From a virus, in IMG/VR virus record IMGVR_UViG_3300020048_000115, positions 6,053 to 70,052 of that record: a stretch of 64,000 nucleotides of DNA; one strand, written 5' to 3'. Positions within the stretch are counted from its first letter, which is position 1, and the number at the start of each line of letters is the position of its first letter. Made by a program: the position numbers and the translations under genes. Positions 1-64,000 of this stretch are shown in pieces. The notes under the pieces are model-generated. The model made no database searches, was not told the DNA's origin, and worked only from the letters and a program-made list of their open reading frames with translations.

Positions 1-685
1 TATATAACAAGGCGTTGGAGCCCCAAGTTCTCATTATTTTTTGTAGTTGTTGTCTATCAACATCATTAATATACTCAAGATCAAAAGATAAGGTTTCACT
101 AATAGGTTTCCTATCTGAGTAAGTATTACCACTACGAGTAGTAGTAAGTTCACTTGAGTCTTGATATCCTAGAGTAATGCCACGACTTACTTGTCGTGAG
201 CTTTCCCAGTACTGTCCACAGATTATTCTGGCGCAGTCAATAGTGCTAGTGCTTGTTACTGTTATTACTATTTTTGTAGTAGACAATAAGGAACTAAACC
301 ATACACTAGTCTTAGTAGCTCCGCCAAAACCAAAATCAGTATAGCTTGGTGCATTGGTGTTATTATAAAGTACTATATCTCTGGTTTTACATGCTTGTAG
401 TGCCGGGCCTGTATCTGATATTAACTGTGTGGAGTCACTTGCACTATAAACCTGAACTCGTATTGTAGCACCAGATTCTAAATTTGTTGCGGGTAAGGCT
501 ACACCGTTTATACTTTGTGTGGTGTCCCACGTCAAAGTATAAACCACACTATTACCAGTACTGCGATGTACGCTGGTTTTATTATTGTTTTTTAAATTAT
601 CAGTACTAAAACCTGCGGCAGTATTAGATGCTGTTATTGTTGCTGTATCTGCTAAGTTATTATAGAGTATTCTTAAATTTGACAT
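1..685 (-). CDS. tail fibre / distal tail protein, partial (continues past window start)
   Basis: Minus-strand frame is open from ATG (685-683) to the window edge (>=228 codons; MSNLRILYNNLADTATITASNTAAGF...). Ser/Thr/Asn-rich like tail fibres. Missing from the ORF track because there is no stop in the window. Confidence 0.5.
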   Translation of the reverse strand, partial: MSNLRILYNNLADTATITASNTAAGFSTDNLKNNNKTSVHRSTGNSVVYTLTWDTTQSINGVALPATNLESGATIRVQVYSASDSTQLISDTGPALQACKTRDIVLYNNTNAPSYTDFGFGGATKTSVWFSSLLSTTKIVITVTSTSTIDCARIICGQYWESSRQVSRGITLGYQDSSELTTTRSGNTYSDRKPISETLSFDLEYINDVDRQQLQKIMRTWGSNALLY

Positions 686-693
686 TTGATTCC

Positions 694-2814
694 TTAAACC
701 GTTATACTAATATATTTGTTAGCTAAATCAATAACAAATAAACCGTCTGAGCTTTTTAGTAGTGCGGCTTCTACCGTGCCACCAAAAGTGGCATTTCCAT
801 CAGTACCTATTGTAAAGGTAGTTTTTGTGCCATTATGGCCAACTAAACCACCAGGAGTCATTGCTACACCGCTTCCCGAAGTTCTTACTCCGGAGGCGTT
901 CCAAGTTAGCGTACCCGCCACAAATCCAGCACCTGCTGTAGCATCCATAGATATGGTACCCGACAAGATGGTAGCACCGGTTTTTGCAATCTTATTATCT
1001 ACTGCGGTTATTAAATCTTGAGCTAATACTCCACTAACATAACTTCCGTTTGGAGCACCTACTGTGGCACTATCTTGCGGTTTAGTAGCCCCTGTTACAG
1101 CAGACCATTCAAATCTTCCTGCGCTTAAAATAGCTGTATTGGTTGGGCTATAAACTACTAAGCCATTACCATCCCACTCTACTCTAGCTCCTAAAGATTT
1201 ACCTATACGAAACTTACCATCACTAGCTAAATAGTATCCGTCTCCAGCGGCAAGACTAGTAGCTGTTCCGCCTTTAATACTTCCTGTGACCGTTAAGGCC
1301 CCAGTATTAGCACTAATTGCTTGTAGGTTACCAACTTTTAGTGTACTAATATAAGGGAATCCCCAAGTAGTGTTGCCGTCAGCTATATATATACCGTCAC
1401 TTTGGTAGACTGTTTCGCCTTCGAGTAATGCCGTACTTGGTGCGGTTGAAGTCCATGTTTTGCCTACAAACCACGTTCCTGTTACCGGTAAGGCATCTCC
1501 TGTAGATACATAAGTTGTAGGAGTAGTTGCAGGTGTAGTAGTTACTACCACATACGCACGGCGAGCACTTGAGCCGTCTGAGCCGTCTGAGCCGTCTGTG
1601 CCGTAATAACTTAGTGGAGTTATTGATGACTGAGCCCAGTCTACGGTACTTGTGGTTTGTGCTTGTGCAGCTTGTACTAATACTTGGGCAATGTACAATA
1701 CCTGCCCTGGAGCTTCTGTGGGTGCAGTTAAGCTCCAGTTAGCTGGTGCAGCAAAAGTATTATTACTCCATGTAAGTGTACTAGTACCAATTATACCTGG
1801 AATACTAATGGCATTTTTATATACTTTAGCAGTATACGTTTTTATTAACTCATTGGCTTCTGTGGTTACCAATTTAATAGACGAACCCGAGGTCCAAGTA
1901 GTAGAAATTTGAGTATTTACTAAACTTGCTTCTGAGGTTATTAACTTAGTTGCTTTCCATAAGCCTATACCTACGTTACCTGGATTTGTGGGTACTGTGC
2001 TTGCCCAATCAGTGCCACTATAAGAGTGAGTATTAGTAGTCCAAGTATATAAACTAGTTCCAGTAGGTAGTGCTGGCTGCCCCACACTCCACTTATATAC
2101 GTATATTTCATTGGCCTGTATGCCGCCTGCTCCGGCTTTGGCTTTGGTTATATTATACGTTGCTGTATATGTTATAAGGTTTTTTAATGCTGTAACAGTA
2201 AAGTTCTCCACAGAACCTGTCCAGGTATTTGGTGCAGACTGTGATAAAGTTATCTGTCCAGTACTAGAATTAACTGCTAGCGTTAAACCATTTTTAGTTT
2301 GTGTTGCTGGGCCATAAACCAACGTTTCCGTAACCTTATTAACGCCATTGTATAGCTCAACATAGTTAGCTTCTGTAGGTAAAGTATATCCGGTACCATC
2401 ATTATAGCTTGGTACTAAATCAATTGGTCGCTGTACTTTTGCTACTAATTGATTATAGATTTTACTAATACTAATAGGTACTGCTTGATACGCAGCTCCT
2501 TGCCAGCTCACAGAAGCATTTATGGTTACAAAATCACCAGTAAAACTATTTGGTAGAATTATTAGTTGATTAGGAATATTTGGGTTTACTACTGGTGCAG
2601 GACTTAGGCCTGTGGACGTAAACGTCACAGTGCCCTCTAGTCTGCCTAATAAACTTGCGGTTACTATAATTTGAGTAGGTTGTGGTAAGTTATCTGAGCC
2701 ATATTTAAACTGCAAACTAGGTGCAGTTAAAACTAAATAATTTGTACTAACTTGTAGTACTCTTGGAACTACTGCTTGTAGTGCTAGGTCACGTGAATTA
2801 ATTGGTGTTGTCAT
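694..2814 (-). CDS. tail fibre / receptor-binding protein (706 aa)
   Basis: Last large gene of the tail operon. Thr/Ser/Gly/Asn-rich composition. Internal GSDGSDGSDGS repeat encoded by 3x gagccgtct at about 1557-1592. Confidence 0.55.
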   Translation of the reverse strand: MTTPINSRDLALQAVVPRVLQVSTNYLVLTAPSLQFKYGSDNLPQPTQIIVTASLLGRLEGTVTFTSTGLSPAPVVNPNIPNQLIILPNSFTGDFVTINASVSWQGAAYQAVPISISKIYNQLVAKVQRPIDLVPSYNDGTGYTLPTEANYVELYNGVNKVTETLVYGPATQTKNGLTLAVNSSTGQITLSQSAPNTWTGSVENFTVTALKNLITYTATYNITKAKAGAGGIQANEIYVYKWSVGQPALPTGTSLYTWTTNTHSYSGTDWASTVPTNPGNVGIGLWKATKLITSEASLVNTQISTTWTSGSSIKLVTTEANELIKTYTAKVYKNAISIPGIIGTSTLTWSNNTFAAPANWSLTAPTEAPGQVLYIAQVLVQAAQAQTTSTVDWAQSSITPLSYYGTDGSDGSDGSSARRAYVVVTTTPATTPTTYVSTGDALPVTGTWFVGKTWTSTAPSTALLEGETVYQSDGIYIADGNTTWGFPYISTLKVGNLQAISANTGALTVTGSIKGGTATSLAAGDGYYLASDGKFRIGKSLGARVEWDGNGLVVYSPTNTAILSAGRFEWSAVTGATKPQDSATVGAPNGSYVSGVLAQDLITAVDNKIAKTGATILSGTISMDATAGAGFVAGTLTWNASGVRTSGSGVAMTPGGLVGHNGTKTTFTIGTDGNATFGGTVEAALLKSSDGLFVIDLANKYISITV

Positions 2815-2815
2815 A

Positions 2816-4285
2816 TTAAACTAATACTCCTATGTCAACAAATCCTGTAATCCAGTCTCGATTTATTGAGTAAACTAAACCTAGTTTACCGCTAGATAAA
2901 CCGAATCTATTCGACGTTACTTGTACTATATCGCCTAGTTGTACAAAAATTAATTCTGGTAAATATTTTGCTGTTATTATGTATCTTTGTTGTTCCCAAA
3001 GAGCTAGTCTTTTTGCAGCTTCTGTATCTGCATTAGCTGTGGTTATTAACAAAGTTGGTTCTTCTGTTACTGTTCCACTATCTCTATACAGTGTTTGTTT
3101 TGTAGTGTTTATTGCTGTAGAGTATAACCACTCAGTATCAAACTTGCTTTCTGGATTTAATCCTTCTGCGACAGTTGCCTGTATAGTATAATTTTTACAA
3201 TAAGCTAGTTTAATACTTGGCTTTACTGCGAACATTTCTGAAATAGATAGTGTATTGATTACCATATTGTTATCATTAAGATAATACTTTGGGGTTCCTG
3301 TAGGAACTTTTAACTCAACTAATCTTAATTTGCTAGTACTAACTACGTCATTGGTTACTACAATTGAGGGACATATTAAGTTCGCATTTACACTTTTAGC
3401 AATTTCAGTACAAGTTTCTAAAATATTTTTTCTATCATTACAGTATATGCCTACTGGACTTAGATTAGTAAAATCTGAAAAACTAATATCCGACAGAGAA
3501 AACTTGTTTTCTGTGGTTCCATACGTGGTTACTATTTTTGATATAATACTAGGTACAGTGCTTGTTGTTCCCTGAACACTACAAGTTATTGTTCCATAGG
3601 GCTGCGTCAATAACGCAAAAGTACCTAAAGTAGTATTTGGTGTAACTATAATAGGTACCCCATTGTCACGTACTTCAACAAAACCAGTAATAGCACCATC
3701 ATGTGCCATATATACTTGACCCGTGTTGGCGGTAGAACCATTATCTACAAGTAATGGCTGTATGTTAAAACACTCGCCAAATAATAACGGAAGTACGGTA
3801 TCTAGTGTATTTTGTGAGTACGCGGTACTAGCTAAAGTTTTTTCACTTATAGGTTCATTTAATCTTTGTAGTTTATCGAATAAACTAAAGCTTAGTGTTT
3901 GTTCACTTGGAGCAACTATTTCTTGAATTAAACCATCAAAAATTAATACAAAGTCGTCTTTAACCCAACTTGGATCTCCTAAGTATATTTTAATAGGGCG
4001 CTTGTTCCAGACATACTGTAAAAAATCGTCATAAATTCCGCTAGTATTAACTATATCTAAGCTGCCAAAGCTAATACTTGTGGTTCCTGTTATACTTAAA
4101 GATTCTGAAAAATTTAAGCCTCCAAGAATACAAGCATTATACGAAACATTATTCCCAAAATATGCTAAACTAGATAAAAAGAAGTCGGAAACTACTGTGT
4201 TTCCGACTTCTGTGATATCAGCTAGTATACACTTTAAGTGCCCCGGCGTATTAAGCCAGGTAATTACTTCGCTTACTGTTTTCAT
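2816..4285 (-). CDS. distal tail / tail-tip (baseplate hub-like) protein, 489 aa
   Basis: Lies immediately downstream of the tape measure gene and is packed tightly against the fibre gene. Assigned by position only. Confidence 0.4.
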   Translation of the reverse strand: MKTVSEVITWLNTPGHLKCILADITEVGNTVVSDFFLSSLAYFGNNVSYNACILGGLNFSESLSITGTTSISFGSLDIVNTSGIYDDFLQYVWNKRPIKIYLGDPSWVKDDFVLIFDGLIQEIVAPSEQTLSFSLFDKLQRLNEPISEKTLASTAYSQNTLDTVLPLLFGECFNIQPLLVDNGSTANTGQVYMAHDGAITGFVEVRDNGVPIIVTPNTTLGTFALLTQPYGTITCSVQGTTSTVPSIISKIVTTYGTTENKFSLSDISFSDFTNLSPVGIYCNDRKNILETCTEIAKSVNANLICPSIVVTNDVVSTSKLRLVELKVPTGTPKYYLNDNNMVINTLSISEMFAVKPSIKLAYCKNYTIQATVAEGLNPESKFDTEWLYSTAINTTKQTLYRDSGTVTEEPTLLITTANADTEAAKRLALWEQQRYIITAKYLPELIFVQLGDIVQVTSNRFGLSSGKLGLVYSINRDWITGFVDIGVLV

Positions 4286-7200
4286 TTAATATTTGCCTTA
4301 TTCTGTAAACGATTGGCCTGAATAGTTTTATCAGAACCCTCAACAACTGCTTGTGCAATTTGTTCAGTATTACGGTCAGTGGCTTTTGCATTTATTATTG
4401 CACCCTCAGCTACTGTACTTTCTAGACTATCGATTTTTTGATTGAGCTTACTAATTTGTACTAACATTTCGCGAGAATACGCGTCATTATTACCCATTTG
4501 AGTCATTAACTTAAAGTTATCGGCTGCAGGAATAATACGCTCGCCTTTATGAATTTTAGCAATCATATCATTAGGAACATAATTTGTACCTACTGCAAAA
4601 CTTTCAGTTGATACGCCCGTACCACCCAAAGTTATATATGTTTGTAATAATTCAGCAGTTGTTTTACTAGCAGTACTAATACTTTCTAAGAAACTATTTG
4701 CAGTTTCTAGTGCAGTTAGTTGTCTCTCGGAATCAGTTAATTGCTGGGTTAATGAGCTGCCTACATTATCAACTAGGGCCATTACGCTATTAAAGTCTAC
4801 AGTATACTGAGCACCGCTTGCATATAAGCCGCGAGACAGCGCCAAGAACTTATCTGTTGAAGAACTTAGCTTACTAAGTGCTGAGTTTTTTGCTTCGATT
4901 TCTTCAGGAGTAGTAGCGGTTTTAGTAATAGTAGCAGTTAATTTTTCTATTTCAGATTTAGCTAAAGCATATTGCTGTGACGCAGTTAGTGTAGAATTAG
5001 CACCAGACTGTAAAGCAAGTTTATAGTCTTGTAGACTTGTAATCTGTGTTTTTATAGTTTTAGTTACGTTTTGTAAACTAGTTTGAAGTGCTTTTGCTGC
5101 AGCAACTTGATCTTCTTTTAACCAGATTTCGCGCTGTAATGCACGATTACCTTCGTATAAAGCATCAAGTTCTAATTGACGTAAAGCTTCTTTGCTAGCA
5201 CCTAGTTGAGATAATTTTTTATCTAGTGTTTTACGTTCTTCTGCTTCTTTTACGGCTTCTGCTGTTACTGCTACAAAACCTTCTGAAACATTCATAAGTG
5301 CTTGATACGTGGCTTTTCCAGACTCAGTAGATAAATCTAAACTCTGTACAAGTGATTTAAACTCATCGCGAGTATCAACACCAGCATAACCAAGTCTAGT
5401 CATTTCTGCTGTAACAGCCTTTTGAATAGGTGCGATTTGTTCTGCTTCTGTTAAGAAGTTGGTTTTAAAGAAATCGTACTGTGCTACAAAGTTATCTAAG
5501 CCACCTGCTAATTTCGATAAGCTTTCTGTAATGTCGTATACACCTGCAACAGTTTGGTCAATACCCATATTTGTAAGTACTTGCTGAATCTTAGTATTAG
5601 TATCAACTACACGTACTACGGTAGTTAAATAACTTTCACCAAATTTCTTGTACTTGTCAAAACTAGAGAATAGTGACTTTGCAGCATCGTCTAATCTACT
5701 ACCAATTACTGCGTTTAGTTCTGCTGTGATCTGATCTCCAGTTAAGCCTTTTAAATCAATATCAATATTTGTAGCCATGTTGTTGAAAACACTTTGTACA
5801 GTTGCGGCAGTTATTCCCGCGCTAGCTCCAATTTCTATAAATAGATTTTTTGACTCTATGAATACATCACGAATTGCAGAAGTGGCTTGTGCGCTGATTT
5901 CTGCGATCTCTCTGCGACGCTCGGTCCAGTCACTATCACTACCAAACCAGCCACCATCTTCATGAAATTGTGTTACTATGTCTTTATATTGTTTAACGCT
6001 TCCTGTCGTATCATCAATAAGTTTTTGGAAACTTCCACGTAGTTGAATACCGGCACTTTCAATACTAGAACTAGCAGTAGTTCCACCACCAAATATACTA
6101 CCAAGTATTCCGCCAACTAGTGGTATGCTGCCAAAAAATCCTGCATTACTAGTAGTTCCAGTTTGGCTACCGAAACTAGTACCACCCTGACGTAGACCAG
6201 GAATAGCATAAATAGCTGTAGCTGCTCCAGTTAAAGCATCGCTTAAACCTTGTAGTGCTTTAAGCATTTTGTTATCATAAGTTAATCCTTCTACAGAATT
6301 ATCTCTGATAATTTCTAATGACTTATTAATACTATCTACTTTAGCAGAGCTATCGCCAAATACACCACCACCAGTTTCTACTTTATTGCCCATGGCATCA
6401 TAAGTAATTCCAGTACCTTGTGTTTCTTGACGCTGTTCACTATTCATGGCAAATGCTGCACTTGATTTACTTCCGCCGCCAAAAGCTGAACCTAATAGTC
6501 CTGCTACAATAGCGGCCATTGCTGCACCGGCTATAAAACCCAGTGGAAAAGGTGCAGCCAATGCCTTTGTAATTGCTTCTAGTCCCGAAGCTCCTGCACG
6601 TGCTAAAGAATTAGCAATACTGGACCCGGTTTTAGCTGTATCAAAAAACATTTCTTTGATATCCATAGCTAAACGAGCAATATGTAATCCCTTTTCTAAA
6701 GTAGCTAATGCTTTATATGCAAAGGTCTTTTCTTTGAATAGTCCCTTAGTAGCACCTACAACGCTAGCCATTCCGCTTATTTCGGCTTTAGTATTTTTTG
6801 TTTGTTGCTTAGAAATTTCATTTTCTATTAATAGTCGCTTTTTAGGGTCATCCTGCGCGTCTCTTTCAAACTCTAAGTCAGCTAGTGCTTTAGCACCTTT
6901 CTCACTAGATATAGCTATTTGTGTTAGTGCCGTAGTTAGCCCGCCAAGTTTGCTACCTAAGTCACCAAAAACATTAGTTAAACTAGTAGCTAGTTGAGTA
7001 CTATTATTTAGTAGTTCATTATAGCGCTCTTGTTCTAAGTTAATTTCTTTGGTCTTTTCTAGTAAAGCTATCTTGGAGTTATACTGCAGGCCTAGCCCTG
7101 CTATAGTATTATTATTAATTGTTTCTTGTCTAGATAACTCAGCATTTGCTGCATCAATTAATGCTTTATTCTTTTCAGCACCATCTTGTTGCAATATAGT

Positions 7201-10200
7201 TATTCTAGCTTGTGCTTCTTCTCGTTTTTGTGCAATAGTATCTTGAGCCTGTTGCATAGCAACGCTTGTGTCAAGCAAAGCTTTTTCTTTGTCTAGAGCG
7301 GATTGGGTACTAATTACATATTCTTGCGAATATTGATTAGCAGTACTTTGCAGACCCAATAATTGGCTCTGAGTATTTAGTCTTTCACTAGCAGTTAAAT
7401 TTTCTAGATCACTAGTAGATTTGAGTAATTCGTATCGCTTAGAAATACTAGATAATTCTTCTGTTAATAGCTCTTGCTTATTTTTGACTATGGTTAGCGA
7501 ATTATCTGCCGCTTGAGCTTTTTGAGTCTCGGATCTAACTTTTCCTAACTGTGTAATTTGCTTATCTTGTGCCGCAACAACTGCGTCGCTTTCTTTAGTA
7601 TTTTGTTTAGCGGCACTATTACGTAAGGCTTGAGCTTCGGCTATTTTTGAATCAATATCTGCTATTTCACGTTTTTGCTTAGCTTCTGTGTTTGTTATTT
7701 CTAGTAACTGTTTACCAGAAATAATTTCTGCACTGGTAACACCAGCAATACTTTTAAGTATGTCTGAGCGTGCCAGTAAACTAGTATTAGTTCTGTCTGC
7801 AATCTTCTTTAGTTCTTCTGCTTGTGCTGCTTCTGCTCCTGGCAGCTGTGCACCTGTAGAAAGCTTACTAGCAGTCATCTGACTAGTAATACCTATTCTA
7901 GCTGCTTGTAGACCTTTTTTGCGTAGTTGTTCCGTAGTACTGATTTCTTTAGCAATTCTTGCTCTGTCGAGTTCGTCTAGTCCTTCTGCACCAAGGTCTC
8001 CTAGTCTACCGCGAGCCATAGAAACTGCTTTAGAAGCGGCCTCATTTTGCTTTATGGAAATTTCATCAGTTTTATTAGCATTCTTTACAAGAACATTAGA
8101 CTCAGCCTGTAACGCGTTAGCTAGTTTCATTTCATTAACTAACTGGGTTTGGCTATCTAATAGGCTCTCTGATATATCTATAGCAGCTAATTGGTTCTGT
8201 AGTTCTTTCTGTCTAAGGGCATTGTCTACTTCTAGCTTTTGTGGACCGGTTAAATTAAATGTTAGTGCTCTAGCAATTGTAAGAGACGCCGCATTCTGTG
8301 CCTCTCTGATAGCTTTGTTAATATACTCCATGCCTTTAGCAAACAGTACTTTAGCAGAGTCTTGAATTAACTTAAGTCCTTGGTCTATAGCTTCACGGGA
8401 AAGCTTATTACCGGCAGATTGTGCTTCTCTGAAGTTCATTGAAGCAACCTCGGCCGCTGCTTGAAGCTCTTGTCGTTTTCTTGTGTTAACAGAACCGCCA
8501 ACTGCAGCTCCTCCGCCTGTTTCTGTAAAACGAGCTTGATTAGTTGCAACAGCTTCGTTAGCTACGTCTAGTTTCTTTTTGTAGTCTACTAAAGCAAGCT
8601 TAGAAGCATCAATAGCTTGTTTTTGTGCTACGAATGCCTGGCTTATTTGTGCAAATCCAGATACAAAGTCTTTTCCGAACATGGCACTTTTTTCCATGTT
8701 TTTACCAAGCTCTTCTAGAGCTTGGGCAACTCTTTCTGGGCCCATAGAAGATAACTCGTCTAAGCTTTGGCTTACGGCTATTAAACTTTCGCCATATTTA
8801 AAAGCAGGGCTAGAGTCTACAAAACTATTAGATAAAGTTTTAAGTGCTTTAAGTGCTTCATCAGTTTTATCTTTAAAACCCTGTAGTGCGGAACTTGCAT
8901 TACCAAGAGCTCGATTTGCATCATTTTGAATGCCAATTAAAGCATCTTGTTGATCTTTTCTTAGATTCTTAAATGCTGTCGCAACTTTATCAACATTGTT
9001 CAAAGAATCTACATTTAGTATTTTCTTTATTTGTGCTTCGTATTCTTCTGCTAGACCTTCTCGGCCCAACAGAGTAATACTTGATTGTATTTGTTGAGCA
9101 ATTGTTTTAGCTAATTTAGTTGCACGATCTTGACCAGCTACTGAAAATACACTATCCCAGAATCTATCCCAAGCACCGGCGGCTTTATCAGCTTCGCGAG
9201 CAAGTTTAATTATTTCTGTGGCGCTACTAGTTAGTTCATTTAGTGCATTAGATAGTGCTACTGTATTAGCAATATTTTTTGTTGCAAAGCCCTCAATAGA
9301 GCTAGCTGCTGTTAGTGTTCTTGCGACATTTGCAATTGACTCTTCGGCACCAGTTAAGGCTTTGTTAAATTTCTCTGCTTGTTTGGCATTTTTACTCAAC
9401 CAACCATCTAATAACATAAAGCCAGCTACACCTAAAGCGATTGCTTGAGCAACGCCCCCCAAAGCACCAACTACTCCCATAATGCGAGTACCAACTGCAG
9501 CTAGACCACCTTGTGCTAAAGTACTATACTTAGCGAAACCAGTTATACCTTTATCCGCTATTTCTTTGTTTAGTAATCCCCAAGACGCGCGTACACCAGC
9601 TACACTTGCAACTTGTGCTGCATTAGAAATAGCATTTGTTTGATCTACTTTAATACGTAATTTTTGATATTTTTCAAGAGCAATAACTTCTGGATCAAAT
9701 CTACCCACGGGCCTATCTGCTAATGCTTCAGTGCCGGCACGGCCTTCTGCTAAAGCTTGTTTTTGCTTATATAAAACTAAAGCTTTTTCTATGTATGATA
9801 CTTCTTGCTTAGCTGCTGAGATTTGAGCATCGCTGGCCTTTTTGTTACCCCTCATGCCGGATTCAATTAAAGCATTGCGCGTAGATAAAGCTCGGTTTAT
9901 ATTAGCTTGACTAAGTTCGCCTTCACCTAGTCTTTGAACAGACACAGGCATTTTTCCAGCAAACTTTAGCTTAGCTAAATCAGCTTCCGCTTTTTTAACG
10001 CCGGCTTCAAGATCTGGTATTTGGAAACGCTTTTCTAAGATTGTTTGAAACTCATCGCCAAAAGATTCTCTGAAAGTAATTGAGGCTTTTAAAGCTTCTT
10101 CTGCAGTATTACGTAATCCAGCTCTTAACTGGCCAATAGCCGGTAAAGCTTGTTTTAGTAGTACATAACCGATACCCGTTAAAACCGCAGTTAAAGCAGT

Positions 10201-11100
10201 AGGTGAGTTAGCTAGTAAGCTAACTATAGGAGATAATACTTTATTGATTAATTCGCCGCCGCTTTGTAGTACGTTCTTTAAAGAGGCTAGTAATTTATCG
10301 TAAGGATTTGATGCAGCTTCTGCTAAAGCCCCGAATTTCTTTTCGCCTTCTTCTAGTACGGCGTTAGCAAACGCTTGGCGACGTTCAAAGTCAGATAGTG
10401 AACTAGCAGATTTTCCTAGCTCTAGGGCATATTTTTCTGTAGCAGGGCCAATTTTAGTAAATAATCCTAATTCATCTAATAATTCTGGTTCTAGCTTAAC
10501 GATACCGCGGCTGATACGGCTTAGTGCATCCGGCATAGATACGCCTAGTGCTAAACTAGCATTCTTTGCTACAAGTGCTAGTCTTTCAATGTTTTTTCCA
10601 CTCATACCGGCACTACTAGCTTGTGCCGTCGCTGTCATAGCTTCGCGCATACTAACTGCACCATCTGTGACTTCTACTAATCGCTTACTTAAAGTACCTA
10701 AGCTTCTACCGCTGGCTGCACCAAGAGTATCCAAGCCCTTTATTAAGTTTGTGGTATCGGCAGCAGACTTTAATGCAGTAAATGCAGCGCCAACAGCAAA
10801 TAAGTTAGCAGCATAAGTAGCGTATAAACGTACTAACCCGCCTAAGCCTTGTGCTTGATTTGCGAAATCTCTAGCACCTGCTCCAGTAGCACCAGCGGCA
10901 CCCCGTGCACGGCCATACTCCTGCCCAGACATAAGGGCTTCGCTACCCCGAGGAGCTGCTTTAGCAGATACACTAATATTTTGTGCAGTTTTTTGAGTTG
11001 CTTTTAATGCAGAGTGTAAAATCTCTACATCTTTAATTGTTTTCTTGGAACTTCCATTATCACTAATGTTTATACCAACATTTACGTTTTGTGTGGCCAT
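4282..11100 (-). CDS. tail tape measure protein (2272 aa)
   Basis: Very long ORF with coiled-coil composition rich in A/L/Q/E/K. Glycine-rich hydrophobic segment GFIAGAAMAAIVAGLLGSAFGGG. Lies directly after the G/G-T chaperone pair. Confidence 0.85.
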   Translation of the reverse strand: MATQNVNVGINISDNGSSKKTIKDVEILHSALKATQKTAQNISVSAKAAPRGSEALMSGQEYGRARGAAGATGAGARDFANQAQGLGGLVRLYATYAANLFAVGAAFTALKSAADTTNLIKGLDTLGAASGRSLGTLSKRLVEVTDGAVSMREAMTATAQASSAGMSGKNIERLALVAKNASLALGVSMPDALSRISRGIVKLEPELLDELGLFTKIGPATEKYALELGKSASSLSDFERRQAFANAVLEEGEKKFGALAEAASNPYDKLLASLKNVLQSGGELINKVLSPIVSLLANSPTALTAVLTGIGYVLLKQALPAIGQLRAGLRNTAEEALKASITFRESFGDEFQTILEKRFQIPDLEAGVKKAEADLAKLKFAGKMPVSVQRLGEGELSQANINRALSTRNALIESGMRGNKKASDAQISAAKQEVSYIEKALVLYKQKQALAEGRAGTEALADRPVGRFDPEVIALEKYQKLRIKVDQTNAISNAAQVASVAGVRASWGLLNKEIADKGITGFAKYSTLAQGGLAAVGTRIMGVVGALGGVAQAIALGVAGFMLLDGWLSKNAKQAEKFNKALTGAEESIANVARTLTAASSIEGFATKNIANTVALSNALNELTSSATEIIKLAREADKAAGAWDRFWDSVFSVAGQDRATKLAKTIAQQIQSSITLLGREGLAEEYEAQIKKILNVDSLNNVDKVATAFKNLRKDQQDALIGIQNDANRALGNASSALQGFKDKTDEALKALKTLSNSFVDSSPAFKYGESLIAVSQSLDELSSMGPERVAQALEELGKNMEKSAMFGKDFVSGFAQISQAFVAQKQAIDASKLALVDYKKKLDVANEAVATNQARFTETGGGAAVGGSVNTRKRQELQAAAEVASMNFREAQSAGNKLSREAIDQGLKLIQDSAKVLFAKGMEYINKAIREAQNAASLTIARALTFNLTGPQKLEVDNALRQKELQNQLAAIDISESLLDSQTQLVNEMKLANALQAESNVLVKNANKTDEISIKQNEAASKAVSMARGRLGDLGAEGLDELDRARIAKEISTTEQLRKKGLQAARIGITSQMTASKLSTGAQLPGAEAAQAEELKKIADRTNTSLLARSDILKSIAGVTSAEIISGKQLLEITNTEAKQKREIADIDSKIAEAQALRNSAAKQNTKESDAVVAAQDKQITQLGKVRSETQKAQAADNSLTIVKNKQELLTEELSSISKRYELLKSTSDLENLTASERLNTQSQLLGLQSTANQYSQEYVISTQSALDKEKALLDTSVAMQQAQDTIAQKREEAQARITILQQDGAEKNKALIDAANAELSRQETINNNTIAGLGLQYNSKIALLEKTKEINLEQERYNELLNNSTQLATSLTNVFGDLGSKLGGLTTALTQIAISSEKGAKALADLEFERDAQDDPKKRLLIENEISKQQTKNTKAEISGMASVVGATKGLFKEKTFAYKALATLEKGLHIARLAMDIKEMFFDTAKTGSSIANSLARAGASGLEAITKALAAPFPLGFIAGAAMAAIVAGLLGSAFGGGSKSSAAFAMNSEQRQETQGTGITYDAMGNKVETGGGVFGDSSAKVDSINKSLEIIRDNSVEGLTYDNKMLKALQGLSDALTGAATAIYAIPGLRQGGTSFGSQTGTTSNAGFFGSIPLVGGILGSIFGGGTTASSSIESAGIQLRGSFQKLIDDTTGSVKQYKDIVTQFHEDGGWFGSDSDWTERRREIAEISAQATSAIRDVFIESKNLFIEIGASAGITAATVQSVFNNMATNIDIDLKGLTGDQITAELNAVIGSRLDDAAKSLFSSFDKYKKFGESYLTTVVRVVDTNTKIQQVLTNMGIDQTVAGVYDITESLSKLAGGLDNFVAQYDFFKTNFLTEAEQIAPIQKAVTAEMTRLGYAGVDTRDEFKSLVQSLDLSTESGKATYQALMNVSEGFVAVTAEAVKEAEERKTLDKKLSQLGASKEALRQLELDALYEGNRALQREIWLKEDQVAAAKALQTSLQNVTKTIKTQITSLQDYKLALQSGANSTLTASQQYALAKSEIEKLTATITKTATTPEEIEAKNSALSKLSSSTDKFLALSRGLYASGAQYTVDFNSVMALVDNVGSSLTQQLTDSERQLTALETANSFLESISTASKTTAELLQTYITLGGTGVSTESFAVGTNYVPNDMIAKIHKGERIIPAADNFKLMTQMGNNDAYSREMLVQISKLNQKIDSLESTVAEGAIINAKATDRNTEQIAQAVVEGSDKTIQANRLQNKANIK

Positions 11101-11239
11101 TTGTTCTCCTAATAGCGTGACACCATTCCATGATTAAAACTAATTATGGATTTATAGTTATCACGATTATATCATACAAGCATAATTTTGTCAAACCGAA
11201 ATTTTTAAGGTACAAAAAAAGCCCTTAAATTATAGAAAT

Positions 11240-11644
11240 TTAAGAGCTTTTTGCTTTAATTTTGTCGGAGATTAATTTTGAGCGAACACTGTCTATATTT
11301 TGCAAGAAATCTAGCGATAACAATGTTTCTGTTTTATCAACTACGTCGTATATTTCAAATAATTTAAACACAATGGAATAATCTTTACCTAAGTAATTAC
11401 CACCCATTGGGTCCCAGTTGTCTGATAGTATTCCGTATATAACAAAGCATTGTTGAACTAAATCTGGAAAGTCAGAAAGTTCAGTTGGGATTTCTGATTC
11501 TATAGGTTCTTGCTTTAGCATTTCACACATTTCAAAGTATGTATCTTTGGTCATGTGTACATCACTATTTTGTAGGTAGTAACGTATGCTTTCTTTTAGT
11601 TCAGTTATTTGCTCATGGAAAAGTTTCCCAGATCTGTGACCTGT
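11240..11644 (-). CDS. T extension of the tail chaperone, reached by a -1 frameshift (G-T product)
   Basis: The -1 frame is open from 11644 and overlaps the end of G. Slipping at GGGAAAC gives ...DLGKLFHEQITELKESIRYYLQNSDVHMTKD... The ATG at 11554 in the ORF track is probably internal. Confidence 0.6.
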   Translation of the reverse strand, partial: TGHRSGKLFHEQITELKESIRYYLQNSDVHMTKDTYFEMCEMLKQEPIESEIPTELSDFPDLVQQCFVIYGILSDNWDPMGGNYLGKDYSIVFKLFEIYDVVDKTETLLSLDFLQNIDSVRSKLISDKIKAKSS

Positions 11645-12012
11645 TCACTAATAAACGAATCAAAGTTTGAAGAATTCTTCATTAAATACAAAGCGTTTTC
11701 TTCCGAATATTCAAGTTCCGTTTCTGGATCTTGACCAGTTAAATCTACTGGAGCTAATTGCTCAAGGTATTTGAGTTTTAAACCATCCCAACCTTTTAGG
11801 CTGGCTTTGACATATAGTTCTAAGAATAAGTCATCATTCAGTTCTTCGACTGGTTGACGATTTTTGAAACTAGTTTTTGTTGATTTTTTGCGGATAGCTT
11901 GTAGCGTTTCGCGCGACAAGAACGCAACCTGTACCTTGAAATCAGGCATTCCAGGATATTCAACTTCTAGGGCTTTACTGGGAACTAACAGTGTTTTGAG
12001 AGATAAAGACAT
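11605..12012 (-). CDS. tail assembly chaperone G (135 aa)
   Basis: Located between the major tail protein and tape measure genes. Slippery heptamer G_GGA_AAC (minus strand, 11629-11623) lies 18 nt before its stop. Confidence 0.7.
   Translation of the reverse strand: MSLSLKTLLVPSKALEVEYPGMPDFKVQVAFLSRETLQAIRKKSTKTSFKNRQPVEELNDDLFLELYVKASLKGWDGLKLKYLEQLAPVDLTGQDPETELEYSEENALYLMKNSSNFDSFISEQVTDLGNFSMSK
11623..11629 (-). other. programmed -1 ribosomal frameshift slippery site GGGAAAC (X_XXY_YYZ)
   Basis: Minus-strand reading ctg GGA AAC ttt at the end of chaperone G. The -1 frame continues for 134 codons. Confidence 0.65.
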
Positions 12013-12049
12013 GATTACCTTTAGTAATTATTATTTTATAAGGACAGAA

Positions 12050-12083
12050 AAAGTGGAGCAGGAGATCAACCCTGCTCCGTAAA
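12050..12083 (-). terminator. rho-independent terminator after the major tail protein gene
   Basis: ggagcagg-agatcaac-cctgctcc hairpin with a T-run on the minus strand. Confidence 0.6.
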
Positions 12084-12096
12084 AACTACTTAATTA

Positions 12097-13233
12097 TTAA
12101 GCAGCATTAGTTGTGTAGTAACGAACTTCGAATTCATTAGCAGCACCGATATCAAAAGCACTGCTTGCAGAACCTTGAGCGGTAAAGTTAATTGTTGTAG
12201 AAATAACCTGTTCAGTTGAAACTGAAGGGATTGTTAGTACAGAAGCTGGCATCTCGAACTCAACACGAGTAGCACTAGCAGCGCCGCCCATTTCTAGTTG
12301 AATGTAGAAAGCTGGGTCAACATCGGTAGTAGAACCTGCTAACATGTCGGCCAATAGACCGGCTGTATTACTTGCACCTGCGCGTAAGTAAGCATTAATT
12401 GTTCCACTTACAGAGCGAGTACCTGTAAAGTATGTGAACGGACGATTAACAACACCTAAGTTAGCTGGAGTTAAGTACGTTAAGTTATTAGCGATTGATA
12501 ATGAACCACCCGTTAGTGCAACTGTGTATGTATCACCAGTACCGTCAATTCCAGCGGTAACTGTTAGAGTTGATAGTTTGTTAGCGATATAAGCTGCAGT
12601 AGTGTTCTTGCCTTTGGCAACACCAGTTAAACCGCCACCGAAAGTAACTGTAGCACCACTTGTAGCTGTTAGACCACTTAACTGACGAAGAATAGCACCT
12701 TTACCGGCCCATGCAATCATAGAGATAGCATCTAAACCGAAATCAACAGTTGCTGTGTCTAGAGCACAGTTATCGATAACGTATGAAACGCCGTCAATAA
12801 CAATAATCATACCAAATTTTTGTAACTGGTGAGACTGTGAGTTTGTGGCTACCACAGTAGCTGCAGTTGTACTTTCTGTCCAGGCGGCTCCTGCGCTACC
12901 AACAGCAACAGTACCTAGTAGTGCATTCCATAATACGCCTTCTTCGGCAGTAATATTTACACCACCATCAGCAGGGCGAATATACGTTGAGAACGAGAAA
13001 TCTACTGGCTCAAGAGCAGTGTTGAAACTACGTTGACCACGAACTGGTGCTGCACCGGCTTCGTTTAAGGTAACTGTTTCAGCAGTTGTATTTTGTGAAA
13101 AACTGAATCCATCCAGTACTTGGATTTCACGAGTATTAGTAGTTGTAAAATCAGCGGACGCTACAACACCAGTTTCAGCATTTACGTTAGTCGTGAAGAA
13201 AACACGACTATTACGAATTAAATTAAATGACAT
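12097..13233 (-). CDS. major tail (tube) protein, 378 aa
   Basis: Lies immediately upstream of G/G-T and the tape measure gene. Thr/Ala/Gly-rich. Followed by a strong terminator hairpin. Confidence 0.6.
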   Translation of the reverse strand: MSFNLIRNSRVFFTTNVNAETGVVASADFTTTNTREIQVLDGFSFSQNTTAETVTLNEAGAAPVRGQRSFNTALEPVDFSFSTYIRPADGGVNITAEEGVLWNALLGTVAVGSAGAAWTESTTAATVVATNSQSHQLQKFGMIIVIDGVSYVIDNCALDTATVDFGLDAISMIAWAGKGAILRQLSGLTATSGATVTFGGGLTGVAKGKNTTAAYIANKLSTLTVTAGIDGTGDTYTVALTGGSLSIANNLTYLTPANLGVVNRPFTYFTGTRSVSGTINAYLRAGASNTAGLLADMLAGSTTDVDPAFYIQLEMGGAASATRVEFEMPASVLTIPSVSTEQVISTTINFTAQGSASSAFDIGAANEFEVRYYTTNAA

Positions 13234-13311
13234 ATTTCATTTCCTTTTTAGTTTGATACTGTAGTATCTTAACTAGATATTTATCTGTTGACGATACTTT
13301 AGTACGATTGC

Positions 13312-13749
13312 TTACATTATTGCATAACGCACTTGTAAGTTTATTTCACCGACTGCATATGGGGCTAGTAAGCCTTCATCAGTAGTGATTGACTGAACTA
13401 GAATTTCTGTTGTTTCGTAACCGCGAGTAGTATCGTATACTAGTACGCGATTTTTATCAACACAGTGCTCTATATCCTCAAGCAATAGTTCTAGCTGTTC
13501 TTGGCCGTCTTCGCCTTGGCAATATACTTTAATACTAATACCTAGGAATCCCCAAGTAAAGTCTGCCGGTAAATATTCTCGCATTTCCGAGCCAGGAGTT
13601 AAGAATACGCTGGGGAAGTCCTCGACTTCATCCCAGAACTTTAACTTAGCGTATGCATTAGTATATAGATTTGTATTATATCCTGTAGCTACACTAATTA
13701 ATTTTATTTTTTCTGTTAAGGCTTTTACAATAGATGTTCTACGACTCAT
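13312..13749 (-). CDS. tail terminator / tail completion-like protein (145 aa)
   Basis: Position between the head and tail gene blocks. Overlaps the upstream gene by 4 nt. Confidence 0.35.
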   Translation of the reverse strand: MSRRTSIVKALTEKIKLISVATGYNTNLYTNAYAKLKFWDEVEDFPSVFLTPGSEMREYLPADFTWGFLGISIKVYCQGEDGQEQLELLLEDIEHCVDKNRVLVYDTTRGYETTEILVQSITTDEGLLAPYAVGEINLQVRYAIM

Positions 13750-15143
13750 AATGCGATTGCTCTCATTCTATTACCAACCTGCGTTGCTGCAATTTCACGA
13801 ATTGAGCTGCCTATTAGTAATTTAGGGTCTCGTGAACGTGGACTACTTTGACGACCGCCTTCTGAAAAGGTTGCGTAAGGGTTCTTCATGTAACTATAAA
13901 AAGCTGTAATCATTCCAGCTCGGGACTCTGTAATAGACTCTACTCTCGCCGATGCCGCAAGGCGGCCAGTGCGGTAGTTTAAAACGCCCCGTCTACTACC
14001 ATCCCCCATATTAGCACTTATTACATCTTGTAATTGGCTATTAATTAATATCTGCAGAGCAGTTAAATTAAATGTTTCTGGTGTAGGCTTTTTGAATTTT
14101 GGTACGGCTTTAACCGACTGTTTTAGTTTTTTAACTTGAGCCAGTTCTTTTTTGATCTGTGTGTTAATAGCTTTAGTATCAATTTTAGCTGATTTAGACT
14201 CTGCTATTTTTATGTTTGGCGAAGTATACTGTTTGTCAGAAACTCTTTTACCTTTAATCGTATCTACAACAGCTGCCTGTATAAGATCTAACATAGAAGG
14301 CGAGCCTTTAGTACCTATTAGCTTTTCTACATTATCTTCCATTAATTTACGAATACGTTGCTCAGCTTCGCCTTCAGTAAATTTAATACCTTTACTAGTA
14401 AAAGTAACTGCGCCTGGATTTAAGTATTTACGTATAGCTTTTGATAGTGTAGCTTGTGCCCGTCCGGCGGCTACGTTTTCTTCTATCAATTGCATTTCTA
14501 CTAAGTAACTACTAGTACGTTTTTTGTACTTTGCATATAAACCATACTTAGCTGTTTTAAGATTAGAAGTAGCTAAGTCTTCTTCTTCTAGTTGTTTTTC
14601 TAAATCAGTTAAGAACCCTACTAATAAGTTTTTTGCTTCTTCAGTTAAAGTACTATTTGCTGCCAAAGACTTTTTAGTTTGTGTTAGCTTTTTAGGAAAG
14701 ATCCCAAATACGTGTCCTTTTTGAAAAAAGCTACTTATCTTTATTTCTGGATCTCTTGTTCGTGCATCTGCTAATACGTCTTCGAATCCAGTATCTAGAA
14801 TAGTACTTATATTATCAGTACTTATTCGTGGATAGTACAAGGCTTTACCTTCTACGTACGGTTCACTTATAGATCTAGCGCTGACGTTTCTTCCGTATTT
14901 GGCTTTAGCCAATTTAGCAAAAACTTTAGTAACTTGCTCTGGATTAGCTTGCGCTCCAGAAAGCTTTTCAATTATGTCTGATACTGTTTTTGTAGTAATA
15001 TAAAAAGAGTTAAACTCTTTTCCAGATTCTTTTTTACGTATATCTTTTGCAGACATTTTTAAAATATTATCTGTACTCAGTCTCTGAAACCATGCTTTTA
15101 AGGCGTTTGATTTTAAAGCAGTACTAAACTCTTGAATGCTCAT
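13746..15143 (-). CDS. morphogenesis protein of unknown function (465 aa)
   Basis: Translationally coupled within the structural operon. Lys/Glu-rich N-terminal half and basic C-terminus. Confidence 0.35.
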   Translation of the reverse strand: MSIQEFSTALKSNALKAWFQRLSTDNILKMSAKDIRKKESGKEFNSFYITTKTVSDIIEKLSGAQANPEQVTKVFAKLAKAKYGRNVSARSISEPYVEGKALYYPRISTDNISTILDTGFEDVLADARTRDPEIKISSFFQKGHVFGIFPKKLTQTKKSLAANSTLTEEAKNLLVGFLTDLEKQLEEEDLATSNLKTAKYGLYAKYKKRTSSYLVEMQLIEENVAAGRAQATLSKAIRKYLNPGAVTFTSKGIKFTEGEAEQRIRKLMEDNVEKLIGTKGSPSMLDLIQAAVVDTIKGKRVSDKQYTSPNIKIAESKSAKIDTKAINTQIKKELAQVKKLKQSVKAVPKFKKPTPETFNLTALQILINSQLQDVISANMGDGSRRGVLNYRTGRLAASARVESITESRAGMITAFYSYMKNPYATFSEGGRQSSPRSRDPKLLIGSSIREIAATQVGNRMRAIAL

Positions 15144-15757
15144 GTATAGTCCGATACATAAAGATCTAACACTCGTTTGATATGTGCTGGAAGATTAGTA
15201 TTCATGATGTACTCTAGCTGAACACTTCCACCACCGCCGGGTGTCTTTTGATTGTGAACAGCGCCGTCATTTTTACGGTAGTATGTTAGTAGATCCATTA
15301 CGGCTAGTGCTAAGTCTTGTGGTACGTCATCGTAACCTGCATAGTATACTGCACGATAACCATTTAGTTGCTCAACAAATCCTAAAGAGCTTAACGATAC
15401 AACAGTATCTTTTTGCTGTACCCAGTCTGTGAACTTTGTTAGTTCAGTGTATGTTTGTCCATAGTCAGCGCTGTACTCTACACGTAAAATGTTTACAACT
15501 GGAGTTTCTGATAAGATAAACTTATTGAAACCACCGTCAAATATTTCGTTTTTTGCACCGTCCATGAAGTCCACGAATGTTCTGCGGCAGTAGTTTTTTA
15601 CAAACTCTGAAACTCGTGGAATAAGAACATCAATTTCTGAATCATAATTAGTACTTTTGATTCCGGCATATGTCTTATATTCTGTTTTTGTAATTAAATT
15701 TAATGACATATTAACCTCTCTTGTTTTGTAAATGCACCATATACATTTACAAAACAA
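15140..15757 (-). CDS. head-tail connector / adaptor-like protein (205 aa)
   Basis: First gene after the capsid gene and its terminator. Assigned by position only. Confidence 0.35.
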   Translation of the reverse strand: MFCKCIWCIYKTREVNMSLNLITKTEYKTYAGIKSTNYDSEIDVLIPRVSEFVKNYCRRTFVDFMDGAKNEIFDGGFNKFILSETPVVNILRVEYSADYGQTYTELTKFTDWVQQKDTVVSLSSLGFVEQLNGYRAVYYAGYDDVPQDLALAVMDLLTYYRKNDGAVHNQKTPGGGGSVQLEYIMNTNLPAHIKRVLDLYVSDYT

Positions 15758-15786
15758 GACCCCGAAGGGTCTTGTTAAATATCACT
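15756..15786 (-). terminator. rho-independent terminator after the capsid gene
   Basis: caagaccc-gaag-gggtcttg hairpin with TTTTG on the minus strand. Confidence 0.65.
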
Positions 15787-15792
15787 TAAAGA

Positions 15793-17721
15793 TTAAGCAA
15801 CGTAACGTAGAGCTGAAACACCAGCACCTAGGTTAGTAGTAACTTGAGTCATACCAGTGCGTAGGCTAGCTACCATGACACGACGTTGTGTTTCTACTAG
15901 GTCTTGTGTGTCAACACGTAGACCACGCTGATTACCAACTAAGAAGTTACCTGGGTTGAAACAGATAGCACCAACTGCCGTGTCTGCTTTATCAGCAAAC
16001 TCACCGCTTACGATAACTGGTGTGTTACCGATAGCACCGATTTGACCAGTTAGTAGAGTAGCTTGTTGGCCAACTTTGTCTACAGTTAGGAAACTTGCGT
16101 CTTCTAGTAGGTCAAAGTAGTTTTCTGTGCTTACGATGTAGATAAGTTCAGCTGGGTCAAGACCCCATGTACCTAGATCACGACGTAGAAGCTGTAGCTT
16201 GGCAACAGTCATCTTGTCTGCAGCAGAAATATCTAAAGTTACAGAGCTAACTGCATCGTATGCTGCTAGACCTTTAACTGGATCGCTACCGGAGCCTGCA
16301 CCACGTAGCATAGCACGGTCAACAGCGCGAGCAACACGACGAATCATAGCATCACGTATAACAGGCATAATTGCTAGTAGAGCGTCTTCTTCTTCTTCGT
16401 AAGCAACGTACTCGTTAGTAGCTACTTTGTATGCATTTAGAGTAATCTCTTTTAGTGCATGAGTAGCGTTACTACCAGCGGAGTCCGCACTACCGAAGGC
16501 TGTGTTAGCCATCCAAGTAGCAACACCGGCTTCTGGATTTACTGGAATAGTCATTACGTTGGTTTGCATTGCGATACCACGTAGGTTAGGCGCAACAACT
16601 AAACGACGACGTACTTCGTTTTCCATGTTTAGGCTAACTTCTAATTCCCAGGTAGCTGACGGAACGTGAGCACCGTATTTTTGTACCATTTCACGACCAT
16701 ACTTGGAACCTTCTAGGCCCTTGCCAGTCATTTTAGCTAGTAAAACAGCTTTTTCTTTGTCTGCGTAAGACATTTCGTTAGACTTACCGTCTTGGAATTG
16801 CATACGTGACTTTGTAATTGCTTCTAGCTCTACGGACTTCTCTTTTAAGGAAGCTTCTAGACCTGCAACAACAGATTTTGTTTCTTCAGCCTGAGCAGCG
16901 AAACGCTTCTCAACTTCAGCCATAAGGGCTTCAGCACCGGTAGTAGATGGTGTTGCTAGAGCAACAGCAGCTTTAATACGGCTTTGTAGTTCAGCTTCTG
17001 CTTTGTCGGCAGTTGCTTTATCACTAGCAGCTTTTTCTTGAGCAGCTAGTAAGGATTTTGTGGCTTGTTCAGCGGCTTTAGTAGCAGCGTCGGCCAACAT
17101 TTGTTCTAATTGTTTTGGATCCATTTTCCATTCCTCGGTAATTTCGCTGTTTACATCGCTGGAGGCTTCTAGCCCATTAGCTGAGTCGCTTTTGCTTGCA
17201 AACTGCATTTTAAAAGATTTAAATTCTTCGGCCGTATCAAACGCCTTAGAAAGACTAAATAGTGTATTTTGATTTGCTGGTACAGACACAATTGATATTT
17301 CGTGTAGTTCCAGTTCTTTTACAACAAACAGCTCTAAGGCTGAATTATATTCCGCATCAACGATGCGAAAACCAATGCTAAAGGCGGTTAGCACGCCGTC
17401 TTTTACAAGATTGAAGACGTCTTCAGCTGCAGCAGATACTCGGGCTTTTACATACAGTCCTTTTTCGTCTACTCTGTGATCAGTCATTCTACCTACAGGC
17501 TCATCGTGTTGATGGTATGCAAGAATTACTGGATTTTTCAAGTAATTTTGAATACCGGCTTCCCACACACTTGCAGGAACGATATCGCCATGTCTGTCAA
17601 CGTCATTTGTTGATGCGTAACCTTCAATGGTTACGGAATCAATTTTTCCGTCAGCAGTAGGTAGAGGTTCACTCTTTGTAAAAGAACTGTTAATAAACAG
17701 GACTTTACTTTTATCTACCAT
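15793..17721 (-). CDS. prohead protease - scaffold (delta) domain - major capsid protein fusion (642 aa)
   Basis: N-terminus matches the HK97 prohead protease family (DRHGDIVP, LAYHQHDEPVG, DEKGLYVKARV, LTAFSIGF). The middle is an A/E/K-rich coiled coil. The C-terminal roughly 350 aa is an HK97-fold capsid-like region (PNLRGIAMQTNVMTIP ... NPGNFLVGNQRGLRVDTQDLVETQRRVMVASLR). Confidence 0.75.
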   Translation of the reverse strand: MVDKSKVLFINSSFTKSEPLPTADGKIDSVTIEGYASTNDVDRHGDIVPASVWEAGIQNYLKNPVILAYHQHDEPVGRMTDHRVDEKGLYVKARVSAAAEDVFNLVKDGVLTAFSIGFRIVDAEYNSALELFVVKELELHEISIVSVPANQNTLFSLSKAFDTAEEFKSFKMQFASKSDSANGLEASSDVNSEITEEWKMDPKQLEQMLADAATKAAEQATKSLLAAQEKAASDKATADKAEAELQSRIKAAVALATPSTTGAEALMAEVEKRFAAQAEETKSVVAGLEASLKEKSVELEAITKSRMQFQDGKSNEMSYADKEKAVLLAKMTGKGLEGSKYGREMVQKYGAHVPSATWELEVSLNMENEVRRRLVVAPNLRGIAMQTNVMTIPVNPEAGVATWMANTAFGSADSAGSNATHALKEITLNAYKVATNEYVAYEEEEDALLAIMPVIRDAMIRRVARAVDRAMLRGAGSGSDPVKGLAAYDAVSSVTLDISAADKMTVAKLQLLRRDLGTWGLDPAELIYIVSTENYFDLLEDASFLTVDKVGQQATLLTGQIGAIGNTPVIVSGEFADKADTAVGAICFNPGNFLVGNQRGLRVDTQDLVETQRRVMVASLRTGMTQVTTNLGAGVSALRYVA

Positions 17722-17735
17722 AATACCCCTTTGTG

Positions 17736-18920
17736 TTATTCCTTAGCGGAGGCGGGTCGTCCCCCTGTACTAGGATTTGCGGCTGATCCTGCAATGTTTG
17801 CAGGAATTCGTAAATCATCGTTACCAGTTTTTGACTCGTAACGTAATTCTATGCGCGCTTCATTTGGTGAAATAATCCCAGCATTAACTAATGTTGAGTG
17901 GTAAGCGGCAATGTCTTTTAATTCAGGCTGTAGTGCCGATACGGAGCTAGTAATAGCTTCAACGTCGTAACCGAAATATCTTTCGATGGCACTAATAAAC
18001 TTGCGATTAATTGGTAGTACTGTTTCTAAGTAGAACAATCGTAAGTTCGGGGAAATATTGGCATTGTTACCACCTTCTAGTAAGATAGGCGGAACACCAA
18101 TAGCTCGTATAATTTTTTCATCGTGAGTTTTGATTGACTGATCAAAATCCATGTCTTTGAAACTGGTTTGTGCTAATTGCTGTGGCTTTAGTCCCGAGTC
18201 TAAGATAACGGGCCTTTTTCCACCAGCTTTCGAACTATAACGCTGCAACCAGTAAGCAATTGTTTTTTCTTTGGCAACTTGTGACAATGTATTTTCGGTA
18301 GTTAATACTAAACCAAAGATTGCACCGTTATCAAAGAAGTTTTCTTGAAACTGCTGCATTGAATACAAGATATTTATGCTGCGTTCTGCTGACTGTAGTC
18401 GTGATGCGCCGCGATAAATTGATTCTGAACTAATATCGCGAAAATAAAACACTTCGGTTTCTTTGAAGTCTACCGCACCGTTGTAACGATAGCCGCGAAT
18501 AAATGTTTTTGAATCTGTTAAGATTTCTACATTTGCAGCCGGTAGGTGATACATAAAAGTACCATCAAAATGCACAAATGCGTTGCCTTCGAGTATGTAG
18601 TCTGTGAAGACTGAAGAACGAAAGTCTTGTGCCGACTGATACGGATTAGGCCTGAAGTTTAATAAAGTATTAAGCGTTTTTTGACGAATGCCTGTGGCAA
18701 CTCCATCATGTGCTTTGTCTTTGATATCGTAGTCAAGTGATGCACACGCCGATACTAGCATACTAACTGGTCGGTTAATAGACTCTAGTTTCTTGAATGC
18801 TTGAGTATAACTTAGTTTGGCGCTGGTACCAATGTGGTCGCCTTCGCCTTCTGCAATTCGTGTTTGCGCTGGATTCAGCTTTGTGCGAATCCAGTCTTGT
18901 GATTTTATAATCCAACTCAT
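17736..18920 (-). CDS. portal protein (394 aa)
   Basis: Size and position between terminase and capsid genes, with HK97-family portal-like composition. Confidence 0.6.
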   Translation of the reverse strand: MSWIIKSQDWIRTKLNPAQTRIAEGEGDHIGTSAKLSYTQAFKKLESINRPVSMLVSACASLDYDIKDKAHDGVATGIRQKTLNTLLNFRPNPYQSAQDFRSSVFTDYILEGNAFVHFDGTFMYHLPAANVEILTDSKTFIRGYRYNGAVDFKETEVFYFRDISSESIYRGASRLQSAERSINILYSMQQFQENFFDNGAIFGLVLTTENTLSQVAKEKTIAYWLQRYSSKAGGKRPVILDSGLKPQQLAQTSFKDMDFDQSIKTHDEKIIRAIGVPPILLEGGNNANISPNLRLFYLETVLPINRKFISAIERYFGYDVEAITSSVSALQPELKDIAAYHSTLVNAGIISPNEARIELRYESKTGNDDLRIPANIAGSAANPSTGGRPASAKE

Positions 18921-18928
18921 TTTGTTCC

Positions 18929-19360
18929 CTAGGTAAACTCTGAGAAAAACGAGCCAAAACTTTGTTGAGGAATGCTAGATCCACCAGTTAAATATTTTTC
19001 GCGCTGTATCCCGATCCAACGGGCCTGCTTAGCTTCGCTACCAGGTTTAGGTGCTTTTCCATAAACACTATGTAGCGCAACATGATGCTTGTTACATAGG
19101 GTGTAAACTTGCTCATATAACTCGTGATGATGTTCTTGAATAAACTCGTCTCTTACTGCTAAAATACCTTCGTCGGAAGATATATCATAGCCTTTTCGTT
19201 CAGCCCACGTTTCCAAAAGTATTGTTACTGAGTGTAAGTGATGCAATTCTAAATCTTCAGTCTTGTCACAGACAAAACACTCAGATTTCTTTTCATAGGC
19301 TGCTTTAGCCTTATCGCGTACCCATTTTACTGGAATACGGTTGTTTGTGTTTTTAGCCAT
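18929..19360 (-). CDS. HNH endonuclease (143 aa)
   Basis: CxxC ... ELHHLHS ... CNKHHVALH motifs. Sits in the classic position next to the terminase and portal genes. Confidence 0.7.
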   Translation of the reverse strand: MAKNTNNRIPVKWVRDKAKAAYEKKSECFVCDKTEDLELHHLHSVTILLETWAERKGYDISSDEGILAVRDEFIQEHHHELYEQVYTLCNKHHVALHSVYGKAPKPGSEAKQARWIGIQREKYLTGGSSIPQQSFGSFFSEFT

Positions 19361-19451
19361 TTTTAATGTATAGCTTTCAATATACTAGTATTATATACTA
19401 TAGGCACCAAAAAGTCAATACCTAAATTTTCACAACAGCTTGTAACTCTGA

Positions 19452-19481
19452 CTTGCTTTATTGTGTTATTTCGGGTATAAT
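19452..19481 (+). promoter_or_regulatory. sigma70-type promoter of the GIY-YIG gene
   Basis: TTGCTT-17-TATAAT (cgggTATAAT), 18 nt before the ATG. Confidence 0.5.
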
Positions 19482-19499
19482 TGAATTTTTAGGACAAAT

Positions 19500-20072
19500 A
19501 TGGATTCTGGAATATACCAAATAACTTTTCCGAACGGGTACTTTTACCTAGGAAAATCTGAAACAATATCACAGCGATGGAAAACACACCAAAAGAACTT
19601 TATCCAAAACACGCATACTAAAAAGATGCAAGCTGCTTACAACGAGTTTGGTGAGCCTGAGTACAAAGTTTTACTAAGAGTACACGCAGAGCATGTGGGC
19701 ATTTTTGAATCAGTGTTTATTAATCGTGCTTGGGGTCCGGGTATTTTAAATACTACTAAGCCCAAACCTCTGGACACCGAAACTGCGGAAGCGTATTTAG
19801 ATGCGTACGATAATATTGTGTTTAACAATACGTCGTGTATGTTGTATTCAACTCTAGAACACGTAACAAAACTCAAAGAGACTCACCTAGAGCTAACAGA
19901 GGCTAACGCAAGAATCAAGTCTTTAACAACTCAAGGATTTGTGCTACCCGATGAAGCACTTGATGCCATGGATGATTTAAAAGCTATTTGTTTAAAGCAA
20001 AACACAGAGCTACTACGACTAGCTAATCTCAGTGTGTATGACAGAATGTTTAATTACAGTGTATACGTGTAA
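19500..20072 (+). CDS. GIY-YIG homing endonuclease (190 aa)
   Basis: N-terminal GIYQITFPNGYFYLGKS motif. Opposite strand to its neighbours, with its own TTGCTT-17-TATAAT promoter. Overlaps the terL 3-prime end by 19 nt. Confidence 0.75.
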   Translation: MDSGIYQITFPNGYFYLGKSETISQRWKTHQKNFIQNTHTKKMQAAYNEFGEPEYKVLLRVHAEHVGIFESVFINRAWGPGILNTTKPKPLDTETAEAYLDAYDNIVFNNTSCMLYSTLEHVTKLKETHLELTEANARIKSLTTQGFVLPDEALDAMDDLKAICLKQNTELLRLANLSVYDRMFNYSVYV

Positions 20073-21340
20073 AGCGCATAACGGATAGCATCAGCCATGT
20101 GAGAGTAGTCGTCATGCTTTGGACGCTCGCGCTGTAAACCCTCTTTGGTATCCCAACGATACTGGTCAAACACAGCTAAGGCATGTGTACAGTGTGGCGC
20201 TACTTTTATGCGGTTTTGAGCTACTAAAGTTTGAGTATACGCAATACCAGGTAAGACGTCTTTTTTAGCTTTAGTAGTTGCTAGGTCGTAGGTGTACGCT
20301 AAGTCCGACGCAAACTGTGCAGCAGCCGAGTCAATAAAGATTGTTTCGACGCCGTGTTTGGCACAAAGCTCATGAAATACTTTAGCATGTTCGGCTGTGG
20401 TTGTTTCATTTTTTAAGTACTCGTCTACAATCCAAAACACATCCGACTCGAAATCGTAGATAATTATTACAAATGCAGTATAATCTCTGTAGCCAGGGTC
20501 ACAGCCAGCAATGGCTTCACCACGTAAACCTTCCGGAGGTTCACAAATGTCAGACACAGCTAGTGAGTAAATTTGACCCTCAAACACTGTAAACGACGCT
20601 AAATACTCTTGTTCGAATTCAGCGCGTGACATGCTACGGCGGGCTTCCGACACATCGGATTCTGACATACGAGTGTTTTCAGTATAGTCAGCCTGCATTG
20701 AAACCCACTCTGGAAAGTTGTTATCAAATCCACGATCCCAGAATTGAGAGAACCAGTTGTTGCGACCACGAGGTGTGGAAATAAATATGGCTTTGGCAGT
20801 GGGTTTGTCCAGGGTAGGTCTTAACGCAACGTTAAATGCCGCCTCACCGTCTTCGCCTAATGCGGCCTCGTCGAATATGATTAGGTCGTAGCTACGACCA
20901 ACACACGAGTCTACTGTGGATAACGAACCCATGCGAATAGTCGAGCCGTTTGATAGCTCAATAATTTTATCCTTTAAGTTATCGCGTGTGACTTCGAGAT
21001 CAAAGTGCTTGATTAGTTTACGTTGTAGTTCAAAACTAATACCCGATAAGTTGTAGTTCGGCGACATGATTAGTACATTAGACCCAGGTACTAGTGAAAC
21101 CAACTGCCCAACAACATTGGCGATATAAGTTTTGCCGAGTCTGCGAGCTAGTGCAGCGCAGACGAATCGGTATTTAGGGTCGTTGACAGCATTAATTAAA
21201 GCGATTTGGGGTCGGTTGATAGTATCGTAGATGCCTAGCAACTTAAGATAATTTGTGATCGGTAATTTAATAAATCTTTTGCTGGCGTCAAACTCCTCAA
21301 TTACATCACAGTTGACATCCGGACGTGAAATAGTTAACAT
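20054..21340 (-). CDS. terL: terminase large subunit (428 aa)
   Basis: Walker A AALARRLGKT and Walker B LIIFDEAA, followed by a C-terminal nuclease-like region. Confidence 0.85.
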   Translation of the reverse strand: MLTISRPDVNCDVIEEFDASKRFIKLPITNYLKLLGIYDTINRPQIALINAVNDPKYRFVCAALARRLGKTYIANVVGQLVSLVPGSNVLIMSPNYNLSGISFELQRKLIKHFDLEVTRDNLKDKIIELSNGSTIRMGSLSTVDSCVGRSYDLIIFDEAALGEDGEAAFNVALRPTLDKPTAKAIFISTPRGRNNWFSQFWDRGFDNNFPEWVSMQADYTENTRMSESDVSEARRSMSRAEFEQEYLASFTVFEGQIYSLAVSDICEPPEGLRGEAIAGCDPGYRDYTAFVIIIYDFESDVFWIVDEYLKNETTTAEHAKVFHELCAKHGVETIFIDSAAAQFASDLAYTYDLATTKAKKDVLPGIAYTQTLVAQNRIKVAPHCTHALAVFDQYRWDTKEGLQRERPKHDDYSHMADAIRYALYTYTL

Positions 21341-21813
21341 TAAACACCGTCTCCAGAGATAAGTCGAGAAATTAAACTCGAGTACTTCGACCCGTCTAGT
21401 CCCTCGTTGATTTGTACGTTGACTTGTTTTGATGGTGCTGTACCGGCCCGGAGCTTTTCCAGCTGAATTTCACGGTCTAGTAAGTCCATTGACATTTTAT
21501 GACTTAGTGAGAGTAATTCCGAAATATCCTTGGTTGACCCAGCTTGAGCTTCTTCGAGTTCAGTGAACTTTTGCTTGATTAAGGCGTCCATGGCCTTGCG
21601 CATTAAAAAGCGGTTATTGTAGCCGGTGTCCATAAACACTGCATCTACATACGCCTTGACTTCGCGACGTTTTAAGATCTCGGTGACAACTTCCACACTT
21701 AAATCCAGTTCATCCGCAACTTTACGTGGATCGTTGAGCTGCAGGTAGCAATTGGCTACTTCTAGGGATTCCGGTGCAATTTGTATGGTTTCTGCGGGTA
21801 GGTTTTGGGTCAT
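21340..21813 (-). CDS. terminase small subunit candidate (157 aa)
   Basis: Lies immediately upstream of terL and overlaps it by 1 nt. Reiterated direct repeats upstream. Confidence 0.45.
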   Translation of the reverse strand: MTQNLPAETIQIAPESLEVANCYLQLNDPRKVADELDLSVEVVTEILKRREVKAYVDAVFMDTGYNNRFLMRKAMDALIKQKFTELEEAQAGSTKDISELLSLSHKMSMDLLDREIQLEKLRAGTAPSKQVNVQINEGLDGSKYSSLISRLISGDGV

Positions 21814-21844
21814 AGATTAATCCTGTTTTGGTGATTATATCATG

Positions 21845-21940
21845 GGTGGTGTTATTGTGCAAGTGTGATTTTTTTGTGGGGTTTGGGTAAGTTGATGCAT
21901 GGTTGTGTGTGGTTGTGGTGGTGGTTAATGCGTGGGTCGG
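21845..21940. other. about 95-nt tract that is G+T-rich on the plus strand (C+A-rich for the minus operon), with several G-runs
   Basis: gggtggtgttattgtgcaagtgtgatttttttgtggggtttgggtaagttgatgcatggttgtgtgtggttgtggtggtggtt. Almost no C/A. Confidence 0.5.
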
Positions 21941-21943
21941 AAC

Positions 21944-22058
21944 TAAGTTTGTTGAGATTTTCTTTAAATAGGCCCATTGTGGCTACACCGTCTGTTACTG
22001 TAGTTTAGGGTCGGTTACGGCACCGAAAGTTTTGTTGAGATTTTCTTTAAATAGGCCG
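21944..22058. repeat. two 30-bp direct repeats (AAGTTTGTTGAGATTTTCTTTAAATAGGCC) 84 bp apart, upstream of terS
   Basis: Copy 1 at 21944-21973, copy 2 at 22028-22058. Each is followed by a gtgggt(c/g)gg box. Confidence 0.6.
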
Positions 22059-22170
22059 CGTGTGGGTGGGTCCATAGGCTTGTATGAAACCTATAGTCTA
22101 CTAACCGCCCTAGTCTTGTGAACCAAGGTATACATAGGGTAAACACCTAGTAAATAATTGTAGACAACCT

Positions 22171-22197
22171 ATAAATTTTGGGTATAATGGATTCATG
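22171..22197 (+). promoter_or_regulatory. early promoter, TGGGTATAAT -10 with ATG 7 nt downstream (leaderless type)
   Basis: tttTGGGTATAATggattcATG. Candidate -35 TAGACA. Confidence 0.5.
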
Positions 22198-22413
22198 ACA
22201 ACGAAAGACACTATGACAATATCTCTGCTGACCTCTTGCCTTGCCCGTTCACTCATCGAGCGTGAGCTGGACTGCTACAAATCTAACATGCGTCGCAAAT
22301 GCTATGACCATGACGTTAGCGTCAAGGCTGACGTTGCTCAGATCATTGAGAACTTAGAATTTGCTCTTGATGAAATCGAAGCTATCCGGTCTGAAAAAAT
22401 CTCTAACCTGTGA
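22195..22413 (+). CDS. early small protein (72 aa)
   Basis: ATG 7 nt after a TGGGTATAAT -10 element. Cys-containing. Confidence 0.5.
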   Translation: MTTKDTMTISLLTSCLARSLIERELDCYKSNMRRKCYDHDVSVKADVAQIIENLEFALDEIEAIRSEKISNL

Positions 22414-22425
22414 TATAATTGCATC

Positions 22426-22659
22426 ATGAACACACTCACTCTCTCTTTCCAAGACTTGAACATCAAGCCCCAAGACTTCAACGCCCAGACCTTTTCAATG
22501 GCACGCGCTGAGATCATCAATAAAGCCTGCGACACTATCATGCATTTTTATTTCACTGATGAGGATGAAATGGAATGCTTGTTTAATGTTGCTGATGCCC
22601 ATGTTGACATGGTGTTGCAAACTGTTACAATTAAAACTGCTGCTTACGATACACACTAA
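22426..22659 (+). CDS. early small protein (77 aa)
   Basis: ATG 6 nt after a TATAAT element. Confidence 0.5.
   Translation: MNTLTLSFQDLNIKPQDFNAQTFSMARAEIINKACDTIMHFYFTDEDEMECLFNVADAHVDMVLQTVTIKTAAYDTH
22598..22627 (+). promoter_or_regulatory. TTGACA-16-TACAAT promoter, copy 1 of an about 65-bp duplication
   Basis: ttgacatggtgttgcaaactgttacaatt. The same element recurs at 22823-22852. Confidence 0.45.
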
Positions 22660-22660
22660 C

Positions 22661-22813
22661 ATGATTAATTTTCTTTTCAAAGAGCGTATTGAAGTAGGTA
22701 CATACGGGTTTACCTCTTATCGTGTAATATATTTCTTTATTTTTCCCGGTATGCCTATCGCTTTTGTTGCTTATCTATTTGTTGTGGGCTGTATCGGTGT
22801 AGGTTGTAAATAA
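22661..22813 (+). CDS. small hydrophobic peptide (50 aa; MINFLFKERIEV...)
   Basis: In-frame internal start of track ORF 22559..22813. Lies downstream of a TTGACA-16-TACAAT promoter copy at 22598-22627. Confidence 0.4.
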   Translation: MINFLFKERIEVGTYGFTSYRVIYFFIFPGMPIAFVAYLFVVGCIGVGCK

Positions 22814-22822
22814 TTAAAGGGT

Positions 22823-22852
22823 TGACATGGTGTTGCAAACTGTTACAATTGA
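22823..22852 (+). promoter_or_regulatory. TTGACA-16-TACAAT promoter, copy 2
   Basis: About 65-bp direct repeat of 22598-22665 with 8 mismatches. Confidence 0.45.
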
Positions 22853-22967
22853 GACTTCAGCTTACGCTACACATTAACATGATTACATTACGCGAAATCA
22901 TCGAGGCGGTTATTCTTGCCGCACTTATTGCTTCTCCCTTTATTGTTTACTTTTGGAACATGAAACC

Positions 22968-23162
22968 ATGAAATACATTTATCTTGAAGGTGCATATGGT
23001 CGCACATATGACAACGGTTGGCAGGCTGAGGCTGATTGGCTAGCGGGTAAGGACTTTAAGATTGTGGATGGCCCTTACTGTAGCATCCGTGATGCTGAGG
23101 CCCTTAAAGAATTGGGTATGATCTGGTTTATGACTAGAGCAATGGACGAATTAGCAATGTAA
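22968..23162 (+). CDS. early protein (64 aa; MKYIYLEGAYGRTYDNGWQ...)
   Basis: In-frame start inside track ORF 22953..23162. A second copy of the duplicated promoter lies upstream. Confidence 0.45.
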   Translation: MKYIYLEGAYGRTYDNGWQAEADWLAGKDFKIVDGPYCSIRDAEALKELGMIWFMTRAMDELAM

Positions 23163-23260
23163 ACTTTTGTTTTCAAATGCAAACCATTGTAATACTTTGG
23201 TTTGCGGCCGCGCCGATTATACCATGTATAATCGCCCCGTGTCAAGGGGTTTTCTCACTT
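23163..23260 (+). repeat. early intergenic cassette copy 1 (hairpin + 21-bp palindrome + GTGTCAAGG box)
   Basis: Hairpin caaacca-ttgtaatactt-tggtttg. Perfect palindrome cgattataccatgtataatcg (23219-23239), then ccgtgtcaagggg. Confidence 0.6.
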
Positions 23261-23327
23261 ATTTTATAGGTGTTTACCCCTAGAAAATAGTTGTTGACGC
23301 TAGGCTAAATCGCGGTATAATAGACTC

Positions 23328-23456
23328 ATGAACACACAATACACTACTAAACAAATCGCAGAATTCATGGCCTTTGCTACTCGCCATGAGTTGCGCTTTA
23401 ACAACACTACAGAATTTAATTCTGCTATTCGTCAATTCTTTATGGTATAATTGATT
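23328..23456 (+). CDS. small protein (42 aa)
   Basis: ATG 6 nt after TATAAT (cggTATAATagactcATG). Confidence 0.4.
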
Positions 23457-23547
23457 TATCAAAACGAAAGGCTCTTATGAGTTTACTGTGCAACCGGATG
23501 CACAATTTAATCCGGTATGTTTCCCCTTAACTTTTTAGGATTTCCCC

Positions 23548-23871
23548 ATGACTACAAAAACCGTGAATTACACCCCTGAGCAAACCTTGAAAATGGTTGC
23601 TGACTATCAATCCGGTGTAACTGTTGAATCTATTGCTGAGGCATTGGGTAAAACTGTTCGCTCTGTTGTTGCTAAACTTTCGCGTGAGAAAGTTTATCAA
23701 GCCAAGACTTATAAAACTAAATCCGGTGATGCGGTAGTTAAAAAAGATGAGTTTGCCGATTATATCGCGCAAGCTCTTAGCCTGAGCGAGAATGATGCGG
23801 AATCACTCACCAAAGCTAATAAGACTGCACTCGCTAAGATTGTGGATTTTATCAAGGCTGAGAAAATGTAA
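23548..23871 (+). CDS. small HTH protein, paralog family A (107 aa)
   Basis: Motif VESIAEALGKTVRSVVAKLSREKVY. One of several paralogs. Terminator follows. Confidence 0.6.
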   Translation: MTTKTVNYTPEQTLKMVADYQSGVTVESIAEALGKTVRSVVAKLSREKVYQAKTYKTKSGDAVVKKDEFADYIAQALSLSENDAESLTKANKTALAKIVDFIKAEKM

Positions 23872-23872
23872 G

Positions 23873-23902
23873 CACTGCAAGGGCGCAAGCCCTTGCTTTT
23901 AT
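23873..23902 (+). terminator. intrinsic terminator
   Basis: gcaagggc-gcaa-gcccttgc, followed by TTTTAT. Confidence 0.55.
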
Positions 23903-24010
23903 ATTAATTAAAAGGATTAAAAATGTCTACTCTGTCTTTATTGTTGGTTTTTGTTGGGTTTCTTGTTATTGTTGCGTTTAAGATGTGGCTTGTAACAAAA
24001 ACTGGCAAAT

Positions 24011-24110
24011 AAACTTTTGTTTGCAATGAAAACCACTGTAATACTTTGGTTTTCAAACGCGCCAATTATACCATGTATAATTGGGCCATGTCAAGGGTTT
24101 TTGCATTTAT
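24011..24110 (+). repeat. early intergenic cassette copy 2
   Basis: Same hairpin. Palindrome ccaattataccatgtataattgg (24063-24085), then ccatgtcaaggg. Confidence 0.6.
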
Positions 24111-24172
24111 TTATTTATGTTGTATTTTTGCACTGACGCGGTTTTTCTGTAAAAATTGGGTATAATCTATAC

Positions 24173-24412
24173 ATGAACACAAAATACACTCTCAAAGATG
24201 CTGAAAAGCTGGTTTCTTGGCTTGGCACTGTGACTTCAATTGTAGGCGCTTTTATGGTTGCTTCGCAAGTTATCTTTTTTGGATATATTGCTTTTATCGT
24301 GGGTTCTGTATCATGGTTAATTGTCGGAATTACTAAAAAAGACAAGCCGCTGATTGTATTAAATGGAACTTTCTTTTTGGCTAACTTATTGGGTTTATAT
24401 AATGTTCTTTGA
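24173..24412 (+). CDS. small membrane protein (79 aa, 2 TM)
   Basis: Leaderless-type start 7 nt after TGGGTATAAT. Hydrophobic. Confidence 0.5.
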   Translation: MNTKYTLKDAEKLVSWLGTVTSIVGAFMVASQVIFFGYIAFIVGSVSWLIVGITKKDKPLIVLNGTFFLANLLGLYNVL

Positions 24413-24483
24413 GATTATTAAATTTGTGTTTTATACTCCACTGGTGGCACTGGTGGCTTTGATTACTTTTATACTGGAATAAT

Positions 24484-24678
24484 ATGACTAATAAAACTTT
24501 TCTTGAGAATCTGCAAACTGAATTGTGGGATATGTACAAAGATGTTAATAATCAGCGGCCGCGTCATTGGACATTGGAACAATGGGATTCTATTGAGTTT
24601 TTAGAAACTCAGCGCGAGTTACTGCTTAATATATTAAATGCAAAAACATTTAATAACTGGACTGTTATAGAATCATGA
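24484..24678 (+). CDS. hypothetical protein (64 aa)
   Basis: ORF translationally coupled to the next gene by ATGA overlap. Confidence 0.4.
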   Translation: MTNKTFLENLQTELWDMYKDVNNQRPRHWTLEQWDSIEFLETQRELLLNILNAKTFNNWTVIES

Positions 24679-25034
24679 TTAAATCCGCTACTGTTAGATT
24701 ATTCGAGAATATCCTGCGAGATGAATTCAAACTAAAATCTACAATACATATTAATAAATGTCGAGTTATTCGTTATGATGGTGATTCTTGTTTTGGTGAT
24801 TATCGAGGTGAATCTATTGGTCGTGGTAAATTCATGCACAAAATCAGAATTGCCACTAGTGAAGTGAAATCAGATACTGATTTATTTGCTACTCTCGCGC
24901 ATGAATATGTTCATGCTTGGCAAATGGAAAAACTGTTCGATTTAAACCATGATACTAAATCAGGGTTTACAAATTGGAAAAATTATTTCAAAACATATTA
25001 TCAAATTGATATTGAATCTATGCAGCCGGACTGA
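24675..25034 (+). CDS. SprT-like HExxH metalloprotease-domain protein (119 aa)
   Basis: LAHEYVHAWQ motif. Paralog of 26348..26728. Confidence 0.5.
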   Translation: MIKSATVRLFENILRDEFKLKSTIHINKCRVIRYDGDSCFGDYRGESIGRGKFMHKIRIATSEVKSDTDLFATLAHEYVHAWQMEKLFDLNHDTKSGFTNWKNYFKTYYQIDIESMQPD

Positions 25035-25135
25035 ATACTTTTGTTTTCAGCCCCAAACAAAACTAATACTTTTGTTTGCGCCAAATTATACCATATAATT
25101 TGCGTTTGTGTCAAGGATTTTTTACTAGGGGTTTT
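25035..25135 (+). repeat. early intergenic cassette copy 3
   Basis: Palindrome caaattataccatataatttg (25072-25092), gtgtcaagga, then ttttcacctatgttgtatttttgcac. Confidence 0.6.
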
Positions 25136-25218
25136 CACCTATGTTGTATTTTTGCACGGATGGTTTTTTGTGCGGTTTTTGGGTATAATCTACTCATACA
25201 CTATGAAAGGCTTTCAAA

Positions 25219-25695
25219 ATGGCAAAAATTTCCCGCGTTAGTATTTATGATATGGACGGTACAATTGTTTGCAGTATGCATCGATACAAAACTATTATTG
25301 ATAATAATGGCGAAAGAATTGATTTGCAATATTGGCGCGAAAATGAGTATCGCGCAATGGATGATGAATTATTGCCATTGGCTGAACAATATAGGGCTGA
25401 TTTGAATGATGAAAACTGTTATGTTATTATTGCTACTGCCCGTGTTTTGCATACCGCTGATAATACATTTATTGCTGACATACTCGGCGAGCCTGATTAT
25501 ATTATTTCCCGCGCTGACGGCGATACTAGCTCAGGCGGTAAATTGAAAATTGCGGGTTTGGCTAAGTTTTTTAATCTAGTTACTTTTCGTGATGCAGAGT
25601 TTACATTTTATGAGGATAATACTACATACTTGAAAGCGGTTTGTGACCGATTCAATATTCGTGGGGTATATGTTCCTTCAAAGCAAGGCCATTAA
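25219..25695 (+). CDS. HAD-superfamily phosphatase (158 aa)
   Basis: HAD motif I, IYDMDGTIV, at the N-terminus. Confidence 0.6.
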   Translation: MAKISRVSIYDMDGTIVCSMHRYKTIIDNNGERIDLQYWRENEYRAMDDELLPLAEQYRADLNDENCYVIIATARVLHTADNTFIADILGEPDYIISRADGDTSSGGKLKIAGLAKFFNLVTFRDAEFTFYEDNTTYLKAVCDRFNIRGVYVPSKQGH

Positions 25696-25778
25696 ATGTT
25701 ATACTATATCCAGCTTTTTATTTTAAGTTATCTATTAGGCGGGTTTATTGGATTTATTTTTAGTTATTGAAAAATAAA

Positions 25779-25803
25779 TTCAAAAAATAATAACCCTTCG
25801 GGG
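25779..25803 (+). terminator. intrinsic terminator (ataacccttcggggttat)
   Basis: GC hairpin with a TTCG loop and a T-run. The same hairpin recurs at 27487-27510. Confidence 0.55.
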
Positions 25804-25826
25804 TTATTTAATAAAATTATATATAT

Positions 25827-26081
25827 ATGGATAAAATAGGCTGGATTGGTTCTTTATTGTTGGCATTATGTGCCGTACCGCAAGCAATAGAATCATATAA
25901 AACAAAATCATCGGCGGGTTTAACATGGGGATTTATTTCCATGTGGTTTGTGGGCGAGATTTGCACTTTTATTTATATTATACCTAAAATGGATTTTCCC
26001 TTATTAGTTAACTATGGCGCAAATATTTGTTTCTTGACAGTTATTATATATTATAAAATTAATCCGAAAAAACCCCTGTAA
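25827..26081 (+). CDS. semiSWEET-like PQ-loop membrane protein (84 aa, 3 TM)
   Basis: GWIGSLLLALCAVPQAIESYKTKS ... IIYYKINP resembles bacterial semiSWEET / PQ-loop proteins. Paralog of 28543..28788. Confidence 0.5.
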   Translation: MDKIGWIGSLLLALCAVPQAIESYKTKSSAGLTWGFISMWFVGEICTFIYIIPKMDFPLLVNYGANICFLTVIIYYKINPKKPL

Positions 26082-26175
26082 TACTTTGGTTTGCGAACAA
26101 AAGTACTTTGTAGTACTTTTGGCGCCAAAATTATACCATATAATTTTGGCCCCTGTCAAGCGGTATTTGCGTTTA
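26078..26175 (+). repeat. early intergenic cassette copy 4
   Basis: Perfect 25-bp palindrome ccaaaattataccatataattttgg (26125-26149), then cctgtcaagcgg. Confidence 0.65.
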
Positions 26176-26197
26176 TTTTCTAGGTGTTTACACCTAA

Positions 26198-26290
26198 AAC
26201 TTTTGTTTTCAAAAGCCCGAGCAAACGAATACCTTTGTTTGCGCCAAAATTATACCACACCCTGTAGAGTTTGTCTATAGGGGTTTACAC
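26198..26290 (+). repeat. early intergenic cassette copy 5 (half-palindrome variant)
   Basis: gcgccaaaattataccacac (half site only), then ggtttacacctatgttgtatttttgcac. Confidence 0.5.
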
Positions 26291-26347
26291 CTATGTTGTA
26301 TTTTTGCACACTTAACTTTTTCGCTGATTTATTGGTATAATAAACGC

Positions 26348-26728
26348 ATGGACAAAAAAGCACTATTAAAGCACATCAGGCTTGAAACTGTAATGATTTG
26401 GGATTCACTTTGTGAATTGTATACTCCTTTGGTTCACTATAATGAACCCAAGATAGAACTAAATCCTTACACTTGGCGCACTGCGGGAAGCTGTTTTCAA
26501 ACTGAAAATGTAATTCAATTGGGTTACAAATTTTTCAAAGCTAAAACAGAATACTTCAATTATATGATAGATGTAATTTTGCCGCATGAAATTATTCATC
26601 AGGCTGATTTTAATTTATTCGGAGAATCAGAAAAAATTTGCGGTCATGGTGAAAATTGGCAAAAAATCATGTTAGAATATGGGCTTGATGCTGACCCGTA
26701 TCACACAATGAAGATTTCTAGAAAATAA
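26348..26728 (+). CDS. SprT-like HExxH zinc metalloprotease-domain protein (126 aa)
   Basis: ILPHEIIHQ followed by CGHGENW. Confidence 0.5.
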   Translation: MDKKALLKHIRLETVMIWDSLCELYTPLVHYNEPKIELNPYTWRTAGSCFQTENVIQLGYKFFKAKTEYFNYMIDVILPHEIIHQADFNLFGESEKICGHGENWQKIMLEYGLDADPYHTMKISRK

Positions 26729-26785
26729 TTCGGGCATTTTGCTCAATATGCGAATTCCGGCATTATCCGGTAATAAGGTTTTATA

Positions 26786-27484
26786 ATGGCTAAAAAACAA
26801 TTCTTTTGTATTCTTGATACTGAAACTACTATTAATGATACTGTGGCGGATTTTGCCATGATTATCGTTGACCGCGAGGGTATTATTCATAATCAATGCG
26901 CGGTATTAGTTGCCGGTCATTATAATAACTTTGAGTTATTCCATGATAAAGCCGCGAATGATATTTGGGGTTATGAGGGTTTGAATAAACGCAAATTTAA
27001 TTATATTAATATGCTTGATTCTGGTACTCGCGTTCTCGCGTCAGTTAATGCAATTAATAAATGGATTAATCAAGCCATTGGTAAATATAACCCACAATTG
27101 ACGGCATATAATCTGGCATTTGATAAATCAAAATGCCTTAATACTGGTATTGATTTGTCGGGTTTTAATTCTGAATTTTGTTTGTGGCAAGCTGCCGTGG
27201 GTAATATCTGCAATAAAAAACAATATCGTCAGTTTGCCTTAGATAATCACGCATTTAATAAAGTTACTGGTGCGGGTAATATGACTTTTCAAACTAATGC
27301 TGAGATTGTATGCGGTTTTATTAATGGTGAATTTATTAAAGAGCCACATACTGCCCTAGAAGATGCGCGAGATTTTGAATTGCCTATTCTCAAAGCTATT
27401 ATTAAAAAGCGAGATTGGAAAGATAATATCAAGCCTTATAACTGGCGCGACTTTCAAACTAAAGATTGGTTTGCCGCTAAATAA
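26786..27484 (+). CDS. DnaQ-like 3-prime to 5-prime exonuclease (DEDDh), 232 aa
   Basis: Exo I motif ILDTETT, Exo II YNLAFD, Exo III HTALEDARD. Confidence 0.7.
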   Translation: MAKKQFFCILDTETTINDTVADFAMIIVDREGIIHNQCAVLVAGHYNNFELFHDKAANDIWGYEGLNKRKFNYINMLDSGTRVLASVNAINKWINQAIGKYNPQLTAYNLAFDKSKCLNTGIDLSGFNSEFCLWQAAVGNICNKKQYRQFALDNHAFNKVTGAGNMTFQTNAEIVCGFINGEFIKEPHTALEDARDFELPILKAIIKKRDWKDNIKPYNWRDFQTKDWFAAK

Positions 27485-27486
27485 AT

Positions 27487-27512
27487 AATAACCCTTCGGG
27501 GTTATTATTAAT
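27487..27512 (+). terminator. intrinsic terminator (duplicate of 25779)
   Basis: aataacccttcggggttatt. Confidence 0.55.
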
Positions 27513-27705
27513 AATTTATGAAATCACTTTATATTATAGCCCTAGTTTTGCACTTACTAGATGATAAGCGTCTAGATACTGTGGCAGATACTAGATTTAC
27601 TTACTTTGATACTACGATTGGCGCATTATATGATTAAACAAGTTTATTATATGCTTTTGATTCTCATTATTGAGATTCTAGTATATCAGAGTATTATTAG
27701 GTGAT

Positions 27706-27810
27706 GTAATACTTGAGTTTGCAAACAAAAGTACGATGTAGTACTTTTGTTTGCGCCAATATTATAACATATAATATTGGGCCGTGTCAAGCATTATTTG
27801 CTAGGTGTTT
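27706..27810 (+). repeat. early intergenic cassette copy 6
   Basis: Perfect palindrome ccaatattataacatataatattgg (27755-27779), then ccgtgtcaagca. Confidence 0.65.
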
Positions 27811-27819
27811 TCCCTTAGA

Positions 27820-27915
27820 ACCTTGGTTCTCAAGGTCTGGCGCAAACGAATACCTTTGTTTGCGCCAAAATTATACCACACGGCGCGCAGGCTGTCAATA
27901 GGGGTTTGCCCCTAT
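27820..27915 (+). repeat. early intergenic cassette copy 7 (half-palindrome variant)
   Basis: gcgccaaaattataccacacggcgcg, then ggtttgcccctatgttgtattttcacac. Confidence 0.5.
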
Positions 27916-28018
27916 GTTGTATTTTCACACAAATAAAAAATAACTTGTTTTTGCTGGGTTTTTCCCTTATAATAGACTCATGGCAGGCAATAGGGCAGGC
28001 CAGAAAAAAGGAAAATTT

Positions 28019-28345
28019 ATGACTAGCAAAACTGTCAATTATACCCCAGAGCAAACCCTGAAAATGGTTTCCGATTATCAATCCGGTGCGACTGTGGAAA
28101 CCATCGCTGAAAACATGGGCAAAACTGTCCGTTCGGTTGTGGCGAAATTGTCACGCGAAAAAGTTTATGTGGCAAAATCTTATGTAACCAAAACGGGCGC
28201 ACCCGTGGTTAAAAAAGACGCGCACGCTGACGCAATCGCGGCAATTTTGGGCCTGAGCGAAGCCGAAGCCGATTCACTGACAAAAGCGAATAAAACCGCA
28301 CTAGAGAAAATTTTCTCTGCGCTGGCGAATTCTCGCCCAATCTGA
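28019..28345 (+). CDS. small HTH protein, paralog family A (108 aa)
   Basis: MTSKTVNYTPEQTLKMVSDYQSG ... AKLSREKVY. In-frame start inside track ORF 27980..28345. Confidence 0.6.
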   Translation: MTSKTVNYTPEQTLKMVSDYQSGATVETIAENMGKTVRSVVAKLSREKVYVAKSYVTKTGAPVVKKDAHADAIAAILGLSEAEADSLTKANKTALEKIFSALANSRPI

Positions 28346-28542
28346 CACAATAGGGCGAAAGCCCTATTATCTGAATATTATCTAAGTAAATTCCCCGAAC
28401 TTGCGGAAAATGTTTAATTACAAATTACTGTCTTTATTAGGGAAAAACCTTTAATATTCAGATAATAGGATTTTTATTATGATTAAAGCTGGACGAATTA
28501 CTTTCAAGTAAGATTTAATATAGATATTGTAAGGATAGTATA

Positions 28543-28788
28543 ATGGAATATATCGGCTGGATTGGCTCAATACTATTTGCAGCCTGTGGAATACCACAGG
28601 CTTATGAATCATATAATAAGGGTAATTCAAATGGCCTTACTTGGGCGTTTCTATTAATGTGGTTTTTTGGTGAGGTTTTAACCTTAATTTATATTATCCC
28701 CAAACTAGATTATCCGCTATTATTTAATTACTCTTGTAATCTAATATGTCTGCTTATTATCTTGAGATATAAAATTAAGCCGCGATAA
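28543..28788 (+). CDS. semiSWEET-like PQ-loop membrane protein (81 aa)
   Basis: GWIGSILFAACGIPQAYESYNKG ... ILRYKIKP. Paralog of 25827..26081. Confidence 0.5.
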   Translation: MEYIGWIGSILFAACGIPQAYESYNKGNSNGLTWAFLLMWFFGEVLTLIYIIPKLDYPLLFNYSCNLICLLIILRYKIKPR

Positions 28789-28797
28789 TATATAATA

Positions 28798-28822
28798 ACC
28801 CGCTTCGGCGGGTTTTATACTA
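28798..28822 (+). terminator. intrinsic terminator
   Basis: aacccgc-ttcg-gcgggtttt. Confidence 0.55.
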
Positions 28823-28823
28823 T

Positions 28824-28935
28824 GTAATACTTGAGTTTTCAACTCGAAACGAAAAGTAGTACTTTCGTTTGCGCCAAAATTATACCATAATTTTGGCATC
28901 GGTGTCAAGGATTATTTGCTAGGTGTTTACACTTA
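28824..28935 (+). repeat. early intergenic cassette copy 8
   Basis: Palindrome ccaaaattataccataattttgg (28874-28896), ggtgtcaagga, then ggtgtttacacttatgttgtttttacgcac. Confidence 0.6.
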
Positions 28936-28942
28936 TGTTGTT

Positions 28943-28957
28943 TTTACGCACTTGGCA
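28943..28957 (+). promoter_or_regulatory. sigma54-type -24/-12 element TGGCACGATTCTTGC (copy 1)
   Basis: Exact match to TGGCAC-N5-TTGC with G at position 7. Confidence 0.45.
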
Positions 28958-28969
28958 CGATTCTTGCGC

Positions 28970-28984
28970 CAGAAAAACCTGGCA
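28970..28984 (+). promoter_or_regulatory. sigma54-type -24/-12 element TGGCACGATTCTTGC (copy 2)
   Basis: Identical 16-mer, 27 bp downstream of copy 1. Confidence 0.45.
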
Positions 28985-29014
28985 CGATTCTTGCTTATAA
29001 TTAAAAATGCATAA

Positions 29015-29082
29015 TTTATAATTATCCAGACGCGAATGATTGTCGTTTACAAATGCAAATGATTCGTATTTGCACCCTGGAT
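29015..29082 (+). repeat. three iteron-like 17-mers GCRAATGAKTSGTMTTT
   Basis: gcgaatgattgtcgttt (29015), gcaaatgattcgtattt (29037), gcgaatgagtcgtatta (29066), with regular spacing of about 22-29 bp. Confidence 0.5.
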
Positions 29083-29175
29083 GCGAATGAGTCGTATTAC
29101 CGCGATTTAGGGTCATGTAGTACTTTTGGGCTATATCAGCACTGGTTTTTAGAACTTTAGTACTACAAAAGTGTG

Positions 29176-29240
29176 CTGCGCCAGTGGAAAACCTTGCGCC
29201 AGTGGAAAAACTCAGAGGTTTCCTGCGCCAGTGGCCCGTC
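29176..29240 (+). repeat. three CTGCGCCAGTGG(AAAA) direct repeats
   Basis: At 29177, 29197 and 29225. Covered only by a spurious ORF. Confidence 0.5.
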
Positions 29241-29311
29241 AAGTGCAAAATCTTGCATGTGGGTTACGCGCCCATTATATAGTGGAAAACCTTGCGTGTC
29301 AAGTAAAAAAT

Positions 29312-29347
29312 TTCTTTATTGAACAAAGTGTTGGAGTTTTGTATAAT
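29312..29347 (+). promoter_or_regulatory. sigma70 promoter TTGAAC-17-TATAAT for the 44-aa gene
   Basis: ttgaacaaagtgttggagttttgtataat. Confidence 0.55.
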
Positions 29348-29374
29348 TGTTTTATCAACAGGAGAGAACCACAC

Positions 29375-29509
29375 ATGACAGACGCCGAATTTTTCGCACA
29401 AATCCAAGAAGACTACTTCCACGAATTTGTGGGAACCGAACTCCGAGAAATTTTCGTGTGTACCGATGCACACGATGAAATTTTTGAATTTGACGATGTT
29501 CCCTTCTAA
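29375..29509 (+). CDS. small acidic protein (44 aa, MTDAEFFAQIQEDYFHEF...)
   Basis: TTGAAC-17-TATAAT promoter and AGGAGAG ribosome-binding site. In-frame within spurious track ORF 29171..29509. Confidence 0.5.
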   Translation: MTDAEFFAQIQEDYFHEFVGTELREIFVCTDAHDEIFEFDDVPF

Positions 29510-29555
29510 TGATATAATAATATCTTAAACAGCGCAGAAACCAACTAAAGGACAT

Positions 29556-29867
29556 ATGATGACTAAAGAAATCAAACAAAACTACACCCCAGCCCAAACC
29601 CTGGATCTCGTTAACCGCTACAAGGCGGGCGAGGCCGTTGAGACCATCGCAGAAGCCCTGGGCAAGACTACTCGCTCAGTGGTTGCCAAACTTTCACGCG
29701 AAGGCGTGTACCAGGCCAAGACTGCGACTAAGGGTCAGGCCCGAGTCAAAAAATCTGAGCTGGTTGACCAACTTGCACACCTCTGTGGTGTTGCTCCAGA
29801 AATGTTTGACTCACTGGAGAAAGCCAACCACGACGTTCTCGAAGCACTGGTTGCAAAAATTGCTTAA
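29556..29867 (+). CDS. small HTH protein, paralog family A (103 aa)
   Basis: NYTPAQTLDLVNRYKAGEAVETIAEALGKTTRSVVAKLSREGVY. Confidence 0.6.
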   Translation: MMTKEIKQNYTPAQTLDLVNRYKAGEAVETIAEALGKTTRSVVAKLSREGVYQAKTATKGQARVKKSELVDQLAHLCGVAPEMFDSLEKANHDVLEALVAKIA

Positions 29868-29892
29868 CCTTAGGGTCAAGAAATTTTATCTT

Positions 29893-29918
29893 GATTTAGA
29901 ATACAAAAACTAGTATAA
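29893..29918 (+). promoter_or_regulatory. sigma70 promoter TTGATT-17-TATAAT (drives the small RNA candidate)
   Basis: ttgatttagaatacaaaaactagtataat. Confidence 0.55.
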
Positions 29919-29924
29919 TAGTTA

Positions 29925-30047
29925 TATAAACAGTCGGGAAGGCAAGAGGGCTAGGGAGCCATTGCCGTTTGATTACCCTCGGCCACAGCCACTAACCAGT
30001 TACTATAAGTACTTATATCTGTGCGACACGAGTGGGCGTCAACGACT
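29925..30047 (+). ncRNA. candidate small RNA (about 120 nt) between promoter and U-tract
   Basis: TTGATT-17-TATAAT promoter at 29893-29918. 5-prime aaacagtcg (29929-29937) pairs perfectly with 3-prime cgactgttt (30034-30042), followed by TTTATTT. No ORF. Confidence 0.4.
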
Positions 30048-30058
30048 GTTTTTATTTA

Positions 30059-30087
30059 CTTGATTGTATAGTTTGTTTACTGTATAA
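30059..30087 (+). promoter_or_regulatory. sigma70 promoter TTGATT-17-TATAAT (drives the large RNA candidate)
   Basis: ttgattgtatagtttgtttactgtataat. Confidence 0.55.
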
Positions 30088-30093
30088 TAGATT

Positions 30094-30826
30094 TATTGGG
30101 TGACAGCGGAAACGGGATTTATCTGTTATGCGTCTTAATTGTGGGGAATACGTTCCGAGCCACAGCCCTTAGCTTCTAGAATTGATTGTTTTGGCTAGGC
30201 ATAGCTTTACAACCTGACACATATACTTGCACGCATGGCTACCTCGGCCGAGGTTTTAAACGCGCTTCTTGCAAGGTACTAAGATCAGCGCGTATTCGCA
30301 AAGCAATCAATTCTAGGTGTTATGAACCCAGATTTCGATCTGGATAACAACTTAATAATAACCGAAGTCTAGTTATTACCTAGTCTATTATGGGTACCTT
30401 CTGAAGATGGCTTGACCCTAAACTAACGCAAAATGTATCCGGTATGCAAACCGTTGTTAGTTTTAAATAAGCCGAAACCCTCATCACACGGCAGCCTTAC
30501 GCGATGTATTCCCATATGTCCAAGGCAGCAGTTGAGGGTCAAGGTGTAGGACTTTAGCCAAGCCTGTTAGCACTGGTGAAAGAACACCTAAAAATACAGC
30601 TATCTGCCAAACCAAGGCTCTGGCCGGCCCCAGGAATGTAGACAAGCGGGATTTGTGAACCCGGCATCGGCTAATCGCTGTTGCGCAAACACGCCAACCG
30701 ACTCTACTAGCGACCTTAATCCGTAACCACAGAGGAAACCTGCACGGATGGTACTAGACAACCATTAAAAAATCTCGAGATTCAACTGCCCGCACGGACT
30801 TGCTCCCGTAGCGGGCTTTTGTTTGT
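30094..30826 (+). ncRNA. candidate large structured noncoding RNA (about 730 nt)
   Basis: No ORF of at least 60 aa in any frame across 29914-31013. TTGATT-17-TATAAT promoter at 30059-30087. Internal long-range inverted repeats (ctagaattgattg at 30176 / caatcaattctag at 30307). Intrinsic terminator at 30788-30826. Confidence 0.4.
30788..30826 (+). terminator. intrinsic terminator at the end of the ORF-free RNA locus
   Basis: gcccgcacgg-acttgctc-ccgtagcgggc, followed by TTTTGTTTGTGTTT. Confidence 0.55.
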
Positions 30827-30940
30827 GTTTAATTTTACACTTAAAAATATTGTGGTGCTGCGCCAAATTATAAGTGGTTAGGCAATTTAACGCAAGTGGA
30901 TTTTTTAACATCTGACCCTAAGCCGAGCTTGCAACACACG

Positions 30941-30990
30941 CAAAAAAGCCGTATATCGTTACAGATATACGGCTTTTGCGCTTTTAAGTT
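30941..30990. terminator. bidirectional terminator flanked by inverted ATCTGACCCTAA elements
   Basis: aagccgtatatc-gttacag-atatacggctt with A-run and T-run flanks. Motif copies at 30909-30921 (plus) and 31024-31036 (minus). Confidence 0.6.
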
Positions 30991-31013
30991 AAATTAAATG
31001 CAATTAAGTCGAT

Positions 31014-31325
31014 TTACGTTGCTTTAGGGTCAGATAGCGCAGTGCTAATCATAACCAAGACGTTTTTGTTGACTTTTTCTAGCGATTCCAGCAATTCTAG
31101 GTCGCAGTCTAGTAATTCAGCAATTTGCTCTATGTGCTCCGACTTTTTCACCGGAATTTCACCACGTTTGTTAACATAAGTCTTTTTCTGGTACACACCA
31201 ACGGAGCTTAGCTTAGCAATCACCGATCGCTCTGGCACGTCCAGCTCCTTAGCTATAACCAAAACTGGCACCTTGTTGGTGTACAGCTCGATTATACGGT
31301 CAGTAATTTCTTTGGTATAACGCAT
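31014..31325 (-). CDS. small HTH protein, paralog family A (103 aa)
   Basis: ELDVPERSVIAKLSSVGVYQKK, same family. A bidirectional terminator lies downstream. Confidence 0.55.
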   Translation of the reverse strand: MRYTKEITDRIIELYTNKVPVLVIAKELDVPERSVIAKLSSVGVYQKKTYVNKRGEIPVKKSEHIEQIAELLDCDLELLESLEKVNKNVLVMISTALSDPKAT

Positions 31326-31326
31326 T

Positions 31327-32169
31327 TTAAACTGCCTCCGCTAGCCAAGGCAGATTACAAGGGGCATTGTCCGACCCTAAGTCAGTGCCTGCAACGTACT
31401 CGTGACGAAAAATAGCTCCCTGCACTAGTGGGTTTGGCATCAAGTCCCAGTCATTGGGTTCCAAGACCATGTACTCAGTGCGTAAGCTAGGGTTAGCTAC
31501 CCAAATCTGCGTTAACATAGTGCCCACAAGTTTCGGCGCTTTGCCTAGCTCTGTGTTTTGCATTCCTCGCAAACACCAAGCAGTGGTTGGTGATTGTTTG
31601 GTTCCGGCTCGTAGTCCCGATTTAATTGTTAGGCCCTGATCTCGTAGCTCTAGTAATCGTTCCGGCCCTAAGCCATAGCAAATTTCGTTGGGTAGTAAAT
31701 CTAGTTCTAAATGCGACTCGTCCGGCTGCCAGAGCATTGCTTCGAGCAAGTTCTTGTCGATAAGCGGACAACTCTCAGTAATATTCCATCGTGAATAGTT
31801 GATGCCTTGGAATTTTTTAGCTCCCATTAAGATTAAAGGAACTAGAGCTGAGTACGATGCAAATTCAGGATTGACCTGAGATTTTACTAAGCTACCCCTT
31901 TTAAGCTTTGTAGCTACTCGCCACAAGCCTATGTCGTAGTCTGTGACGATGTTGTGTCTGGCAGTGGCTGCACAGTCTACTAAGTTATCTTTGAATACTA
32001 GTCTCCACGAACCAAAATAACTACCAATCTGTGGCAGCATCCATGAATTGTAAGTGGTTAAGTGATGGGTTTTAGCTAGGTCTTCTAGCTGTGAGTCGTT
32101 TAAGCGGGCGTATAGCTCGAACGGAAAGTCAGTGATGTTGTTTGATTTTAGTTTTAACATGAATAACAT
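31327..32169 (-). CDS. hypothetical protein (280 aa)
   Basis: Long ORF that overlaps the downstream gene by 1 nt. Confidence 0.5.
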   Translation of the reverse strand: MLFMLKLKSNNITDFPFELYARLNDSQLEDLAKTHHLTTYNSWMLPQIGSYFGSWRLVFKDNLVDCAATARHNIVTDYDIGLWRVATKLKRGSLVKSQVNPEFASYSALVPLILMGAKKFQGINYSRWNITESCPLIDKNLLEAMLWQPDESHLELDLLPNEICYGLGPERLLELRDQGLTIKSGLRAGTKQSPTTAWCLRGMQNTELGKAPKLVGTMLTQIWVANPSLRTEYMVLEPNDWDLMPNPLVQGAIFRHEYVAGTDLGSDNAPCNLPWLAEAV

Positions 32170-32519
32170 TAGCTTCTCAGTAGCTAAAATAACTGTGGGG
32201 TTATTGGCAAAATAGCGGAAAATTCCACAAAAACCTTAATTTGCGGAATAGTTGTCAAAAATACAATAGTTTAATAAATAAAAATATAGAACTCCTCGAT
32301 AAGCGGCTAGAGATTGCGGAAATTACCAAAACCTACAGTAAACGATCTATATCAGGGGCCCTCGCTCCTGCCGTCCCGTCCCATATAGATCTTACTGTAA
32401 TTTTAAATTTCACAATCTCTTAGTTTGTTGATGTTGTTCAATAACTAAATTATAGCACACATTTTTCCAGAATACAAGTGTGTTTTTAGTTGTGCATAAG
32501 ATTTTCATGACACAGAGTT

Positions 32520-32783
32520 TCAGTTTGAGGATTTCAGCAACTCAATTGTTTTATTTCTAATACTGCTGTGACTTAGGGTCAGGTCGATGTATTCTAGTGA
32601 TTCTAAGGTTGCAATGATTGCAAGGAAATCTTCGAGTTCTGTGACAAACTCTTGGTGATTAGTAGTTGTTCGTTCAGGGTGAGTATTATTATCCCCAAAT
32701 CGCCTAATCTTCGAAACTGCTTGGATAACCTCAGCGGCTTCTTCTTGTAGTTTGGCGGTTAGATATTCTATTTTATTCTGCAT
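32520..32783 (-). CDS. hypothetical protein (87 aa)
   Basis: ORF in a co-directional gene string. Confidence 0.4.
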   Translation of the reverse strand: MQNKIEYLTAKLQEEAAEVIQAVSKIRRFGDNNTHPERTTTNHQEFVTELEDFLAIIATLESLEYIDLTLSHSSIRNKTIELLKSSN

Positions 32784-33141
32784 CTATGAACTCCAGGAAT
32801 TTAAAAAGTGTGAGTGTTGTAGGGTCGTAGGTAATATTGTTGATTACGAACGCCATGTTGCGAGTTCCGTTGTCGGTTTCGTACATCCACCACATTAGCC
32901 AGGTAAATAGTTCTTCGCCGAGTAATTCAGCGACTAGTTTAGTATACGCAGACTTAATGGGCTCTGCGAGTTCAAAGATCTGGTTATCTGACCCTAAAGC
33001 TTGGAAGGCCTTACTGACTGCGTCTTCGCCGTGTTGTTGCTGAATCATTGCCATTGAGTAGTCATAAGCAATTTTATGTGTGGGTTTCATTGACTCAGAG
33101 TCCATTTTTAGCTTTAACGAGTGCTTCGAGGGCTCTAGCAA
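32773..33141 (-). CDS. hypothetical protein (122 aa)
   Basis: ORF in a co-directional gene string. Confidence 0.4.
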   Translation of the reverse strand: MLEPSKHSLKLKMDSESMKPTHKIAYDYSMAMIQQQHGEDAVSKAFQALGSDNQIFELAEPIKSAYTKLVAELLGEELFTWLMWWMYETDNGTRNMAFVINNITYDPTTLTLFKFLEFIDAE

Positions 33142-33693
33142 ACTCCATGTAGCCTTGGTAGTTTTTTAGTAAGTTAGCGATCTCGGAGTCTGTGGGCGAG
33201 TTGTAGTTATTTTTGTTCATAGCGGGGTAAGTCAAAGCTTTTGTTGGTAAATAACTCAACTGGCTTCCAGTAGGTGTGTAGCAAGTTGTTGACGAATACC
33301 GCAGCTATGATAATTACTGTGGCTGCTAGTGAAAGCAAAATGCTTGCTGCTAAGAATACTGCTGCTTGTTCCATTAGATACAATCCTTTAAGAAATCTTG
33401 TGTAATGTCTTGCCAGTGATGCTCTTGATCACCAAACCGCGTTCTCGTGGTTCTAAGTCGTTGCAAGACTAGCTTGTTGTTCCAGGTACTGCGAAACTGA
33501 AAGTAGTTCATCTGCCCATTGCCTCCGGATATAGTTGCCAACCCAAGTCACTGTTAGCTTTTTCAAGCTCAGCGACCTTAAATCTCAGTACAACAACTTC
33601 TTCAAGAAGTTGATCTAAACAAGGATTATTACCGAATTGTTCGTGTACTGCAATACGAATAGCTAGTTTTTGTCGTAAATTTAGTTGCATGGT

Positions 33694-33957
33694 TTAAAGC
33701 TCAACATAAGCCTCGTTGAGTTGTAGATCAAATACCTCAAGCTGTTGTTCATCGTCTTCAAACACTTGGGTGAGATAAGGCACGACTTCGTCAAAAAGCC
33801 TGTAAGTACTGGGGTCTCGCCACAGTACTTGTGGGTTTAGTGTTGGGTTAACCAGTGTTCTGATGTGTTCAAGACGCTGGATTAGTTGATTTAGTTGCAT
33901 ATTAGCTTTTGGGGTGTTGGACGTTGCAAAGTACTTGTAGTGCTGCAAACTCGCCAA
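33694..33957 (-). CDS. hypothetical protein (87 aa)
   Basis: ORF in a co-directional gene string. Confidence 0.35.
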   Translation of the reverse strand: MASLQHYKYFATSNTPKANMQLNQLIQRLEHIRTLVNPTLNPQVLWRDPSTYRLFDEVVPYLTQVFEDDEQQLEVFDLQLNEAYVEL

Positions 33958-34528
33958 AGGTTAACTGAAAGTTTCTGTTAGCAACGGCAACATCCCAGCC
34001 TTCACCATTCGCCCACTCCGTAACCTCGATGATTTCGTATGGCTTGGCCAGGTGGCAGTAGTTGTTTAGATCAGTGTGTACGCACTTGCGTGTTGAGAAG
34101 TTCATGTTATTTCCTTTTTAATAAAACTATTATAACCCAAAAACACCAAAGCCACAAGTGCAGTTATGCAAATGTGGCTTAGAATTGTTGTGTTTTAGCA
34201 ACATTGTGTTTACCAGGCTTCTGAACCCGTAACTTCCATTGTAAACTTACCAGCAACATCATTTACAATAACGTCAATGGTTAAGGTAATAGTGCTGCCA
34301 ATACCGCTGGTACTATCTATACTAAGTAAAAACGCGTCGTGGTCTGGAAACTTGTTCATAAGCTCCAGCATTGTTTCGGCATCTTGTTTGAGAATATAGC
34401 TCATGGTTTTTTACTTGTTGGAAAAGGCCACGTAGCTTGCATACAAGTACAGTTTCTGCCTTGATTGCATTGCTGCGTACAAGGGCTAGGAAACGGTGGA
34501 GTCTGCAATAGTTTTAATAGTTTAGCGA

Positions 34529-35194
34529 TCAGTCCCATAGTGCCTCGTAGTATTTACCAAATAAACGGAATCCGTTAGAGATTTTGGCTTGCTGTACAGC
34601 CATTGCTGCGTAATCACAAACATAAGTATCTTTTGGGCCTGCAGTCATTTCGTAACTAACTGGATCGCCTTTAGCGTCCAGTTGTTCACTAGGCTTCCAA
34701 ACAATGTCGTGTGTACCACTGTGGTACTGATCTTGCCAAGTGTCATCCACTTTGCAAGCAAAAGCAAAGATCATTTGATCAAGCACCCAGTCCCAACGTT
34801 TGAAGTGGTTGTCGTCCGTATCCCACTCAGACTCTTTTTTGGGTGCACTAGTAGATTTTAGCTCATCTGGAACGTCCTCGTCTGACACACAGGGAGCACC
34901 GTGTTTAGTTGCTTGTAACTGCTTAAGCATTGGTAACACGATCATGGCTAGTGTAGAGTCCATGCCCCAAGTATCGTAAGCATCAATACACACATACTCT
35001 TGACGAGTACGTCGAGCCTCAATCCACTGGCAGGCTCTGGTAAGTAGGGTATCACTACCGTCTTTTTTCTCTGCAAGCCATGTGCCAAACTCATGTACTC
35101 TGGCATCCTCGTGCTTGTCTAACCACCACAGTAGTGCTTCAGCAATCTGGTACGGCCCTACCCAGTTTTTATACGGGCCAATTATTACTTTCAT
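34529..35194 (-). CDS. hypothetical protein (221 aa)
   Basis: Long Trp-rich ORF, coupled to the upstream gene. Confidence 0.5.
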   Translation of the reverse strand: MKVIIGPYKNWVGPYQIAEALLWWLDKHEDARVHEFGTWLAEKKDGSDTLLTRACQWIEARRTRQEYVCIDAYDTWGMDSTLAMIVLPMLKQLQATKHGAPCVSDEDVPDELKSTSAPKKESEWDTDDNHFKRWDWVLDQMIFAFACKVDDTWQDQYHSGTHDIVWKPSEQLDAKGDPVSYEMTAGPKDTYVCDYAAMAVQQAKISNGFRLFGKYYEALWD

Positions 35195-35511
35195 TTAAAT
35201 AGTTCCTGTTGTGTATAAACATAGCCATGCAAGTTCTCACGAGCACGATCATAGACTTCGCTTGGAGTTAGTAACTCTGGGTCTAGACCCTCAGTTGCGC
35301 AAGCATAGGCAAGTAGTGTATTGTTGACGTCAGTCCACATTGCTTCGGCTCCAGCTTTGTAACACTCTCGCATCCAGTAGTCACGGTTTTCTTTGTTCAT
35401 GGGATTGCCATAACTAAACACCATACTACGATTGCTGCCCATTTCTGGATAGGTGTCTTCAAAAAACCATTGAATAAATTCACGGTCTAGACTAAATTGT
35501 TTGTTTCTCAT
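35191..35511 (-). CDS. hypothetical protein (106 aa)
   Basis: ATGA-type overlap with the downstream gene. Confidence 0.45.
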   Translation of the reverse strand: MRNKQFSLDREFIQWFFEDTYPEMGSNRSMVFSYGNPMNKENRDYWMRECYKAGAEAMWTDVNNTLLAYACATEGLDPELLTPSEVYDRARENLHGYVYTQQELFK

Positions 35512-35847
35512 AATTTAATAAATATGCTGGTAATATTGTAAAGGATAGCTATTAAAATCAATAGCCAAAAACTGAAAAATAGTGTGATTGCGGAATAGAT
35601 TAAAGACTTAACCACAAACACTAATGTTTTGTCTAGTGGGTTCATTCTTCAACTCCGAATGTGTTCATCAAAAGGCTAGCAGCCTCATCACCATTTTCTA
35701 ATCCCTTGTAGCAAATGCTGGAACATTCCAGCACAATCAACTCGGCAAACTTTTCAATCATCTCTGGACTCATACTGTACCAATCTGCCTTGTTCCAGTT
35801 GTCAGTGACCCCAGCTTGTTTTAAAAGTTCTTGAATTCGTGAATTCA

Positions 35848-36054
35848 TTAGTACGGCCCTTCATTGTGGTCACAGGCAATAGTAATATCTGGAAAAAAGT
35901 TTTGAACAACTCGTACTACATCGGCATCTGTGCCATGCTTTTGTGCATTACGAAATGCAATACGCAAGTCGCTTAACAAGTTGTGATACTCTGGTGCATT
36001 TAAATACATTCGTGCTTCTGAAGCCGACTCACAAGAAATTTTAAGTTCAAGCAT
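35848..36054 (-). CDS. hypothetical protein (68 aa)
   Basis: Coupled within a small-gene string. Confidence 0.35.
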   Translation of the reverse strand: MLELKISCESASEARMYLNAPEYHNLLSDLRIAFRNAQKHGTDADVVRVVQNFFPDITIACDHNEGPY

Positions 36055-36235
36055 ATTTGTTCAGTTGTTTGAGTAGTGAAAGGTCAGTTACAGGCTGGTA
36101 GTTTGACTTGGCAAACGGCACAATACAGTGTTTGTGTGCACGAGCACGAAGCTCGCCACAGTCCAAACAAAAATGAAACCCAAGGCTCCAACGAGCCTTG
36201 GCAACTTCCTGACCACAAGCACGGCAATAAAACAT
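36047..36235 (-). CDS. TraR/DksA-type C4 zinc-finger protein (62 aa)
   Basis: CRAC-x17-CLDC arrangement typical of TraR/DksA-family zinc fingers. Confidence 0.5.
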   Translation of the reverse strand: MFYCRACGQEVAKARWSLGFHFCLDCGELRARAHKHCIVPFAKSNYQPVTDLSLLKQLNKYA

Positions 36236-36290
36236 AACAATCCCCTTAAATCAATAATTAATTATAAAGGATTTCAACACACAAATCAAA

Positions 36291-36662
36291 TTAATTTTTT
36301 CGCATTGCTTTGATTAGGCTAGTTGTTAGACTACGGATTGCCTTCTGATAGCCTTGGATTGCTCCACGCTGCCCAGGCAACCACTCAGGTCGTAGCATTA
36401 GGGCAAGTTCTTCGTCTCGAGTAACCAAAATAGTTTTTATTTGTCCGTTTCGCCAATGAAGTTTTTCACAGTAAATAGTCACAGTATCTGGCATATCAAC
36501 GCTGCCAACTGGAACTTTACCTACTTGATTAACTTCAAACTGTAATGGGCGTAACACAGCTACCCTAACAGCACCTTCTTTTTCCATTTGTTCTAGCAGC
36601 CAAAGAGGTAAGTCTAGTATAGTAATTGGCTCTAGGTCTTCTGTGTATAAGACTATATTCAT
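36291..36662 (-). CDS. hypothetical protein (123 aa)
   Basis: ORF only. Confidence 0.4.
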   Translation of the reverse strand: MNIVLYTEDLEPITILDLPLWLLEQMEKEGAVRVAVLRPLQFEVNQVGKVPVGSVDMPDTVTIYCEKLHWRNGQIKTILVTRDEELALMLRPEWLPGQRGAIQGYQKAIRSLTTSLIKAMRKN

Positions 36663-36987
36663 AGTTTCTTTCTAAGTGACCAACTACCATCGCCTTGGTC
36701 TAACCATTTTAGTGTATCACCAATTTGCCAGTCTAGTTCATCTAGTAATTCTTGTGGAAGCGGTAATATAAGGTCATCACCATCTTCTTCTAAGATAGCT
36801 GTAAAAGTAGTATTCATATTAAGCCTTGCTATCTGGGCGAATTATATAAGTTATTGTTGGTATTTTACTACCTAGTGGAATAGCTAAAGCATAGCCTTCT
36901 GATAGTAAGTGTATTATCTGCCATTCTTTATCATGTGCAGTAACAGTTTTACCAAAATTCAATGGGTTAAAAAGTTCTTGCATCATA

Positions 36988-37911
36988 TTACCACCGAGCC
37001 TCATTTGCGATAAGTTTACGAAACTGAATCCAGCCGCGTAAGTTACCTGACCATAAATCGCTGTTGGCTGAAACGTGTGAGACACCTGGTTCCCAAGTTT
37101 CTGGCTCAAATCTACACATAGACTCCACATTCATTGGTGAGGCTTGATGCTCAACCGGAGATGCGTGAGCTGGCTCAGATTCAATTAGTTGCTGATAAAT
37201 CTTTAAGGCCTTTTCATAGCTATCGTCCGATTTACGATACGACACTTGAGCACAACAGCTAGAGCTGATAACAAGCGCTTCTTGCGCTGTGATATAATTA
37301 TCTTTACTATCAACATAGTGCAAAACACCGCTACGGCTATCACGGTAAACATGAACATAAGGGACATGCCATTCTCCTGGGTTTAGTAGTTGCGGCTGAC
37401 TAGCTGTATAAGCTAGGCGCATTTTATTAGCTAGTACAGCAATTTCCGGCTGTGCATCGGCATGGTCTCGCAACCAAAAGAAATTTGCCCATTCAGTTCC
37501 TGAAATTACAGTTTTCATCAACATCCAAGGCTCTGTGATGCGATTAGTAATTTGTTTATGCAATTCTAGGGCATTAAGGTCTAAGGCAAAACTAATTGCG
37601 CTATCTCGGGCAGCGTTCCAAGTTCTACGAGCCCTTTCCTGGTCCAAGTCATCTAGTTCAACTTTGGCTTTCATACCCGGCTGGTTTTTACCCCAGTACA
37701 CTGGAGTAGCGGTATTATGCTTGATATGATTTAACATTGCCGTTACAGGAATTGCCCGAGAACTTGCTGAGTTCTTAGACAACATACGATGAGTATTGAG
37801 TTCAGCTAAGATAAACCTAGGATACTCGATTTCCATAGTAACCATACGATTATTTTCTGCGTCAATACTATCAGCAATAATTTTAGCAGTAATCAAATCT
37901 TTGGGGTTCAT
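36988..37911 (-). CDS. ThyX-like (flavin-dependent thymidylate synthase-like) protein, 307 aa
   Basis: LNTHRMLSKNSASSRAIP resembles the ThyX signature RHRx7S, but with T in place of the first R. Confidence 0.35.
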   Translation of the reverse strand: MNPKDLITAKIIADSIDAENNRMVTMEIEYPRFILAELNTHRMLSKNSASSRAIPVTAMLNHIKHNTATPVYWGKNQPGMKAKVELDDLDQERARRTWNAARDSAISFALDLNALELHKQITNRITEPWMLMKTVISGTEWANFFWLRDHADAQPEIAVLANKMRLAYTASQPQLLNPGEWHVPYVHVYRDSRSGVLHYVDSKDNYITAQEALVISSSCCAQVSYRKSDDSYEKALKIYQQLIESEPAHASPVEHQASPMNVESMCRFEPETWEPGVSHVSANSDLWSGNLRGWIQFRKLIANEARW

Positions 37912-38248
37912 TTAGTAATACTTTTGTAATTGTTAGTGGTAAAAGGCCGGTGCCTTGAGGAGAAAACAATGCACGATATTCATGAGTCCGATCTTGATAG
38001 ACCTCAATCCAAAGCGCACATTTTGCAGCAAATTTATATTCGTAGTCGATAAGTAAACACGAATCACGAATCTCTTGATAACCTTTATTGCCCAAAACAA
38101 TACTCCTCTAAATAGTTTTTAACTTCGTCTTCAGGAACATCTTTGGGGCAGCGATTACCAAAGCCTCGGTTAGGCCCGTTCCACCAGCGGGTAGCTAGCT
38201 CTTCGGTACCCACCAAGGATAGTAACAACATATTTAAGTACGGGTCGT

Positions 38249-39007
38249 TCATACAACAATAGTCTTGTATGCATCAAAGCCAACACCGTCGTTTACAGCA
38301 GTGTAGTAGCCATGAGGATTAGCAACAACACGGGTGTCACCAAGCACAATGTCGGTAGCGTCGTGTGTATGTCCAAACATCCAAGTAGTATCAGACATAT
38401 TGCTGATATAATCGCCCAAGTTATTAGCAAAGTAGTCATTGATTAAGTCCGGGCCACGAAAGCGTTCGGCAATGCACTCACGCGCTGGTAAAAAGTGTGT
38501 GACAACAACAGTTTTTTGTTGTGGTTTACGATTTTCGTATTGATCTTTAATATACGCAACGTGGTCGCAGTAAGTACGGACGCATCTATTAACATCAAAG
38601 TTTTTAATTACTCTGAAGTCATTGATGCCGCGCTTAGCTGCTGACTGACTAAAAGGATTATCAGCAAAGTTAGTCCATAGCGTACCGCCTACAAACAACA
38701 CACCATCAATCTCAACACTTCCAGGATTCAAAAAATGCACACCCTCAACCTCGGCACACTTAGCAGTCATTTTAGTATTAAAATCGTCATAGTCGCCACC
38801 GTAATACTCGTGATTACCTGCAACAAAAATGATTTGTGGAAAGCCCAAGTCTTTAAAGAACTTAATAACTCTCATGGTGTTGGTACTACCAGACGCAATA
38901 TCTCCGGCCAATACCAGCACATCTTCGCCACGATAAGTGCTCATGGCGTGTGTAGTATAAGGTAACCGAAACTCGGTATGTAGATCGCTGAGTAGTCTGA
39001 TTTTCAT
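38249..39007 (-). CDS. calcineurin-like metallophosphoesterase (252 aa)
   Basis: Motifs SDLH, GDIAS, GNHEY, VVTHFLP. Confidence 0.65.
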   Translation of the reverse strand: MKIRLLSDLHTEFRLPYTTHAMSTYRGEDVLVLAGDIASGSTNTMRVIKFFKDLGFPQIIFVAGNHEYYGGDYDDFNTKMTAKCAEVEGVHFLNPGSVEIDGVLFVGGTLWTNFADNPFSQSAAKRGINDFRVIKNFDVNRCVRTYCDHVAYIKDQYENRKPQQKTVVVTHFLPARECIAERFRGPDLINDYFANNLGDYISNMSDTTWMFGHTHDATDIVLGDTRVVANPHGYYTAVNDGVGFDAYKTIVV

Positions 39008-39093
39008 TTTATTTCTCGTGTTAAGCCTTTATTATATCACTTAAAGCTACGGCCCACAAGTCTAAAATAGTCTTTGTGAGCCGTAAAAGTAGT

Positions 39094-39555
39094 TTAAGAA
39101 TAGAATATGTGGTTGCCGATTTTAGCAATTATTTGCTTTTTGTGACTCCACTTAGGATTTACTTGTTTAGTATGAAAGTAAAGTGCTTTGAAGTTAGATA
39201 CAGTGATTTTTCTTGCTAGTATAGCATCTGCAATCTTTAAGCTACTTTGCCAAGCTTTCATATCTTGTATAGGTTTTAGTGGTTCGTCAGTCCAGGAAAA
39301 CTGTTTGTCTGCGTACACAACTCCACACACAGTAGGGTGGAAGTCACGAGATTTAACTCGGTTTAGTGTGACTTGTGCTACTGCAATTTGACCCTCAAGT
39401 GGTTCACCTCGGGCCTCGTGGTAGATGTTTTGTGCTAGACAAACCAAGTCTTTTTTATTTACCTTGATTGGGTTTTCCCGAGCTAAGGTACTAGGGGATA
39501 CGTAAGAAGCCCACAGTAGTGCTGTGAGTATTACGCTTATTTTGAATGTTTTCAT
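39094..39555 (-). CDS. SleB/CwlJ-family cell-wall hydrolase with signal peptide (endolysin candidate), 153 aa
   Basis: N-terminal signal peptide. NIYHEARGEPLEGQIAVAQVTLNRV matches the SleB hydrolase_2 core. Confidence 0.65.
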   Translation of the reverse strand: MKTFKISVILTALLWASYVSPSTLARENPIKVNKKDLVCLAQNIYHEARGEPLEGQIAVAQVTLNRVKSRDFHPTVCGVVYADKQFSWTDEPLKPIQDMKAWQSSLKIADAILARKITVSNFKALYFHTKQVNPKWSHKKQIIAKIGNHIFYS

Positions 39556-39608
39556 TTAGCATCTCTATGATACACTCAAATGCTCTAGATTCTAAGTCTG
39601 TGCCTATA

Positions 39609-39935
39609 TTATGGTCCAACTTCTCCGCTAGTTGTTGGAGCAGTAACAGTCTGTCTAAGTAGTTCATATTCTTGAATTAAGTTATTCAGTTGTTGCTGTA
39701 GGTTAAGATTAGTCTGAGACACTGAGTCAATTTGTTGATGTAGGCGCTCGATAACCCGCGCTGCTTTTATTGATAGCGAAGTAGGTGGGTTATTTACCTG
39801 AAAAGGCTCACCAACTCCATTATTTACTACATAGCTTTCGCCATGCTTAAGTCGTTGAACAAGCCAATTAATATCCATATATATTGTAAAATTTTTAAAG
39901 GAACCTTCATTATATCTCAAATAGCTCAACACCAC
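39609..39935 (-). CDS. hypothetical protein (108 aa)
   Basis: ORF only. Confidence 0.35.
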   Translation of the reverse strand: MVLSYLRYNEGSFKNFTIYMDINWLVQRLKHGESYVVNNGVGEPFQVNNPPTSLSIKAARVIERLHQQIDSVSQTNLNLQQQLNNLIQEYELLRQTVTAPTTSGEVGP

Positions 39936-40192
39936 AAGTCAAAATTTTATAAACTCTGCGCCAACGAATAAAAATTTTAGTATTGACTTTGGGTGGTGTT
40001 TGGGTTATAATTAACGATCTAGCACACATGGGTATTATTAAATGACTTTTAGCGAATATATGGCAACCTTGGCTGTTAAACAGTATCTTATATATTGTAA
40101 ACAAAATAACTTAAAGCCAGAATTTGATGTTGAAGTACCCAAACCAAAACTATGTGCACTAGTACTACCTAAAACAAAAACCTAAATAAATA

Positions 40193-40636
40193 ATGCCTAA
40201 AATAGAAGAAATAACCACGCAACTAGAACATATTACAGTATTTGGAACTAGACCTATTGATAACGTCTCCATTCCGCCAGAAACTATGGTAGCAATACAA
40301 AAACAGCTAGGCACTGCACTAAAGTTTGACACAGATAAACTTCCACTACACTTACTGAGTACTGAAGCCATGAACCAAACAGCCGCAGTGTTGGCATTTG
40401 GTGCAGAAAAGTACGCAGCCCACAACTGGCGTAATGGCTTTGCATGGAGCCGACCCTTAAGCGCAGCAATGCGACATATCACAGCATTTAATGATGGTGA
40501 AGATACCGACCCTGAAAGTGGTTTATCACACCTAGCACATGCAGCTTGCTGCATTATGTTCCTTTTAGAATTTGAAAAGACCCATCCTCACCTAGATGAC
40601 CGATACAAACCCAATTTACCGAAAACTAGTAACTAA
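40193..40636 (+). CDS. hypothetical protein, possible nucleotide pyrophosphohydrolase-like (147 aa)
   Basis: Resembles phage dATP/dGTP pyrophosphohydrolase-like families (KYAAHNWRNG ... ESGLSHLAHAA). Weak. Confidence 0.3.
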   Translation: MPKIEEITTQLEHITVFGTRPIDNVSIPPETMVAIQKQLGTALKFDTDKLPLHLLSTEAMNQTAAVLAFGAEKYAAHNWRNGFAWSRPLSAAMRHITAFNDGEDTDPESGLSHLAHAACCIMFLLEFEKTHPHLDDRYKPNLPKTSN

Positions 40637-40893
40637 TTTAAAAAATACTAGAAAAACCCTGTTTCAAGCCTGCAAAGAAGCAGACGTTGACCTAGAAGAC
40701 GTAGACGATACACAACTAGATAAAGTCATCAAACAGTGTACTCACTGCGATATTTGGGGTACTCAACATAAACCAGACTTAGATGATAACCCTATCTGTG
40801 GCGTTTGTTTACGCATTGTAGGCGCATAAATTTACATTTGACACATGGTGTATAATTTGATATAATTAGTGCTTAAATACAAATATAACTACT

Positions 40894-41892
40894 ATGTTCA
40901 ATCAAACTATTAATCGTGTTGGCTTTGCATGTAAAATTCAAGAATCAGAATCTAAAGTCGATCCTAAACTGAATATCAAAGGCACAACCATTACTTGGCT
41001 TAATGCCCAGACTCGTGACCGTGCAGTTGAACGACTCTGGGACTTAATGCGCGGTAATATTACTGCACTAAGTAACCAAGTAGACTATATAGGCAAATTG
41101 CCTGCAAATCAGCGTATGTTTCGTATTAGCTCAGATGTATTGACTGCATACACACATGATTCATGGATGTGGTTTTACTTTGAACCAGATGTTGTGGCTT
41201 TTTTAGAATCGAACTTATCAAAAATCGGCGACAAAGCCAGGGCTTTGGACGTTAAATTATCTTTTCACCCTGGACAATTTTGTGTATTAGCATCGGAAAC
41301 AGATTATGTGGTTGAACGAAGTATTCTTGAGTTTGAGTATCATTGCGACCTCATCAGGTACATGGGCTTTGGTCGAGAGTTTCAAGATTTTAAATGCAAT
41401 GTTCACATCGGCGGTAGACAAGGTCCTGGAGGAATACGGGCAGCTCTAAAAAAGCTCAGCCCCGAAGCACGCAACGTCTTGACTATTGAAAACGCAGAGT
41501 TTACCTGGGGCTTAGACGCGTCACTAGAGTTGATGTTTGACTGTGCCTTAGTCTTGGATATTCATCATCACTGGATTCATACTGGTGAATACATTACCCC
41601 GGACTCTGACGACTTCAAAGCTGTGTGTGAATCTTGGCGTGGCGTTAGACCCACAATTCACTATTCAGTATCGCGTGAAGATATACTAGTTGAACATAGT
41701 GCCAGTATTCTGCCTGATCTGAGTGCACTTAAAGTCGCTAAATTTACTAGTGCCAAGCTCAGAGCACACTCAGAATACTACTGGAATACGGCTGCAAATA
41801 ATTGGGCCTTGACTTTTAGTCCTCATGCTGATATAATGTGTGAATCAAAACAAAAAAACTTGGCATCACAGCAACTAATTGATATGCTATGA
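40894..41892 (+). CDS. uvdE: UV-damage endonuclease UvdE (332 aa)
   Basis: RVGFAC, FRISSDVL, SFHPGQF, NVHIGG, LTIENAE and LDIHHHWIH align with conserved UvdE TIM-barrel motifs. Confidence 0.7.
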   Translation: MFNQTINRVGFACKIQESESKVDPKLNIKGTTITWLNAQTRDRAVERLWDLMRGNITALSNQVDYIGKLPANQRMFRISSDVLTAYTHDSWMWFYFEPDVVAFLESNLSKIGDKARALDVKLSFHPGQFCVLASETDYVVERSILEFEYHCDLIRYMGFGREFQDFKCNVHIGGRQGPGGIRAALKKLSPEARNVLTIENAEFTWGLDASLELMFDCALVLDIHHHWIHTGEYITPDSDDFKAVCESWRGVRPTIHYSVSREDILVEHSASILPDLSALKVAKFTSAKLRAHSEYYWNTAANNWALTFSPHADIMCESKQKNLASQQLIDML

Positions 41893-42058
41893 GCCCAGAC
41901 GAACAAAAAAGATTTAATCAGTGTATGGAGTATGTAAAGGCTATTCAAAAAAAGAATACTTCAGCACACTTTACTGGTTTACTAATGGGAATAATTTGCA
42001 GAATTGCAATACATAATTATGACCTTTTTGCAGAACTAAAACAACGAAGCCAAACAAA

Positions 42059-42505
42059 ATGAACGAAAATTTTAATATCGGTTTTGCCGAAGGTACAAAA
42101 AATGCCGCTATCTTTAAAACTAACGCTCCGTATTCCAACCCTTATCAAGGTACTCATCCTCGCTGGCTTTTTGTGTGCAGTGCTGGTCTCTTGCGGAGTC
42201 CAACCGGTGCCGCTTTAGCCATTGAGCACGGCATAAATGCCCGTAGTTGTGGTAGTAATTTTAACTACGCGCTAATTCCTTGTAGTGCTAATCTCATTAA
42301 TTGGGCTGAGAAAATCATTTTTGTTAACGAAGATAATCTACATCAGCTAGAAGATAATTATGTGGGTATGTTCGACCTGCTAAAGCAAATCGAAGACAAG
42401 GCAATTGTTTTAGAAATCGAAGACGATCACGAGTACATGGCTCCGGAACTTGTTCGAATGTTTAATACTCAGTTGTTTAAGCCTTATGGCCCAGTAACTA
42501 TGTAA
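42059..42505 (+). CDS. CX5R-motif phosphatase-like protein (148 aa)
   Basis: VCSAGLLRSP P-loop of the low-molecular-weight tyrosine phosphatase / ArsC type. Confidence 0.45.
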   Translation: MNENFNIGFAEGTKNAAIFKTNAPYSNPYQGTHPRWLFVCSAGLLRSPTGAALAIEHGINARSCGSNFNYALIPCSANLINWAEKIIFVNEDNLHQLEDNYVGMFDLLKQIEDKAIVLEIEDDHEYMAPELVRMFNTQLFKPYGPVTM

Positions 42506-42509
42506 TATC

Positions 42510-42584
42510 CGGCCGTTCGTATAATGGATAATACAGCAATCTTCTAAGTTGTGAATATGGGTTCGATTCCTGTACGGCCGACCA
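42510..42584 (+). tRNA. tRNA-Arg (anticodon UCU)
   Basis: Acceptor cggccgt/acggccg, T-loop GGTTCGATTCC, anticodon loop cTTCTAa, CCA encoded. Confidence 0.6.
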
Positions 42585-42650
42585 GTTAAATTACAAACTT
42601 GATTGTTTGCTTAAATCAGATTATAATATAGTCTGATTTGGAGAAATAAT

Positions 42651-42974
42651 ATGAACGCATACACACCAGACCGTTGGGTCGTCTTAAAAATTATAACTCC
42701 CAAAGAAACTATTCGCAAAGTATTTGCTGGATGGTATGGTGGTTATGCTGGCAGCGATTTGTGGAAACTTAATTCAGGAATCACTGATATTCGTGAACAA
42801 GATGACTTGTTTGAGTTTGATGGTTATTCGGGCAGTACTTACTTCTGCCACCGTAATAGCTACGGCATGAGCGGCTATATGCACAGCGTGCTGACTTCAT
42901 GGCTTAACCAAGCTGAAACACGGGGTGATGTTCAGATTGATATAATTGATCTTGCGGATATTGTCGTTGTGTGA
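42651..42974 (+). CDS. hypothetical protein (107 aa)
   Basis: ORF with a GGAG ribosome-binding site. Confidence 0.4.
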   Translation: MNAYTPDRWVVLKIITPKETIRKVFAGWYGGYAGSDLWKLNSGITDIREQDDLFEFDGYSGSTYFCHRNSYGMSGYMHSVLTSWLNQAETRGDVQIDIIDLADIVVV

Positions 42975-43491
42975 TATAATATAGGCTAATTAGGAGATAT
43001 TATGGCAGGCTATTCACGAGAGTTTTTGATTGATGCGTATCTTAGCAGGTACTTGAAAGTTACAGGAAATCTTCCAGCACTGCGTAATATGACTGAGCAG
43101 CACTATGACAGAGTTGGCAAGGACAGTTTCCGTGTGTCTGCCTCGCTAGATGCTGATGCCCTCAAAAAATTTAAACTTGATTCCGGACGCAAATCGTAGT
43201 ATAATTAATGTTCTTTCAGAGATTATGGCGTGGCCAGCGGAGAATAACGATCACTTCGGTGTAAAAATCGGCTCTCGTCGTAGTAACATAGTTTTTGAGA
43301 GACCTTTTTAGTATAATAAATACTTGGTTTGATTGATATGAAGATGACGGGCATAGTCAAGAGTCTCATTTTTAATCAAATCCATTTTAGAAGCATATTA
43401 CTCGCAGGACTGCCGAATCGGTCTGTGACCCCCAGTCGTAACTAAGCGTGAGAACTTACGGGGTGCGATTCTCATAATGTGTTTCTAAAAT

Positions 43492-43577
43492 GGAAGTATG
43501 GCTGAGAGGCTGAAGGCGGGGGACTGTAAATCCTCTCTGTAAAAAGCGCGGTGGTTCGAATCCATCTGCTTCCACCA
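43492..43577 (+). tRNA. tRNA-Tyr (GUA), type II
   Basis: Acceptor ggaagta/tgcttcc, loop cTGTAaa, long variable arm, T-loop GGTTCGAATCC. Confidence 0.6.
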
Positions 43578-43879
43578 ATCAACCCAGGGATGGGAAGACC
43601 AGATCAGACCAACAGTATCTAGGCCTAGAGCCAAGAATTCTACTGCGGTGGCGTAACAACTGACTGAACTAGGCTGTCGCCTTGACCTAGTTCCCATATA
43701 TTAGTACTCTGTAACTCAAGAGGCAGAGAGTCGATGTTTAAATTGATTGCGTGTAGGTTTCGAGTACCTACCAGAGTACTAATATATGGGTCGGTAGATT
43801 AACATGGTTAAATCACTGAAGTCGACATACAACACACTTGAGCAAATATATTGACCCTGGGGCCCCGCAAAGGTACATT

Positions 43880-43968
43880 CAATTGCCGTTCAACCTGAGT
43901 TCGAATACATGGTATCGTGTTGTATAATTTAAGGAAGCAGGTTCAAGTCCTGCCTGACCCACCATATT
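43880..43968 (+). tRNA. tRNA-like 3-prime module (5-prime partner ambiguous)
   Basis: T-arm gcaggTTCAAGTcctgc + ctgaccc + ACCA ending at 43968. The only matching 5-prime acceptor, gggtcgg, is at 43787, which implies an intervening sequence or a fragment. Confidence 0.3.
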
Positions 43969-44138
43969 TAAGCACAGTACTTCACTGATAAGGAAGACTG
44001 GTCGGCTGTATTCAACTGGCTAGTACTGTGCTTAATTATGGTTGCAGCAGACAGGGGTCTAGAACTCTGAATCGACTAGGAATAGGTTTGTAACCACCGG
44101 CAAGTTCCGACCGGCAATCATAACTAATAAAGGATGTT

Positions 44139-44279
44139 TATGCGTATTTTCACAAAAGTAGATAATAAATTGATTGTTTATGAAACCAATACTGATGATG
44201 TTGCGGTCGCAATTCAGCTAGTAAAAGACGAATTGGGTACAGCTCACAAAACTCCAGTTCTTGCATTAGTAAAGTATTA
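44139..44279 (+). CDS. small protein (46 aa)
   Basis: AAAGGA ribosome-binding site then ATG, between tRNAs. Confidence 0.35.
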
Positions 44280-44552
44280 AGAAAGTTATCTGAGTGTATT
44301 GTCAAAGGCAGACGGCCGGGTTTGGAACCTGGAGGTTGGGATCTCGGAATTCCCCACTCAGACCATTTTAGTTTGTATATTGCTAGATTCCGATTTAGTT
44401 ACGGAGCTTTACGTACTTGAGACGCATTAGTCCTAGGAAACTAATGTGGTATGGTATGAATTCTGGAATAGGTCTGTGTCATGAACAGAGTACGCCACGA
44501 TCACAGCCTTAGCGGGCTGGGTAGTAAACAATATACAAACTAAAATGAATTA

Positions 44553-44637
44553 AGCGCAAGTGGTGGAATGGTATACACGATGGTCTTAGAAGCCATTGCC
44601 GAAAGGATTGAGAGTTCGAGTCTCTCTTTGCGCACCA
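44553..44637 (+). tRNA. tRNA-Leu (UAG), type II
   Basis: Acceptor gcgcaag/tttgcgc, loop cTTAGaa, long variable arm, T-loop GAGTTCGAGTC. Confidence 0.65.
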
Positions 44638-44644
44638 GATATTA

Positions 44645-44720
44645 GGGGATGTAGCTCAGCTGGGAGAGCGGCTGCTTTGCAAGCAGTAGGTAGCGGGTTC
44701 GAGTCCTGTCATCTCCACCA
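44645..44720 (+). tRNA. tRNA-Ala (UGC)
   Basis: ggggatgtagctcagctgggagagc with a G3:U70 pair, loop tTTGCAa, GGTTCGAGTCC. Confidence 0.75.
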
Positions 44721-44969
44721 AGGATTAGTATGAAATACGACTTTATTAAGACTAGTTGGTTTAATGGGGAGTGGTTGTTGTGGAATGACTACTTTTATAA
44801 TGCCGGTAACAGTTACAGTGCCTACAGACTAGGCCCGATTATTTTAAGAATTTATCATGAAAACACGAAAACCTAGGAATCACGTAGTTATCGCTTTAAT
44901 CAAGCGTAACGGCAGTGGTTCTCACACAAAAACCCACAAGCAGCTTCGTGGTGAATGGAAGCGCATACT

Positions 44970-45044
44970 GGACGTATAACTTAGCGGCTAAAGTAACTGG
45001 CTTTTAACCAGTAAATCAGAGTTCGATTCTCTGTGCGTCTACCA
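44970..45044 (+). tRNA. tRNA-Lys (UUU)
   Basis: Anticodon stem actgg/ccagt, loop cTTTTAa, T-arm cagagTTCGATTctctg, CCA. Confidence 0.65.
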
Positions 45045-45130
45045 TATAAAAACACACTGCTTAAAAAGGAACGAAAGTTCTGGGCTAGGCCACGGCATCG
45101 CAAGGTGGGTAGTGTGTTTCTATATGGTAT

Positions 45131-45222
45131 AGCTCTATAGTTTAATGGTAAAACGGCGGATTTATATCCCGTAAGCAACAGATAATTGGTTCATCTGGGT
45201 TCGAGTCCCGGTGGAGCTACCA
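45131..45222 (+). tRNA. tRNA-like, type II scaffold with aberrant anticodon arm
   Basis: Acceptor agctcta/tggagct, D-arm gtttaatggtaaaac, T-arm ctgggTTCGAGTcccgg, CCA. The anticodon region ggcggatttatatcccgt does not fold into a canonical 7-nt loop. Confidence 0.35.
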
Positions 45223-45226
45223 AACT

Positions 45227-45311
45227 GGAAGATGTGCTGCAAGGTGCGGCAGGAGTTTGCTAAACTCTCGTTCAGAAATGGGCTGACAGGTTCGATTCCT
45301 GTATCTTCCGC
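45227..45311 (+). tRNA. tRNA-Ser (GCU), type II
   Basis: Acceptor ggaagat/atcttcc, loop tTGCTAa, long variable arm, GGTTCGATTCC. Confidence 0.65.
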
Positions 45312-45540
45312 CAACAAACAAAGGATTTATATGCCCTGTATGAAATGTGCTAATGGTAAGTGGAAGTATGGTGAAGCTGGCCGTTGCCAGTTTGATACTC
45401 TGAAGGCTTGTAAAGCAGCAGCCGCAGCTATTCATGCAAAACCTAAAAAAGAACTAGAAACCAAAGGTATGAATTCTAGTAGTAAGATTCTGGGTAACTC
45501 GTTTACTCATGTGATTTTTGATGAACTAAGTTCTTAGGTG

Positions 45541-45614
45541 TGACTATAGTGTAACGGCCAGCACCCGAGATTGTGATTCTTTTAGTCTGAGTTCGATTCT
45601 CAGTAGTCACCCCT
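45541..45614 (+). tRNA. tRNA-His (GUG)
   Basis: Acceptor gtgacta/tagtcac, discriminator C, loop tTGTGAt, T-arm ctgagTTCGATTctcag. Confidence 0.55.
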
Positions 45615-45625
45615 AAGAGCTTTCG

Positions 45626-45701
45626 CCATAGTAGCTCCAATGGTAGAGCAGCGGATTGAAAATCCGTGTGTTACTGGTTCGAGTCCAGTTTATGGTACCA
45701 T
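45626..45701 (+). tRNA. tRNA-Phe (GAA)
   Basis: D-arm tagctccaatggtagagc, loop tTGAAAa, GGTTCGAGTCC, CCA. Confidence 0.65.
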
Positions 45702-45763
45702 ACCTCTCCCTGACTGGCGGAGTATAATGTGATAAGTTGCCAGTCCTAATTCCTGCCCCGTAG

Positions 45764-45838
45764 CTCAGAGGAAGAGCAATCGGTCGATAACCGATAGGCC
45801 GACATTTCGAAATTGTCCGGGGCAACCAATTTAGTCTC
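45764..45838 (+). tRNA. tRNA-Ile (GAU), tentative
   Basis: Acceptor tgccccg/cggggca perfect, D-arm tagctcagagg, anticodon stem atcgg/ccgat with loop tcGATaa, T-loop TTCGAAA, CCA. Confidence 0.45.
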
Positions 45839-45886
45839 TTATACGAGGACTTTAAACTTCGTTAAACACACAACACAGGAGACATT

Positions 45887-46120
45887 ATGTCCACAAAAAC
45901 CCCTTTCGAACTTCGTGCAGAACTACTTCGTCAAGCACAAAACCTTCTTGAGTCTCAGTATGATGCTCAAATCGACTTTGCAACCAAGGCTTTTTATGCT
46001 TTGGTAAAAGAAGGAACTGCAACAGCAGATAACTTCAAGCAGTTTACACCTAAGTTCCCAACAACCGAAGATATTCTTAAGCAAGCTAAAGAATTCTACG
46101 CGTTTGTAAATGCTAAGTGA
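45887..46120 (+). CDS. hypothetical protein (77 aa)
   Basis: ACAGGAGA ribosome-binding site. Lies between tRNAs. Confidence 0.45.
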   Translation: MSTKTPFELRAELLRQAQNLLESQYDAQIDFATKAFYALVKEGTATADNFKQFTPKFPTTEDILKQAKEFYAFVNAK

Positions 46121-46426
46121 ACTAATGCAGCGTGTGCAGGCTATGTTTAAACCGTACACGCTGGAAGACTTCATGAACGATGCAAGTCCTCAAGATCACA
46201 AAGACGTTCAAAGACTTGAAAAAATTTGGAACGATTATCAAAGTCGCAAACTTTTCAATAGTTGTTATTAAATATTACGAAGTTTGATGTTTTTTGATAC
46301 AAAAATAACACCCAAGTAATTACTATAGACGGAGTCCTTTAGGGCTTTAAACAGCATAAATGTCTTCAGTGACAACGAAATGTCACGCCGGAGAGTGTAA
46401 CCGGCACTAATTATTCGGCCAGAGCT

Positions 46427-46455
46427 TGTCTCTGGCTTTTTAGTTTTGTAACACA
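46427..46455 (+). terminator. intrinsic terminator
   Basis: ggccagag-cttg-tctctggc, followed by TTTTT. Confidence 0.55.
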
Positions 46456-46524
46456 GTGATAGTGTACGGCCTTCATACGGCCTAGGTCAGTAGTTCGAAT
46501 ATACCTAAAATTGCTAAATAAAAT

Positions 46525-46600
46525 ATCTCCGTGGTGTAATTGGCAGCACGTTAATCTACAAAATTATTAGTCAAGGTTTGAGTCTATTGGGGCGCTAGTA
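46525..46600 (+). pseudogene. degenerate tRNA-like pseudogene (paralog of tRNA-Trp at 51686)
   Basis: Shares the D-arm tggtgtaattggcagcac and the T-loop GGTTTGAGTCT with the Trp tRNA. Acceptor and T stems no longer pair. Confidence 0.4.
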
Positions 46601-46665
46601 ATCTTTCTTGAAATTATTGCCTTAGAGTGTTATACTTAATTTTTTTAAGTCAATAAAATGAATAT

Positions 46666-47289
46666 ATGTTAGCAAATCAGTTAAATATAGAGTTAGTTAA
46701 ATCATTAGTACAATCAGGTGGTGGGTTGGTGTACAGTAATAGAGGTAAGCCTACTATTTCTTGTATAGATAAACCAATATTTAGATTGGTAGTATCTCGT
46801 AATATGACAGATATCATACGAGATACTATGAATAGTGAAAATATCATATATTTATTAATATCTGAAGATACTTTGCAAGGAAAAGAATATTTTCCTGATA
46901 AATACTTTGAGAATACTGAATATGTAGGCAGGCCTTACCTATATGGGTTATTCGATTGTTTTACTTTAGTAAAAGATTGGTTTAGCAGAGAAAAAAACGT
47001 AAATTTACCTTGGAACTTAGATAGACCTTTTAAATGGTGGGATACTGAAGCCAGTATTTATTTAAAAGAATATACTAAAGTAGGCTTTAGAGATACTACA
47101 GAACTAAATCCGGGGTCAGGTTTCTTCTCAAAAATGGGCGGAAGTACCGTGGCCAACCATGCTGGTATATATTTAGGAAATAATACTATTCTTCACCATC
47201 CTGCAGGTAGATTTTCCTGTATAGAACCAATCACAGTACCTATATTAAATAGTATAACTAATATAGTAGAGTATAAAGGATATACATGA
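46666..47289 (+). CDS. NlpC/P60-family peptidase (cell-wall hydrolase), 207 aa
   Basis: Catalytic Cys context GLFDCFTLVKDW and His context NHAGIYLGNNTILHH. First gene of an AT-rich module. Confidence 0.55.
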   Translation: MLANQLNIELVKSLVQSGGGLVYSNRGKPTISCIDKPIFRLVVSRNMTDIIRDTMNSENIIYLLISEDTLQGKEYFPDKYFENTEYVGRPYLYGLFDCFTLVKDWFSREKNVNLPWNLDRPFKWWDTEASIYLKEYTKVGFRDTTELNPGSGFFSKMGGSTVANHAGIYLGNNTILHHPAGRFSCIEPITVPILNSITNIVEYKGYT

Positions 47290-48176
47290 GATTATTAGTA
47301 GGACAAAGAGTACCCTATGATACAACAGGGATACCTAATACAGATTCCCCCACATTAATTAATATGGGAATAGGTGGCGCAGCTATTATACGAAATAATG
47401 ATAGTACTGTACTCAGTAATGCATTTACCCAAGAAAATTTAGAACAACTTGTATTTAATTCTTATAATTTTGACTATCTTTCTATTAATGAAGTTATTAC
47501 GGTTAATAATATATATTTACCGGAACGAAATCCACTAATAGTCACAACTGGTGGAAAACGCGGGGGCTCTTTTAAAAAGCCTCATACAGGAATAGCAAAA
47601 TATTTAGTAAAGTCTTTGCCTGGTAATTACACACCTATTACTTTTGGGTTTTGTATTACTACAGGTAAGGCTTTAAGTACTTCTACTCTATATGCTAATG
47701 GAGACTCATTTAGAGTTATTTCTTTAAATTCCTCAACTACAGAAGTTTCTATAAGTGAAGTTTACTATATAGGAAATACCGGATTACCTGCATTAAATTT
47801 AAGTTTTTCAATAATGATTTGCGATCAGGGGATTGATAGTTCCCAACTAAATACTAGTGACAAGGCTTTTTATGCAGACCCTAACAGGGTAATATTAGGA
47901 AATGGAAAAATAGATTCTACTAGAGATTATATAATAATGAATCCTTCTGGATTTGCCTTTAATATAGCCCCTTCTATTGAAATGAGTCTTACGACCGATG
48001 TTGTTTTATTTTATGGTCAAAGACTTACTTCAGCAGCAACTAGGTTACGTACTTATGAAAATGGTAATATAATAACCAGTATACAAAATGCCTACGGTAT
48101 CTGGCAAAGTGCTAATGGGGGCGATTGGCCTTACATCATAACACCTGGAACAACTGTAGGAATTTCTAGACCATGA
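47286..48176 (+). CDS. hypothetical protein (296 aa), AT-rich module
   Basis: Translationally coupled. Asn/Thr/Ser-rich, fibre-like composition. Confidence 0.45.
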   Translation: MRLLVGQRVPYDTTGIPNTDSPTLINMGIGGAAIIRNNDSTVLSNAFTQENLEQLVFNSYNFDYLSINEVITVNNIYLPERNPLIVTTGGKRGGSFKKPHTGIAKYLVKSLPGNYTPITFGFCITTGKALSTSTLYANGDSFRVISLNSSTTEVSISEVYYIGNTGLPALNLSFSIMICDQGIDSSQLNTSDKAFYADPNRVILGNGKIDSTRDYIIMNPSGFAFNIAPSIEMSLTTDVVLFYGQRLTSAATRLRTYENGNIITSIQNAYGIWQSANGGDWPYIITPGTTVGISRP

Positions 48177-48787
48177 CATTGTTAATTAATCCAGGTAAAA
48201 TTTTACTAACAAATAATACTGACGGACGCACTATTTTTAGTACTGATAATCAGATGCCTCATATAGTAGGAAAAGCTTCAGGTACCGTAACATTTACCGG
48301 ACCTCGAGTATATTACGCTTCTGCGGACACCAGCAATGTAGCTAAGAATGTATTTATAGCAGACTATCAAGCATGGAGTCTTAGTAGTCCTGCATGGAAT
48401 TTTCCAGGTGCTCGCTTAATTGCATTTATAAAAATAAACTCAGGTGGATATGCTTTTAATACTGATTTTAATAATAAGTGGCTGTGTGTCCAAGGCAGCT
48501 TACTTACTAGAGTATGGGGTTCCATAGATCCTAATAGTCAGGCTACTGGCCAGTTCTACGCCCCAACAGGCTTTGGTGGTGGAGAGCTATACACAATATC
48601 ATTATCTAACGGTAATATATCTATAATTAAAACTGTAGTTGCTGGTAATGCCTTAATCACCAATCCTATTGGTACCGGAATAGATGACTTATTGGGTAGA
48701 ACTAATAGTTTTTATGAATGGCCCTCTCCACCAATTGCTTCTTTTGCTGCAACTATGCAGTATACTTTCCTAATATATAGGACCTAA
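48173..48787 (+). CDS. hypothetical protein (204 aa), AT-rich module
   Basis: Translationally coupled by a 4-nt overlap. Confidence 0.45.
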   Translation: MTLLINPGKILLTNNTDGRTIFSTDNQMPHIVGKASGTVTFTGPRVYYASADTSNVAKNVFIADYQAWSLSSPAWNFPGARLIAFIKINSGGYAFNTDFNNKWLCVQGSLLTRVWGSIDPNSQATGQFYAPTGFGGGELYTISLSNGNISIIKTVVAGNALITNPIGTGIDDLLGRTNSFYEWPSPPIASFAATMQYTFLIYRT

Positions 48788-49071
48788 TGAAAAAAGCTAT
48801 TATATTTAAACTAGATCTACCTCCTGAGGGTAATACTACTACAGTGCGAGTAAATATAGAGAATAAAATTAATAATTTTACTATAATTGAAGAGGAACTA
48901 GAGCTTCCAATTACAGGTAGATTTAGTAATTTTGATAATTATTTACAGTATGCTGTAGAACAACTACTTTTAGACAATGGTTACGATTTATCTACCATAC
49001 CTAAACCGGAAGGTGAACGAAGTAACCCTCCCCCACATAATTTAATTATTCCTAAACCTGTTAGTATCTAA
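48787..49071 (+). CDS. hypothetical protein (94 aa)
   Basis: Coupled. Confidence 0.4.
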   Translation: MKKAIIFKLDLPPEGNTTTVRVNIENKINNFTIIEEELELPITGRFSNFDNYLQYAVEQLLLDNGYDLSTIPKPEGERSNPPPHNLIIPKPVSI

Positions 49072-49077
49072 GAATAT

Positions 49078-49332
49078 ATGTTATATAGAATTACAACAAC
49101 TTATGCCGATAATACTACTAATTCTACTACAGTTGCAGTAGAATTAATAGAACAAACTGGAATTATTAGTAAAATCACTGGTAAAGTACAGTTTAGTATA
49201 CCTGGAGTCTATGATTATGCCTCCGATATCCTTTATAGAGAAGTGGGTTTAGTTTTAGTGCAAGAAGGCTATAATGTTATAGTGCCCGAACTTACACCTA
49301 CTACACCACCTACTACACCACCTACATCTTAA
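49078..49332 (+). CDS. hypothetical protein (84 aa) with C-terminal TPTTPPTTPPTS tail
   Basis: ORF with a low-complexity PT-rich C-terminus. Confidence 0.4.
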   Translation: MLYRITTTYADNTTNSTTVAVELIEQTGIISKITGKVQFSIPGVYDYASDILYREVGLVLVQEGYNVIVPELTPTTPPTTPPTS

Positions 49333-49397
49333 AAATATATTGTTTAATAAATTGACTTGTATAGTTGACCCTAAACTGTTATAATTTAATCTAAATC

Positions 49398-49473
49398 GGA
49401 ACTATAGCACAGTTGGTAGTGCAGCAGATTCATATTCTGTTGGTCACAAGTTCGAGTCTTGTTAGTTCCACCA
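49398..49473 (+). tRNA. tRNA-Met (CAU), copy 1
   Basis: Acceptor ggaacta/tagttcc, loop tTCATAt, AGTTCGAGTCT, CCA. Preceded by a TGACCCTAAACTGTTATAAT element. Confidence 0.7.
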
Positions 49474-49520
49474 ATAAAAAAATTGACTTGTTTTGTAAAT
49501 CAAAACATTGTATAATTGAT

Positions 49521-49595
49521 CTTTCAGCAAAGAGAACGAGTATTCACTGAATAACTTCGATAAATATACTCTTGTTCTCTTTGCTAATTTCATAT
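49521..49595 (+). ncRNA. long imperfect hairpin RNA candidate
   Basis: TGnTATAAT at 49506-49514. agcaaagagaacgag (49527-) pairs with ctcttgttctctttgct (-49590), giving a stem of about 16 bp. No ORF. Confidence 0.3.
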
Positions 49596-49839
49596 ATAAT
49601 TGATACTTAAATTAAACGATTTAACTATAGCGACAGATGTACAGTTACTTCATAACTACTTGTACTATGATGTAACGACTCTACTACCGAATTAGTCGCG
49701 GTAGTGCAGCAATGCACTTTAATCTAAAGAGGTGGTTTAGGTAAAGCAACCACTTGAATCTAAAACTCCGGAACTGTTTTCGAACATTCTTAGTTAGATC
49801 GTTTAATTTAGGTATAGTGATAGAAACAATTACCTCAAT

Positions 49840-49930
49840 GCTAATGAAGTGGTCGTGGGTTCGAGTCCCCCCCGAGGCGAAAGCCAAGGTAGCTCAGTTG
49901 GTAGAGCACTAAAATATTTGTTTCGCATAG
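49840..49930 (+). ncRNA. circularly permuted tRNA-like element (Y-RNA/YrlA-like candidate) upstream of the Ro60-like gene
   Basis: Order is T-arm (gtgggTTCGAGTccccc), acceptor-like stem capped by a GAAA tetraloop (ccgaggc GAAA gccaagg), then a canonical D-arm (tagctcagttggtagagcac). There is no anticodon or CCA end. Lies 45 nt upstream of 49957. Confidence 0.4.
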
Positions 49931-49956
49931 TTCTTACTTATTAAAAAAGGAAATCC

Positions 49957-51267
49957 ATGTCTTCGATCAATCGCGCTGTGCGTACTCCAGTATTTAATTC
50001 TGTGGGTACGCAAGTATCCAAAATTAATGCCGAACGTCAGCTAAAGCGTATTACCCTAGCAGCCATGCTGTGGGAAAAGCAGTTTTATCTTGATGGTAAA
50101 TCTCACGCTGAATTGGTCAGAGAATTGGTAGCTAAAATTGCTCCTGAAAAGGTCGCTGCTTTAGCTTTGGAAGCCCGTACGAAATTCAAACTTCGTCATG
50201 TGCCTCTGCTGCTTGTTCGTGAACTCGCCCGCAGCGGGAAACTACAAGCTACTGCGTTAACTTCGGTTATCCAGCGTCCAGATGAAATGTCTGAGTTCTT
50301 GTCAATTTATTGGCAAGAAGGCAAAACAGCGGTATCAAACCAAGTTAAAAAAGGCTTAGCGGCTTGCTTTAATAAGTTCTCTGAATACCAGCTTGCCAAA
50401 TGGAATAAAAATAGCGCATCTATTAAACTGCGTGATGTAATGTTCCTTAGCCACCCTAAACCGCAATCAGTTGAACAAACTGAACTCTTTAAACGAGTAG
50501 CGGCTGACACACTTATTATTCCCGACACATGGGAAACACAGCTCTCAGCTGGTGCAGATAAGTGCGAAACTTTCTCCCGTCTAATGACTGAGAAAAAGTT
50601 GGGTGCACTAGCCTTTCTTCGTAACCTTCGCAATATGCGGGACAGTGGTGTGAACACTGATCTGATCCGTAGCTATGCTAGCTCGGTAGATGTTACTAAA
50701 GTTCTGCCTTTCCGATACGTGGCTGCCGCCCGCATCGTGCCAGAATTTGAAGATATGCTAGAGTCGATGATGTTCCGTAGCTTGGAATCTCACGACAAAA
50801 TCCCTGGAAAGACTGTTTTGGTAATCGACGTTAGTGGCTCAATGTTCGGTGCTCCAATCTCACAAAAATCTGATCTAGATCGCTTCGATGCGGCTGCTGC
50901 ACTTGCTATGTTGTGCCGTGAAGTTTGTGAAGAAGTCGAGATTTATAGCTTTAGTGGAGACGCTGTGCGTGTAGCACCTCGTCGTGGATTTGCTCTCCGC
51001 GAAGCAATTTCCGGCTCACAGCAACATGGCGGTACTCAACTGGGTCGTGCCATGGAAACAATCAACAAAGATACTAGCTATACTCGTTGCATTGTGTTTA
51101 CTGATGAACAAAGCTATGATCGTCCAGACGCTCCGCTTGGTAAAGGCTACGTTGTTAACGTAGCGAGCTACGAGCATGGAGTAAATCATCAGGCTTGGAC
51201 TGAGGTTAACGGGTTCAGTGAATCTGTAATCGACTATATCCAAGCACTGGAACGGGAAGCCGTTTAA
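49957..51267 (+). CDS. Ro60/Rsr-like protein (TROVE-like N-terminal domain + vWA domain), 436 aa
   Basis: C-terminal vWA domain with MIDAS VIDVSGSM. N-terminal helical region with a Ro-like QLKRITLAAMLWEKQFYLDG segment. This architecture is characteristic of Ro60 orthologs. Confidence 0.5.
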   Translation: MSSINRAVRTPVFNSVGTQVSKINAERQLKRITLAAMLWEKQFYLDGKSHAELVRELVAKIAPEKVAALALEARTKFKLRHVPLLLVRELARSGKLQATALTSVIQRPDEMSEFLSIYWQEGKTAVSNQVKKGLAACFNKFSEYQLAKWNKNSASIKLRDVMFLSHPKPQSVEQTELFKRVAADTLIIPDTWETQLSAGADKCETFSRLMTEKKLGALAFLRNLRNMRDSGVNTDLIRSYASSVDVTKVLPFRYVAAARIVPEFEDMLESMMFRSLESHDKIPGKTVLVIDVSGSMFGAPISQKSDLDRFDAAAALAMLCREVCEEVEIYSFSGDAVRVAPRRGFALREAISGSQQHGGTQLGRAMETINKDTSYTRCIVFTDEQSYDRPDAPLGKGYVVNVASYEHGVNHQAWTEVNGFSESVIDYIQALEREAV

Positions 51268-51332
51268 AATACTATTCCACGCTAACGCCGTAGTCAGCCG
51301 GCCAAATAAAGTGGTACTCTAAGTAAAGGCTT

Positions 51333-51417
51333 AGATTTGTATATGGTGCTTATAATCGTTACTTCTTGCTGATAAACGCGATTATTATTTATTCCTATAC
51401 AAATCTAAGCCTTTATT
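51333..51417 (+). terminator. large hairpin (20-bp perfect stem) downstream of the Ro60-like gene; terminator or Ro-binding stem candidate
   Basis: aaaggcttagatttgtatatgg (51333-51355) is the inverted repeat of cctatacaaatctaagccttta (51396-51417), followed by TTATTATTTT. The loop carries a nested inverted repeat. Confidence 0.45.
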
Positions 51418-51685
51418 ATTTTAAGGAAAACAATACTATGAACACAGAAGAATACTGGGAATGGATGCGTGAAAATGTCCAATGATGCTGGCAAAGGCGA
51501 TGCTCGCAGACCCTCAGGTGTATCAGCAGACCAATTTGCTGATAATTGGGATAAAATCTTTAATAAGCAATATAGAGTTCTAGAAGCCTTAGTTGCTGAA
51601 AACGAACGCCTAGAACTATACAAAGACTACGATAAAATTACTAGAAATAATACCGAAACGCAAAAAATAAAGCAATAGAACAGTG

Positions 51686-51759
51686 TCTCTCTGGTGTAAT
51701 GGCAGCACGTCGGTCTCCAAAACCGTTAGTAAGAGTTCGAGTCTCTTGGGGGATGCCAA
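51686..51759 (+). tRNA. tRNA-Trp (CCA)
   Basis: Loop cTCCAaa, T-arm aagagTTCGAGTctctt, CCA. The acceptor has three G:U pairs. Confidence 0.5.
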
Positions 51760-51823
51760 ATTTTATATTTGACTTTGTAGTTATTGTTTGATATAATTAT
51801 TGTTCTTTAGTAATATACAATAC

Positions 51824-51898
51824 GACGCTATCATCTATCGGTTAGGATAACGGGTTTTCATCCCGTAAAGCGGAGTTCGATTCTCCGTAGCGTTACCA
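51824..51898 (+). tRNA. tRNA-Glu (UUC)
   Basis: Anticodon stem acggg/cccgt, loop tTTTCAt, T-arm cggagTTCGATTctccg, CCA. Confidence 0.65.
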
Positions 51899-51905
51899 GA
51901 TTTTT

Positions 51906-51989
51906 GCGAGAGTGGTGGAATGGTATACACAAGAGACTTAAAATCTCTCGCCGCAAGGCTTACGGGTTCGAGTCCCGTCTCTCGTACCA
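51906..51989 (+). tRNA. tRNA-Leu (UAA), type II
   Basis: Acceptor gcgagag/ctctcgt, stem agaga/tctct, loop cTTAAaa, long variable arm, GGTTCGAGTCC. Confidence 0.7.
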
Positions 51990-52322
51990 GATTTGTCTAG
52001 TAAGGAAAGTAAACGGAGGATGGGCAGGTTGGGATGCCTCCTGACTAGATACCTCGCCGGCTAGACGATTTATAAGGGTATAAAGTGTTCATGGACGCAC
52101 ACCACACTGTCACTGTGGAAGAGTGGGGATCGTTACCCCCTATACCCGCCAAGACCTGCCTTAGGTTCGTTTGACGTAAACGGTTATGACAAGGGTTGTT
52201 CCTGTCTGGCGTCCGGATGAATAAGACTGTGCCTCGTTAGTGCACGCTGGAGAAAGTAACCAGCACTATTATTTTAGCGTATTGTGTCAGACTTGACGAC
52301 TATGAATATGCTAAAATAATAT

Positions 52323-52401
52323 TCCGTAGAATCCGAGCTAGGCGCACGGACTTGACTGTTAATCAATGACTAGATAGGTTCGAATCCTATATACGGAGCC
52401 A
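52323..52401 (+). tRNA. tRNA-Asn (GUU)
   Basis: Stem cttga/tcaat, loop cTGTTAa, T-arm ataggTTCGAATcctat, CCA. Confidence 0.5.
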
Positions 52402-52529
52402 TGTTTTAAACTGTAGCGACTTGTAGAGTTACTTCTTTACTGTTAATAAAAACGATTGCGGTTCGATTCCACAAATGCCGCTGGTGCACGGGCAAATCTC
52501 TCTACTACTTATTCTCAGTTTATTTATTG

Positions 52530-52603
52530 TTGGGGTATAGTGAAGTGGTATCACAACAGATTTTGATTCTGTCGTTCTAGGTTCGATTCCTAGTACCTCT
52601 GCC
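52530..52603 (+). tRNA. tRNA-Gln (UUG)
   Basis: D-arm gtgaagtggtatcac, stem acaga/tctgt, loop tTTTGAt, T-arm ctaggTTCGATTcctag, CCA. Confidence 0.6.
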
Positions 52604-52609
52604 AACTAC

Positions 52610-52684
52610 TAGGTCTTTAGTAAAATGAATATTACACAACGCTACGAACGTTGAAGTGGGAGTTTGATTCTCTCAGGACCTACC
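52610..52684 (+). tRNA. tRNA-Arg (ACG)
   Basis: Stem caacg/cgttg, loop cTACGAa, T-arm gggagTTTGATTctctc, CCA. Confidence 0.55.
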
Positions 52685-52693
52685 ACATATATC

Positions 52694-53161
52694 ATGCAAA
52701 AATTTAATATCCAAGAAGTCAAAGACTTTATCGTTGCTCAATCTGAATCCACTAAGATTTATCTTGGCGCGGATAGCGAACGAATTAAAGTAAATGGCGT
52801 ATGGCACGCAGACTATACTCTAGCTGTGGTAATACACATTGACGGTAATCACGGATGTAAAATCTTTGGTTCAGTTAGTCGTGAACGAGACTTTGATCAA
52901 AAAGTATCTAAGCCAGCAATGCGACTAATGCAAGAAGTATACAAAGTAAGCGATCTATTTCACGAACTAAGCGATGTACTACAAGATCGTCATGTTGAAG
53001 TACACTTAGATATTAACCCAAATTTAATGTACGGTTCTAGCTGTGTTGTACAGCAGGCCATTGGTTATATCAAAGGCACTTGTAATGTAGATGCTCAGGT
53101 TAAACCTAATGCTTTCGCAGCTAGTTATGCTGCCGATCGTTTAAAGTTTATATTAGCTTAA
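52694..53161 (+). CDS. hypothetical protein (155 aa)
   Basis: In-frame start (MQKFNIQ...) of track ORF 52664..53161. The track start would overlap a tRNA. Confidence 0.45.
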   Translation: MQKFNIQEVKDFIVAQSESTKIYLGADSERIKVNGVWHADYTLAVVIHIDGNHGCKIFGSVSRERDFDQKVSKPAMRLMQEVYKVSDLFHELSDVLQDRHVEVHLDINPNLMYGSSCVVQQAIGYIKGTCNVDAQVKPNAFAASYAADRLKFILA

Positions 53162-53271
53162 AATGATAACGCTATATCTAGACGCAGACTTAATAGAACA
53201 ATGTAAGCAATTAGCTAAACAAAGAAATATTACGCTAAATGAATTAATTGTAGAAGCAATAACCAAACTAA

Positions 53272-53487
53272 TTGAGAAACACAATGTCTGACCGCTTTGA
53301 CTTAGAACAACATATTATGAAATGCTGGAGTGTAACTGAGGATATTGAAAATCTTTATTATGCCTCAGAAACGATGACAGAAGATGAAATACAAAATTAT
53401 TTGCTTGGTCTAAAAGCAATTTACGAAGTAAAATTTCAAAAATTGTGGAGTACCTTTGAAGAGTGTACGCATACTCGTCAAATTTAA
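53272..53487 (+). CDS. hypothetical protein (71 aa)
   Basis: ORF. Confidence 0.35.
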   Translation: MRNTMSDRFDLEQHIMKCWSVTEDIENLYYASETMTEDEIQNYLLGLKAIYEVKFQKLWSTFEECTHTRQI

Positions 53488-53488
53488 T

Positions 53489-53564
53489 GTGCGCGTGTGC
53501 CGAATGGCTAGGCGTCGGATTGCAAATCCGTATAATGCAGGTTCGAGTCCTGTCGCGCACTCCA
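53489..53564 (+). tRNA. tRNA-Cys (GCA)
   Basis: Acceptor gtgcgcg/cgcgcac, loop tTGCAAa, AGGTTCGAGTCC, discriminator T, CCA. Confidence 0.65.
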
Positions 53565-53677
53565 GTTTCAGTCAGTTCCTATGTGACTTTAAAAAAGGCT
53601 GCGAAAATGTCAACGGTTTAGCTTAAGATCACAGTTGAGAGTTTTGTAGCGGGTGTTCTCCTAAAACACTTGCCCAT

Positions 53678-53751
53678 GCCCTTGTATCCTTAGTGGTAGA
53701 GGTCCGGTTTTGTAAGCCGGGTGTGGCAGTTCGATTCTGTCCTGGGGCACC
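53678..53751 (+). tRNA. tRNA-Thr (UGU)
   Basis: D-arm tagtggtagagg, stem ccggt/gccgg, loop tTTGTAa, T-arm ggcagTTCGATTctgtc, CCA. Confidence 0.6.
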
Positions 53752-53790
53752 ATATTTTAGCACACTACTTGCCACTTAACTCATATATGT

Positions 53791-53920
53791 GGAGTAGCCG
53801 TACGCACACCTTCCACGGGTAATCGGGAGCACCCGACATGGGTAGTGTGCTAAGATATGGTTGTATGAAGCCGATAGAAAAGAGTTTAAGACGCGGGTTC
53901 GACTCCCGCCAGCTCCACCA
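53791..53920 (+). tRNA. long tRNA-like element (about 130 nt) with canonical T-arm and CCA end
   Basis: T-arm gcgggTTCGACTcccgc + cagctcc + ACCA. The only 5-prime acceptor partner is ggagtag at 53791, which implies an insertion of about 55 nt or an unusual RNA. Confidence 0.3.
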
Positions 53921-54238
53921 AAAACACATTAAAGCTACTAGTCGCTGTGGGACACGTTCCCTCTTTAAGTGTAGTGTGTTTCTGAGGGGGCTGACCTGGC
54001 TTTCGATTAGGCTAAGAGTAAATACGTGGACAACTCGGCAATGCAGAAGCCGCAGGATTGAGGCACAGTGTAGTCGCTATACTCATAGTATAGAAAGACG
54101 CTCTACTCGGTCGCAAAAGCAAAACAAAAATAAACGCAAACGATAACACGTACGCTTTAGCAGCCTAAACACTGCTTAGGGTTTTCGTCGGTTCCTTGTA
54201 ACAGAATACCGACCCTAAATTAATGCAGACTGGATACT

Positions 54239-54811
54239 ATGGCAACTGATAAGCTAGACTTAGGTCTGAACTTTAATAATTCTTTTACCAAGACCACTGC
54301 ACGTCAGTATGAGTTTTATCTAAGTGGTGAAATTGTAGAAGCAACAGAATATGTAGAGTGGTTTGATACTATTCGTAGTGCACAAGCTAGTGACACAGTA
54401 ACTATTTATATTAATAGTTGTGGTGGTGATCTTTATACAGCAATCCAATTTTTACGAGTTCTAGCAGAAACTGAAGCAGAAGTAATTTGTTCAGTTGAAG
54501 GTGCTTGTATGAGTGCTGCTACTATGATCTTTTTATCAGCCGATACTTTTCAAGTAACCCCACACTCACTATTCATGTTTCACAACTACAGTGCCGGAGT
54601 ATTTGGCAAAGGTGGTGAAATGTATGACCAGCTACAGTTTGAACGAGCATGGTCAGAAGAATTTTTAAGCGAAGTATACAATAATTTTCTAACAGAAGCT
54701 GAAGTCAAAGAAATGTTGCACAACAAAGACATTTGGATGACTTCTGCACAAGTTGTAGACCGCTTAAGTAAGCTGCTAAAAGCAAGAGAAGCTGAAGCAC
54801 AAGCAAAATAA
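54239..54811 (+). CDS. ClpP-like (S14 family) serine peptidase, 190 aa
   Basis: TIYINSCGGDLY, catalytic Ser in EGACMSAAT, and His in MFHNYS. Confidence 0.6.
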   Translation: MATDKLDLGLNFNNSFTKTTARQYEFYLSGEIVEATEYVEWFDTIRSAQASDTVTIYINSCGGDLYTAIQFLRVLAETEAEVICSVEGACMSAATMIFLSADTFQVTPHSLFMFHNYSAGVFGKGGEMYDQLQFERAWSEEFLSEVYNNFLTEAEVKEMLHNKDIWMTSAQVVDRLSKLLKAREAEAQAK

Positions 54812-54816
54812 ATATC

Positions 54817-54885
54817 GCGGGGATTCAGGTGATCGAGAGGTCTCATAAGCCTTCTCTAGGGGTTCGAATCCTTCCCCCGCAACCA
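54817..54885 (+). tRNA. tRNA (CAU), copy 2 (Met, fMet or Ile2-type), tentative
   Basis: Acceptor gcgggga/cccccgc, anticodon stem gaggt/gcctt with loop cTCATAa, GGTTCGAATCC. Short D-arm. Confidence 0.4.
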
Positions 54886-54931
54886 AACATGAGTTGAAAT
54901 AACACTCCGGCAAGTGAAATGCTTGCACCTT

Positions 54932-55023
54932 GGAAAGTAATGCAGCGGGGCTGGTCCTGCGACTGGCCTTGAAAACCAGGTTCTCTTAATCGGGATGGGG
55001 TTCGACTCCTCTGCTTTCCGCCA
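54932..55023 (+). tRNA. tRNA-Ser (UGA), type II
   Basis: Acceptor ggaaagt/gctttcc, loop cTTGAAa, long variable arm, GGTTCGACTCC, discriminator G, CCA. Confidence 0.6.
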
Positions 55024-55085
55024 TAAGTAAACATATTAGGTGTTGAATATCACTCTTAATCCGGCTAGCTAGTACTAGCAGCCTA

Positions 55086-55388
55086 GTGTGTTTTCTTATG
55101 GCCATATCTTTTAAAAAATTAAACTCTCCGCTACTAGATATGCAGGACAGTATTACTGTTGGTAAACTAACAGGCTGTCGTGTATGTGACGTAATCGAAG
55201 AGCACTACGAATACTTAATCTGGGCGAATAAGCAAGGTATGTTAATGTTTACTAAAATAGTAACAGAAACTATTGCTGAACACGCCGGATACAAAAACAA
55301 ACAACAACATTACGACGAAGAAGTAGCTCCGTGGCTAGAACCCACAGAACCTACTGTGCCTTTTCTTAGTGAAGACATACCATTTTAA
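55086..55388 (+). CDS. hypothetical protein (100 aa)
   Basis: ORF between tRNAs. Confidence 0.35.
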   Translation: MCFLMAISFKKLNSPLLDMQDSITVGKLTGCRVCDVIEEHYEYLIWANKQGMLMFTKIVTETIAEHAGYKNKQQHYDEEVAPWLEPTEPTVPFLSEDIPF

Positions 55389-55389
55389 T

Positions 55390-55465
55390 GCGTGCTTAGC
55401 TCAGTTGGTAGAGCACTTCGTTGCCAACGAAGATGTCGCAGGTTCGAACCCTGTAGCCCGCACCA
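55390..55465 (+). tRNA. tRNA-Gly (GCC)
   Basis: D-arm tagctcagttggtagagc, stem cttcg/cgaag, loop tTGCCAa, AGGTTCGAACCC, CCA. Confidence 0.7.
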
Positions 55466-55495
55466 CTTCTATCTCCGCGCCAAAGTACCGAAATA

Positions 55496-55705
55496 ATGTA
55501 TAGAGTTTACTACACAGACCCAAACGAAATGCACATTGCACACTGGCAAGATATTGGTGATTTAACTAATGCCTTGCAATGCTGTGAGTACCTTCGTAAG
55601 TGTAATATGAGCTATGTTACTATGGTTTCGGACTATCATGACATGGTTGGTAAACCCGGTGTAAAAGCTGCCGGAGTGGAATGCATTCCACAAATGCTTA
55701 ACTAA
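55496..55705 (+). CDS. hypothetical protein (69 aa)
   Basis: ORF between tRNAs. Confidence 0.35.
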   Translation: MYRVYYTDPNEMHIAHWQDIGDLTNALQCCEYLRKCNMSYVTMVSDYHDMVGKPGVKAAGVECIPQMLN

Positions 55706-55709
55706 TACC

Positions 55710-55783
55710 GCGGGGTTCGTATAGTGGTAATACCTTAGCCTTCCAAGCTAAAGCGAGGAGTTCGATTCTCCTACCCCGCTCCA
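55710..55783 (+). tRNA. tRNA-Gly (UCC)
   Basis: Acceptor gcggggt/accccgc, stem ttagc/gctaa, loop cTTCCAa, GAGTTCGATTC, CCA. Confidence 0.7.
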
Positions 55784-55784
55784 C

Positions 55785-55860
55785 GCATCCTTAGCTCAGT
55801 GGTAGAGCGTCTCGTTTACACCGAGAGGGTCGGCAGTTCGAAACTGTCAGGATGTACCAA
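55785..55860 (+). tRNA. tRNA-Val (UAC)
   Basis: D-arm tagctcagtggtagagc, stem tctcg/cgaga, loop tTTACAc, AGTTCGAAACT, CCA. Confidence 0.7.
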
Positions 55861-55925
55861 AATTCAAAACTTGACACAAATCCCTGAATCTAGTATAATA
55901 ATTACTATTCGGGGATTTTCTACTT

Positions 55926-56462
55926 ATGCCAAACATATTTTTTGCCTCAGACCATCATTTTCATCATAAAAACATCTTGACGTTTAAAGATCAGGATCAA
56001 ACACCGCTACGCGTGTTTGATGACGTAGACCACATGAATGAACATATGGTCTGTTGTCACAATAACGTGGTAAAACCTACCGACAAAGTATACTTCTTAG
56101 GTGACGTTTCCATGAGTCGTAATGCCAAGGGCTTAGAGATTCTTAGGCGTATGAATGGCGAAAAGATTCTAATCAAAGGTAATCACGATCTTTGCAGTCT
56201 TGGCCAGTACCTAACCTACTTTAAAGATGTACGTGGGTCACACCAGTTTGATGGTATGATCTTAACACATATCCCTATCCACCCAGAGTCACTAGCTCGG
56301 TGGGGCGTAAATGTACACGGACACTTACATAATAATACAGTAATGATTCGTGGCTTTGCTGGTAAACCCGTCGAACCTGATTCTAGATACTTTAATGTAT
56401 CTATGGAACGAATTAATTATACACCTATTTCACTGGAAGAAGTAAAAAAACGATGTCAATAA
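55926..56462 (+). CDS. metallophosphoesterase (178 aa)
   Basis: Motifs SDHHFHH, LGDVSMS, GNHDL, HIPIHP. Confidence 0.6.
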   Translation: MPNIFFASDHHFHHKNILTFKDQDQTPLRVFDDVDHMNEHMVCCHNNVVKPTDKVYFLGDVSMSRNAKGLEILRRMNGEKILIKGNHDLCSLGQYLTYFKDVRGSHQFDGMILTHIPIHPESLARWGVNVHGHLHNNTVMIRGFAGKPVEPDSRYFNVSMERINYTPISLEEVKKRCQ

Positions 56463-56902
56463 CACTACAAAATCTAGAGTCTGCTCTAGCCGGAGAGTCA
56501 ATGGCTTTTACAAAGTATATGTACTTTGCTAAAATTGCACGAGAGTCTGGCTTTGATGATGTTGCAGAGCACTTTGAGCTTACCGCGCAACAAGAACTTA
56601 AACACGCCTGGGGTCACCTAGAATTGCTAATTGGCCGCCCTGATGTACCGGAGTGCTTGGCAATGGCTATTGCTGGCGAGACTTATGAATACACAGAAAT
56701 GTATCCACTTTTTGAAGCTAAAGCACTTCGTGAAGGCAACTACGAAGCCGCACAAGAAGCTAAACTTCAAGCCGAAGACTCACACGACCACGCGCTAGCA
56801 TTTATTGCAGTACTAAACAAAGCACAAAAACGCTTTGCAGCACTCAAGCGAGTAGAAAAACGCCACGCAGAAGCCTATCAACAAGTACTGGACAACCTAT
56901 AA
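56453..56902 (+). CDS. rubrerythrin / ferritin-like diiron protein (149 aa)
   Basis: Repeated E...ExxH ligand pattern (AGESMAFTKY, QELKHAWGHLE, AGETYEYTEMYP, AEDSHDHA). Confidence 0.6.
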   Translation: MSITLQNLESALAGESMAFTKYMYFAKIARESGFDDVAEHFELTAQQELKHAWGHLELLIGRPDVPECLAMAIAGETYEYTEMYPLFEAKALREGNYEAAQEAKLQAEDSHDHALAFIAVLNKAQKRFAALKRVEKRHAEAYQQVLDNL

Positions 56903-57041
56903 TGACTACTAAAACTTATATTTGTATTGTTTGTGGACATATTCATGACGACGAAACCGAAGGTGCTTGGGATACTCTTGATGATGAGTTTGAGTGTCCT
57001 GAGTGTGGCTGTGGTAAAGAAGACTATGATGCATTTGAGTA
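56902..57041 (+). CDS. rubredoxin (46 aa)
   Basis: CIVCGHIH ... CPECGCG, i.e. two CxxCG knuckles. Start overlaps the rubrerythrin stop (TAATG). Confidence 0.65.
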
Positions 57042-57178
57042 ATGGAGTCTCCATGTATTCAAAAGTGCACACTTGACCCTAAATCGGAATACTGCATTAG
57101 TTGTAAACGAACTATAGACCAGATAATGAACTGGAAACGCTATAGTACTGAACAACGAAAACAAATAATGGATAATCT

Positions 57179-57253
57179 GCGCTGATAGCTTAATGGTAAA
57201 GCAGTGAACTCATAATTCATTGAGTCTAGGTTCAATTCCTAGTCAGCGCACCA
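57179..57253 (+). tRNA. tRNA-Met (CAU), copy 3
   Basis: Acceptor gcgctga/tcagcgc, loop cTCATAa, T-arm ctaggTTCAATTcctag, CCA. Followed by a terminator. Confidence 0.65.
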
Positions 57254-57258
57254 CTTAA

Positions 57259-57285
57259 CCCACCGTCAAGGTGGGTTTTTTGTTT
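57259..57285 (+). terminator. intrinsic terminator after the last tRNA
   Basis: cccacc-gtcaa-ggtggg, followed by TTTTTTG. Confidence 0.65.
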
Positions 57286-57299
57286 GCAGAAATATTCAC

Positions 57300-57328
57300 T
57301 TGAAATCGCTACTACTTTTTGTTATAAT
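57300..57328 (+). promoter_or_regulatory. sigma70 promoter TTGAAA-17-TATAAT
   Basis: ttgaaatcgctactactttttgttataat. Confidence 0.55.
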
Positions 57329-57364
57329 AATTCTTTAACACAACAACTTAACTTTAAACTCAAT

Positions 57365-57715
57365 ATGAAAATTAATTTTGCTCAAGTTTCAAATCACGAC
57401 GTCGATATGTTTGGAGAAGACAATTTGTTTGGCCCTAACGAACAAGGTGACTTTTTTTACAACTATGTAGAATACGGCACTAATCCCGGTGGCACAGACG
57501 AAGTTGCTATTGTTGACGGCTGCAATCGTTTTATGCCAATTGCCATGGAACATATTCCAGACCTTGTAACCGCGCTGACTGAATGCTATAAAATTTACCT
57601 AGAGCTAACCAGTGCAGAGAATACCAAAGAATACGTTGAAACTAATTCGGAAGCATATGTTGACAATTCTAAAGTCGAATACGACACCCAATCCTTTTCA
57701 CAAGTTACTGGCTAA
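57365..57715 (+). CDS. hypothetical acidic protein (116 aa)
   Basis: Start MKINFAQ, downstream of a TTGAAA-17-TATAAT promoter. The track start at 57284 would overlap a tRNA terminator. Confidence 0.45.
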   Translation: MKINFAQVSNHDVDMFGEDNLFGPNEQGDFFYNYVEYGTNPGGTDEVAIVDGCNRFMPIAMEHIPDLVTALTECYKIYLELTSAENTKEYVETNSEAYVDNSKVEYDTQSFSQVTG

Positions 57716-57913
57716 CCTTTCCGACACTGAATATCAAACAGTAACGCTAGACTATCTTAAACAAGTCAGTGAAATAGTTAATGAATACTCAGTATTGGTT
57801 AAAACTTTTGGTGAAGCATTTCAAGTATTAGAGTTCTTGCAAGATGCTAAAGCAGTAGATTTAGTTTTACTTGACGAGTCTGAAAACGTTTATAAAATAA
57901 AGAAAAGAAAATA

Positions 57914-58303
57914 ATGGCAACAAAATCAAATAAACCCGCCGCATCTACTACTGCCGCACCCACGGGAGTTACTCGTACACAGGCTAATCGTAAGCGCAGG
58001 TTGCTGCGAACTATTAAGGCTCAGCCTAATAATATCCAGGTACAGAATGCTCTACTAGAGTCTGGCACAAAGCGTAAAGCACCGATTAATTCTCAATGGT
58101 CACATTCAGCTATTAGACTAGCTAAGTTGTTCAAAGAATTCTGTGGTCGTGCACCCAAAGAGTTATTCTCCAATAATCCTAAAGTGCAGCAAGCTGCACA
58201 AAGCGTGTCGTACACCAGAGTATTTACTAATTTGCCACAAGGTAAGGTAGACTTCTCCATTGGTGCACGTGCCTTTGTTCGTCAAGGTAGTACATGGAAC
58301 TAA
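57914..58303 (+). CDS. basic protein, possible nucleic-acid binding (129 aa)
   Basis: Lys/Arg-rich N-terminus. Confidence 0.4.
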   Translation: MATKSNKPAASTTAAPTGVTRTQANRKRRLLRTIKAQPNNIQVQNALLESGTKRKAPINSQWSHSAIRLAKLFKEFCGRAPKELFSNNPKVQQAAQSVSYTRVFTNLPQGKVDFSIGARAFVRQGSTWN

Positions 58304-58563
58304 TTGGATACTATGTACTCTTTGCTTTTAGTATCTCAATTGCTGCAACATATTTCTGGTTTTGGCCACTAATACAAGAAGCCAAAGATAATAGAATTAT
58401 CAATAGCTTTACTAATTTTCCAGTATTAAGTACTGTAATTTATATTTTACTTAGTGCGGTAGTTGCTCCTATTTTAGTCTTTCCTATGTTCAGCGAAGCA
58501 ATGGCTGAACGATTTAAACATGGACTACAAAACGAAATCTTAAAACCAGATCCGAAAATTTAA
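58294..58563 (+). CDS. small membrane protein (89 aa)
   Basis: Two hydrophobic helices. Confidence 0.4.
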   Translation: MELIGYYVLFAFSISIAATYFWFWPLIQEAKDNRIINSFTNFPVLSTVIYILLSAVVAPILVFPMFSEAMAERFKHGLQNEILKPDPKI

Positions 58564-58626
58564 AATTGCATTGACTGTGTTTATTTGATATAATATATAC
58601 TTATCAAAACACATAAAGACTCAAAC

Positions 58627-58899
58627 ATGAAACTCGTAGAATTCAAATACACAAAAGCTGACGGCACTACTAGCGACAGAGCTGTTATTGAAGTTGTGCA
58701 ACCAGTTGCATACTTTGAAGGCATTGATGTAACCAAAATGCCCGAAGCCGATTTTGCTGAATTCACCCTCGAATATCGTGACTTGATTGAGCAGCAATAT
58801 AATGCTAAAATGAGTATTATGCAGAAATATGATTTGAAGCATAACTATCGCCGTTTCATTCCTGAAAAAATGACCGACGTTACCTCAGACCACATCTAA
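58627..58899 (+). CDS. hypothetical protein (90 aa)
   Basis: ORF. Confidence 0.4.
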   Translation: MKLVEFKYTKADGTTSDRAVIEVVQPVAYFEGIDVTKMPEADFAEFTLEYRDLIEQQYNAKMSIMQKYDLKHNYRRFIPEKMTDVTSDHI

Positions 58900-58921
58900 A
58901 CAAACAACAGAAAGAAATAAA

Positions 58922-59287
58922 ATGGCAGCAACTTGGACACCAGAACTTAAAGCAAGCGTTATCGAGAAATACGAAGGCGCAAATCCAACTCCTGAAAACT
59001 CTACCGAAATCATCAAAGACATTGCCGAAGAAATCGAAATGTCTCCAAATGGTGTTCGTATGGTACTAGTGCAAGCCGGTGTGTATGTTAAAAAAGACCC
59101 AGCCGCACCTAGCACTTCGAAAACTAAAACCGCCGGTAGCGGCGATAAAGCTCCACGCGTATCTAAAGAGTCGGCTATTGCTGAACTCAAAACCGCGATT
59201 GAAGATGCAGGCAAAACAGCAGATGACGACATTCTCAGCAAACTTACCGGCAAAGCCGCAGTTTACTTCCTGAGCTTGCTCAAGTAA
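58922..59287 (+). CDS. HTH protein related to paralog family A (121 aa)
   Basis: IAEEIEMSPNGVRMVLVQAGVY resembles the family motif. Terminator follows. Confidence 0.5.
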   Translation: MAATWTPELKASVIEKYEGANPTPENSTEIIKDIAEEIEMSPNGVRMVLVQAGVYVKKDPAAPSTSKTKTAGSGDKAPRVSKESAIAELKTAIEDAGKTADDDILSKLTGKAAVYFLSLLK

Positions 59288-59291
59288 TACA

Positions 59292-59320
59292 AGGCGGCCT
59301 AGTGCCGCCTTTTCTTTTTA
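59292..59320 (+). terminator. intrinsic terminator
   Basis: aggcggc-ctagt-gccgcct, followed by TTTCTTTTT. Confidence 0.6.
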
Positions 59321-59329
59321 AGGATTATC

Positions 59330-59938
59330 ATGGCAACACGCGCAAACAAAGAAAACGAACTGCTAACTCCAGCTAATCTCGATCGCGTGATTGCTGGGCT
59401 TGAAGCTACACCCAAGATGACTAAAAAGGATGCTTGCGCTATTTTAGGCATTGCATACAACACAACTCGCTTAGATAGTCTTATCAATAGTTATCAAGAA
59501 AAGAATGCTCGCGACGCTAGTCGACGGGCTGCGCTTCGCGGTAAACCGGCTACTCAAGACGAGATTGTGTATGTAATCCAAGAGTATCTAGAAGGAAGTC
59601 CTATTGATGCTATTTCAAAAGCCACTTATCGAGGACCGACTTTTGTCAAAGCAATCTTGGAAAAATACGATGTTCCAGTACGAAAAAGCTCTACTGATTA
59701 CTACAACCCAGAGCTTATCCCAGATGGAGCAGTACGTGACCGATTTGTTGTCGGAGAAGTTGTATACTCGGCCAAGTACGACTCTACTGCTCGTATCGAC
59801 TCCGAGCAGTTACATGAAAAGTACGGCTACATTTACAGAATATATCTTCTTGCAGAAAAATGGCAGCAATCAGCATGGCAAGAACACTACGAGCTGGCTA
59901 GCTTAGAGCACCTTCGTAAACTAGGAGTACGCATTTGA
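59330..59938 (+). CDS. hypothetical protein with N-terminal HTH-like segment (202 aa)
   Basis: KKDACAILGIAYNTTRLDSLI. Confidence 0.45.
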   Translation: MATRANKENELLTPANLDRVIAGLEATPKMTKKDACAILGIAYNTTRLDSLINSYQEKNARDASRRAALRGKPATQDEIVYVIQEYLEGSPIDAISKATYRGPTFVKAILEKYDVPVRKSSTDYYNPELIPDGAVRDRFVVGEVVYSAKYDSTARIDSEQLHEKYGYIYRIYLLAEKWQQSAWQEHYELASLEHLRKLGVRI

Positions 59939-60092
59939 TACAAAGTATATTCGTACTATTAGTTTTAAGTATGTTACTATACGCAGGTTATAGGCTCATA
60001 AAAGAATTCAAACCTTTTAAACTAATCTTTACAGTGCTAGCTTTCTTTAGCTTAGCACTGCTTATCTTAACTACAATTACCTTACTATTCTA

Positions 60093-60890
60093 ATGAACAA
60101 ATTTTTCAAAATCTCTGTTATTGTTGCCGCACTTATTCTAGCTACTGGCTGTACTCGTATTGAAACTGGTGAAGTAGGTGTTCGGGTTGGCTTTGACAAA
60201 CAAGTTCAAAGCGGCGAATTGCTACCAGGCTCATTTAACCAAAGTCTAGTTGGTAGTATTTTGACATTCCCTGTCAAAGACGTTAACGTGGTACTAGAGA
60301 ATATGACTCCTGTGGCTAAAGACAACTCGACAATGAAAGATTTGGATGCTGTAGTTGTTTACAATATTAATTCTGCTCAGGTTGCCGAGCTGTATTCCAC
60401 TAAGAACAAGAGCTTCCATGCTGAAGCCAAAGGCGATACTTATGTGATGTATAATTACATTGTTCAAAATGCTCGTAATGCTATCTACAAGGCAGCACGA
60501 AAATACGAAGCTTTGGACATGGCAGACAACCGTACTGAAATGGAAAACTTTATCAAGGAAGAAATTGTTCGCAATCTTGCTGAAGAAAAGTTGGACGGCG
60601 CTATCATGATTAATCAGGTTATGATTCGTAATGTATTGCCCAGCGATACAGTTGTTGAGTCAGCCAATGCACTAGTTCGCAGCAAAAACGAATTGAAGCA
60701 AAAAGAAGTTGAAGTTAAAACTGCCGAAGCTGAATCACGTCGTATGGCAGCACTGGCTAACAACTCAGGTAGCTCGATTGCATTCATGCAAGCACAAGCT
60801 ATGTTGAATATCAGTGAAGGTATTAAGAACGGCAAAGTGCAAACTATTGTTGTTCCCAGCAACTTCAATGCCTTAATGATGCCTAAATAA
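60093..60890 (+). CDS. SPFH/band-7 domain lipoprotein (265 aa)
   Basis: Signal peptide with lipobox LATGC. GEVGVRVGF and a coiled-coil C-terminus typical of SPFH proteins. Confidence 0.55.
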   Translation: MNKFFKISVIVAALILATGCTRIETGEVGVRVGFDKQVQSGELLPGSFNQSLVGSILTFPVKDVNVVLENMTPVAKDNSTMKDLDAVVVYNINSAQVAELYSTKNKSFHAEAKGDTYVMYNYIVQNARNAIYKAARKYEALDMADNRTEMENFIKEEIVRNLAEEKLDGAIMINQVMIRNVLPSDTVVESANALVRSKNELKQKEVEVKTAEAESRRMAALANNSGSSIAFMQAQAMLNISEGIKNGKVQTIVVPSNFNALMMPK

Positions 60891-61140
60891 TATGCGTTAC
60901 TGGATTTACGCTGAACCTGTGAATGAAAAGTCTGTAGAACCAATATTTCAGATTTTTTCTGATAAGGCTATTTTAGCTAGTTATTGGGAGTACTGGTGTA
61001 AGCAGATGCGTAAGGTTAATAAGCCCGAAGAAATGACTGAAGCTAATTGTATTGACGATTGGGTAGCAGTACATTGGGCAGTATTAGCAACTACTGAAAG
61101 TATGCTTAGAATTATTTCTGCACCTAAGGCATAGCTATAA

Positions 61141-61503
61141 ATGACACAGATCACTTGGCCTAAGATTTACTTTGGGCCAATTAACTTATGGAACTTACCT
61201 AAAATGGATGAGAATATACAGTACTCAAAAATCATTGATGAAAACATGGAAAAAGGTTTCCAGATTCGTCTTGCCGTAAATGACTTTCGTGATATTACTT
61301 ATATCCAGCTACGTAAGTTCTTTTTGAGTTACGAAGGTGAGTGGATTCCTAGTCGTGAAGGCGTCTCAATTCCTGCTAGTACTGAGAATATTTATGCTAT
61401 ACTAGACGGACTGTTTGAGATATGTTCTAAAGCAGAGGGCGAAGAAATTATCAAGCACTATGCTGATAAATTGACTTGTCAAAGTGACCCTAAACTGGTA
61501 TAA
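61141..61503 (+). CDS. hypothetical protein (120 aa)
   Basis: ORF. Confidence 0.4.
   Translation: MTQITWPKIYFGPINLWNLPKMDENIQYSKIIDENMEKGFQIRLAVNDFRDITYIQLRKFFLSYEGEWIPSREGVSIPASTENIYAILDGLFEICSKAEGEEIIKHYADKLTCQSDPKLV
61485..61503 (+). promoter_or_regulatory. TGACCCTAAACTGGTATAAT promoter-like element, 8 nt upstream of the ligA ATG
   Basis: Near-identical to TGACCCTAAACTGTTATAAT at 49365-49384, upstream of a tRNA-Met. Confidence 0.5.
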
Positions 61504-61511
61504 TATACTTT

Positions 61512-62465
61512 ATGAACAAAATTACACAATTCTTAGACTCGGCTTCAGCGGCCTATTATGCCGGTAGTCCGTTTATCACAGACGCACAGTTTGATGCGCT
61601 TGCTGAAAGCGTAGGATACTTTGCAGTGGGCGCTAAGCAAAACTCAAAAACTGAGCGTCATCTTTATCAAATGTACTCACTGCAAAAGTTCTATGAGGAC
61701 GAAAGCAAGGCTAAGCCCTTAGCAGGTATCGCTAGTATTGCCACAAGCATTAAACTAGACGGCGCTGCATTGAGTTTGTTGTATGTTGATGGTTGCTTGG
61801 TCAGAGTACTGACTCGTGGTGATGGTACTGAAGGTCAGATTGTTACTGATAAGTTCTTGAATAATCCTATTGTACCACAAAATATCCCGTTTCACGGAGT
61901 TTATCAAATCACTGGAGAAATTGTTGCTCCAGTAAACATTGAGAATTCACGCAACTATGCTGCTGGTGCATTAAACCTAAAAGATGCAGATGAGTTCAAG
62001 ACTCGTGCCTTAAGTTTCTTTGCATACGGCATTCAGCCAAGTCTTGCTGATAAATTTAATCAAGACATGGAGTGTTTAAAACTAGCTGGCTTTGGTGTAA
62101 TCAATGAACCAGACTTGGATAAAATCTTTCCGTGTGATGGAGTTGTGTTCCGTGTCAACGACAATAAGTTGTTTTACGAAATGGGTTACACAGCCAAACA
62201 CCCGCGCGGTGCTTATGCTAAAAAAGAGCGTGCCGAACACGTCGAGACTAAGCTACTAGGAGTTGAGTGGCAAGTAGGTAAAAGTGGTAAAGTCACTCCT
62301 GTGGCTATCCTTGAGCCTGTGTTAGTTGGTGATGCTCTAGTGTCCCGAGCTACACTCAATAATCCTGGATTTATTGAAATGCTAGACCTGCAAATCGGCG
62401 ACACAGTAGCCGTTATCAGAGCCGGGGAAATTATTCCTTGCATCTTGCACAAAGTTGATGCTTGA
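61512..62465 (+). CDS. ligA: NAD-dependent DNA ligase, N-terminal part (Ia + adenylation + OB), 317 aa
   Basis: Ia-domain-like AAYYAGSPFITDAQFDAL, adenylation lysine KLDGAA, TRGDGTEGQ, and an OB-fold-like WQVGKSGKVTPVAILEPVLV. Confidence 0.7.
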   Translation: MNKITQFLDSASAAYYAGSPFITDAQFDALAESVGYFAVGAKQNSKTERHLYQMYSLQKFYEDESKAKPLAGIASIATSIKLDGAALSLLYVDGCLVRVLTRGDGTEGQIVTDKFLNNPIVPQNIPFHGVYQITGEIVAPVNIENSRNYAAGALNLKDADEFKTRALSFFAYGIQPSLADKFNQDMECLKLAGFGVINEPDLDKIFPCDGVVFRVNDNKLFYEMGYTAKHPRGAYAKKERAEHVETKLLGVEWQVGKSGKVTPVAILEPVLVGDALVSRATLNNPGFIEMLDLQIGDTVAVIRAGEIIPCILHKVDA

Positions 62466-62475
62466 GGTATGCTAA

Positions 62476-62504
62476 ATTTACACTTGTCACAGCAACCCTA
62501 ATCG
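62476..62504 (+). promoter_or_regulatory. sigma70 promoter TTGTCA-17-TATAAT inside the split ligase locus
   Basis: ttgtcacagcaaccctaatcggatataat. Confidence 0.5.
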
Positions 62505-62537
62505 GATATAATATAGTCTACAAAGTAATAAAAGAAC

Positions 62538-63305
62538 ATGAGAATCGAAATCCCAACAACCTGCCCGTGCTGTGAGTATAAATTAGAGCTGGTCAATGAC
62601 CAGCTCTTTTGTAGAAACACGGCCTGTGGTGCTCAACTTGGTAAAAAAGTCGAACACTTCTGCAAGACATTGGGCATCAAAGGTATGGGCCCAAAGTCAG
62701 TTGAAAAACTAGAACTACAAGACTTAACCGAGCTATTCTATCTTGATGTTCATACAGTTACCGAGGCTCTTGGTAGCGAAAAAACTGCGTTAAAACTGCT
62801 TGATGAAATCGAACGGGCTAAGTCCGCAGATTTGGCAACAGTGCTGGCCAGTTTCTCTATTACACTAGTAGGCAACACAGCCTCTAAAAAGATTTGTGAA
62901 GTTGTTGAACATATCAACGACATTACATACGAAACTTGTAAACAAGCTGGTCTAGGTGATAAAGTCACTGAAAATCTTATTACTTGGTTACAAACAGATT
63001 TTCAAGATTTAAAAGAGTTTCTTCCGTTCTCTTTTAAGTCTCAGAAGAATTCCAATACAAATAGTAACAATAACAATAAAACTGTTTGTATTACAGGAAA
63101 GTTATCTTCTTATAAAACTAAAGCCGAAGCCTACAAAGCATTAGAAGAGGCAGGCTATAGTCCAGTAGAGTCAGTAACTAAAACTACTGATTATCTGGTT
63201 GATGAAGAAGATAAAGCTAGTACAAAACGTAAAAAGGCCGAATCCCTTGGCATCTCAATTATCAAAAACTTAAATATTTTCTTGAAAGAAAAAACAAATG
63301 ACTGA
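62538..63305 (+). CDS. NAD-dependent DNA ligase, C-terminal part (Zn finger + HhH + BRCT), 255 aa
   Basis: CPCC ... CRNTAC zinc finger, HhH-like region, and a BRCT-like VCITGKLSSYKTKAEAYKALEEAGY. Own promoter TTGTCA-17-TATAAT at 62476-62504. Confidence 0.6.
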   Translation: MRIEIPTTCPCCEYKLELVNDQLFCRNTACGAQLGKKVEHFCKTLGIKGMGPKSVEKLELQDLTELFYLDVHTVTEALGSEKTALKLLDEIERAKSADLATVLASFSITLVGNTASKKICEVVEHINDITYETCKQAGLGDKVTENLITWLQTDFQDLKEFLPFSFKSQKNSNTNSNNNNKTVCITGKLSSYKTKAEAYKALEEAGYSPVESVTKTTDYLVDEEDKASTKRKKAESLGISIIKNLNIFLKEKTND

Positions 63306-64000
63306 AAAAACAACTAAGAACTGGTCTGACGAAGCTGTTGACCAACTGATGAAAATCGTTGGTAGCGAAAGCCCTGTTAGTGTTAGCAGCGTAGAGCGTG
63401 CTTCTGAAGCCCTCGGCAAAACTACTCGTAGTATTGCTTCTAAACTGCGTCAACTAGACCGTGAAGTTGCAAGTCTTGCTAAAGAAAAGACTAGTGCGTT
63501 TACCGCAAACGAAGGCGATGATCTTGCTGATTTCGTTAGCGCAAATGCAGGTAATCTTACTTACAAACAAATCGCTGAAAACTTTGCTTCAGGCAAGTTC
63601 AGTGCAAAACAGATTCAAGGCAAATTGCTTGCTCTTGAATTGACTGGTTCAGTAAAGCCAGCCGAAAAAGTTGAAGTTGCTCGTACTTACACTGAGTCCG
63701 AAGAAACTACTTTTATTAAAATGGCTGATGCCGGTAACTTCATTGAAGATATTGCTAGCAAGCTGAATAAAACTGTTGCCTCAGTTCGTGGTAAGGCTCT
63801 TAGCCTGACACGTAAAGGTCAAATTGCTAAGATTCCAGCACAGCGTGAAAGCCATGCTAAAGAATCTATTGACCAAGTAACTGCTCTGGGTGCATCTATT
63901 GCAACTATGACTGTTGCTGAAATCGCTCAAGCAGTTGACAAAACCGAGCGTGGTCTGCGTACATTGCTGACTCGCCGTGGTATTAAAGTTGCTGACTATG
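63299..64000 (+). CDS. multi-repeat HTH protein of paralog family A, partial (runs off window end)
   Basis: At least four tandem copies of the family HTH module (ASEALGKTTRSIASKLRQL, KQIAENFASGKFSAKQIQGKL, EDIASKLNKTVASVRGKAL, AEIAQAVDKTERGLRTLL). No stop in the window. Confidence 0.55.

What the first reader, a model, noticed from the sequence alone, without database searches (positions are those of the whole stretch)
29890..31013. 1.1 kb ORF-free locus with two strong promoters, a small RNA candidate of about 120 nt and a large structured RNA candidate of about 730 nt
No ORF of at least 60 aa exists in any of the six frames between 29914 and 31013. That is unusual in a phage this densely coded. 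Two near-consensus TTGATT-17-TATAAT promoters lie at 29893-29918 and 30059-30087. The first transcript would have 9-nt perfectly complementary ends (aaacagtcg / cgactgttt) followed by a U-tract. The second ends at an intrinsic terminator (30788-30826). It contains long-range inverted repeats such as ctagaattgattg / caatcaattctag, 120 nt apart. The local GC content is higher than the flanks. I found no RNase P, tmRNA or group II domain V signatures. Large ornate phage RNAs of the GOLLD/ROOL type are one possibility. An origin of replication is another.
Basis: seen in the sequence. Interest (0 to 1): 0.75.

Follow-up and report, generated by a model that had tools for sequence, protein, structure and literature searches.

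The report
Phage noncoding-RNA cluster with hammerhead ribozyme

Summary
Window 29868-31013 has no ORF of at least 60 aa in any frame, stop-codon recoding does not rescue one, and substitutions show no codon periodicity.

About 60 related ~100-kb phage contigs keep the same layout: two convergent paralogous HTH genes around a 0.64-2 kb noncoding gap. Comparing them resolves these parts:
- P1 drives a ~129-nt sRNA (29926-30054).
- P2 drives a ~730-nt transcript of abutting modules:
  - Y-shaped unit A (30098-30168)
  - module X (30176-30316)
  - unit B (30315-30381)
  - a type I hammerhead (30395-30546, cleavage after C30540)
  - a ~280-nt 3' fragment ending at a bidirectional terminator
- A conserved minus-strand promoter, P3, faces that terminator.

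All modules show compensatory base changes. Relatives lose module X or have a tRNA-Glu in its place, and many carry a tRNA-Glu just before the ribozyme. That argues against a single GOLLD/ROOL-like RNA or an origin.

Rfam matches none of the modules, not even the hammerhead, probably because of its long stem insertions. The units occur only in this phage lineage. What the RNAs do is unknown. My best reading is a ribozyme-processed operon of stable phage ncRNAs.

The parts
29556..29867 (+). HTH1: 103-aa helix-turn-helix gene (T5 A2/D5-like), left boundary of the locus
   Evidence: ORF. 43% identical to HTH2. PHROG 1725/323 and precomputed weak Pfam PF26822 Phage_T5_A2. Third-position substitution excess against L128/L129.
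29870..29878 (+). TTAGGGTCA box upstream of P1; probable operator half-site
   Evidence: The 9-mer occurs 11 times in the window against 0.38 expected. GGGTCA is conserved at this position in 47 relatives. A box in the same orientation relative to transcription sits upstream of P3.
29891..29919 (+). Promoter P1 (TTGATT-17-TATAAT)
   Evidence: CTTGA and TATAAT are conserved at 80% or more across 47 relatives.
29926..30054 (+). sRNA1, ~129 nt: closing helix ACAGUCG (29930-36) / CGACUGU (30043-49) followed by a U-tract
   Evidence: Alignment A3 of 24 relatives: sequence-invariant closing helix, inner GGGC/GCCC helix, and 5 of 13 predicted pairs with compensatory changes. Ends are inferred from promoter spacing and the U-tract.
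30060..30088 (+). Promoter P2 (TTGATT-17-TATAAT)
   Evidence: conserved in relatives.
30098..30168 (+). Y-shaped unit A: GGGU / variable arm / CUUAAU junction / UGUGG..CCACA arm / GCCC
   Evidence: Most conserved stretch of the locus, up to 92% identity to relatives. Alignment. Hit end to end by model R2, which was built only from units B and C (18.5 bits, E 0.0018). Combined covariation.
30176..30316 (+).
   Evidence: I2, I13. Alignment A5 of 12 sequences: 26 predicted pairs, 20 with compensatory changes. Absent in many relatives; tRNA-Glu in its place in L069.
30315..30381 (+). Y-shaped unit B, paralogue of unit A: P1 AGGU/ACCU, P2 GUUAU/AUAAC, P3 hairpin, junction AACUUAAU, P4 AAUAAC/GUUAUU with a CGAA..CUAG loop
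   Evidence: Alignment A2: 93% of cells paired, 75 double-change cells against 19 in shuffles (0 of 500), and all 6 P4 pairs covary. R2 scores 66.9 bits.
30395..30546 (+). Type I hammerhead ribozyme. Stem I 30395-30400 / 30541-30546. Core CUGAAGA 30401-30407 plus an extra U30408. Stem II 30409-30414 / 30468-30473 with a 54-nt insertion. GAA 30474-30476. Stem III 30477-30483 / 30533-30539. C17 = C30540. Predicted cleavage between 30540 and 30541.
   Evidence: Relatives: alignment A1 with an invariant core; RNAalifold recovers three stems; covariation 0 of 500 shuffles. Model R1 hits the window only here (29.7 bits, E 1.6e-6). The unconstrained MFE of 30393-30550 is this fold. The base of stem II covaries with L128. 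Cleavage itself is inferred.
30541..30824 (+). 3' cleavage fragment, ~280 nt. Contains the conserved stretch GGUGAAAGAACACCUAAAAAUACAGCUAUC (30573-30602).
   Evidence: Partial conservation with L044, L066, L039, L042 and L041 and with L128, L129 and L131. Internal structure not resolved.
30788..30824 (.). Intrinsic terminator shared by the P2 transcript and the minus-strand P3 transcript
   Evidence: Relatives have AAAACAAAAGCCCC..GGGGCTTTTGAAC, which reads as a terminator on both strands. In the window the minus-strand U-tract is weak.
30867..30921 (-). Minus-strand promoter P3 (-35 TTGCGT 30895-30890, 17-nt spacer, -10 TATAAT 30872-30867) with a TTAGGGTCA box at 30921-30913
   Evidence: Read. 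In ~45 relatives it is CACTTGACA-N17-TGGTATAAT preceded by TTAGGGTCAG. It fell below the scan threshold in the window because of a weak -35.
30788..30862 (-). Putative short minus-strand transcript from P3 (starting around GGCGCAG) to the shared terminator
   Evidence: Inferred from conserved promoter-to-terminator spacing of 40-100 nt in relatives. Ends uncertain in the window.
30944..30977 (.). Terminator hairpin of the HTH2/P280 operon: 14-bp perfect stem flanked by A and T runs
   Evidence: I4; conserved position in relatives.
31014..31325 (-). HTH2: 103-aa paralogue of HTH1, right boundary of the locus, followed by the conserved orphan gene P280 (31327-32169, -)

Best explanation
The region is a dedicated noncoding-RNA gene cluster of a lineage of uncultured ~100-kb phages. 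These phages are distantly T5-like and carry many tRNAs, a tmRNA and a Ro60/Y-RNA pair.

**Layout**
- Host-type sigma-70 promoter P1 makes a ~129-nt stem-closed small RNA that ends at its own helix plus U-tract.
- Promoter P2 makes a ~730-nt precursor of independently folding modules placed end to end: Y-shaped unit A, module X, Y-shaped unit B, a type I hammerhead ribozyme, and a ~280-nt 3' RNA that ends at an intrinsic terminator.
- A convergent promoter P3 on the other strand makes a very short transcript that stops at the same terminator.

**Proposed mechanism**
- The hammerhead folds co-transcriptionally and cleaves after C30540.
- That splits the precursor into a ~446-nt 5' RNA ending in a 2',3'-cyclic phosphate and a ~280-nt 3' RNA starting with a 5'-hydroxyl.
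- The ribozyme therefore acts as a built-in processing site that sets defined ends. From general knowledge of E. coli RNA decay, such ends should slow 3'-exonucleases, polyadenylation and 5'-monophosphate-dependent RNase E entry.

**Shown versus inferred**
- Shown: absence of coding, conservation of the promoters, the secondary structures with covariation, hammerhead core identity, modularity, and restriction to this phage lineage.
- Inferred: transcription start and end points, actual self-cleavage (the window copy has N7 = A and one extra U between A9 and G10.1), end-protection, and any downstream function of the RNAs.
For: - **Noncoding.** Stops in all six frames; no rescue by recoding; no suppressor tRNA. 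Substitutions against L128 and L129 are 52/54/54 and 58/64/61 by position mod 3. The three flanking genes show third-position excess with p between 1e-5 and 1e-17.
- **Conserved locus.** HTH1(+) / gap / HTH2(-) / P280(-) in 56 loci. P1, P2 and P3 hexamers are conserved.
- **Hammerhead.**
  - A CUGAYGAR..CGAAA motif occurs once per gap, always on the + strand.
  - Alignment A1 has invariant C3 U4 G5 A6 G8 A9, G12 A13 A14, A15.1-U16.1 and H17.
  - RNAalifold finds stems I, II and III unaided.
  - 87 double-change cells against 31.5 in shuffles, 0 of 500.
  - Model R1 hits 64 of 78 loci once each, and hits the 64-kb window only at 30447-30548.
  - The window MFE equals the hammerhead fold at -43.0 kcal/mol.
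  - Close relatives covary at the base of stem II. L131 has a canonical core, and L034 shares the extra U.
- **Units A and B.** 93% paired with P4 covarying at 6 of 6 pairs. R2 finds exactly two copies in the window. It finds 83 copies in 775 kb of relatives, all on the + strand and all but one (L054) inside the HTH1-HTH2 gap. 232 double-change cells against 62 in shuffles.
- **Module X.** 20 of 26 predicted pairs have compensatory changes.
- **Modularity.** X is absent in many relatives, with A-to-B spacing of 9-17 nt, and L069 has tRNA-Glu in its place. tRNA-Glu(UUC) sits directly 5' of the hammerhead in L012, L013, L019, L029, L050, L067 and L131.
- **Processing role.** In the L055 clade the cleavage site is followed at once by a terminator hairpin, so cleavage would only trim the terminator.
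Against: - No expression data; promoters and terminators are consensus matches only.
- The window's hammerhead deviates from the canonical form: an extra U30408 between A9 and G10.1, and a 54-nt stem II insertion. It could be slow or inactive.
- Rfam hammerhead models detect neither it nor the canonical copy in L005, even at E up to 5-10.
- A competing helix, 30411-30424 with 30530-30543, would bury the cleavage site and costs only 3.5 kcal/mol more.
- The modules abut without spacers, and X overlaps unit B by 2 nt. That would also fit one multi-domain RNA.
- No function can be assigned to any module, and no target complementarity of 14 nt or more was found in the window.
- The shuffle controls do not remove phylogenetic relatedness.
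Confidence: 0.7

Rival explanations
1. The P2 transcript is one large multi-domain 'ornate' RNA in the sense of GOLLD, ROOL or OLE. It would work as a single ribonucleoprotein scaffold, and the hammerhead-like element would be an inactive or regulated structural domain.
For: The modules abut with almost no spacer, and X and unit B share 2 nt. Module order A-X-B-HHR is kept in many relatives. The window's hammerhead has a non-canonical insertion and a competing helix. The whole 733 nt folds with z = -2.4.
Against: No Rfam large-RNA family matches at E up to 10. X is missing in about half the relatives, and L069 has a tRNA in its place; tRNA processing would sever A from B. The gap ranges from 0.64 to 2 kb with different module sets. 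The hammerhead core is invariant across 37 diverse sequences, which implies selection for catalysis. The L055 clade has the ribozyme but not units A and B, apart from one unit A copy in L065.
Confidence: 0.12
2. The RNAs, sRNA1 and/or the Y-shaped units, are Y-RNA-like partners or substrates of the phage-encoded Ro60 (TROVE) protein at 49957-51267. They would tether it to host nucleases, as bacterial YrlA/YrlB and Thermus phage Yrl1/2 do.
For: The phage encodes a TROVE + vWA protein. Phage Ro60 proteins bind phage-encoded Y-like RNAs and host PNPase (PMC12135203). sRNA1 has the Y-RNA outline: 5'/3' ends forming a sequence-invariant helix, then a purine-rich GGGAAGG stretch. The unit B P4 loop carries an invariant CGAA, which in L042 matches GNCGAAG exactly (motif from PMC4201824).
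Against: A YrlA-like RNA with T- and D-arm mimics already lies directly upstream of the Ro60 gene at 49823-49927 (Rfam YrlA 35.6 bits, E 1.8e-5, below gathering). Known Y RNAs lie within 4 kb of Ro60 on the same strand, whereas this locus is 19 kb away. No YrlA or Y_RNA hit in the locus at E up to 10. The CGAA here is in a hairpin loop, not next to the terminal stem.
Confidence: 0.07
3. The region works at the DNA level, as a replication origin primed by strong promoters or as a regulatory hub of operator sites, and the transcripts are by-products.
For: There are three strong promoters. TTAGGGTCA boxes are enriched 11 against 0.38 expected and sit upstream of P1 and P3. Three paralogous DNA-binding HTH genes lie nearby. 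In relatives the boxes form inverted repeats around -35 elements.
Against: The compensatory changes preserve pairing on one strand in helices up to 140 nt apart, which DNA-level function does not predict. The hammerhead core is strand-specific. There are no iterons or tandem repeats and no GC-skew inflection. The locus lies between converging, not diverging, gene blocks. Operator boxes explain the promoter flanks but not the RNA bodies.
Confidence: 0.05
4. The Y-shaped units are ligand-binding aptamers that allosterically control the adjacent hammerhead, making a riboswitch-ribozyme.
For: The units are three-way junctions of about 70 nt with invariant junction and loop nucleotides, like small riboswitch aptamers. 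Unit B lies 13 nt upstream of hammerhead stem I in the window, at about the same distance in most relatives. An alternative helix could switch the ribozyme off.
Against: In seven or more relatives a complete tRNA-Glu sits between unit B and the ribozyme. Unit A is 225 nt or more away. There is no downstream gene to regulate. The alternative helix does not involve the units.
Confidence: 0.05

Closest known systems
Type I hammerhead ribozymes in bacteriophage and prophage intergenic regions (Perreault et al. 2011, PMC3088659)
   Same: Three-stem junction with the canonical CUGANGA / GAAA / U-H core. Located in a phage intergenic region. Proposed role in cutting long phage transcripts into defined pieces.
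   Different: Stem III carries a conserved ~60-nt extension with a UUCCCA-type loop. In the window's subgroup, stem II carries a further 54-nt insertion and there is an extra U after A9. Rfam 15 models miss all copies. It processes a noncoding RNA array rather than flanking mRNAs.
Stable small RNAs co-transcribed with tRNAs in T-even and T5 phages (T4 species 1 and 2 / RNA C and D; T5 tRNA-region RNAs). Recalled from memory, not checked here.
   Same: Phage-encoded, abundant, structured small RNAs of unknown function that are genetically interchangeable with tRNA genes in an array. The phage is distantly T5-like (portal 40% identical).
   Different: The locus is separate from the main tRNA cluster (42.5-57.3 kb), has its own promoters, and uses a self-cleaving ribozyme. 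No sequence similarity was tested or found.
GOLLD / ROOL / OLE large ornate RNAs
   Same: Long noncoding transcript, phage-associated as GOLLD and ROOL are, with many conserved helices.
   Different: No covariance-model match. Modules are lost or swapped among relatives. The transcript is predicted to be cut by its own ribozyme. Conservation is per module, not across a single architecture.
Bacterial and phage Y RNAs (YrlA, Yrl1/2) with Ro60
   Same: The same phage encodes Ro60. sRNA1 has terminal-stem-plus-loop proportions and a size of ~129 nt, within the 80-130 nt range.
   Different: Not adjacent to Ro60. No tRNA-like T and D arms. No YrlA model hit. A better YrlA candidate exists at 49823-49927.
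Engineered ribozyme- or tRNA-punctuated polycistronic RNA arrays (for example hammerhead/HDV-flanked guide RNAs)
   Same: A strong promoter, tandem structured RNAs, and a cis-cleaving ribozyme or tRNA that defines ends and removes the terminator. The L055 clade shows this most clearly.
   Different: It is natural, has only one ribozyme per array, and the other module boundaries have no identified processing signal.

Membership tests
Hammerhead ribozyme (type I) | Three helices meeting at a junction, with stems II and III closed and stem I open | tested here: met
   RNAalifold on 37 relatives recovers stems I, II and III. The window's MFE of 30393-30550 gives the same topology.
Hammerhead ribozyme (type I) | Core C3 U4 G5 A6 N7 G8 A9 between stems I and II | tested here: met
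   Invariant in alignment A1. The window has CUGAAGA at 30401-30407 with N7 = A.
Hammerhead ribozyme (type I) | G10.1-C11.1 directly following A9 | tested here: inconclusive
   Relatives: G-C in 36 of 37. The window, L128, L129 and L034 have one extra U between A9 and the G-C pair. From memory, an extra nucleotide at this spot is tolerated in a viroid hammerhead (CChMVd). Not verified here.
Hammerhead ribozyme (type I) | G12 A13 A14, then an A15.1-U16.1 pair, then a non-G H17 at the cleavage site | tested here: met
   Invariant CGAAAC and GGGU(C/A) in A1. The window has G30474 A A, A30477-U30539 and C30540.
Hammerhead ribozyme (type I) | Compensatory changes in the stems | tested here: met
   Stem II: 4 of 5 pairs covary. 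Stem I: 3 of 6. Stem III: 4 of 9. No shuffle of 500 reaches the observed score. Window against L128: GGCUU/AAGCC to GGUCU/AGACC.
Hammerhead ribozyme (type I) | Score above Rfam gathering threshold for a hammerhead model | tested here: not met
   No hammerhead hit in the window at E up to 10, in 13 relatives at gathering, or in L005 at E up to 5. This is attributed to the ~60-nt stem III extension. It is a curation criterion, not a biochemical one.
Hammerhead ribozyme (type I) | Site-specific self-cleavage giving 2',3'-cyclic phosphate and 5'-OH ends | not testable with these tools
   Needs in vitro transcription or end-specific RNA-seq.
GOLLD / ROOL / HEARO / group I or II intron / RNase P / 6S | Match to the family covariance model | tested here: not met
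   Rfam 15: nothing at gathering in the 64 kb, and only terminator-like chance hits at E up to 10 in 29700-31100.
GOLLD / ROOL type large RNA | One conserved architecture spanning the whole RNA | tested here: not met
   Gap length is 0.64-2 kb with variable module content. X is absent, or a tRNA sits in its place.
Y RNA / YrlA | Encoded within ~4 kb of the Ro60 gene on the same strand (criterion from PMC4201824) | tested here: not met
   The locus is ~19 kb from the TROVE gene at 49957-51267. The criterion is quoted.
Y RNA / YrlA | tRNA-like domain (T- and D-arm mimics) and a GNCGAAN0-1G motif beside the terminal stem | tested here: not met
   No YrlA hit in the locus, whereas 49823-49927 aligns to YrlA with both arms. 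CGAA occurs only in the unit B hairpin loop.
Riboswitch | Aptamer in the 5' leader of a regulated gene, with an expression platform | tested here: not met
   No ORF downstream on the + strand before the terminator.
Replication origin | Iterons or initiator boxes, an AT-rich unwinding element, a skew switch or diverging transcription | tested here: not met
   Only two-copy short direct repeats. No skew inflection. Flanking genes converge.
Protein-coding gene with stop-codon reassignment | One frame open when a single stop codon type is read through; a suppressor tRNA; 3-periodic substitutions | tested here: not met

The most novel reading that the evidence does not exclude
The Y-shaped ~70-nt units are a previously undescribed class of phage-specific functional RNA. 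They have the invariant features GGGU...CUUAAU...GAA..CUAG...GCCC and occur as two paralogues per genome. Together with module X and sRNA1, they would be matured by a dedicated long-armed hammerhead variant into end-protected stable RNAs. The most novel readings not excluded are that they act as protein or small-molecule decoys or sponges against a host defence or RNA-repair pathway, or that they are themselves a new catalytic RNA. They sit interchangeably with tRNA-Glu, in a phage that also brings its own tRNAs, tmRNA and Ro60/Y RNA.
Probability: 0.3. Interest if true: 0.8.

Novelty: new variant of a known kind. Interest (0 to 1): 0.62.

Why it matters
Phage noncoding RNAs other than tRNAs are poorly catalogued, and self-cleaving ribozymes in phages still lack a demonstrated biological role.

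This locus provides a natural, conserved case. A hammerhead sits inside an array of covariation-supported structured RNAs rather than between mRNAs. In one clade its only apparent job is to trim off a terminator. That makes the idea of ribozymes as RNA maturation devices directly testable.

The locus also yields four candidate new RNA families: sRNA1, the Y-units, module X and the long-armed hammerhead subtype. Current Rfam models miss all of them.

It also ties these RNAs to a phage lineage unusually invested in RNA biology, with 23 tRNAs, a two-piece tmRNA and Ro60 plus a YrlA-like RNA. The fact that Rfam misses canonical-core hammerheads with large stem III insertions suggests such variants are under-counted in metagenomes.

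Tried and rejected
- **Rfam.** Gathering thresholds on the whole window and on 13 relatives, and E-value mode on the locus and on L005. Nothing but tRNAs and terminator-like chance hits.
- **Cultured phages (INPHARED).** No DNA match for the locus. No protein match for P280 or HTH1. Only the portal matches, at 40% identity to T5-like phages.
- **Stop-codon recoding or hidden ORF.** Rejected.
- **Drum motif.** I recalled a link to hammerheads. The paper does not support it and Rfam gives no hit.
- **Y-RNA idea.** Raised on finding the TROVE gene, then weakened by the YrlA-like RNA next to that gene.
- **Trans-target search.** No complementarity of 14 nt or more to the rest of the window. The 12-13-mers found are at chance level, except for the GACCCTAAAC box shared with two promoters.
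- **Pseudoknot between hammerhead loop II (UGCAAGU) and the upstream linker (AACUU).** Inspected by eye. No consistent covariation, so dropped.
- **Pairing of sRNA1 GGGAAGG with the stem III loop UUCCC.** Both are near-invariant, and relatives with a UUCAA loop keep the same sRNA1, so there is no support.
- **TTAGGGTCA as multiple hammerhead sites.** Rejected: model R1 finds only one hammerhead in the window. The box is better read as an operator half-site.
- **Metagenome-contig scan.** Not used, because a family-general pattern would be swamped by chance matches.
Full report
**1. The observation**

I read window 29600-31300 and listed ORFs. A 103-aa gene on the + strand stops at 29867, and a 103-aa gene on the - strand stops at 31014. 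No ORF of at least 60 aa lies between them; the longest is 53 aa.

Letting any one stop codon type be read through opens at most 345 nt. The 23 tRNAs in the window include no suppressor.

The consensus scan finds TTGATT-17-TATAAT at 29891-29919 and 30060-30088, and a terminator at about 30799-30824. The repeat finder confirms two paired elements:
- the complementary ends of the first transcript (29924-36 / 30043-55);
- the long-range repeat (30176-93 / 30299-316).

GC is 0.41-0.51, no higher than in the two adjacent genes. Single-sequence folding is only mildly better than shuffles, with z = -2.0 and -2.4. So the anatomy is as described, but the sequence alone would not prove function.

**2. 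Context**

The window is a tailed phage. It has a portal protein and a protease-capsid fusion, 23 tRNAs and a two-piece tmRNA.

The portal is 40% identical to those of T5-like vibriophages. No cultured phage matches the locus, P280 or HTH1.

The two flanking 103-aa genes are paralogues, 43% identical. They belong to an HTH family annotated as T5 D5/A2-like. A third paralogue lies at 27980-28345.

**3. Relatives**

HTH1 retrieved 78 IMG/VR loci. In 56 of 80 loci the order HTH1(+) / gap / HTH2(-) / P280(-) is kept. Apart from two mis-delimited loci (L002, L076), the gaps are 638-2052 nt and their longest stop-free runs are 73-154 aa.

Closer relatives came from P280 homologues: L128 and L129 at 81% amino-acid identity, and L131 at 77%.

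Against L128 and L129, substitutions in 29925-30826 fall 52/54/54 and 58/64/61 over the three phases. HTH1, HTH2 and P280 show third-position excess with p between 1e-5 and 1e-17.

**4. The small RNA from P1**

In 47 aligned gaps, the GGGTCA box, the CTTGA -35 and the TATAAT -10 of P1 are conserved. So are the first nucleotides of the transcript, ACAGUCGGGAAGG.

Twenty-four sRNA1 sequences share three features:
- a sequence-invariant closing helix, ACAGUCG/CGACUGU, followed by a U-run;
- an inner GGGC/GCCC helix;
- variable covarying hairpins.

The window copy lacks the CUUAAUGAAU segment that most relatives have. I place sRNA1 at about 29926-30054.

**5. The P2 transcript is modular**

The most conserved stretch, up to 92% identity, is 30098-30168 directly after P2. 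It has the form GGGUGACAGCGG / variable hairpin / ACGUCUUAAU / UGUGG..CCACA / GCCC.

A second element with the same architecture lies at 30315-30381.

- **Units B and C.** An alignment of 21 units gives a Y-shaped fold: P1 of 4 bp, P2, a P3 hairpin, the junction AACUUAAU, and P4 with a CGAA..CUAG loop. 93% of cells are paired. There are 75 double-change cells against 19 in shuffles (0 of 500), and all six P4 pairs covary.
- **Unit A is the same kind.** A covariance model built only from units B and C finds unit B (66.9 bits) and, end to end, unit A (18.5 bits, E 0.0018). It finds nothing else in the 64 kb.
- **Locus-specific.** In 775 kb of relatives the model finds 83 copies, all on the + strand and all but one (L054) inside the HTH1-HTH2 gap. 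The pooled alignment keeps 88% pairing, with 232 double-change cells against 62. That alignment is fitted to the model, so it leans towards the structure.
- **Module X.** Between the units lies module X (30176-30316). 14 of those pairs, and 20 of 26 predicted pairs overall, show compensatory changes in 12 sequences.
- **X is dispensable.** It is absent in many relatives, where A-to-B spacing is 9-17 nt. L069 has a tRNA-Glu in its place.

**6. The hammerhead**

While reading the alignment I noticed CUGAUGAG..CGAAAC downstream of unit B in the relatives. A strict motif occurs once per gap, always on the + strand, with covarying stem II.

Evidence from relatives:
- Thirty-seven sequences align with an invariant core: C3 U4 G5 A6 G8 A9, G12 A13 A14, A15.1-U16.1, H17.
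- RNAalifold recovers the three stems unaided.
- The stems give 87 double-change cells against 31.5, and slid controls collapse.
- A model of this alignment hits 64 of 78 loci once each.

Evidence in the window:
- The same model hits the window only at 30447-30548 (29.7 bits, E 1.6e-6).
- The 5' third is displaced there by a 54-nt insertion in stem II.
- My manual parse, checked against the ruler and against RNAfold, is:
  - stem I 30395-30400 / 30541-30546;
  - CUGAAGA 30401-30407, then an extra U30408;
  - stem II 30409-30414 / 30468-30473;
  - GAA 30474-30476;
  - stem III 30477-30483 / 30533-30539;
  - C17 = C30540.
- The unconstrained MFE of 30393-30550 is exactly this fold, at -43.0 kcal/mol.
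- Close relatives keep it. L128 changes GGCUU/AAGCC to GGUCU/AGACC. L131 has the canonical CUGAUGA-G. L034 shares the extra U with a short stem II.

Rfam misses all of these, including canonical-core copies. The likely reason is the conserved ~60-nt extension of stem III.

Cleavage itself is inferred. It would give a ~446-nt 5' RNA and a ~280-nt 3' RNA.

**7. What the ribozyme is for**

Two comparative facts bear on this.
- In the L055 clade the cleavage site is followed at once by a terminator hairpin. The only consequence of cleavage there is to remove the terminator from the upstream RNA.
- In at least seven relatives a tRNA-Glu(UUC), ending in CCA, sits immediately 5' of stem I.

Both fit a role in RNA maturation within an array of stable RNAs. 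From general knowledge, the resulting 2',3'-cyclic phosphate and 5'-OH ends should hinder exonucleases, polyadenylation and 5'-end-dependent RNase E. That last step is inference.

A competing helix (30411-24 with 30530-43) would hide the cleavage site and is only 3.5 kcal/mol less stable. Regulated cleavage is therefore possible but unproven.

**8. The right end**

Read on the minus strand, relatives show, in order:
- the HTH2 terminator;
- a TTAGGGTCAG box;
- a near-perfect promoter, CACTTGACA-N17-TGGTATAAT;
- a start around GGCGCAG;
- after 40-100 nt, the same hairpin that terminates the P2 transcript.

The window has the same arrangement with a weaker -35: TTGCGT at 30895-30890 and TATAAT at 30872-30867. 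A third, very short, convergent transcript is thus likely.

**9. The TTAGGGTCA box**

The 9-mer occurs 11 times against 0.38 expected. It lies upstream of P1 and P3. It lies within an unusual promoter type, TGACCCTAAACTGnTATAAT, at 49366 (just upstream of tRNA-Met) and at 61485. It also coincides with the hammerhead cleavage-site strand.

In relatives it forms inverted repeats around -35 elements. It also precedes extra TATAAT-like hexamers followed by CCAGUC.., which look like additional sRNA1-like genes.

I read it as an operator half-site, perhaps for the HTH paralogues. The coincidence with the ribozyme site remains unexplained.

**10. Alternatives**

- **One large ornate RNA.** Disfavoured by the modularity and the invariant catalytic core.
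- **An origin.** Disfavoured by strand-specific covariation, converging genes, absence of iterons and flat skew.
- **Y RNAs.** The window encodes a TROVE + vWA Ro60 orthologue at 49957-51267, and phage Ro60 proteins bind phage Y-like RNAs. However, a YrlA-like RNA with T and D arms sits directly upstream of that gene at 49823-49927 (35.6 bits, E 1.8e-5, below gathering). The 30-kb locus fails the adjacency and tRNA-mimicry criteria.
- **An allosteric riboswitch-ribozyme.** Contradicted by tRNA insertions between unit B and the ribozyme.

**11. Distribution and novelty**

The unit A pattern occurs in 47 of 2.9 million IMG/VR contigs, all from this lineage. Among 185,579 species genomes it occurs once, on a 2.9-kb contig of a Saccharibacteria MAG that is probably mis-binned.

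Hammerheads in phage intergenic regions are known, so the ribozyme is a new variant of a known kind. The Y-units, module X and sRNA1 match no curated family, and none of my literature searches turned up a description of them. Their function is unknown.

P280, the only conserved neighbour besides the HTH genes, gave no lead.

**12. Verdict**

This is a real, conserved, noncoding-RNA cluster. The 'large ornate RNA' is better described as a ribozyme-processed array of separable structured RNAs. Interest is moderate to high for RNA and phage specialists. The decisive experiments are cleavage assays and end-specific RNA-seq.

Noticed in passing
window 49957-51267 (+) and 49823-49927 (+): The phage encodes a Ro60/Rsr orthologue (TROVE 4.7e-9 plus vWA). 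Directly upstream lies a YrlA-like RNA with T-arm and D-arm mimics (Rfam YrlA 35.6 bits, E 1.8e-5, below the gathering score of 69). Both sit inside the tRNA cluster.
   Followed up: partly
window 53781-54259 (+); tRNAs 42510-57253 (+): There is a two-piece (permuted) tmRNA with tag ANDNTYALAA. There are also 23 tRNA genes, all on the + strand and none a suppressor.
   Followed up: no
window-wide, e.g. 6842, 29107, 29870, 30413, 30913, 31024, 32573, 32989, 49366, 57074, 61485: The 9-mer TTAGGGTCA/TGACCCTAA occurs 11 times against 0.38 expected. It lies upstream of P1 and P3, and at the hammerhead cleavage site. At 49352-49385 (upstream of tRNA-Met) and around 61470-61500 it is embedded in an unusual promoter, TTGACTTGT..TGACCCTAAACTGnTATAAT, with a 22-nt gap from TTGACT to TATAAT. 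It is probably an operator half-site.
   Followed up: partly
window 27980-28345 (+), 29556-29867 (+), 31014-31325 (-): There are three paralogous small HTH genes (PHROG 323/1725, T5 D5/A2-like). Relatives carry three or four copies within 6 kb. Two of them always converge on the RNA locus.
   Followed up: partly
window 28789-29555: A second ORF-poor stretch lies just left of HTH1. It has two perfect 12/12 sigma-70 promoters on the minus strand (29302-29274 and 28908-28879) and an 11/12 promoter on the + strand (29490-29518). It may be another regulatory or small-RNA region.
   Followed up: no
window 31327-32169 (-): P280 is a conserved 280-aa orphan protein always adjacent to HTH2. It has 274 environmental homologues and no Pfam or PHROG hit. 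Its confident all-alpha AlphaFold model (pLDDT 80) has no PDB fold match.
   Followed up: yes
L012 6854-6925, L019 7230-7304, L034 6728-6800, L069 6636-6707, L131 3672-3746; window 51824-51898: In many relatives a tRNA-Glu(UUC) lies inside the RNA locus. It usually sits immediately 5' of the hammerhead (tRNA-CCA-ACCCU-CUGAUGAG). In this window the only tRNA-Glu(UUC) is in the main tRNA cluster.
   Followed up: partly
relatives' 3' parts, e.g. L042 gap position 769, L025 830, L039 745, L013 776, L064 703: Downstream of the hammerhead, relatives carry GACCCTAA-N15-TATAAT/TAAAAT followed by ..AUAUCCAGUC.. These look like extra promoters driving sRNA1-like RNAs. Many also have a conserved module, AAUGAGUA..CUAGGGA..UCCCUAUAUCCC..AAAUGGUCUUG, that is absent from the window.
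   Followed up: no
L132 (CAZDRR010000094.1, 2859 bp): The only hit to the unit A pattern among 185,579 species genomes is a short contig binned into a Candidatus Saccharibacteria MAG. It is most likely a mis-binned fragment of this phage lineage.
   Followed up: no
window 61512-62465 and 62538-63305 (+); 36988-37911 (-); 40894-41892 (+): The NAD-dependent DNA ligase appears split into two genes: adenylation plus OB domains in one, and a weak, sub-threshold BRCT match in the other. The window also encodes ThyX, a UvdE UV-endonuclease, a ClpP-like protease, rubrerythrin and an SPFH protein.
   Followed up: no

What the first reader, a model, noticed from the sequence alone, without database searches (positions are those of the whole stretch)
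49480..51420. Phage-encoded Ro60/Rsr-like protein with an adjacent circularly permuted tRNA-like RNA (Y-RNA/YrlA-like candidate) inside the tRNA island
ORF 49957-51267 has the TROVE-like helical N-terminus plus a C-terminal vWA domain (MIDAS VIDVSGSM) that defines Ro60 orthologs. Forty-five nt upstream there is an RNA-like element with a canonical T-arm (gtgggTTCGAGTccccc), an acceptor-like stem closed by a GAAA tetraloop, and then a textbook D-arm (tagctcagttggtagagcac). There is no anticodon arm or CCA end. This is the permuted arrangement expected of a tRNA-mimicking Y RNA. Bacterial Ro orthologs are normally encoded next to Y RNAs with tRNA-like modules, and together they form RNA surveillance and degradation machines. 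A second long perfect stem (20 bp, 51333-51417) follows the gene. A Ro-Y RNA module inside a phage tRNA island would be a phage-borne RNA quality-control or tRNA-handling system.
Basis: partly seen in the sequence, partly recalled or inferred. Interest (0 to 1): 0.8.

Follow-up and report, generated by a model that had tools for sequence, protein, structure and literature searches.

The report
Phage Ro60 gene with Y RNAs
A roughly 100-kb tailed phage carries a Ro60-type RNA-binding ring protein flanked by at least four small structured RNAs (one a tRNA mimic), a protein-RNA pairing already known from bacteria and several phages, so this is a divergent new example and not a new kind of system.

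Summary
ORF 49957-51267 is a short (436 aa) Ro60/Rsr-type protein. It passes the Pfam TROVE and VWA_2 cut-offs and has an intact MIDAS. Its model matches only Ro60 structures, best the Ro60 of Thermus phage phiLo. The RNA at 49807-49942 has the YrlA layout (outer stem, internal loop, inner helix, UUAC, V, T, closed acceptor-like stem, D). Rfam YrlA scores only 35.6 bits (cut-off 69). The layout is backed by compensatory changes in 25 of 27 pairs across 23 homologues.

The same basal module recurs in the 19-bp stem after the gene (D1, 51325-51417), in a 213-nt RNA upstream (U1, 49603-49815) and between tRNA genes at 52406-52523 (E5). The module is: outer stem, U(A/G)G-YGA loop, 7-8 bp helix, UUACUUC, apical part, then GUUC(U/C). 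It sits beside Ro genes, always on their strand, in dozens of phage contigs and some alphaproteobacterial MAGs.

Phage Ro60 with Y RNAs is published (mycobacteriophages, 2014; phiLo, 2025). This is a new, divergent member of a known kind. The function, Ro-Y RNA particles engaging host PNPase, is inferred.

The parts
49487..49516 (+). Promoter-like site CTTGTTT-N17-TATAAT, upstream of hairpin H0
   Evidence: The pattern CTTGT-N19-TATAAT occurs 10 times in the window against 0.12 expected. It is conserved in relatives (by eye). Function is inferred.
49526..49585 (+). H0: conserved 18-bp hairpin between the two promoter-like sites. Its 3' strand carries the -35-like box of the next site. Role unknown.
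   Evidence: MFE -23 kcal/mol, z = -6.8. Present in relatives with changed stem sequences (by eye).
49571..49600 (+). Promoter-like site CTTGTTC-N17-TATAAT. It would start transcription at the foot of U1.
   Evidence: The TATAAT lies at a fixed 2-3 nt from the invariant ATACTTAAATTAAA in 11 relatives.
49603..49815 (+). U1: large Y-like RNA. It has a 25-bp outer stem, UAGCGA, an irregular inner helix, GUUACUUC, an apical domain of about 120 nt without a T arm, then CUGUUUUCGAACAUUCU.
   Evidence: MFE -63.6 kcal/mol, z = -5.5. In the alignment of 11 orthologues, 27 consensus pairs are predicted, 8 of them with compensatory changes. The family model R1 does not detect it, so membership rests on the motifs and on synteny.
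49807..49942 (+). U2: YrlA-like tRNA-mimic Y RNA in the Ro 5' leader. V arm about 49833-49849, T arm 49855-49871, closed acceptor-like stem 49872-49889, D arm 49890-49909.
   Evidence: Rfam YrlA 35.6 bits, below the cut-off of 69. Family model R1 34.2 bits, E 6.4e-7, and U2 was not in the seed. In 23 homologues 25 of 27 pairs have compensatory changes and 90% of cells are paired, against 37-53% when partners are slid.
49957..51267 (+). Ro60/Rsr-type protein (TROVE ring plus vWA with MIDAS), 436 aa
   Evidence: Pfam, PHROGs and NCBIfam scans. PDB sequence match to phiLo Ro60. MIDAS residues D291, S293, S295 and D383 are invariant and T360 nearly so in 22 homologues. Model and fold search.
51277..51314 (+). 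D0: small nested hairpin (CCAC...GUGG around a 4-bp stem) with the conserved loop GUAGYCAGYC, just after the stop codon. Role unknown.
   Evidence: Three of the four inner pairs show compensatory changes. The loop is nearly invariant in 16 relatives.
51325..51417 (+). D1: minimal Y-like RNA. It has a 19-bp perfect outer stem, UGGUG, an inner helix and GUUACUUC in a short loop, and is followed by a U-rich tract.
   Evidence: z = -8.9. RNAalifold on 16 orthologues gives compensatory changes in 19 of 32 pairs. R1 scores 62 bits, but D1 is a seed member.
52406..52523 (+). E5: fourth Y-like RNA, between tRNA-Asp and tRNA-Gln. It has the same basal module. Its apical part holds a possible anticodon-like arm (loop CUGUUAA), a T arm and a hairpin with loop CUGGUGCA.
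   Evidence: R1 43 bits, E 2e-9, not in the seed. In 11 orthologues 19 of 23 pairs have compensatory changes. The anticodon-like arm is read by eye and was not predicted by RNAalifold.

Best explanation
This is a phage-borne Ro60-Y RNA locus. The gene at 49957-51267 encodes a compact Ro60 orthologue: a ring of helical repeats closed by a vWA domain with a metal site. It is flanked on the same strand by at least four small RNA genes (U1, U2, D1, E5).

All four share one basal module: an outer stem, a bulged U, an internal loop carrying (C/U)GA(A), a 7-8 bp inner helix, and UUAC. This is the stem-bulge-stem layout that Ro60 proteins bind in Y RNAs. The RNAs differ in the part that projects from the module. 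In U2 it is a permuted tRNA-like domain (T arm, closed acceptor-like stem, D arm), as in bacterial YrlA.

Most likely course of events:
1. U1, U2 and the Ro mRNA are transcribed from the promoter-like site at 49571-49600.
2. The RNAs are released or protected by their long terminal duplexes.
3. Each RNA binds the phage Ro protein through the basal module.
4. The particles engage host 3'-to-5' exoribonuclease (PNPase). They either restrain it or redirect it to structured or misfolded RNA during infection, when the phage expresses about two dozen tRNAs and a tmRNA.

Shown here: protein family and fold, RNA architecture and its conservation, and linkage of the RNA module to Ro genes. Inferred, not shown: transcription and processing, Ro-RNA binding, the PNPase link, and any benefit to the phage.
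For: Protein:
- Pfam TROVE 36.4 bits (cut-off 23) and VWA_2 30.5 (cut-off 27); PHROG 850 'RNA-binding protein' at 7e-40.
- phmmer against PDB: phiLo Ro60, E 1.4e-22, residues 39-432.
- Model pLDDT 82.4. Foldseek top 13 hits are all Ro60: 9kop TM 0.75, 1yvp 0.69, 2nvo 0.69.
- MIDAS residues are conserved.

RNA:
- YrlA full-model match directly upstream on the same strand.
- Covariation in the T, acceptor-like, D, inner and outer helices. The covariation score is 0.78 against 0.10-0.26 for slid controls, and 0 of 500 shuffles reach it.
- A model built from 32 minimal elements finds U2 and E5, which it had never seen, at E 6e-7 and 2e-9.
- One pair was never used to select the elements. The second base of U(A/G)G covaries with the last base of GUUC(U/C): A-U 74, G-C 43, other 19.

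Linkage to Ro:
- Motif-only scans of viral contigs brought in 24 further loci carrying a Ro homologue of 26-83% identity (three repeat contigs already fetched).
- Most of these 24 loci also hold elements with a matching 3' partner, up to 7 per locus.
- All 44 model hits in 21 Ro loci lie on the Ro strand, including loci from alphaproteobacterial MAGs.

Precedent:
- YrlA lies next to Ro60 in 254 bacteria and 22 phages (PMC4201824).
- phiLo Ro60 binds two upstream Y-like RNAs and host PNPase and slows PNPase (PMC12135203).
Against: - No expression or binding data exist for this phage.
- U2 scores about half of Rfam's YrlA cut-off, as do all relatives tested in this Ro clade (30-50 bits).
- The window's U2 copy is imperfect. 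It has a U.C mismatch in the T stem, two mismatches in the acceptor-like stem, and UUACCUC in place of UUACUUC.
- Its folding energy is no better than that of shuffled sequence.
- Close relatives lack U2 altogether (L008, L009, L011) or keep only its stem (L012), so it is dispensable.
- U1 is not recognised by the family model.
- The experimentally bound Y-like RNAs of phiLo do not match the model.
- NCBIfam's Rsr equivalog model gives only 19 bits against a cut-off of 900. The protein is a distant relative of bacterial Rsr, not an equivalent of it.
- The elements used for family statistics were chosen partly by their pairing. The helix counts for the inner and outer stems are therefore biased upward. 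The T, acceptor-like and D arms and the A/G-U/C pair are not affected.
Confidence: 0.75

Rival explanations
1. The structured elements are cis-acting parts of the Ro transcript, not trans-acting Y RNAs. U2 would be a leader that lets Ro protein control its own translation. D1 would be the terminator or a 3' stabiliser. The long duplexes would be RNase III processing sites.
For: U2's 3' strand ends a few bases before the ribosome-binding site. D1 is a very stable hairpin followed by UUUAUUAUUUU. U1's 3' strand and U2's outer stem share the bases UUUAGGUA, so the two folds compete. The perfect duplexes of 19 and 25 bp are long enough for RNase III; that last point rests on general knowledge.
Against: The same module occurs away from any Ro coding sequence: E5 lies 1.1 kb downstream between tRNA genes. 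It also occurs in tandem arrays of up to 7, which a leader or terminator role does not explain. In relatives D1 is followed directly by another element, not by a U tract. The two roles do not exclude each other.
Confidence: 0.15
2. The tRNA-like element U2 is a decaying remnant of a tRNA gene or of a once functional Y RNA. It would be carried along in the tRNA island with no present function in this phage.
For: Mismatches in the T and acceptor-like stems and a changed UUAC context are specific to the window copy. Its model scores are lower than those of relatives: 34 bits against 53 for L020. Close relatives have lost the element or swapped its module. Folding energy is at the level of shuffled sequence.
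Against: The permuted order T, closed stem, D inside a Y stem is not what a decayed tRNA gives. That order is kept, with compensatory changes, across Ro genes sharing only 26-62% identity with the window's. The D arm and T loop of the window copy keep the conserved tRNA-like bases. Four of five T-stem pairs and all four D-stem pairs are intact.
Confidence: 0.07
3. The protein is a Ro-fold vWA protein used for something other than Y RNA biology, for example counter-defence by sequestering a host factor through its MIDAS site. The neighbouring RNAs would be unrelated tRNA-island elements.
For: The role of the MIDAS site in Ro60 is unknown (PMC12135203). The protein is far from bacterial Rsr in sequence. 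Ralstonia phage RsoM2USA has a 53% identical protein with no detectable element nearby.
Against: The RNA module and the Ro gene are tightly linked, always on the same strand, in phages and MAGs. phiLo provides a direct experimental precedent.
Confidence: 0.03

Closest known systems
YrlA (Rfam RF02553), the tRNA-mimic Y RNA next to bacterial Ro60/Rsr; also reported in 22 phages, mostly mycobacteriophages (Chen et al. 2014, PMC4201824)
   Same: It lies on the Ro strand within 4 kb. It has the same order of parts: terminal stem, internal loop with a (C/U)GAA-type motif, inner helix, YUAY, V arm, T arm, closed acceptor-like stem, D arm. T and D loop bases are tRNA-like. Several copies per locus also occur in bacteria.
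   Different: It scores 35.6 bits against a cut-off of 69. The motif GNCGAA(N)G is replaced by UAG(C/U)GA. There are conserved 3' GUUC(U/C) and GUUACUUC boxes. In this phage the tRNA-like RNA lies in the Ro 5' leader.
Ro60 of Thermus phage phiLo with Yrl1 and Yrl2 (PDB 9KOP, 9L5Y; Hu et al. 2025, PMC12135203)
   Same: It is the closest solved relative of the protein (E 1.4e-22; TM 0.75). It is phage-encoded, with Y-like RNAs directly upstream on the same strand. Those RNAs have a stem-bulge-stem with a CGAA-type motif; the phiLo leader even reads UAUAGCGAAAC.
   Different: Identity is only about 23%. The protein here is 436 aa against 500. The phiLo RNAs have no tRNA-like domain and do not match the family model built here. 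The phiLo gene is not in a tRNA island in the stretch examined.
Rsr-Y RNA-PNPase machine (RYPER) of Deinococcus radiodurans, and the Salmonella rsr-yrlBA-rtcBA operon
   Same: A Ro ring plus Y RNAs encoded side by side. One RNA has a tRNA-like module and one or more shorter RNAs lack it, as with YrlA and YrlB.
   Different: No PNPase, RtcB or RtcA gene was seen among the window proteins scanned. The exoribonuclease would have to come from the host. NCBIfam's Rsr model is not met.
Ro-like proteins annotated in isolated phages (crAss001 and other Bacteroides phages; Xanthomonas, Rhizobium, Caulobacter, Brevundimonas and Streptomyces phages)
   Same: 89 phage records hold a homologue of 24-53% identity. 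Caulobacter phage CcrPW has three sub-threshold YrlA matches and four matches to the family model R1 upstream of its Ro gene.
   Different: None is closer than 53%, and the window's phage has no near relative among isolated phages. In the records read here the RNAs are not annotated.

Membership tests
Ro60 / Rsr (TROVE-vWA RNA-binding ring) | TROVE (HEAT-repeat) domain detectable by profile | tested here: met
   Pfam PF05731 scores 36.4 bits against a cut-off of 23, though its best stretch covers only residues 186-266. phmmer to phiLo Ro60 spans residues 39-432.
Ro60 / Rsr (TROVE-vWA RNA-binding ring) | Overall ring fold closed by a C-terminal vWA domain | tested here: met
   AF2 model pLDDT 82.4, pTM 0.73. 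The top 13 Foldseek PDB hits are all Ro60, with TM 0.55-0.75 over the whole length. Ring closure itself was not measured on the model.
Ro60 / Rsr (TROVE-vWA RNA-binding ring) | MIDAS motif DxSxS...T...D in the vWA domain | tested here: met
   D291, S293, S295 and D383 are invariant and T360 is at least 90% conserved in 22 homologues that share 27-63% identity with the window protein. VWA_2 scores 30.5 bits against 27. The specific vWA_Ro60 model gives 23 bits against 27.7 and is not met.
Ro60 / Rsr (TROVE-vWA RNA-binding ring) | Equivalence to bacterial Rsr (NCBIfam NF041674) | tested here: not met
   19.2 bits against a cut-off of 900. The protein is a distant branch of the family, not an Rsr equivalog.
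Ro60 / Rsr (TROVE-vWA RNA-binding ring) | Binds Y RNA and misfolded RNA; associates with PNPase | not testable with these tools
   Only genetic linkage to Y-like RNAs is available.
YrlA (Rfam RF02553) | Encoded within 4 kb of the Ro gene on the same strand | tested here: met
   U2 ends 15 nt before the Ro start codon, on the + strand.
YrlA (Rfam RF02553) | Curated Rfam gathering score | tested here: not met
   35.6 bits against 69. Relatives in this Ro clade reach 30-50 bits.
YrlA (Rfam RF02553) | T, acceptor-like and D stem-loops in that order, with tRNA-like loop bases | tested here: met
   Sequence reading. Across 23 homologues the T arm is 94% paired, the acceptor-like stem 83% and the D stem 99%, and 14 of these 16 pairs have compensatory changes.
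YrlA (Rfam RF02553) | GNCGAA(N0-1)G motif near the 5' end (proposed Ro contact) | tested here: not met
   The window's U2 reads UAGUGAUAG. The family consensus is UAG(C/U)GA(A). Only some members contain CGAA. It is a related but different motif at the same place in the architecture.
YrlA (Rfam RF02553) | Conserved YUAY at the start of the V loop | tested here: met
   UUAC follows the inner helix directly. The U, A and C at alignment columns 27-29 are invariant in the 23-sequence alignment.
YrlA (Rfam RF02553) | tRNA-type modifications; recognition by TruB, DusA, RNase P | not testable with these tools
   This needs RNA from infected cells.

The most novel reading that the evidence does not exclude
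The RNAs around this Ro gene may belong to a Y RNA class that has not been described and that current Rfam thresholds miss. It would have a fixed Ro-docking module (outer stem, U(A/G)G-YGA loop, inner helix, GUUACUUC, 3' GUUC(U/C)) onto which phages graft interchangeable tRNA-derived heads. The heads seen are: T, closed stem, D; anticodon-like arm plus T arm; fully permuted tRNAs with an anticodon arm (L013 4574-4702); and unpermuted D, anticodon, T (L225, L024). If each head recruits or decoys a different tRNA-handling enzyme or anticodon nuclease, the locus would be a programmable adaptor set linking host tRNA enzymes or defences to Ro and an exoribonuclease.
Probability: 0.15. Interest if true: 0.75.

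Novelty: new member of a known kind. Interest (0 to 1): 0.4.

Why it matters
Ro60-Y RNA particles are well defined structurally but poorly understood functionally, and what they do for a virus is open. This locus adds a compact Ro protein with four co-encoded RNAs that share one docking module and carry different heads. It belongs to a large uncultured phage group, with thousands of close protein relatives in metagenomes. That gives a natural series for asking two questions: which part of a Y RNA binds Ro, and what the tRNA-like part is for. The results also show that Rfam's YrlA threshold misses a whole clade of Ro-linked RNAs. The model built here could be used to annotate them.

Tried and rejected
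About a tenth of the loci held a real element next to a Ro gene, so the scans are a sample, not a census.
- The family model R1 did not detect U1, even with filters off. It found nothing in the Thermus phage phiLo locus or near the Ro gene of Ralstonia phage RsoM2USA.
- Single-sequence folding of U2 and E5 gave z-scores near 0 and cannot be used as support.
- Rfam matches to microRNA families over the hairpins H0 and D1 were set aside as generic long-hairpin matches far below their cut-offs.
- A promoter for U2 alone (TATAGT at 49813-49818) was considered and dropped. Its -35 region is not conserved, and the conserved bases there are the 3' strand of U1's stem.
- D1 as a plain intrinsic terminator was not called by the scan.
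- The supplementary tables of Chen et al. 2014 and the 2020 Annual Review on bacterial Ro60 are not held. I could not check which phages and which RNA variants were already listed.
- A second protein search with a profile returned mostly the same close clade.
Full report
**1. What is at the coordinates**

The window comes from a tailed phage. It encodes a major tail protein, a portal, a large terminase, a head protease-capsid fusion and a 2272-aa ORF. From about 42.5 kb to 57.3 kb it carries 23 ARAGORN tRNA genes and a permuted tmRNA.

ORF 49957-51267 (+, 436 aa) lies between tRNA-Met (49398-49473) and tRNA-Trp (51685-51758).
- T arm GUGGG-UUCGAGU-CCCCC at 49855-49871.
- A stem closed by GAAA at 49872-49889.
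- D arm at 49890-49909.
- A perfect 19-bp duplex pairing 51325-51343 with 51399-51417.

The T stem has one U.C mismatch. The GAAA-closed stem has only five standard pairs out of seven.

**2. The protein**

Profile and sequence evidence:
- Pfam gives TROVE 36.4 bits (cut-off 23) and VWA_2 30.5 (cut-off 27).
- The Ro-specific vWA model falls just short (23 against 27.7).
- PHROG 850 'RNA-binding protein' matches end to end at 7e-40.
- NCBIfam's Rsr equivalog gives only 19 bits against a cut-off of 900, so this is not a close equivalent of bacterial Rsr.
- Against PDB sequences, the only real hit is the Ro60 of Thermus phage phiLo (9KOP, 9L5Y; E 1.4e-22; residues 39-432 against 50-484).

Structure evidence:
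- An AlphaFold model built from 25 sequences has mean pLDDT 82.4 and pTM 0.73.
- Its 13 best Foldseek matches in the PDB are all Ro60 proteins: phiLo TM 0.75, Xenopus 0.69, Deinococcus Rsr 0.69, human 0.55.
- In 22 homologues sharing 27-63% identity with the window protein, the MIDAS residues D291, S293, S295 and D383 are invariant and T360 is nearly so.

The protein is a compact, divergent Ro60 orthologue.

**3. The tRNA-like RNA (U2)**

Rfam's YrlA model aligns over its whole length to 49823-49927, with E 1.2e-4 in a 16-kb search and 1.6e-5 in a 2.2-kb search. The score of 35.6 bits is half the curated cut-off of 69. The alignment deletes the model's second helix. Folded alone, the RNA is no more stable than shuffled sequence.

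The case therefore rests on comparison. Nineteen related viral contigs were fetched through the protein. In most of them the Ro start codon is preceded by the frame UAUAGUGAAAGAAACAGUUACUUC ... CUGUUUCGCCUAGUUCUUACUUAUU.

I aligned 23 such RNAs, including some from Ro genes only 26-62% identical to this one. RNAalifold predicted an outer stem, an inner helix, a T arm, a 7-bp closed stem and a D stem. Of the 27 pairs, 25 show compensatory changes. Further measures:
- 90% of cells are paired, against 37-53% when partners are slid by 1-3 columns.
- The covariation score is 0.78 against 0.10-0.26 for the slid controls.
- No shuffle in 500 reaches the observed values.

The inner and outer stems were partly used to pick the sequences. 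The T, closed-stem and D helices were not.

The layout is the one Chen et al. described for YrlA (PMC4201824): terminal stem, internal loop, inner helix, YUAY (here UUAC), V arm, T, closed acceptor-like stem, D. Their GNCGAA(N)G motif is replaced here by UAG(C/U)GA.

**4. More than one RNA**

The boxes GUUACUUC and GUUC(U/C) recur around every Ro gene of the clade. The shared basal module reads, 5' to 3':
- outer stem
- a bulged U
- (A/G)G
- YGA(A)
- a 7-8 bp helix (GA...G pairing with C...UC)
- UUACUUC
- the apical part
- the return strand of the helix
- G plus 3-5 bases
- GUUC(U/C)
- the return strand of the outer stem

One pair was never used for selection. The second base of U(A/G)G covaries with the last base of GUUC(U/C). 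In 136 distinct elements the counts are A-U 74, G-C 43 and other 19.

A covariance model built from 32 short elements finds three places in the whole window, all on the + strand:
- D1 at 51336-51403: 62 bits, a seed member.
- E5 at 52406-52523: 43 bits, E 2e-9.
- U2 at 49807-49942: 34 bits, E 6e-7.

In 16 orthologues, 19 of 32 pairs in D0 plus D1 carry compensatory changes.

E5 lies between tRNA-Asp and tRNA-Gln. Eleven orthologues support its helices, with 19 of 23 pairs compensatory. Its head holds a T arm, a hairpin with the loop CUGGUGCA and, by eye, an anticodon-like arm with the loop CUGUUAA.

U1 (49603-49815) has a 25-bp outer stem (z = -5.5), the 5' box UAGCGA...ACAGUUACUUC and the 3' box CUGUUUUCGAACAUUCU. 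The model misses it. Eleven orthologues keep the stem, with compensatory changes in its inner part. Its apical domain of about 120 nt differs between relatives and matches no Rfam family.

**5. Linkage to Ro genes**

Two scans of viral contigs used only the 5' boxes. Even so, 24 of the roughly 240 loci fetched carried a Ro homologue (26-83% identity). Three of these 24 repeat contigs already fetched through the protein. Most of the 24 also hold elements with a matching 3' partner, up to 7 in one locus. Only three loci with two or more elements lacked a detectable Ro gene.

The model gave 44 hits in 21 Ro-bearing loci, every one on the Ro strand. This includes loci from Bradyrhizobium and other alphaproteobacterial MAGs whose Ro is about 50% identical.

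In this clade the YrlA model never reaches its cut-off, scoring 30-50 bits.

Heads are varied:
- T, closed stem, D.
- Anticodon-like arm plus T.
- A fully permuted tRNA with an anticodon arm (L013 4574-4702).
- Unpermuted D, anticodon, T (L225, L024).
- No head at all.

Close relatives of the window have lost U2 (L008, L009, L011) or keep only its stem (L012).

**6. Expression signals (inferred)**

The pattern CTTGT-N19-TATAAT occurs ten times in the window against 0.12 expected. Three of these lie at 49356, 49487 and 49571. The last ends three bases before the foot of U1. U1, U2 and Ro are therefore probably one transcription unit.

U1's 3' strand and U2's outer stem share the bases UUUAGGUA, so the two folds compete. 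U2's 3' strand ends just before the ribosome-binding site. D1 is followed by a U-rich tract. These points allow cis roles in processing, autoregulation or termination alongside a trans role.

**7. How it most likely works**

By homology, the RNAs dock on the Ro ring through the stem-bulge-stem module. The particle then engages a host 3'-to-5' exoribonuclease. Two precedents support this:
- In Deinococcus and Salmonella, Y RNA tethers Rsr to PNPase (PMC4201824, citing Chen et al. 2013).
- For phage phiLo, Ro60 binds two upstream Y-like RNAs and host PNPase, and the complex cuts PNPase activity by about 70-75% (PMC12135203).

No PNPase, RtcB or RtcA gene was seen among the window proteins I scanned, so the nuclease would come from the host. 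I cannot tell whether this phage restrains decay, redirects it to misfolded tRNA or tmRNA, or uses the tRNA-like heads as decoys.

**8. Comparison and novelty**

Phage Ro60 is well known:
- 89 records of isolated phages hold a homologue, many annotated as TROVE or Ro-like.
- YrlA was reported in 22 phages in 2014.
- A phage Ro60-Y RNA-PNPase complex was characterised in 2025.

The finding is therefore a new and divergent member of a known kind. The possibly new parts are the distinct docking-module consensus, the fact that Rfam's threshold misses the clade, and the range of heads. I could not check these against the 2014 supplementary tables, which are not held.

**9. Verdict**

The identity of the protein and of the RNA class is secure. 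The mechanism is inferred. Interest is moderate.

Noticed in passing
window 53781-54259 and 54239-54811: A permuted (two-piece) tmRNA: Rfam tmRNA_permuted 114 bits, beta_tmRNA 102 bits, tag ANDNTYALAA. It is followed directly, with overlap, by an ORF with a Clp protease domain. A phage carrying both the tagging RNA and a ClpP-like protease is worth a look. The betaproteobacterial type of tmRNA may hint at the host.
   Followed up: partly
window 52322-52397: A possible tRNA-Asn(GUU) that ARAGORN and Rfam do not call. It has a 6-bp acceptor stem plus a G.A pair, an anticodon loop CUGUUAA, a normal T arm and a 3' GCCA. Asn is otherwise missing from the phage's tRNA set. The same anticodon-like loop occurs in the neighbouring Y-like RNA E5.
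   Followed up: partly
window 46442-46513 and 54932-55019: Two tRNA-like matches in Rfam (tRNA 34.6 bits; tRNA-Sec model 32 bits) that ARAGORN does not list. The tRNA-Ile(TAT) call at 45131-45222 is unusually long at 92 nt.
   Followed up: no
window 51277-51321: The hairpin D0 has a nearly invariant loop GUAGYCAGYC. It is followed by the invariant GCUCUAAG, which repeats the 3' strand of D1's outer stem. That repeat could pair with D1's 5' strand (UCUAAG.../...CUUAGA) as an alternative fold. Two relatives (L007, L011) carry two such hairpins.
   Followed up: partly
window 49526-49585: A conserved 18-bp hairpin (H0) lies between two promoter-like sites. Its 3' strand supplies the -35-like box of the second site. 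The first site contains an inverted repeat (UGUUUUG...CAAAACA) that changes in step in relatives.
   Followed up: partly
window, 10 sites including 27944, 32449(-), 34129(-), 39031(-), 39909(-), 61475, 62483: CTTGT-N19-TATAAT occurs 10 times against 0.12 expected. It is probably this phage's early or middle promoter consensus.
   Followed up: partly
window 52664-53161: An ORF with the RNaseH_like domain PF04308 (64 bits) sits inside the tRNA island, just after tRNA-Arg. It is conserved at this place on a second contig that carries the same Ro protein (L261).
   Followed up: no
window 51439-51678: A 15-codon ORF (MNTEEYWEWMRENVQ) overlaps the start of a 69-aa ORF. The pair is conserved after the Ro locus in relatives such as L004.
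   Followed up: no
window 61512-63305: An NAD-dependent DNA ligase appears split into two ORFs: adenylation plus OB fold at 61512-62465, and a BRCT-containing ORF at 62538-63305. Each is preceded by the promoter-like motif.
   Followed up: no
L001 (Caulobacter phage CcrPW, MH588545.1) 3235-4429: Four matches to the family model R1 (five by the motif script) and three sub-threshold YrlA matches lie upstream of an unannotated 'hypothetical protein' that is a Ro homologue (41% identity). The RNAs are not annotated in the GenBank record.
   Followed up: partly
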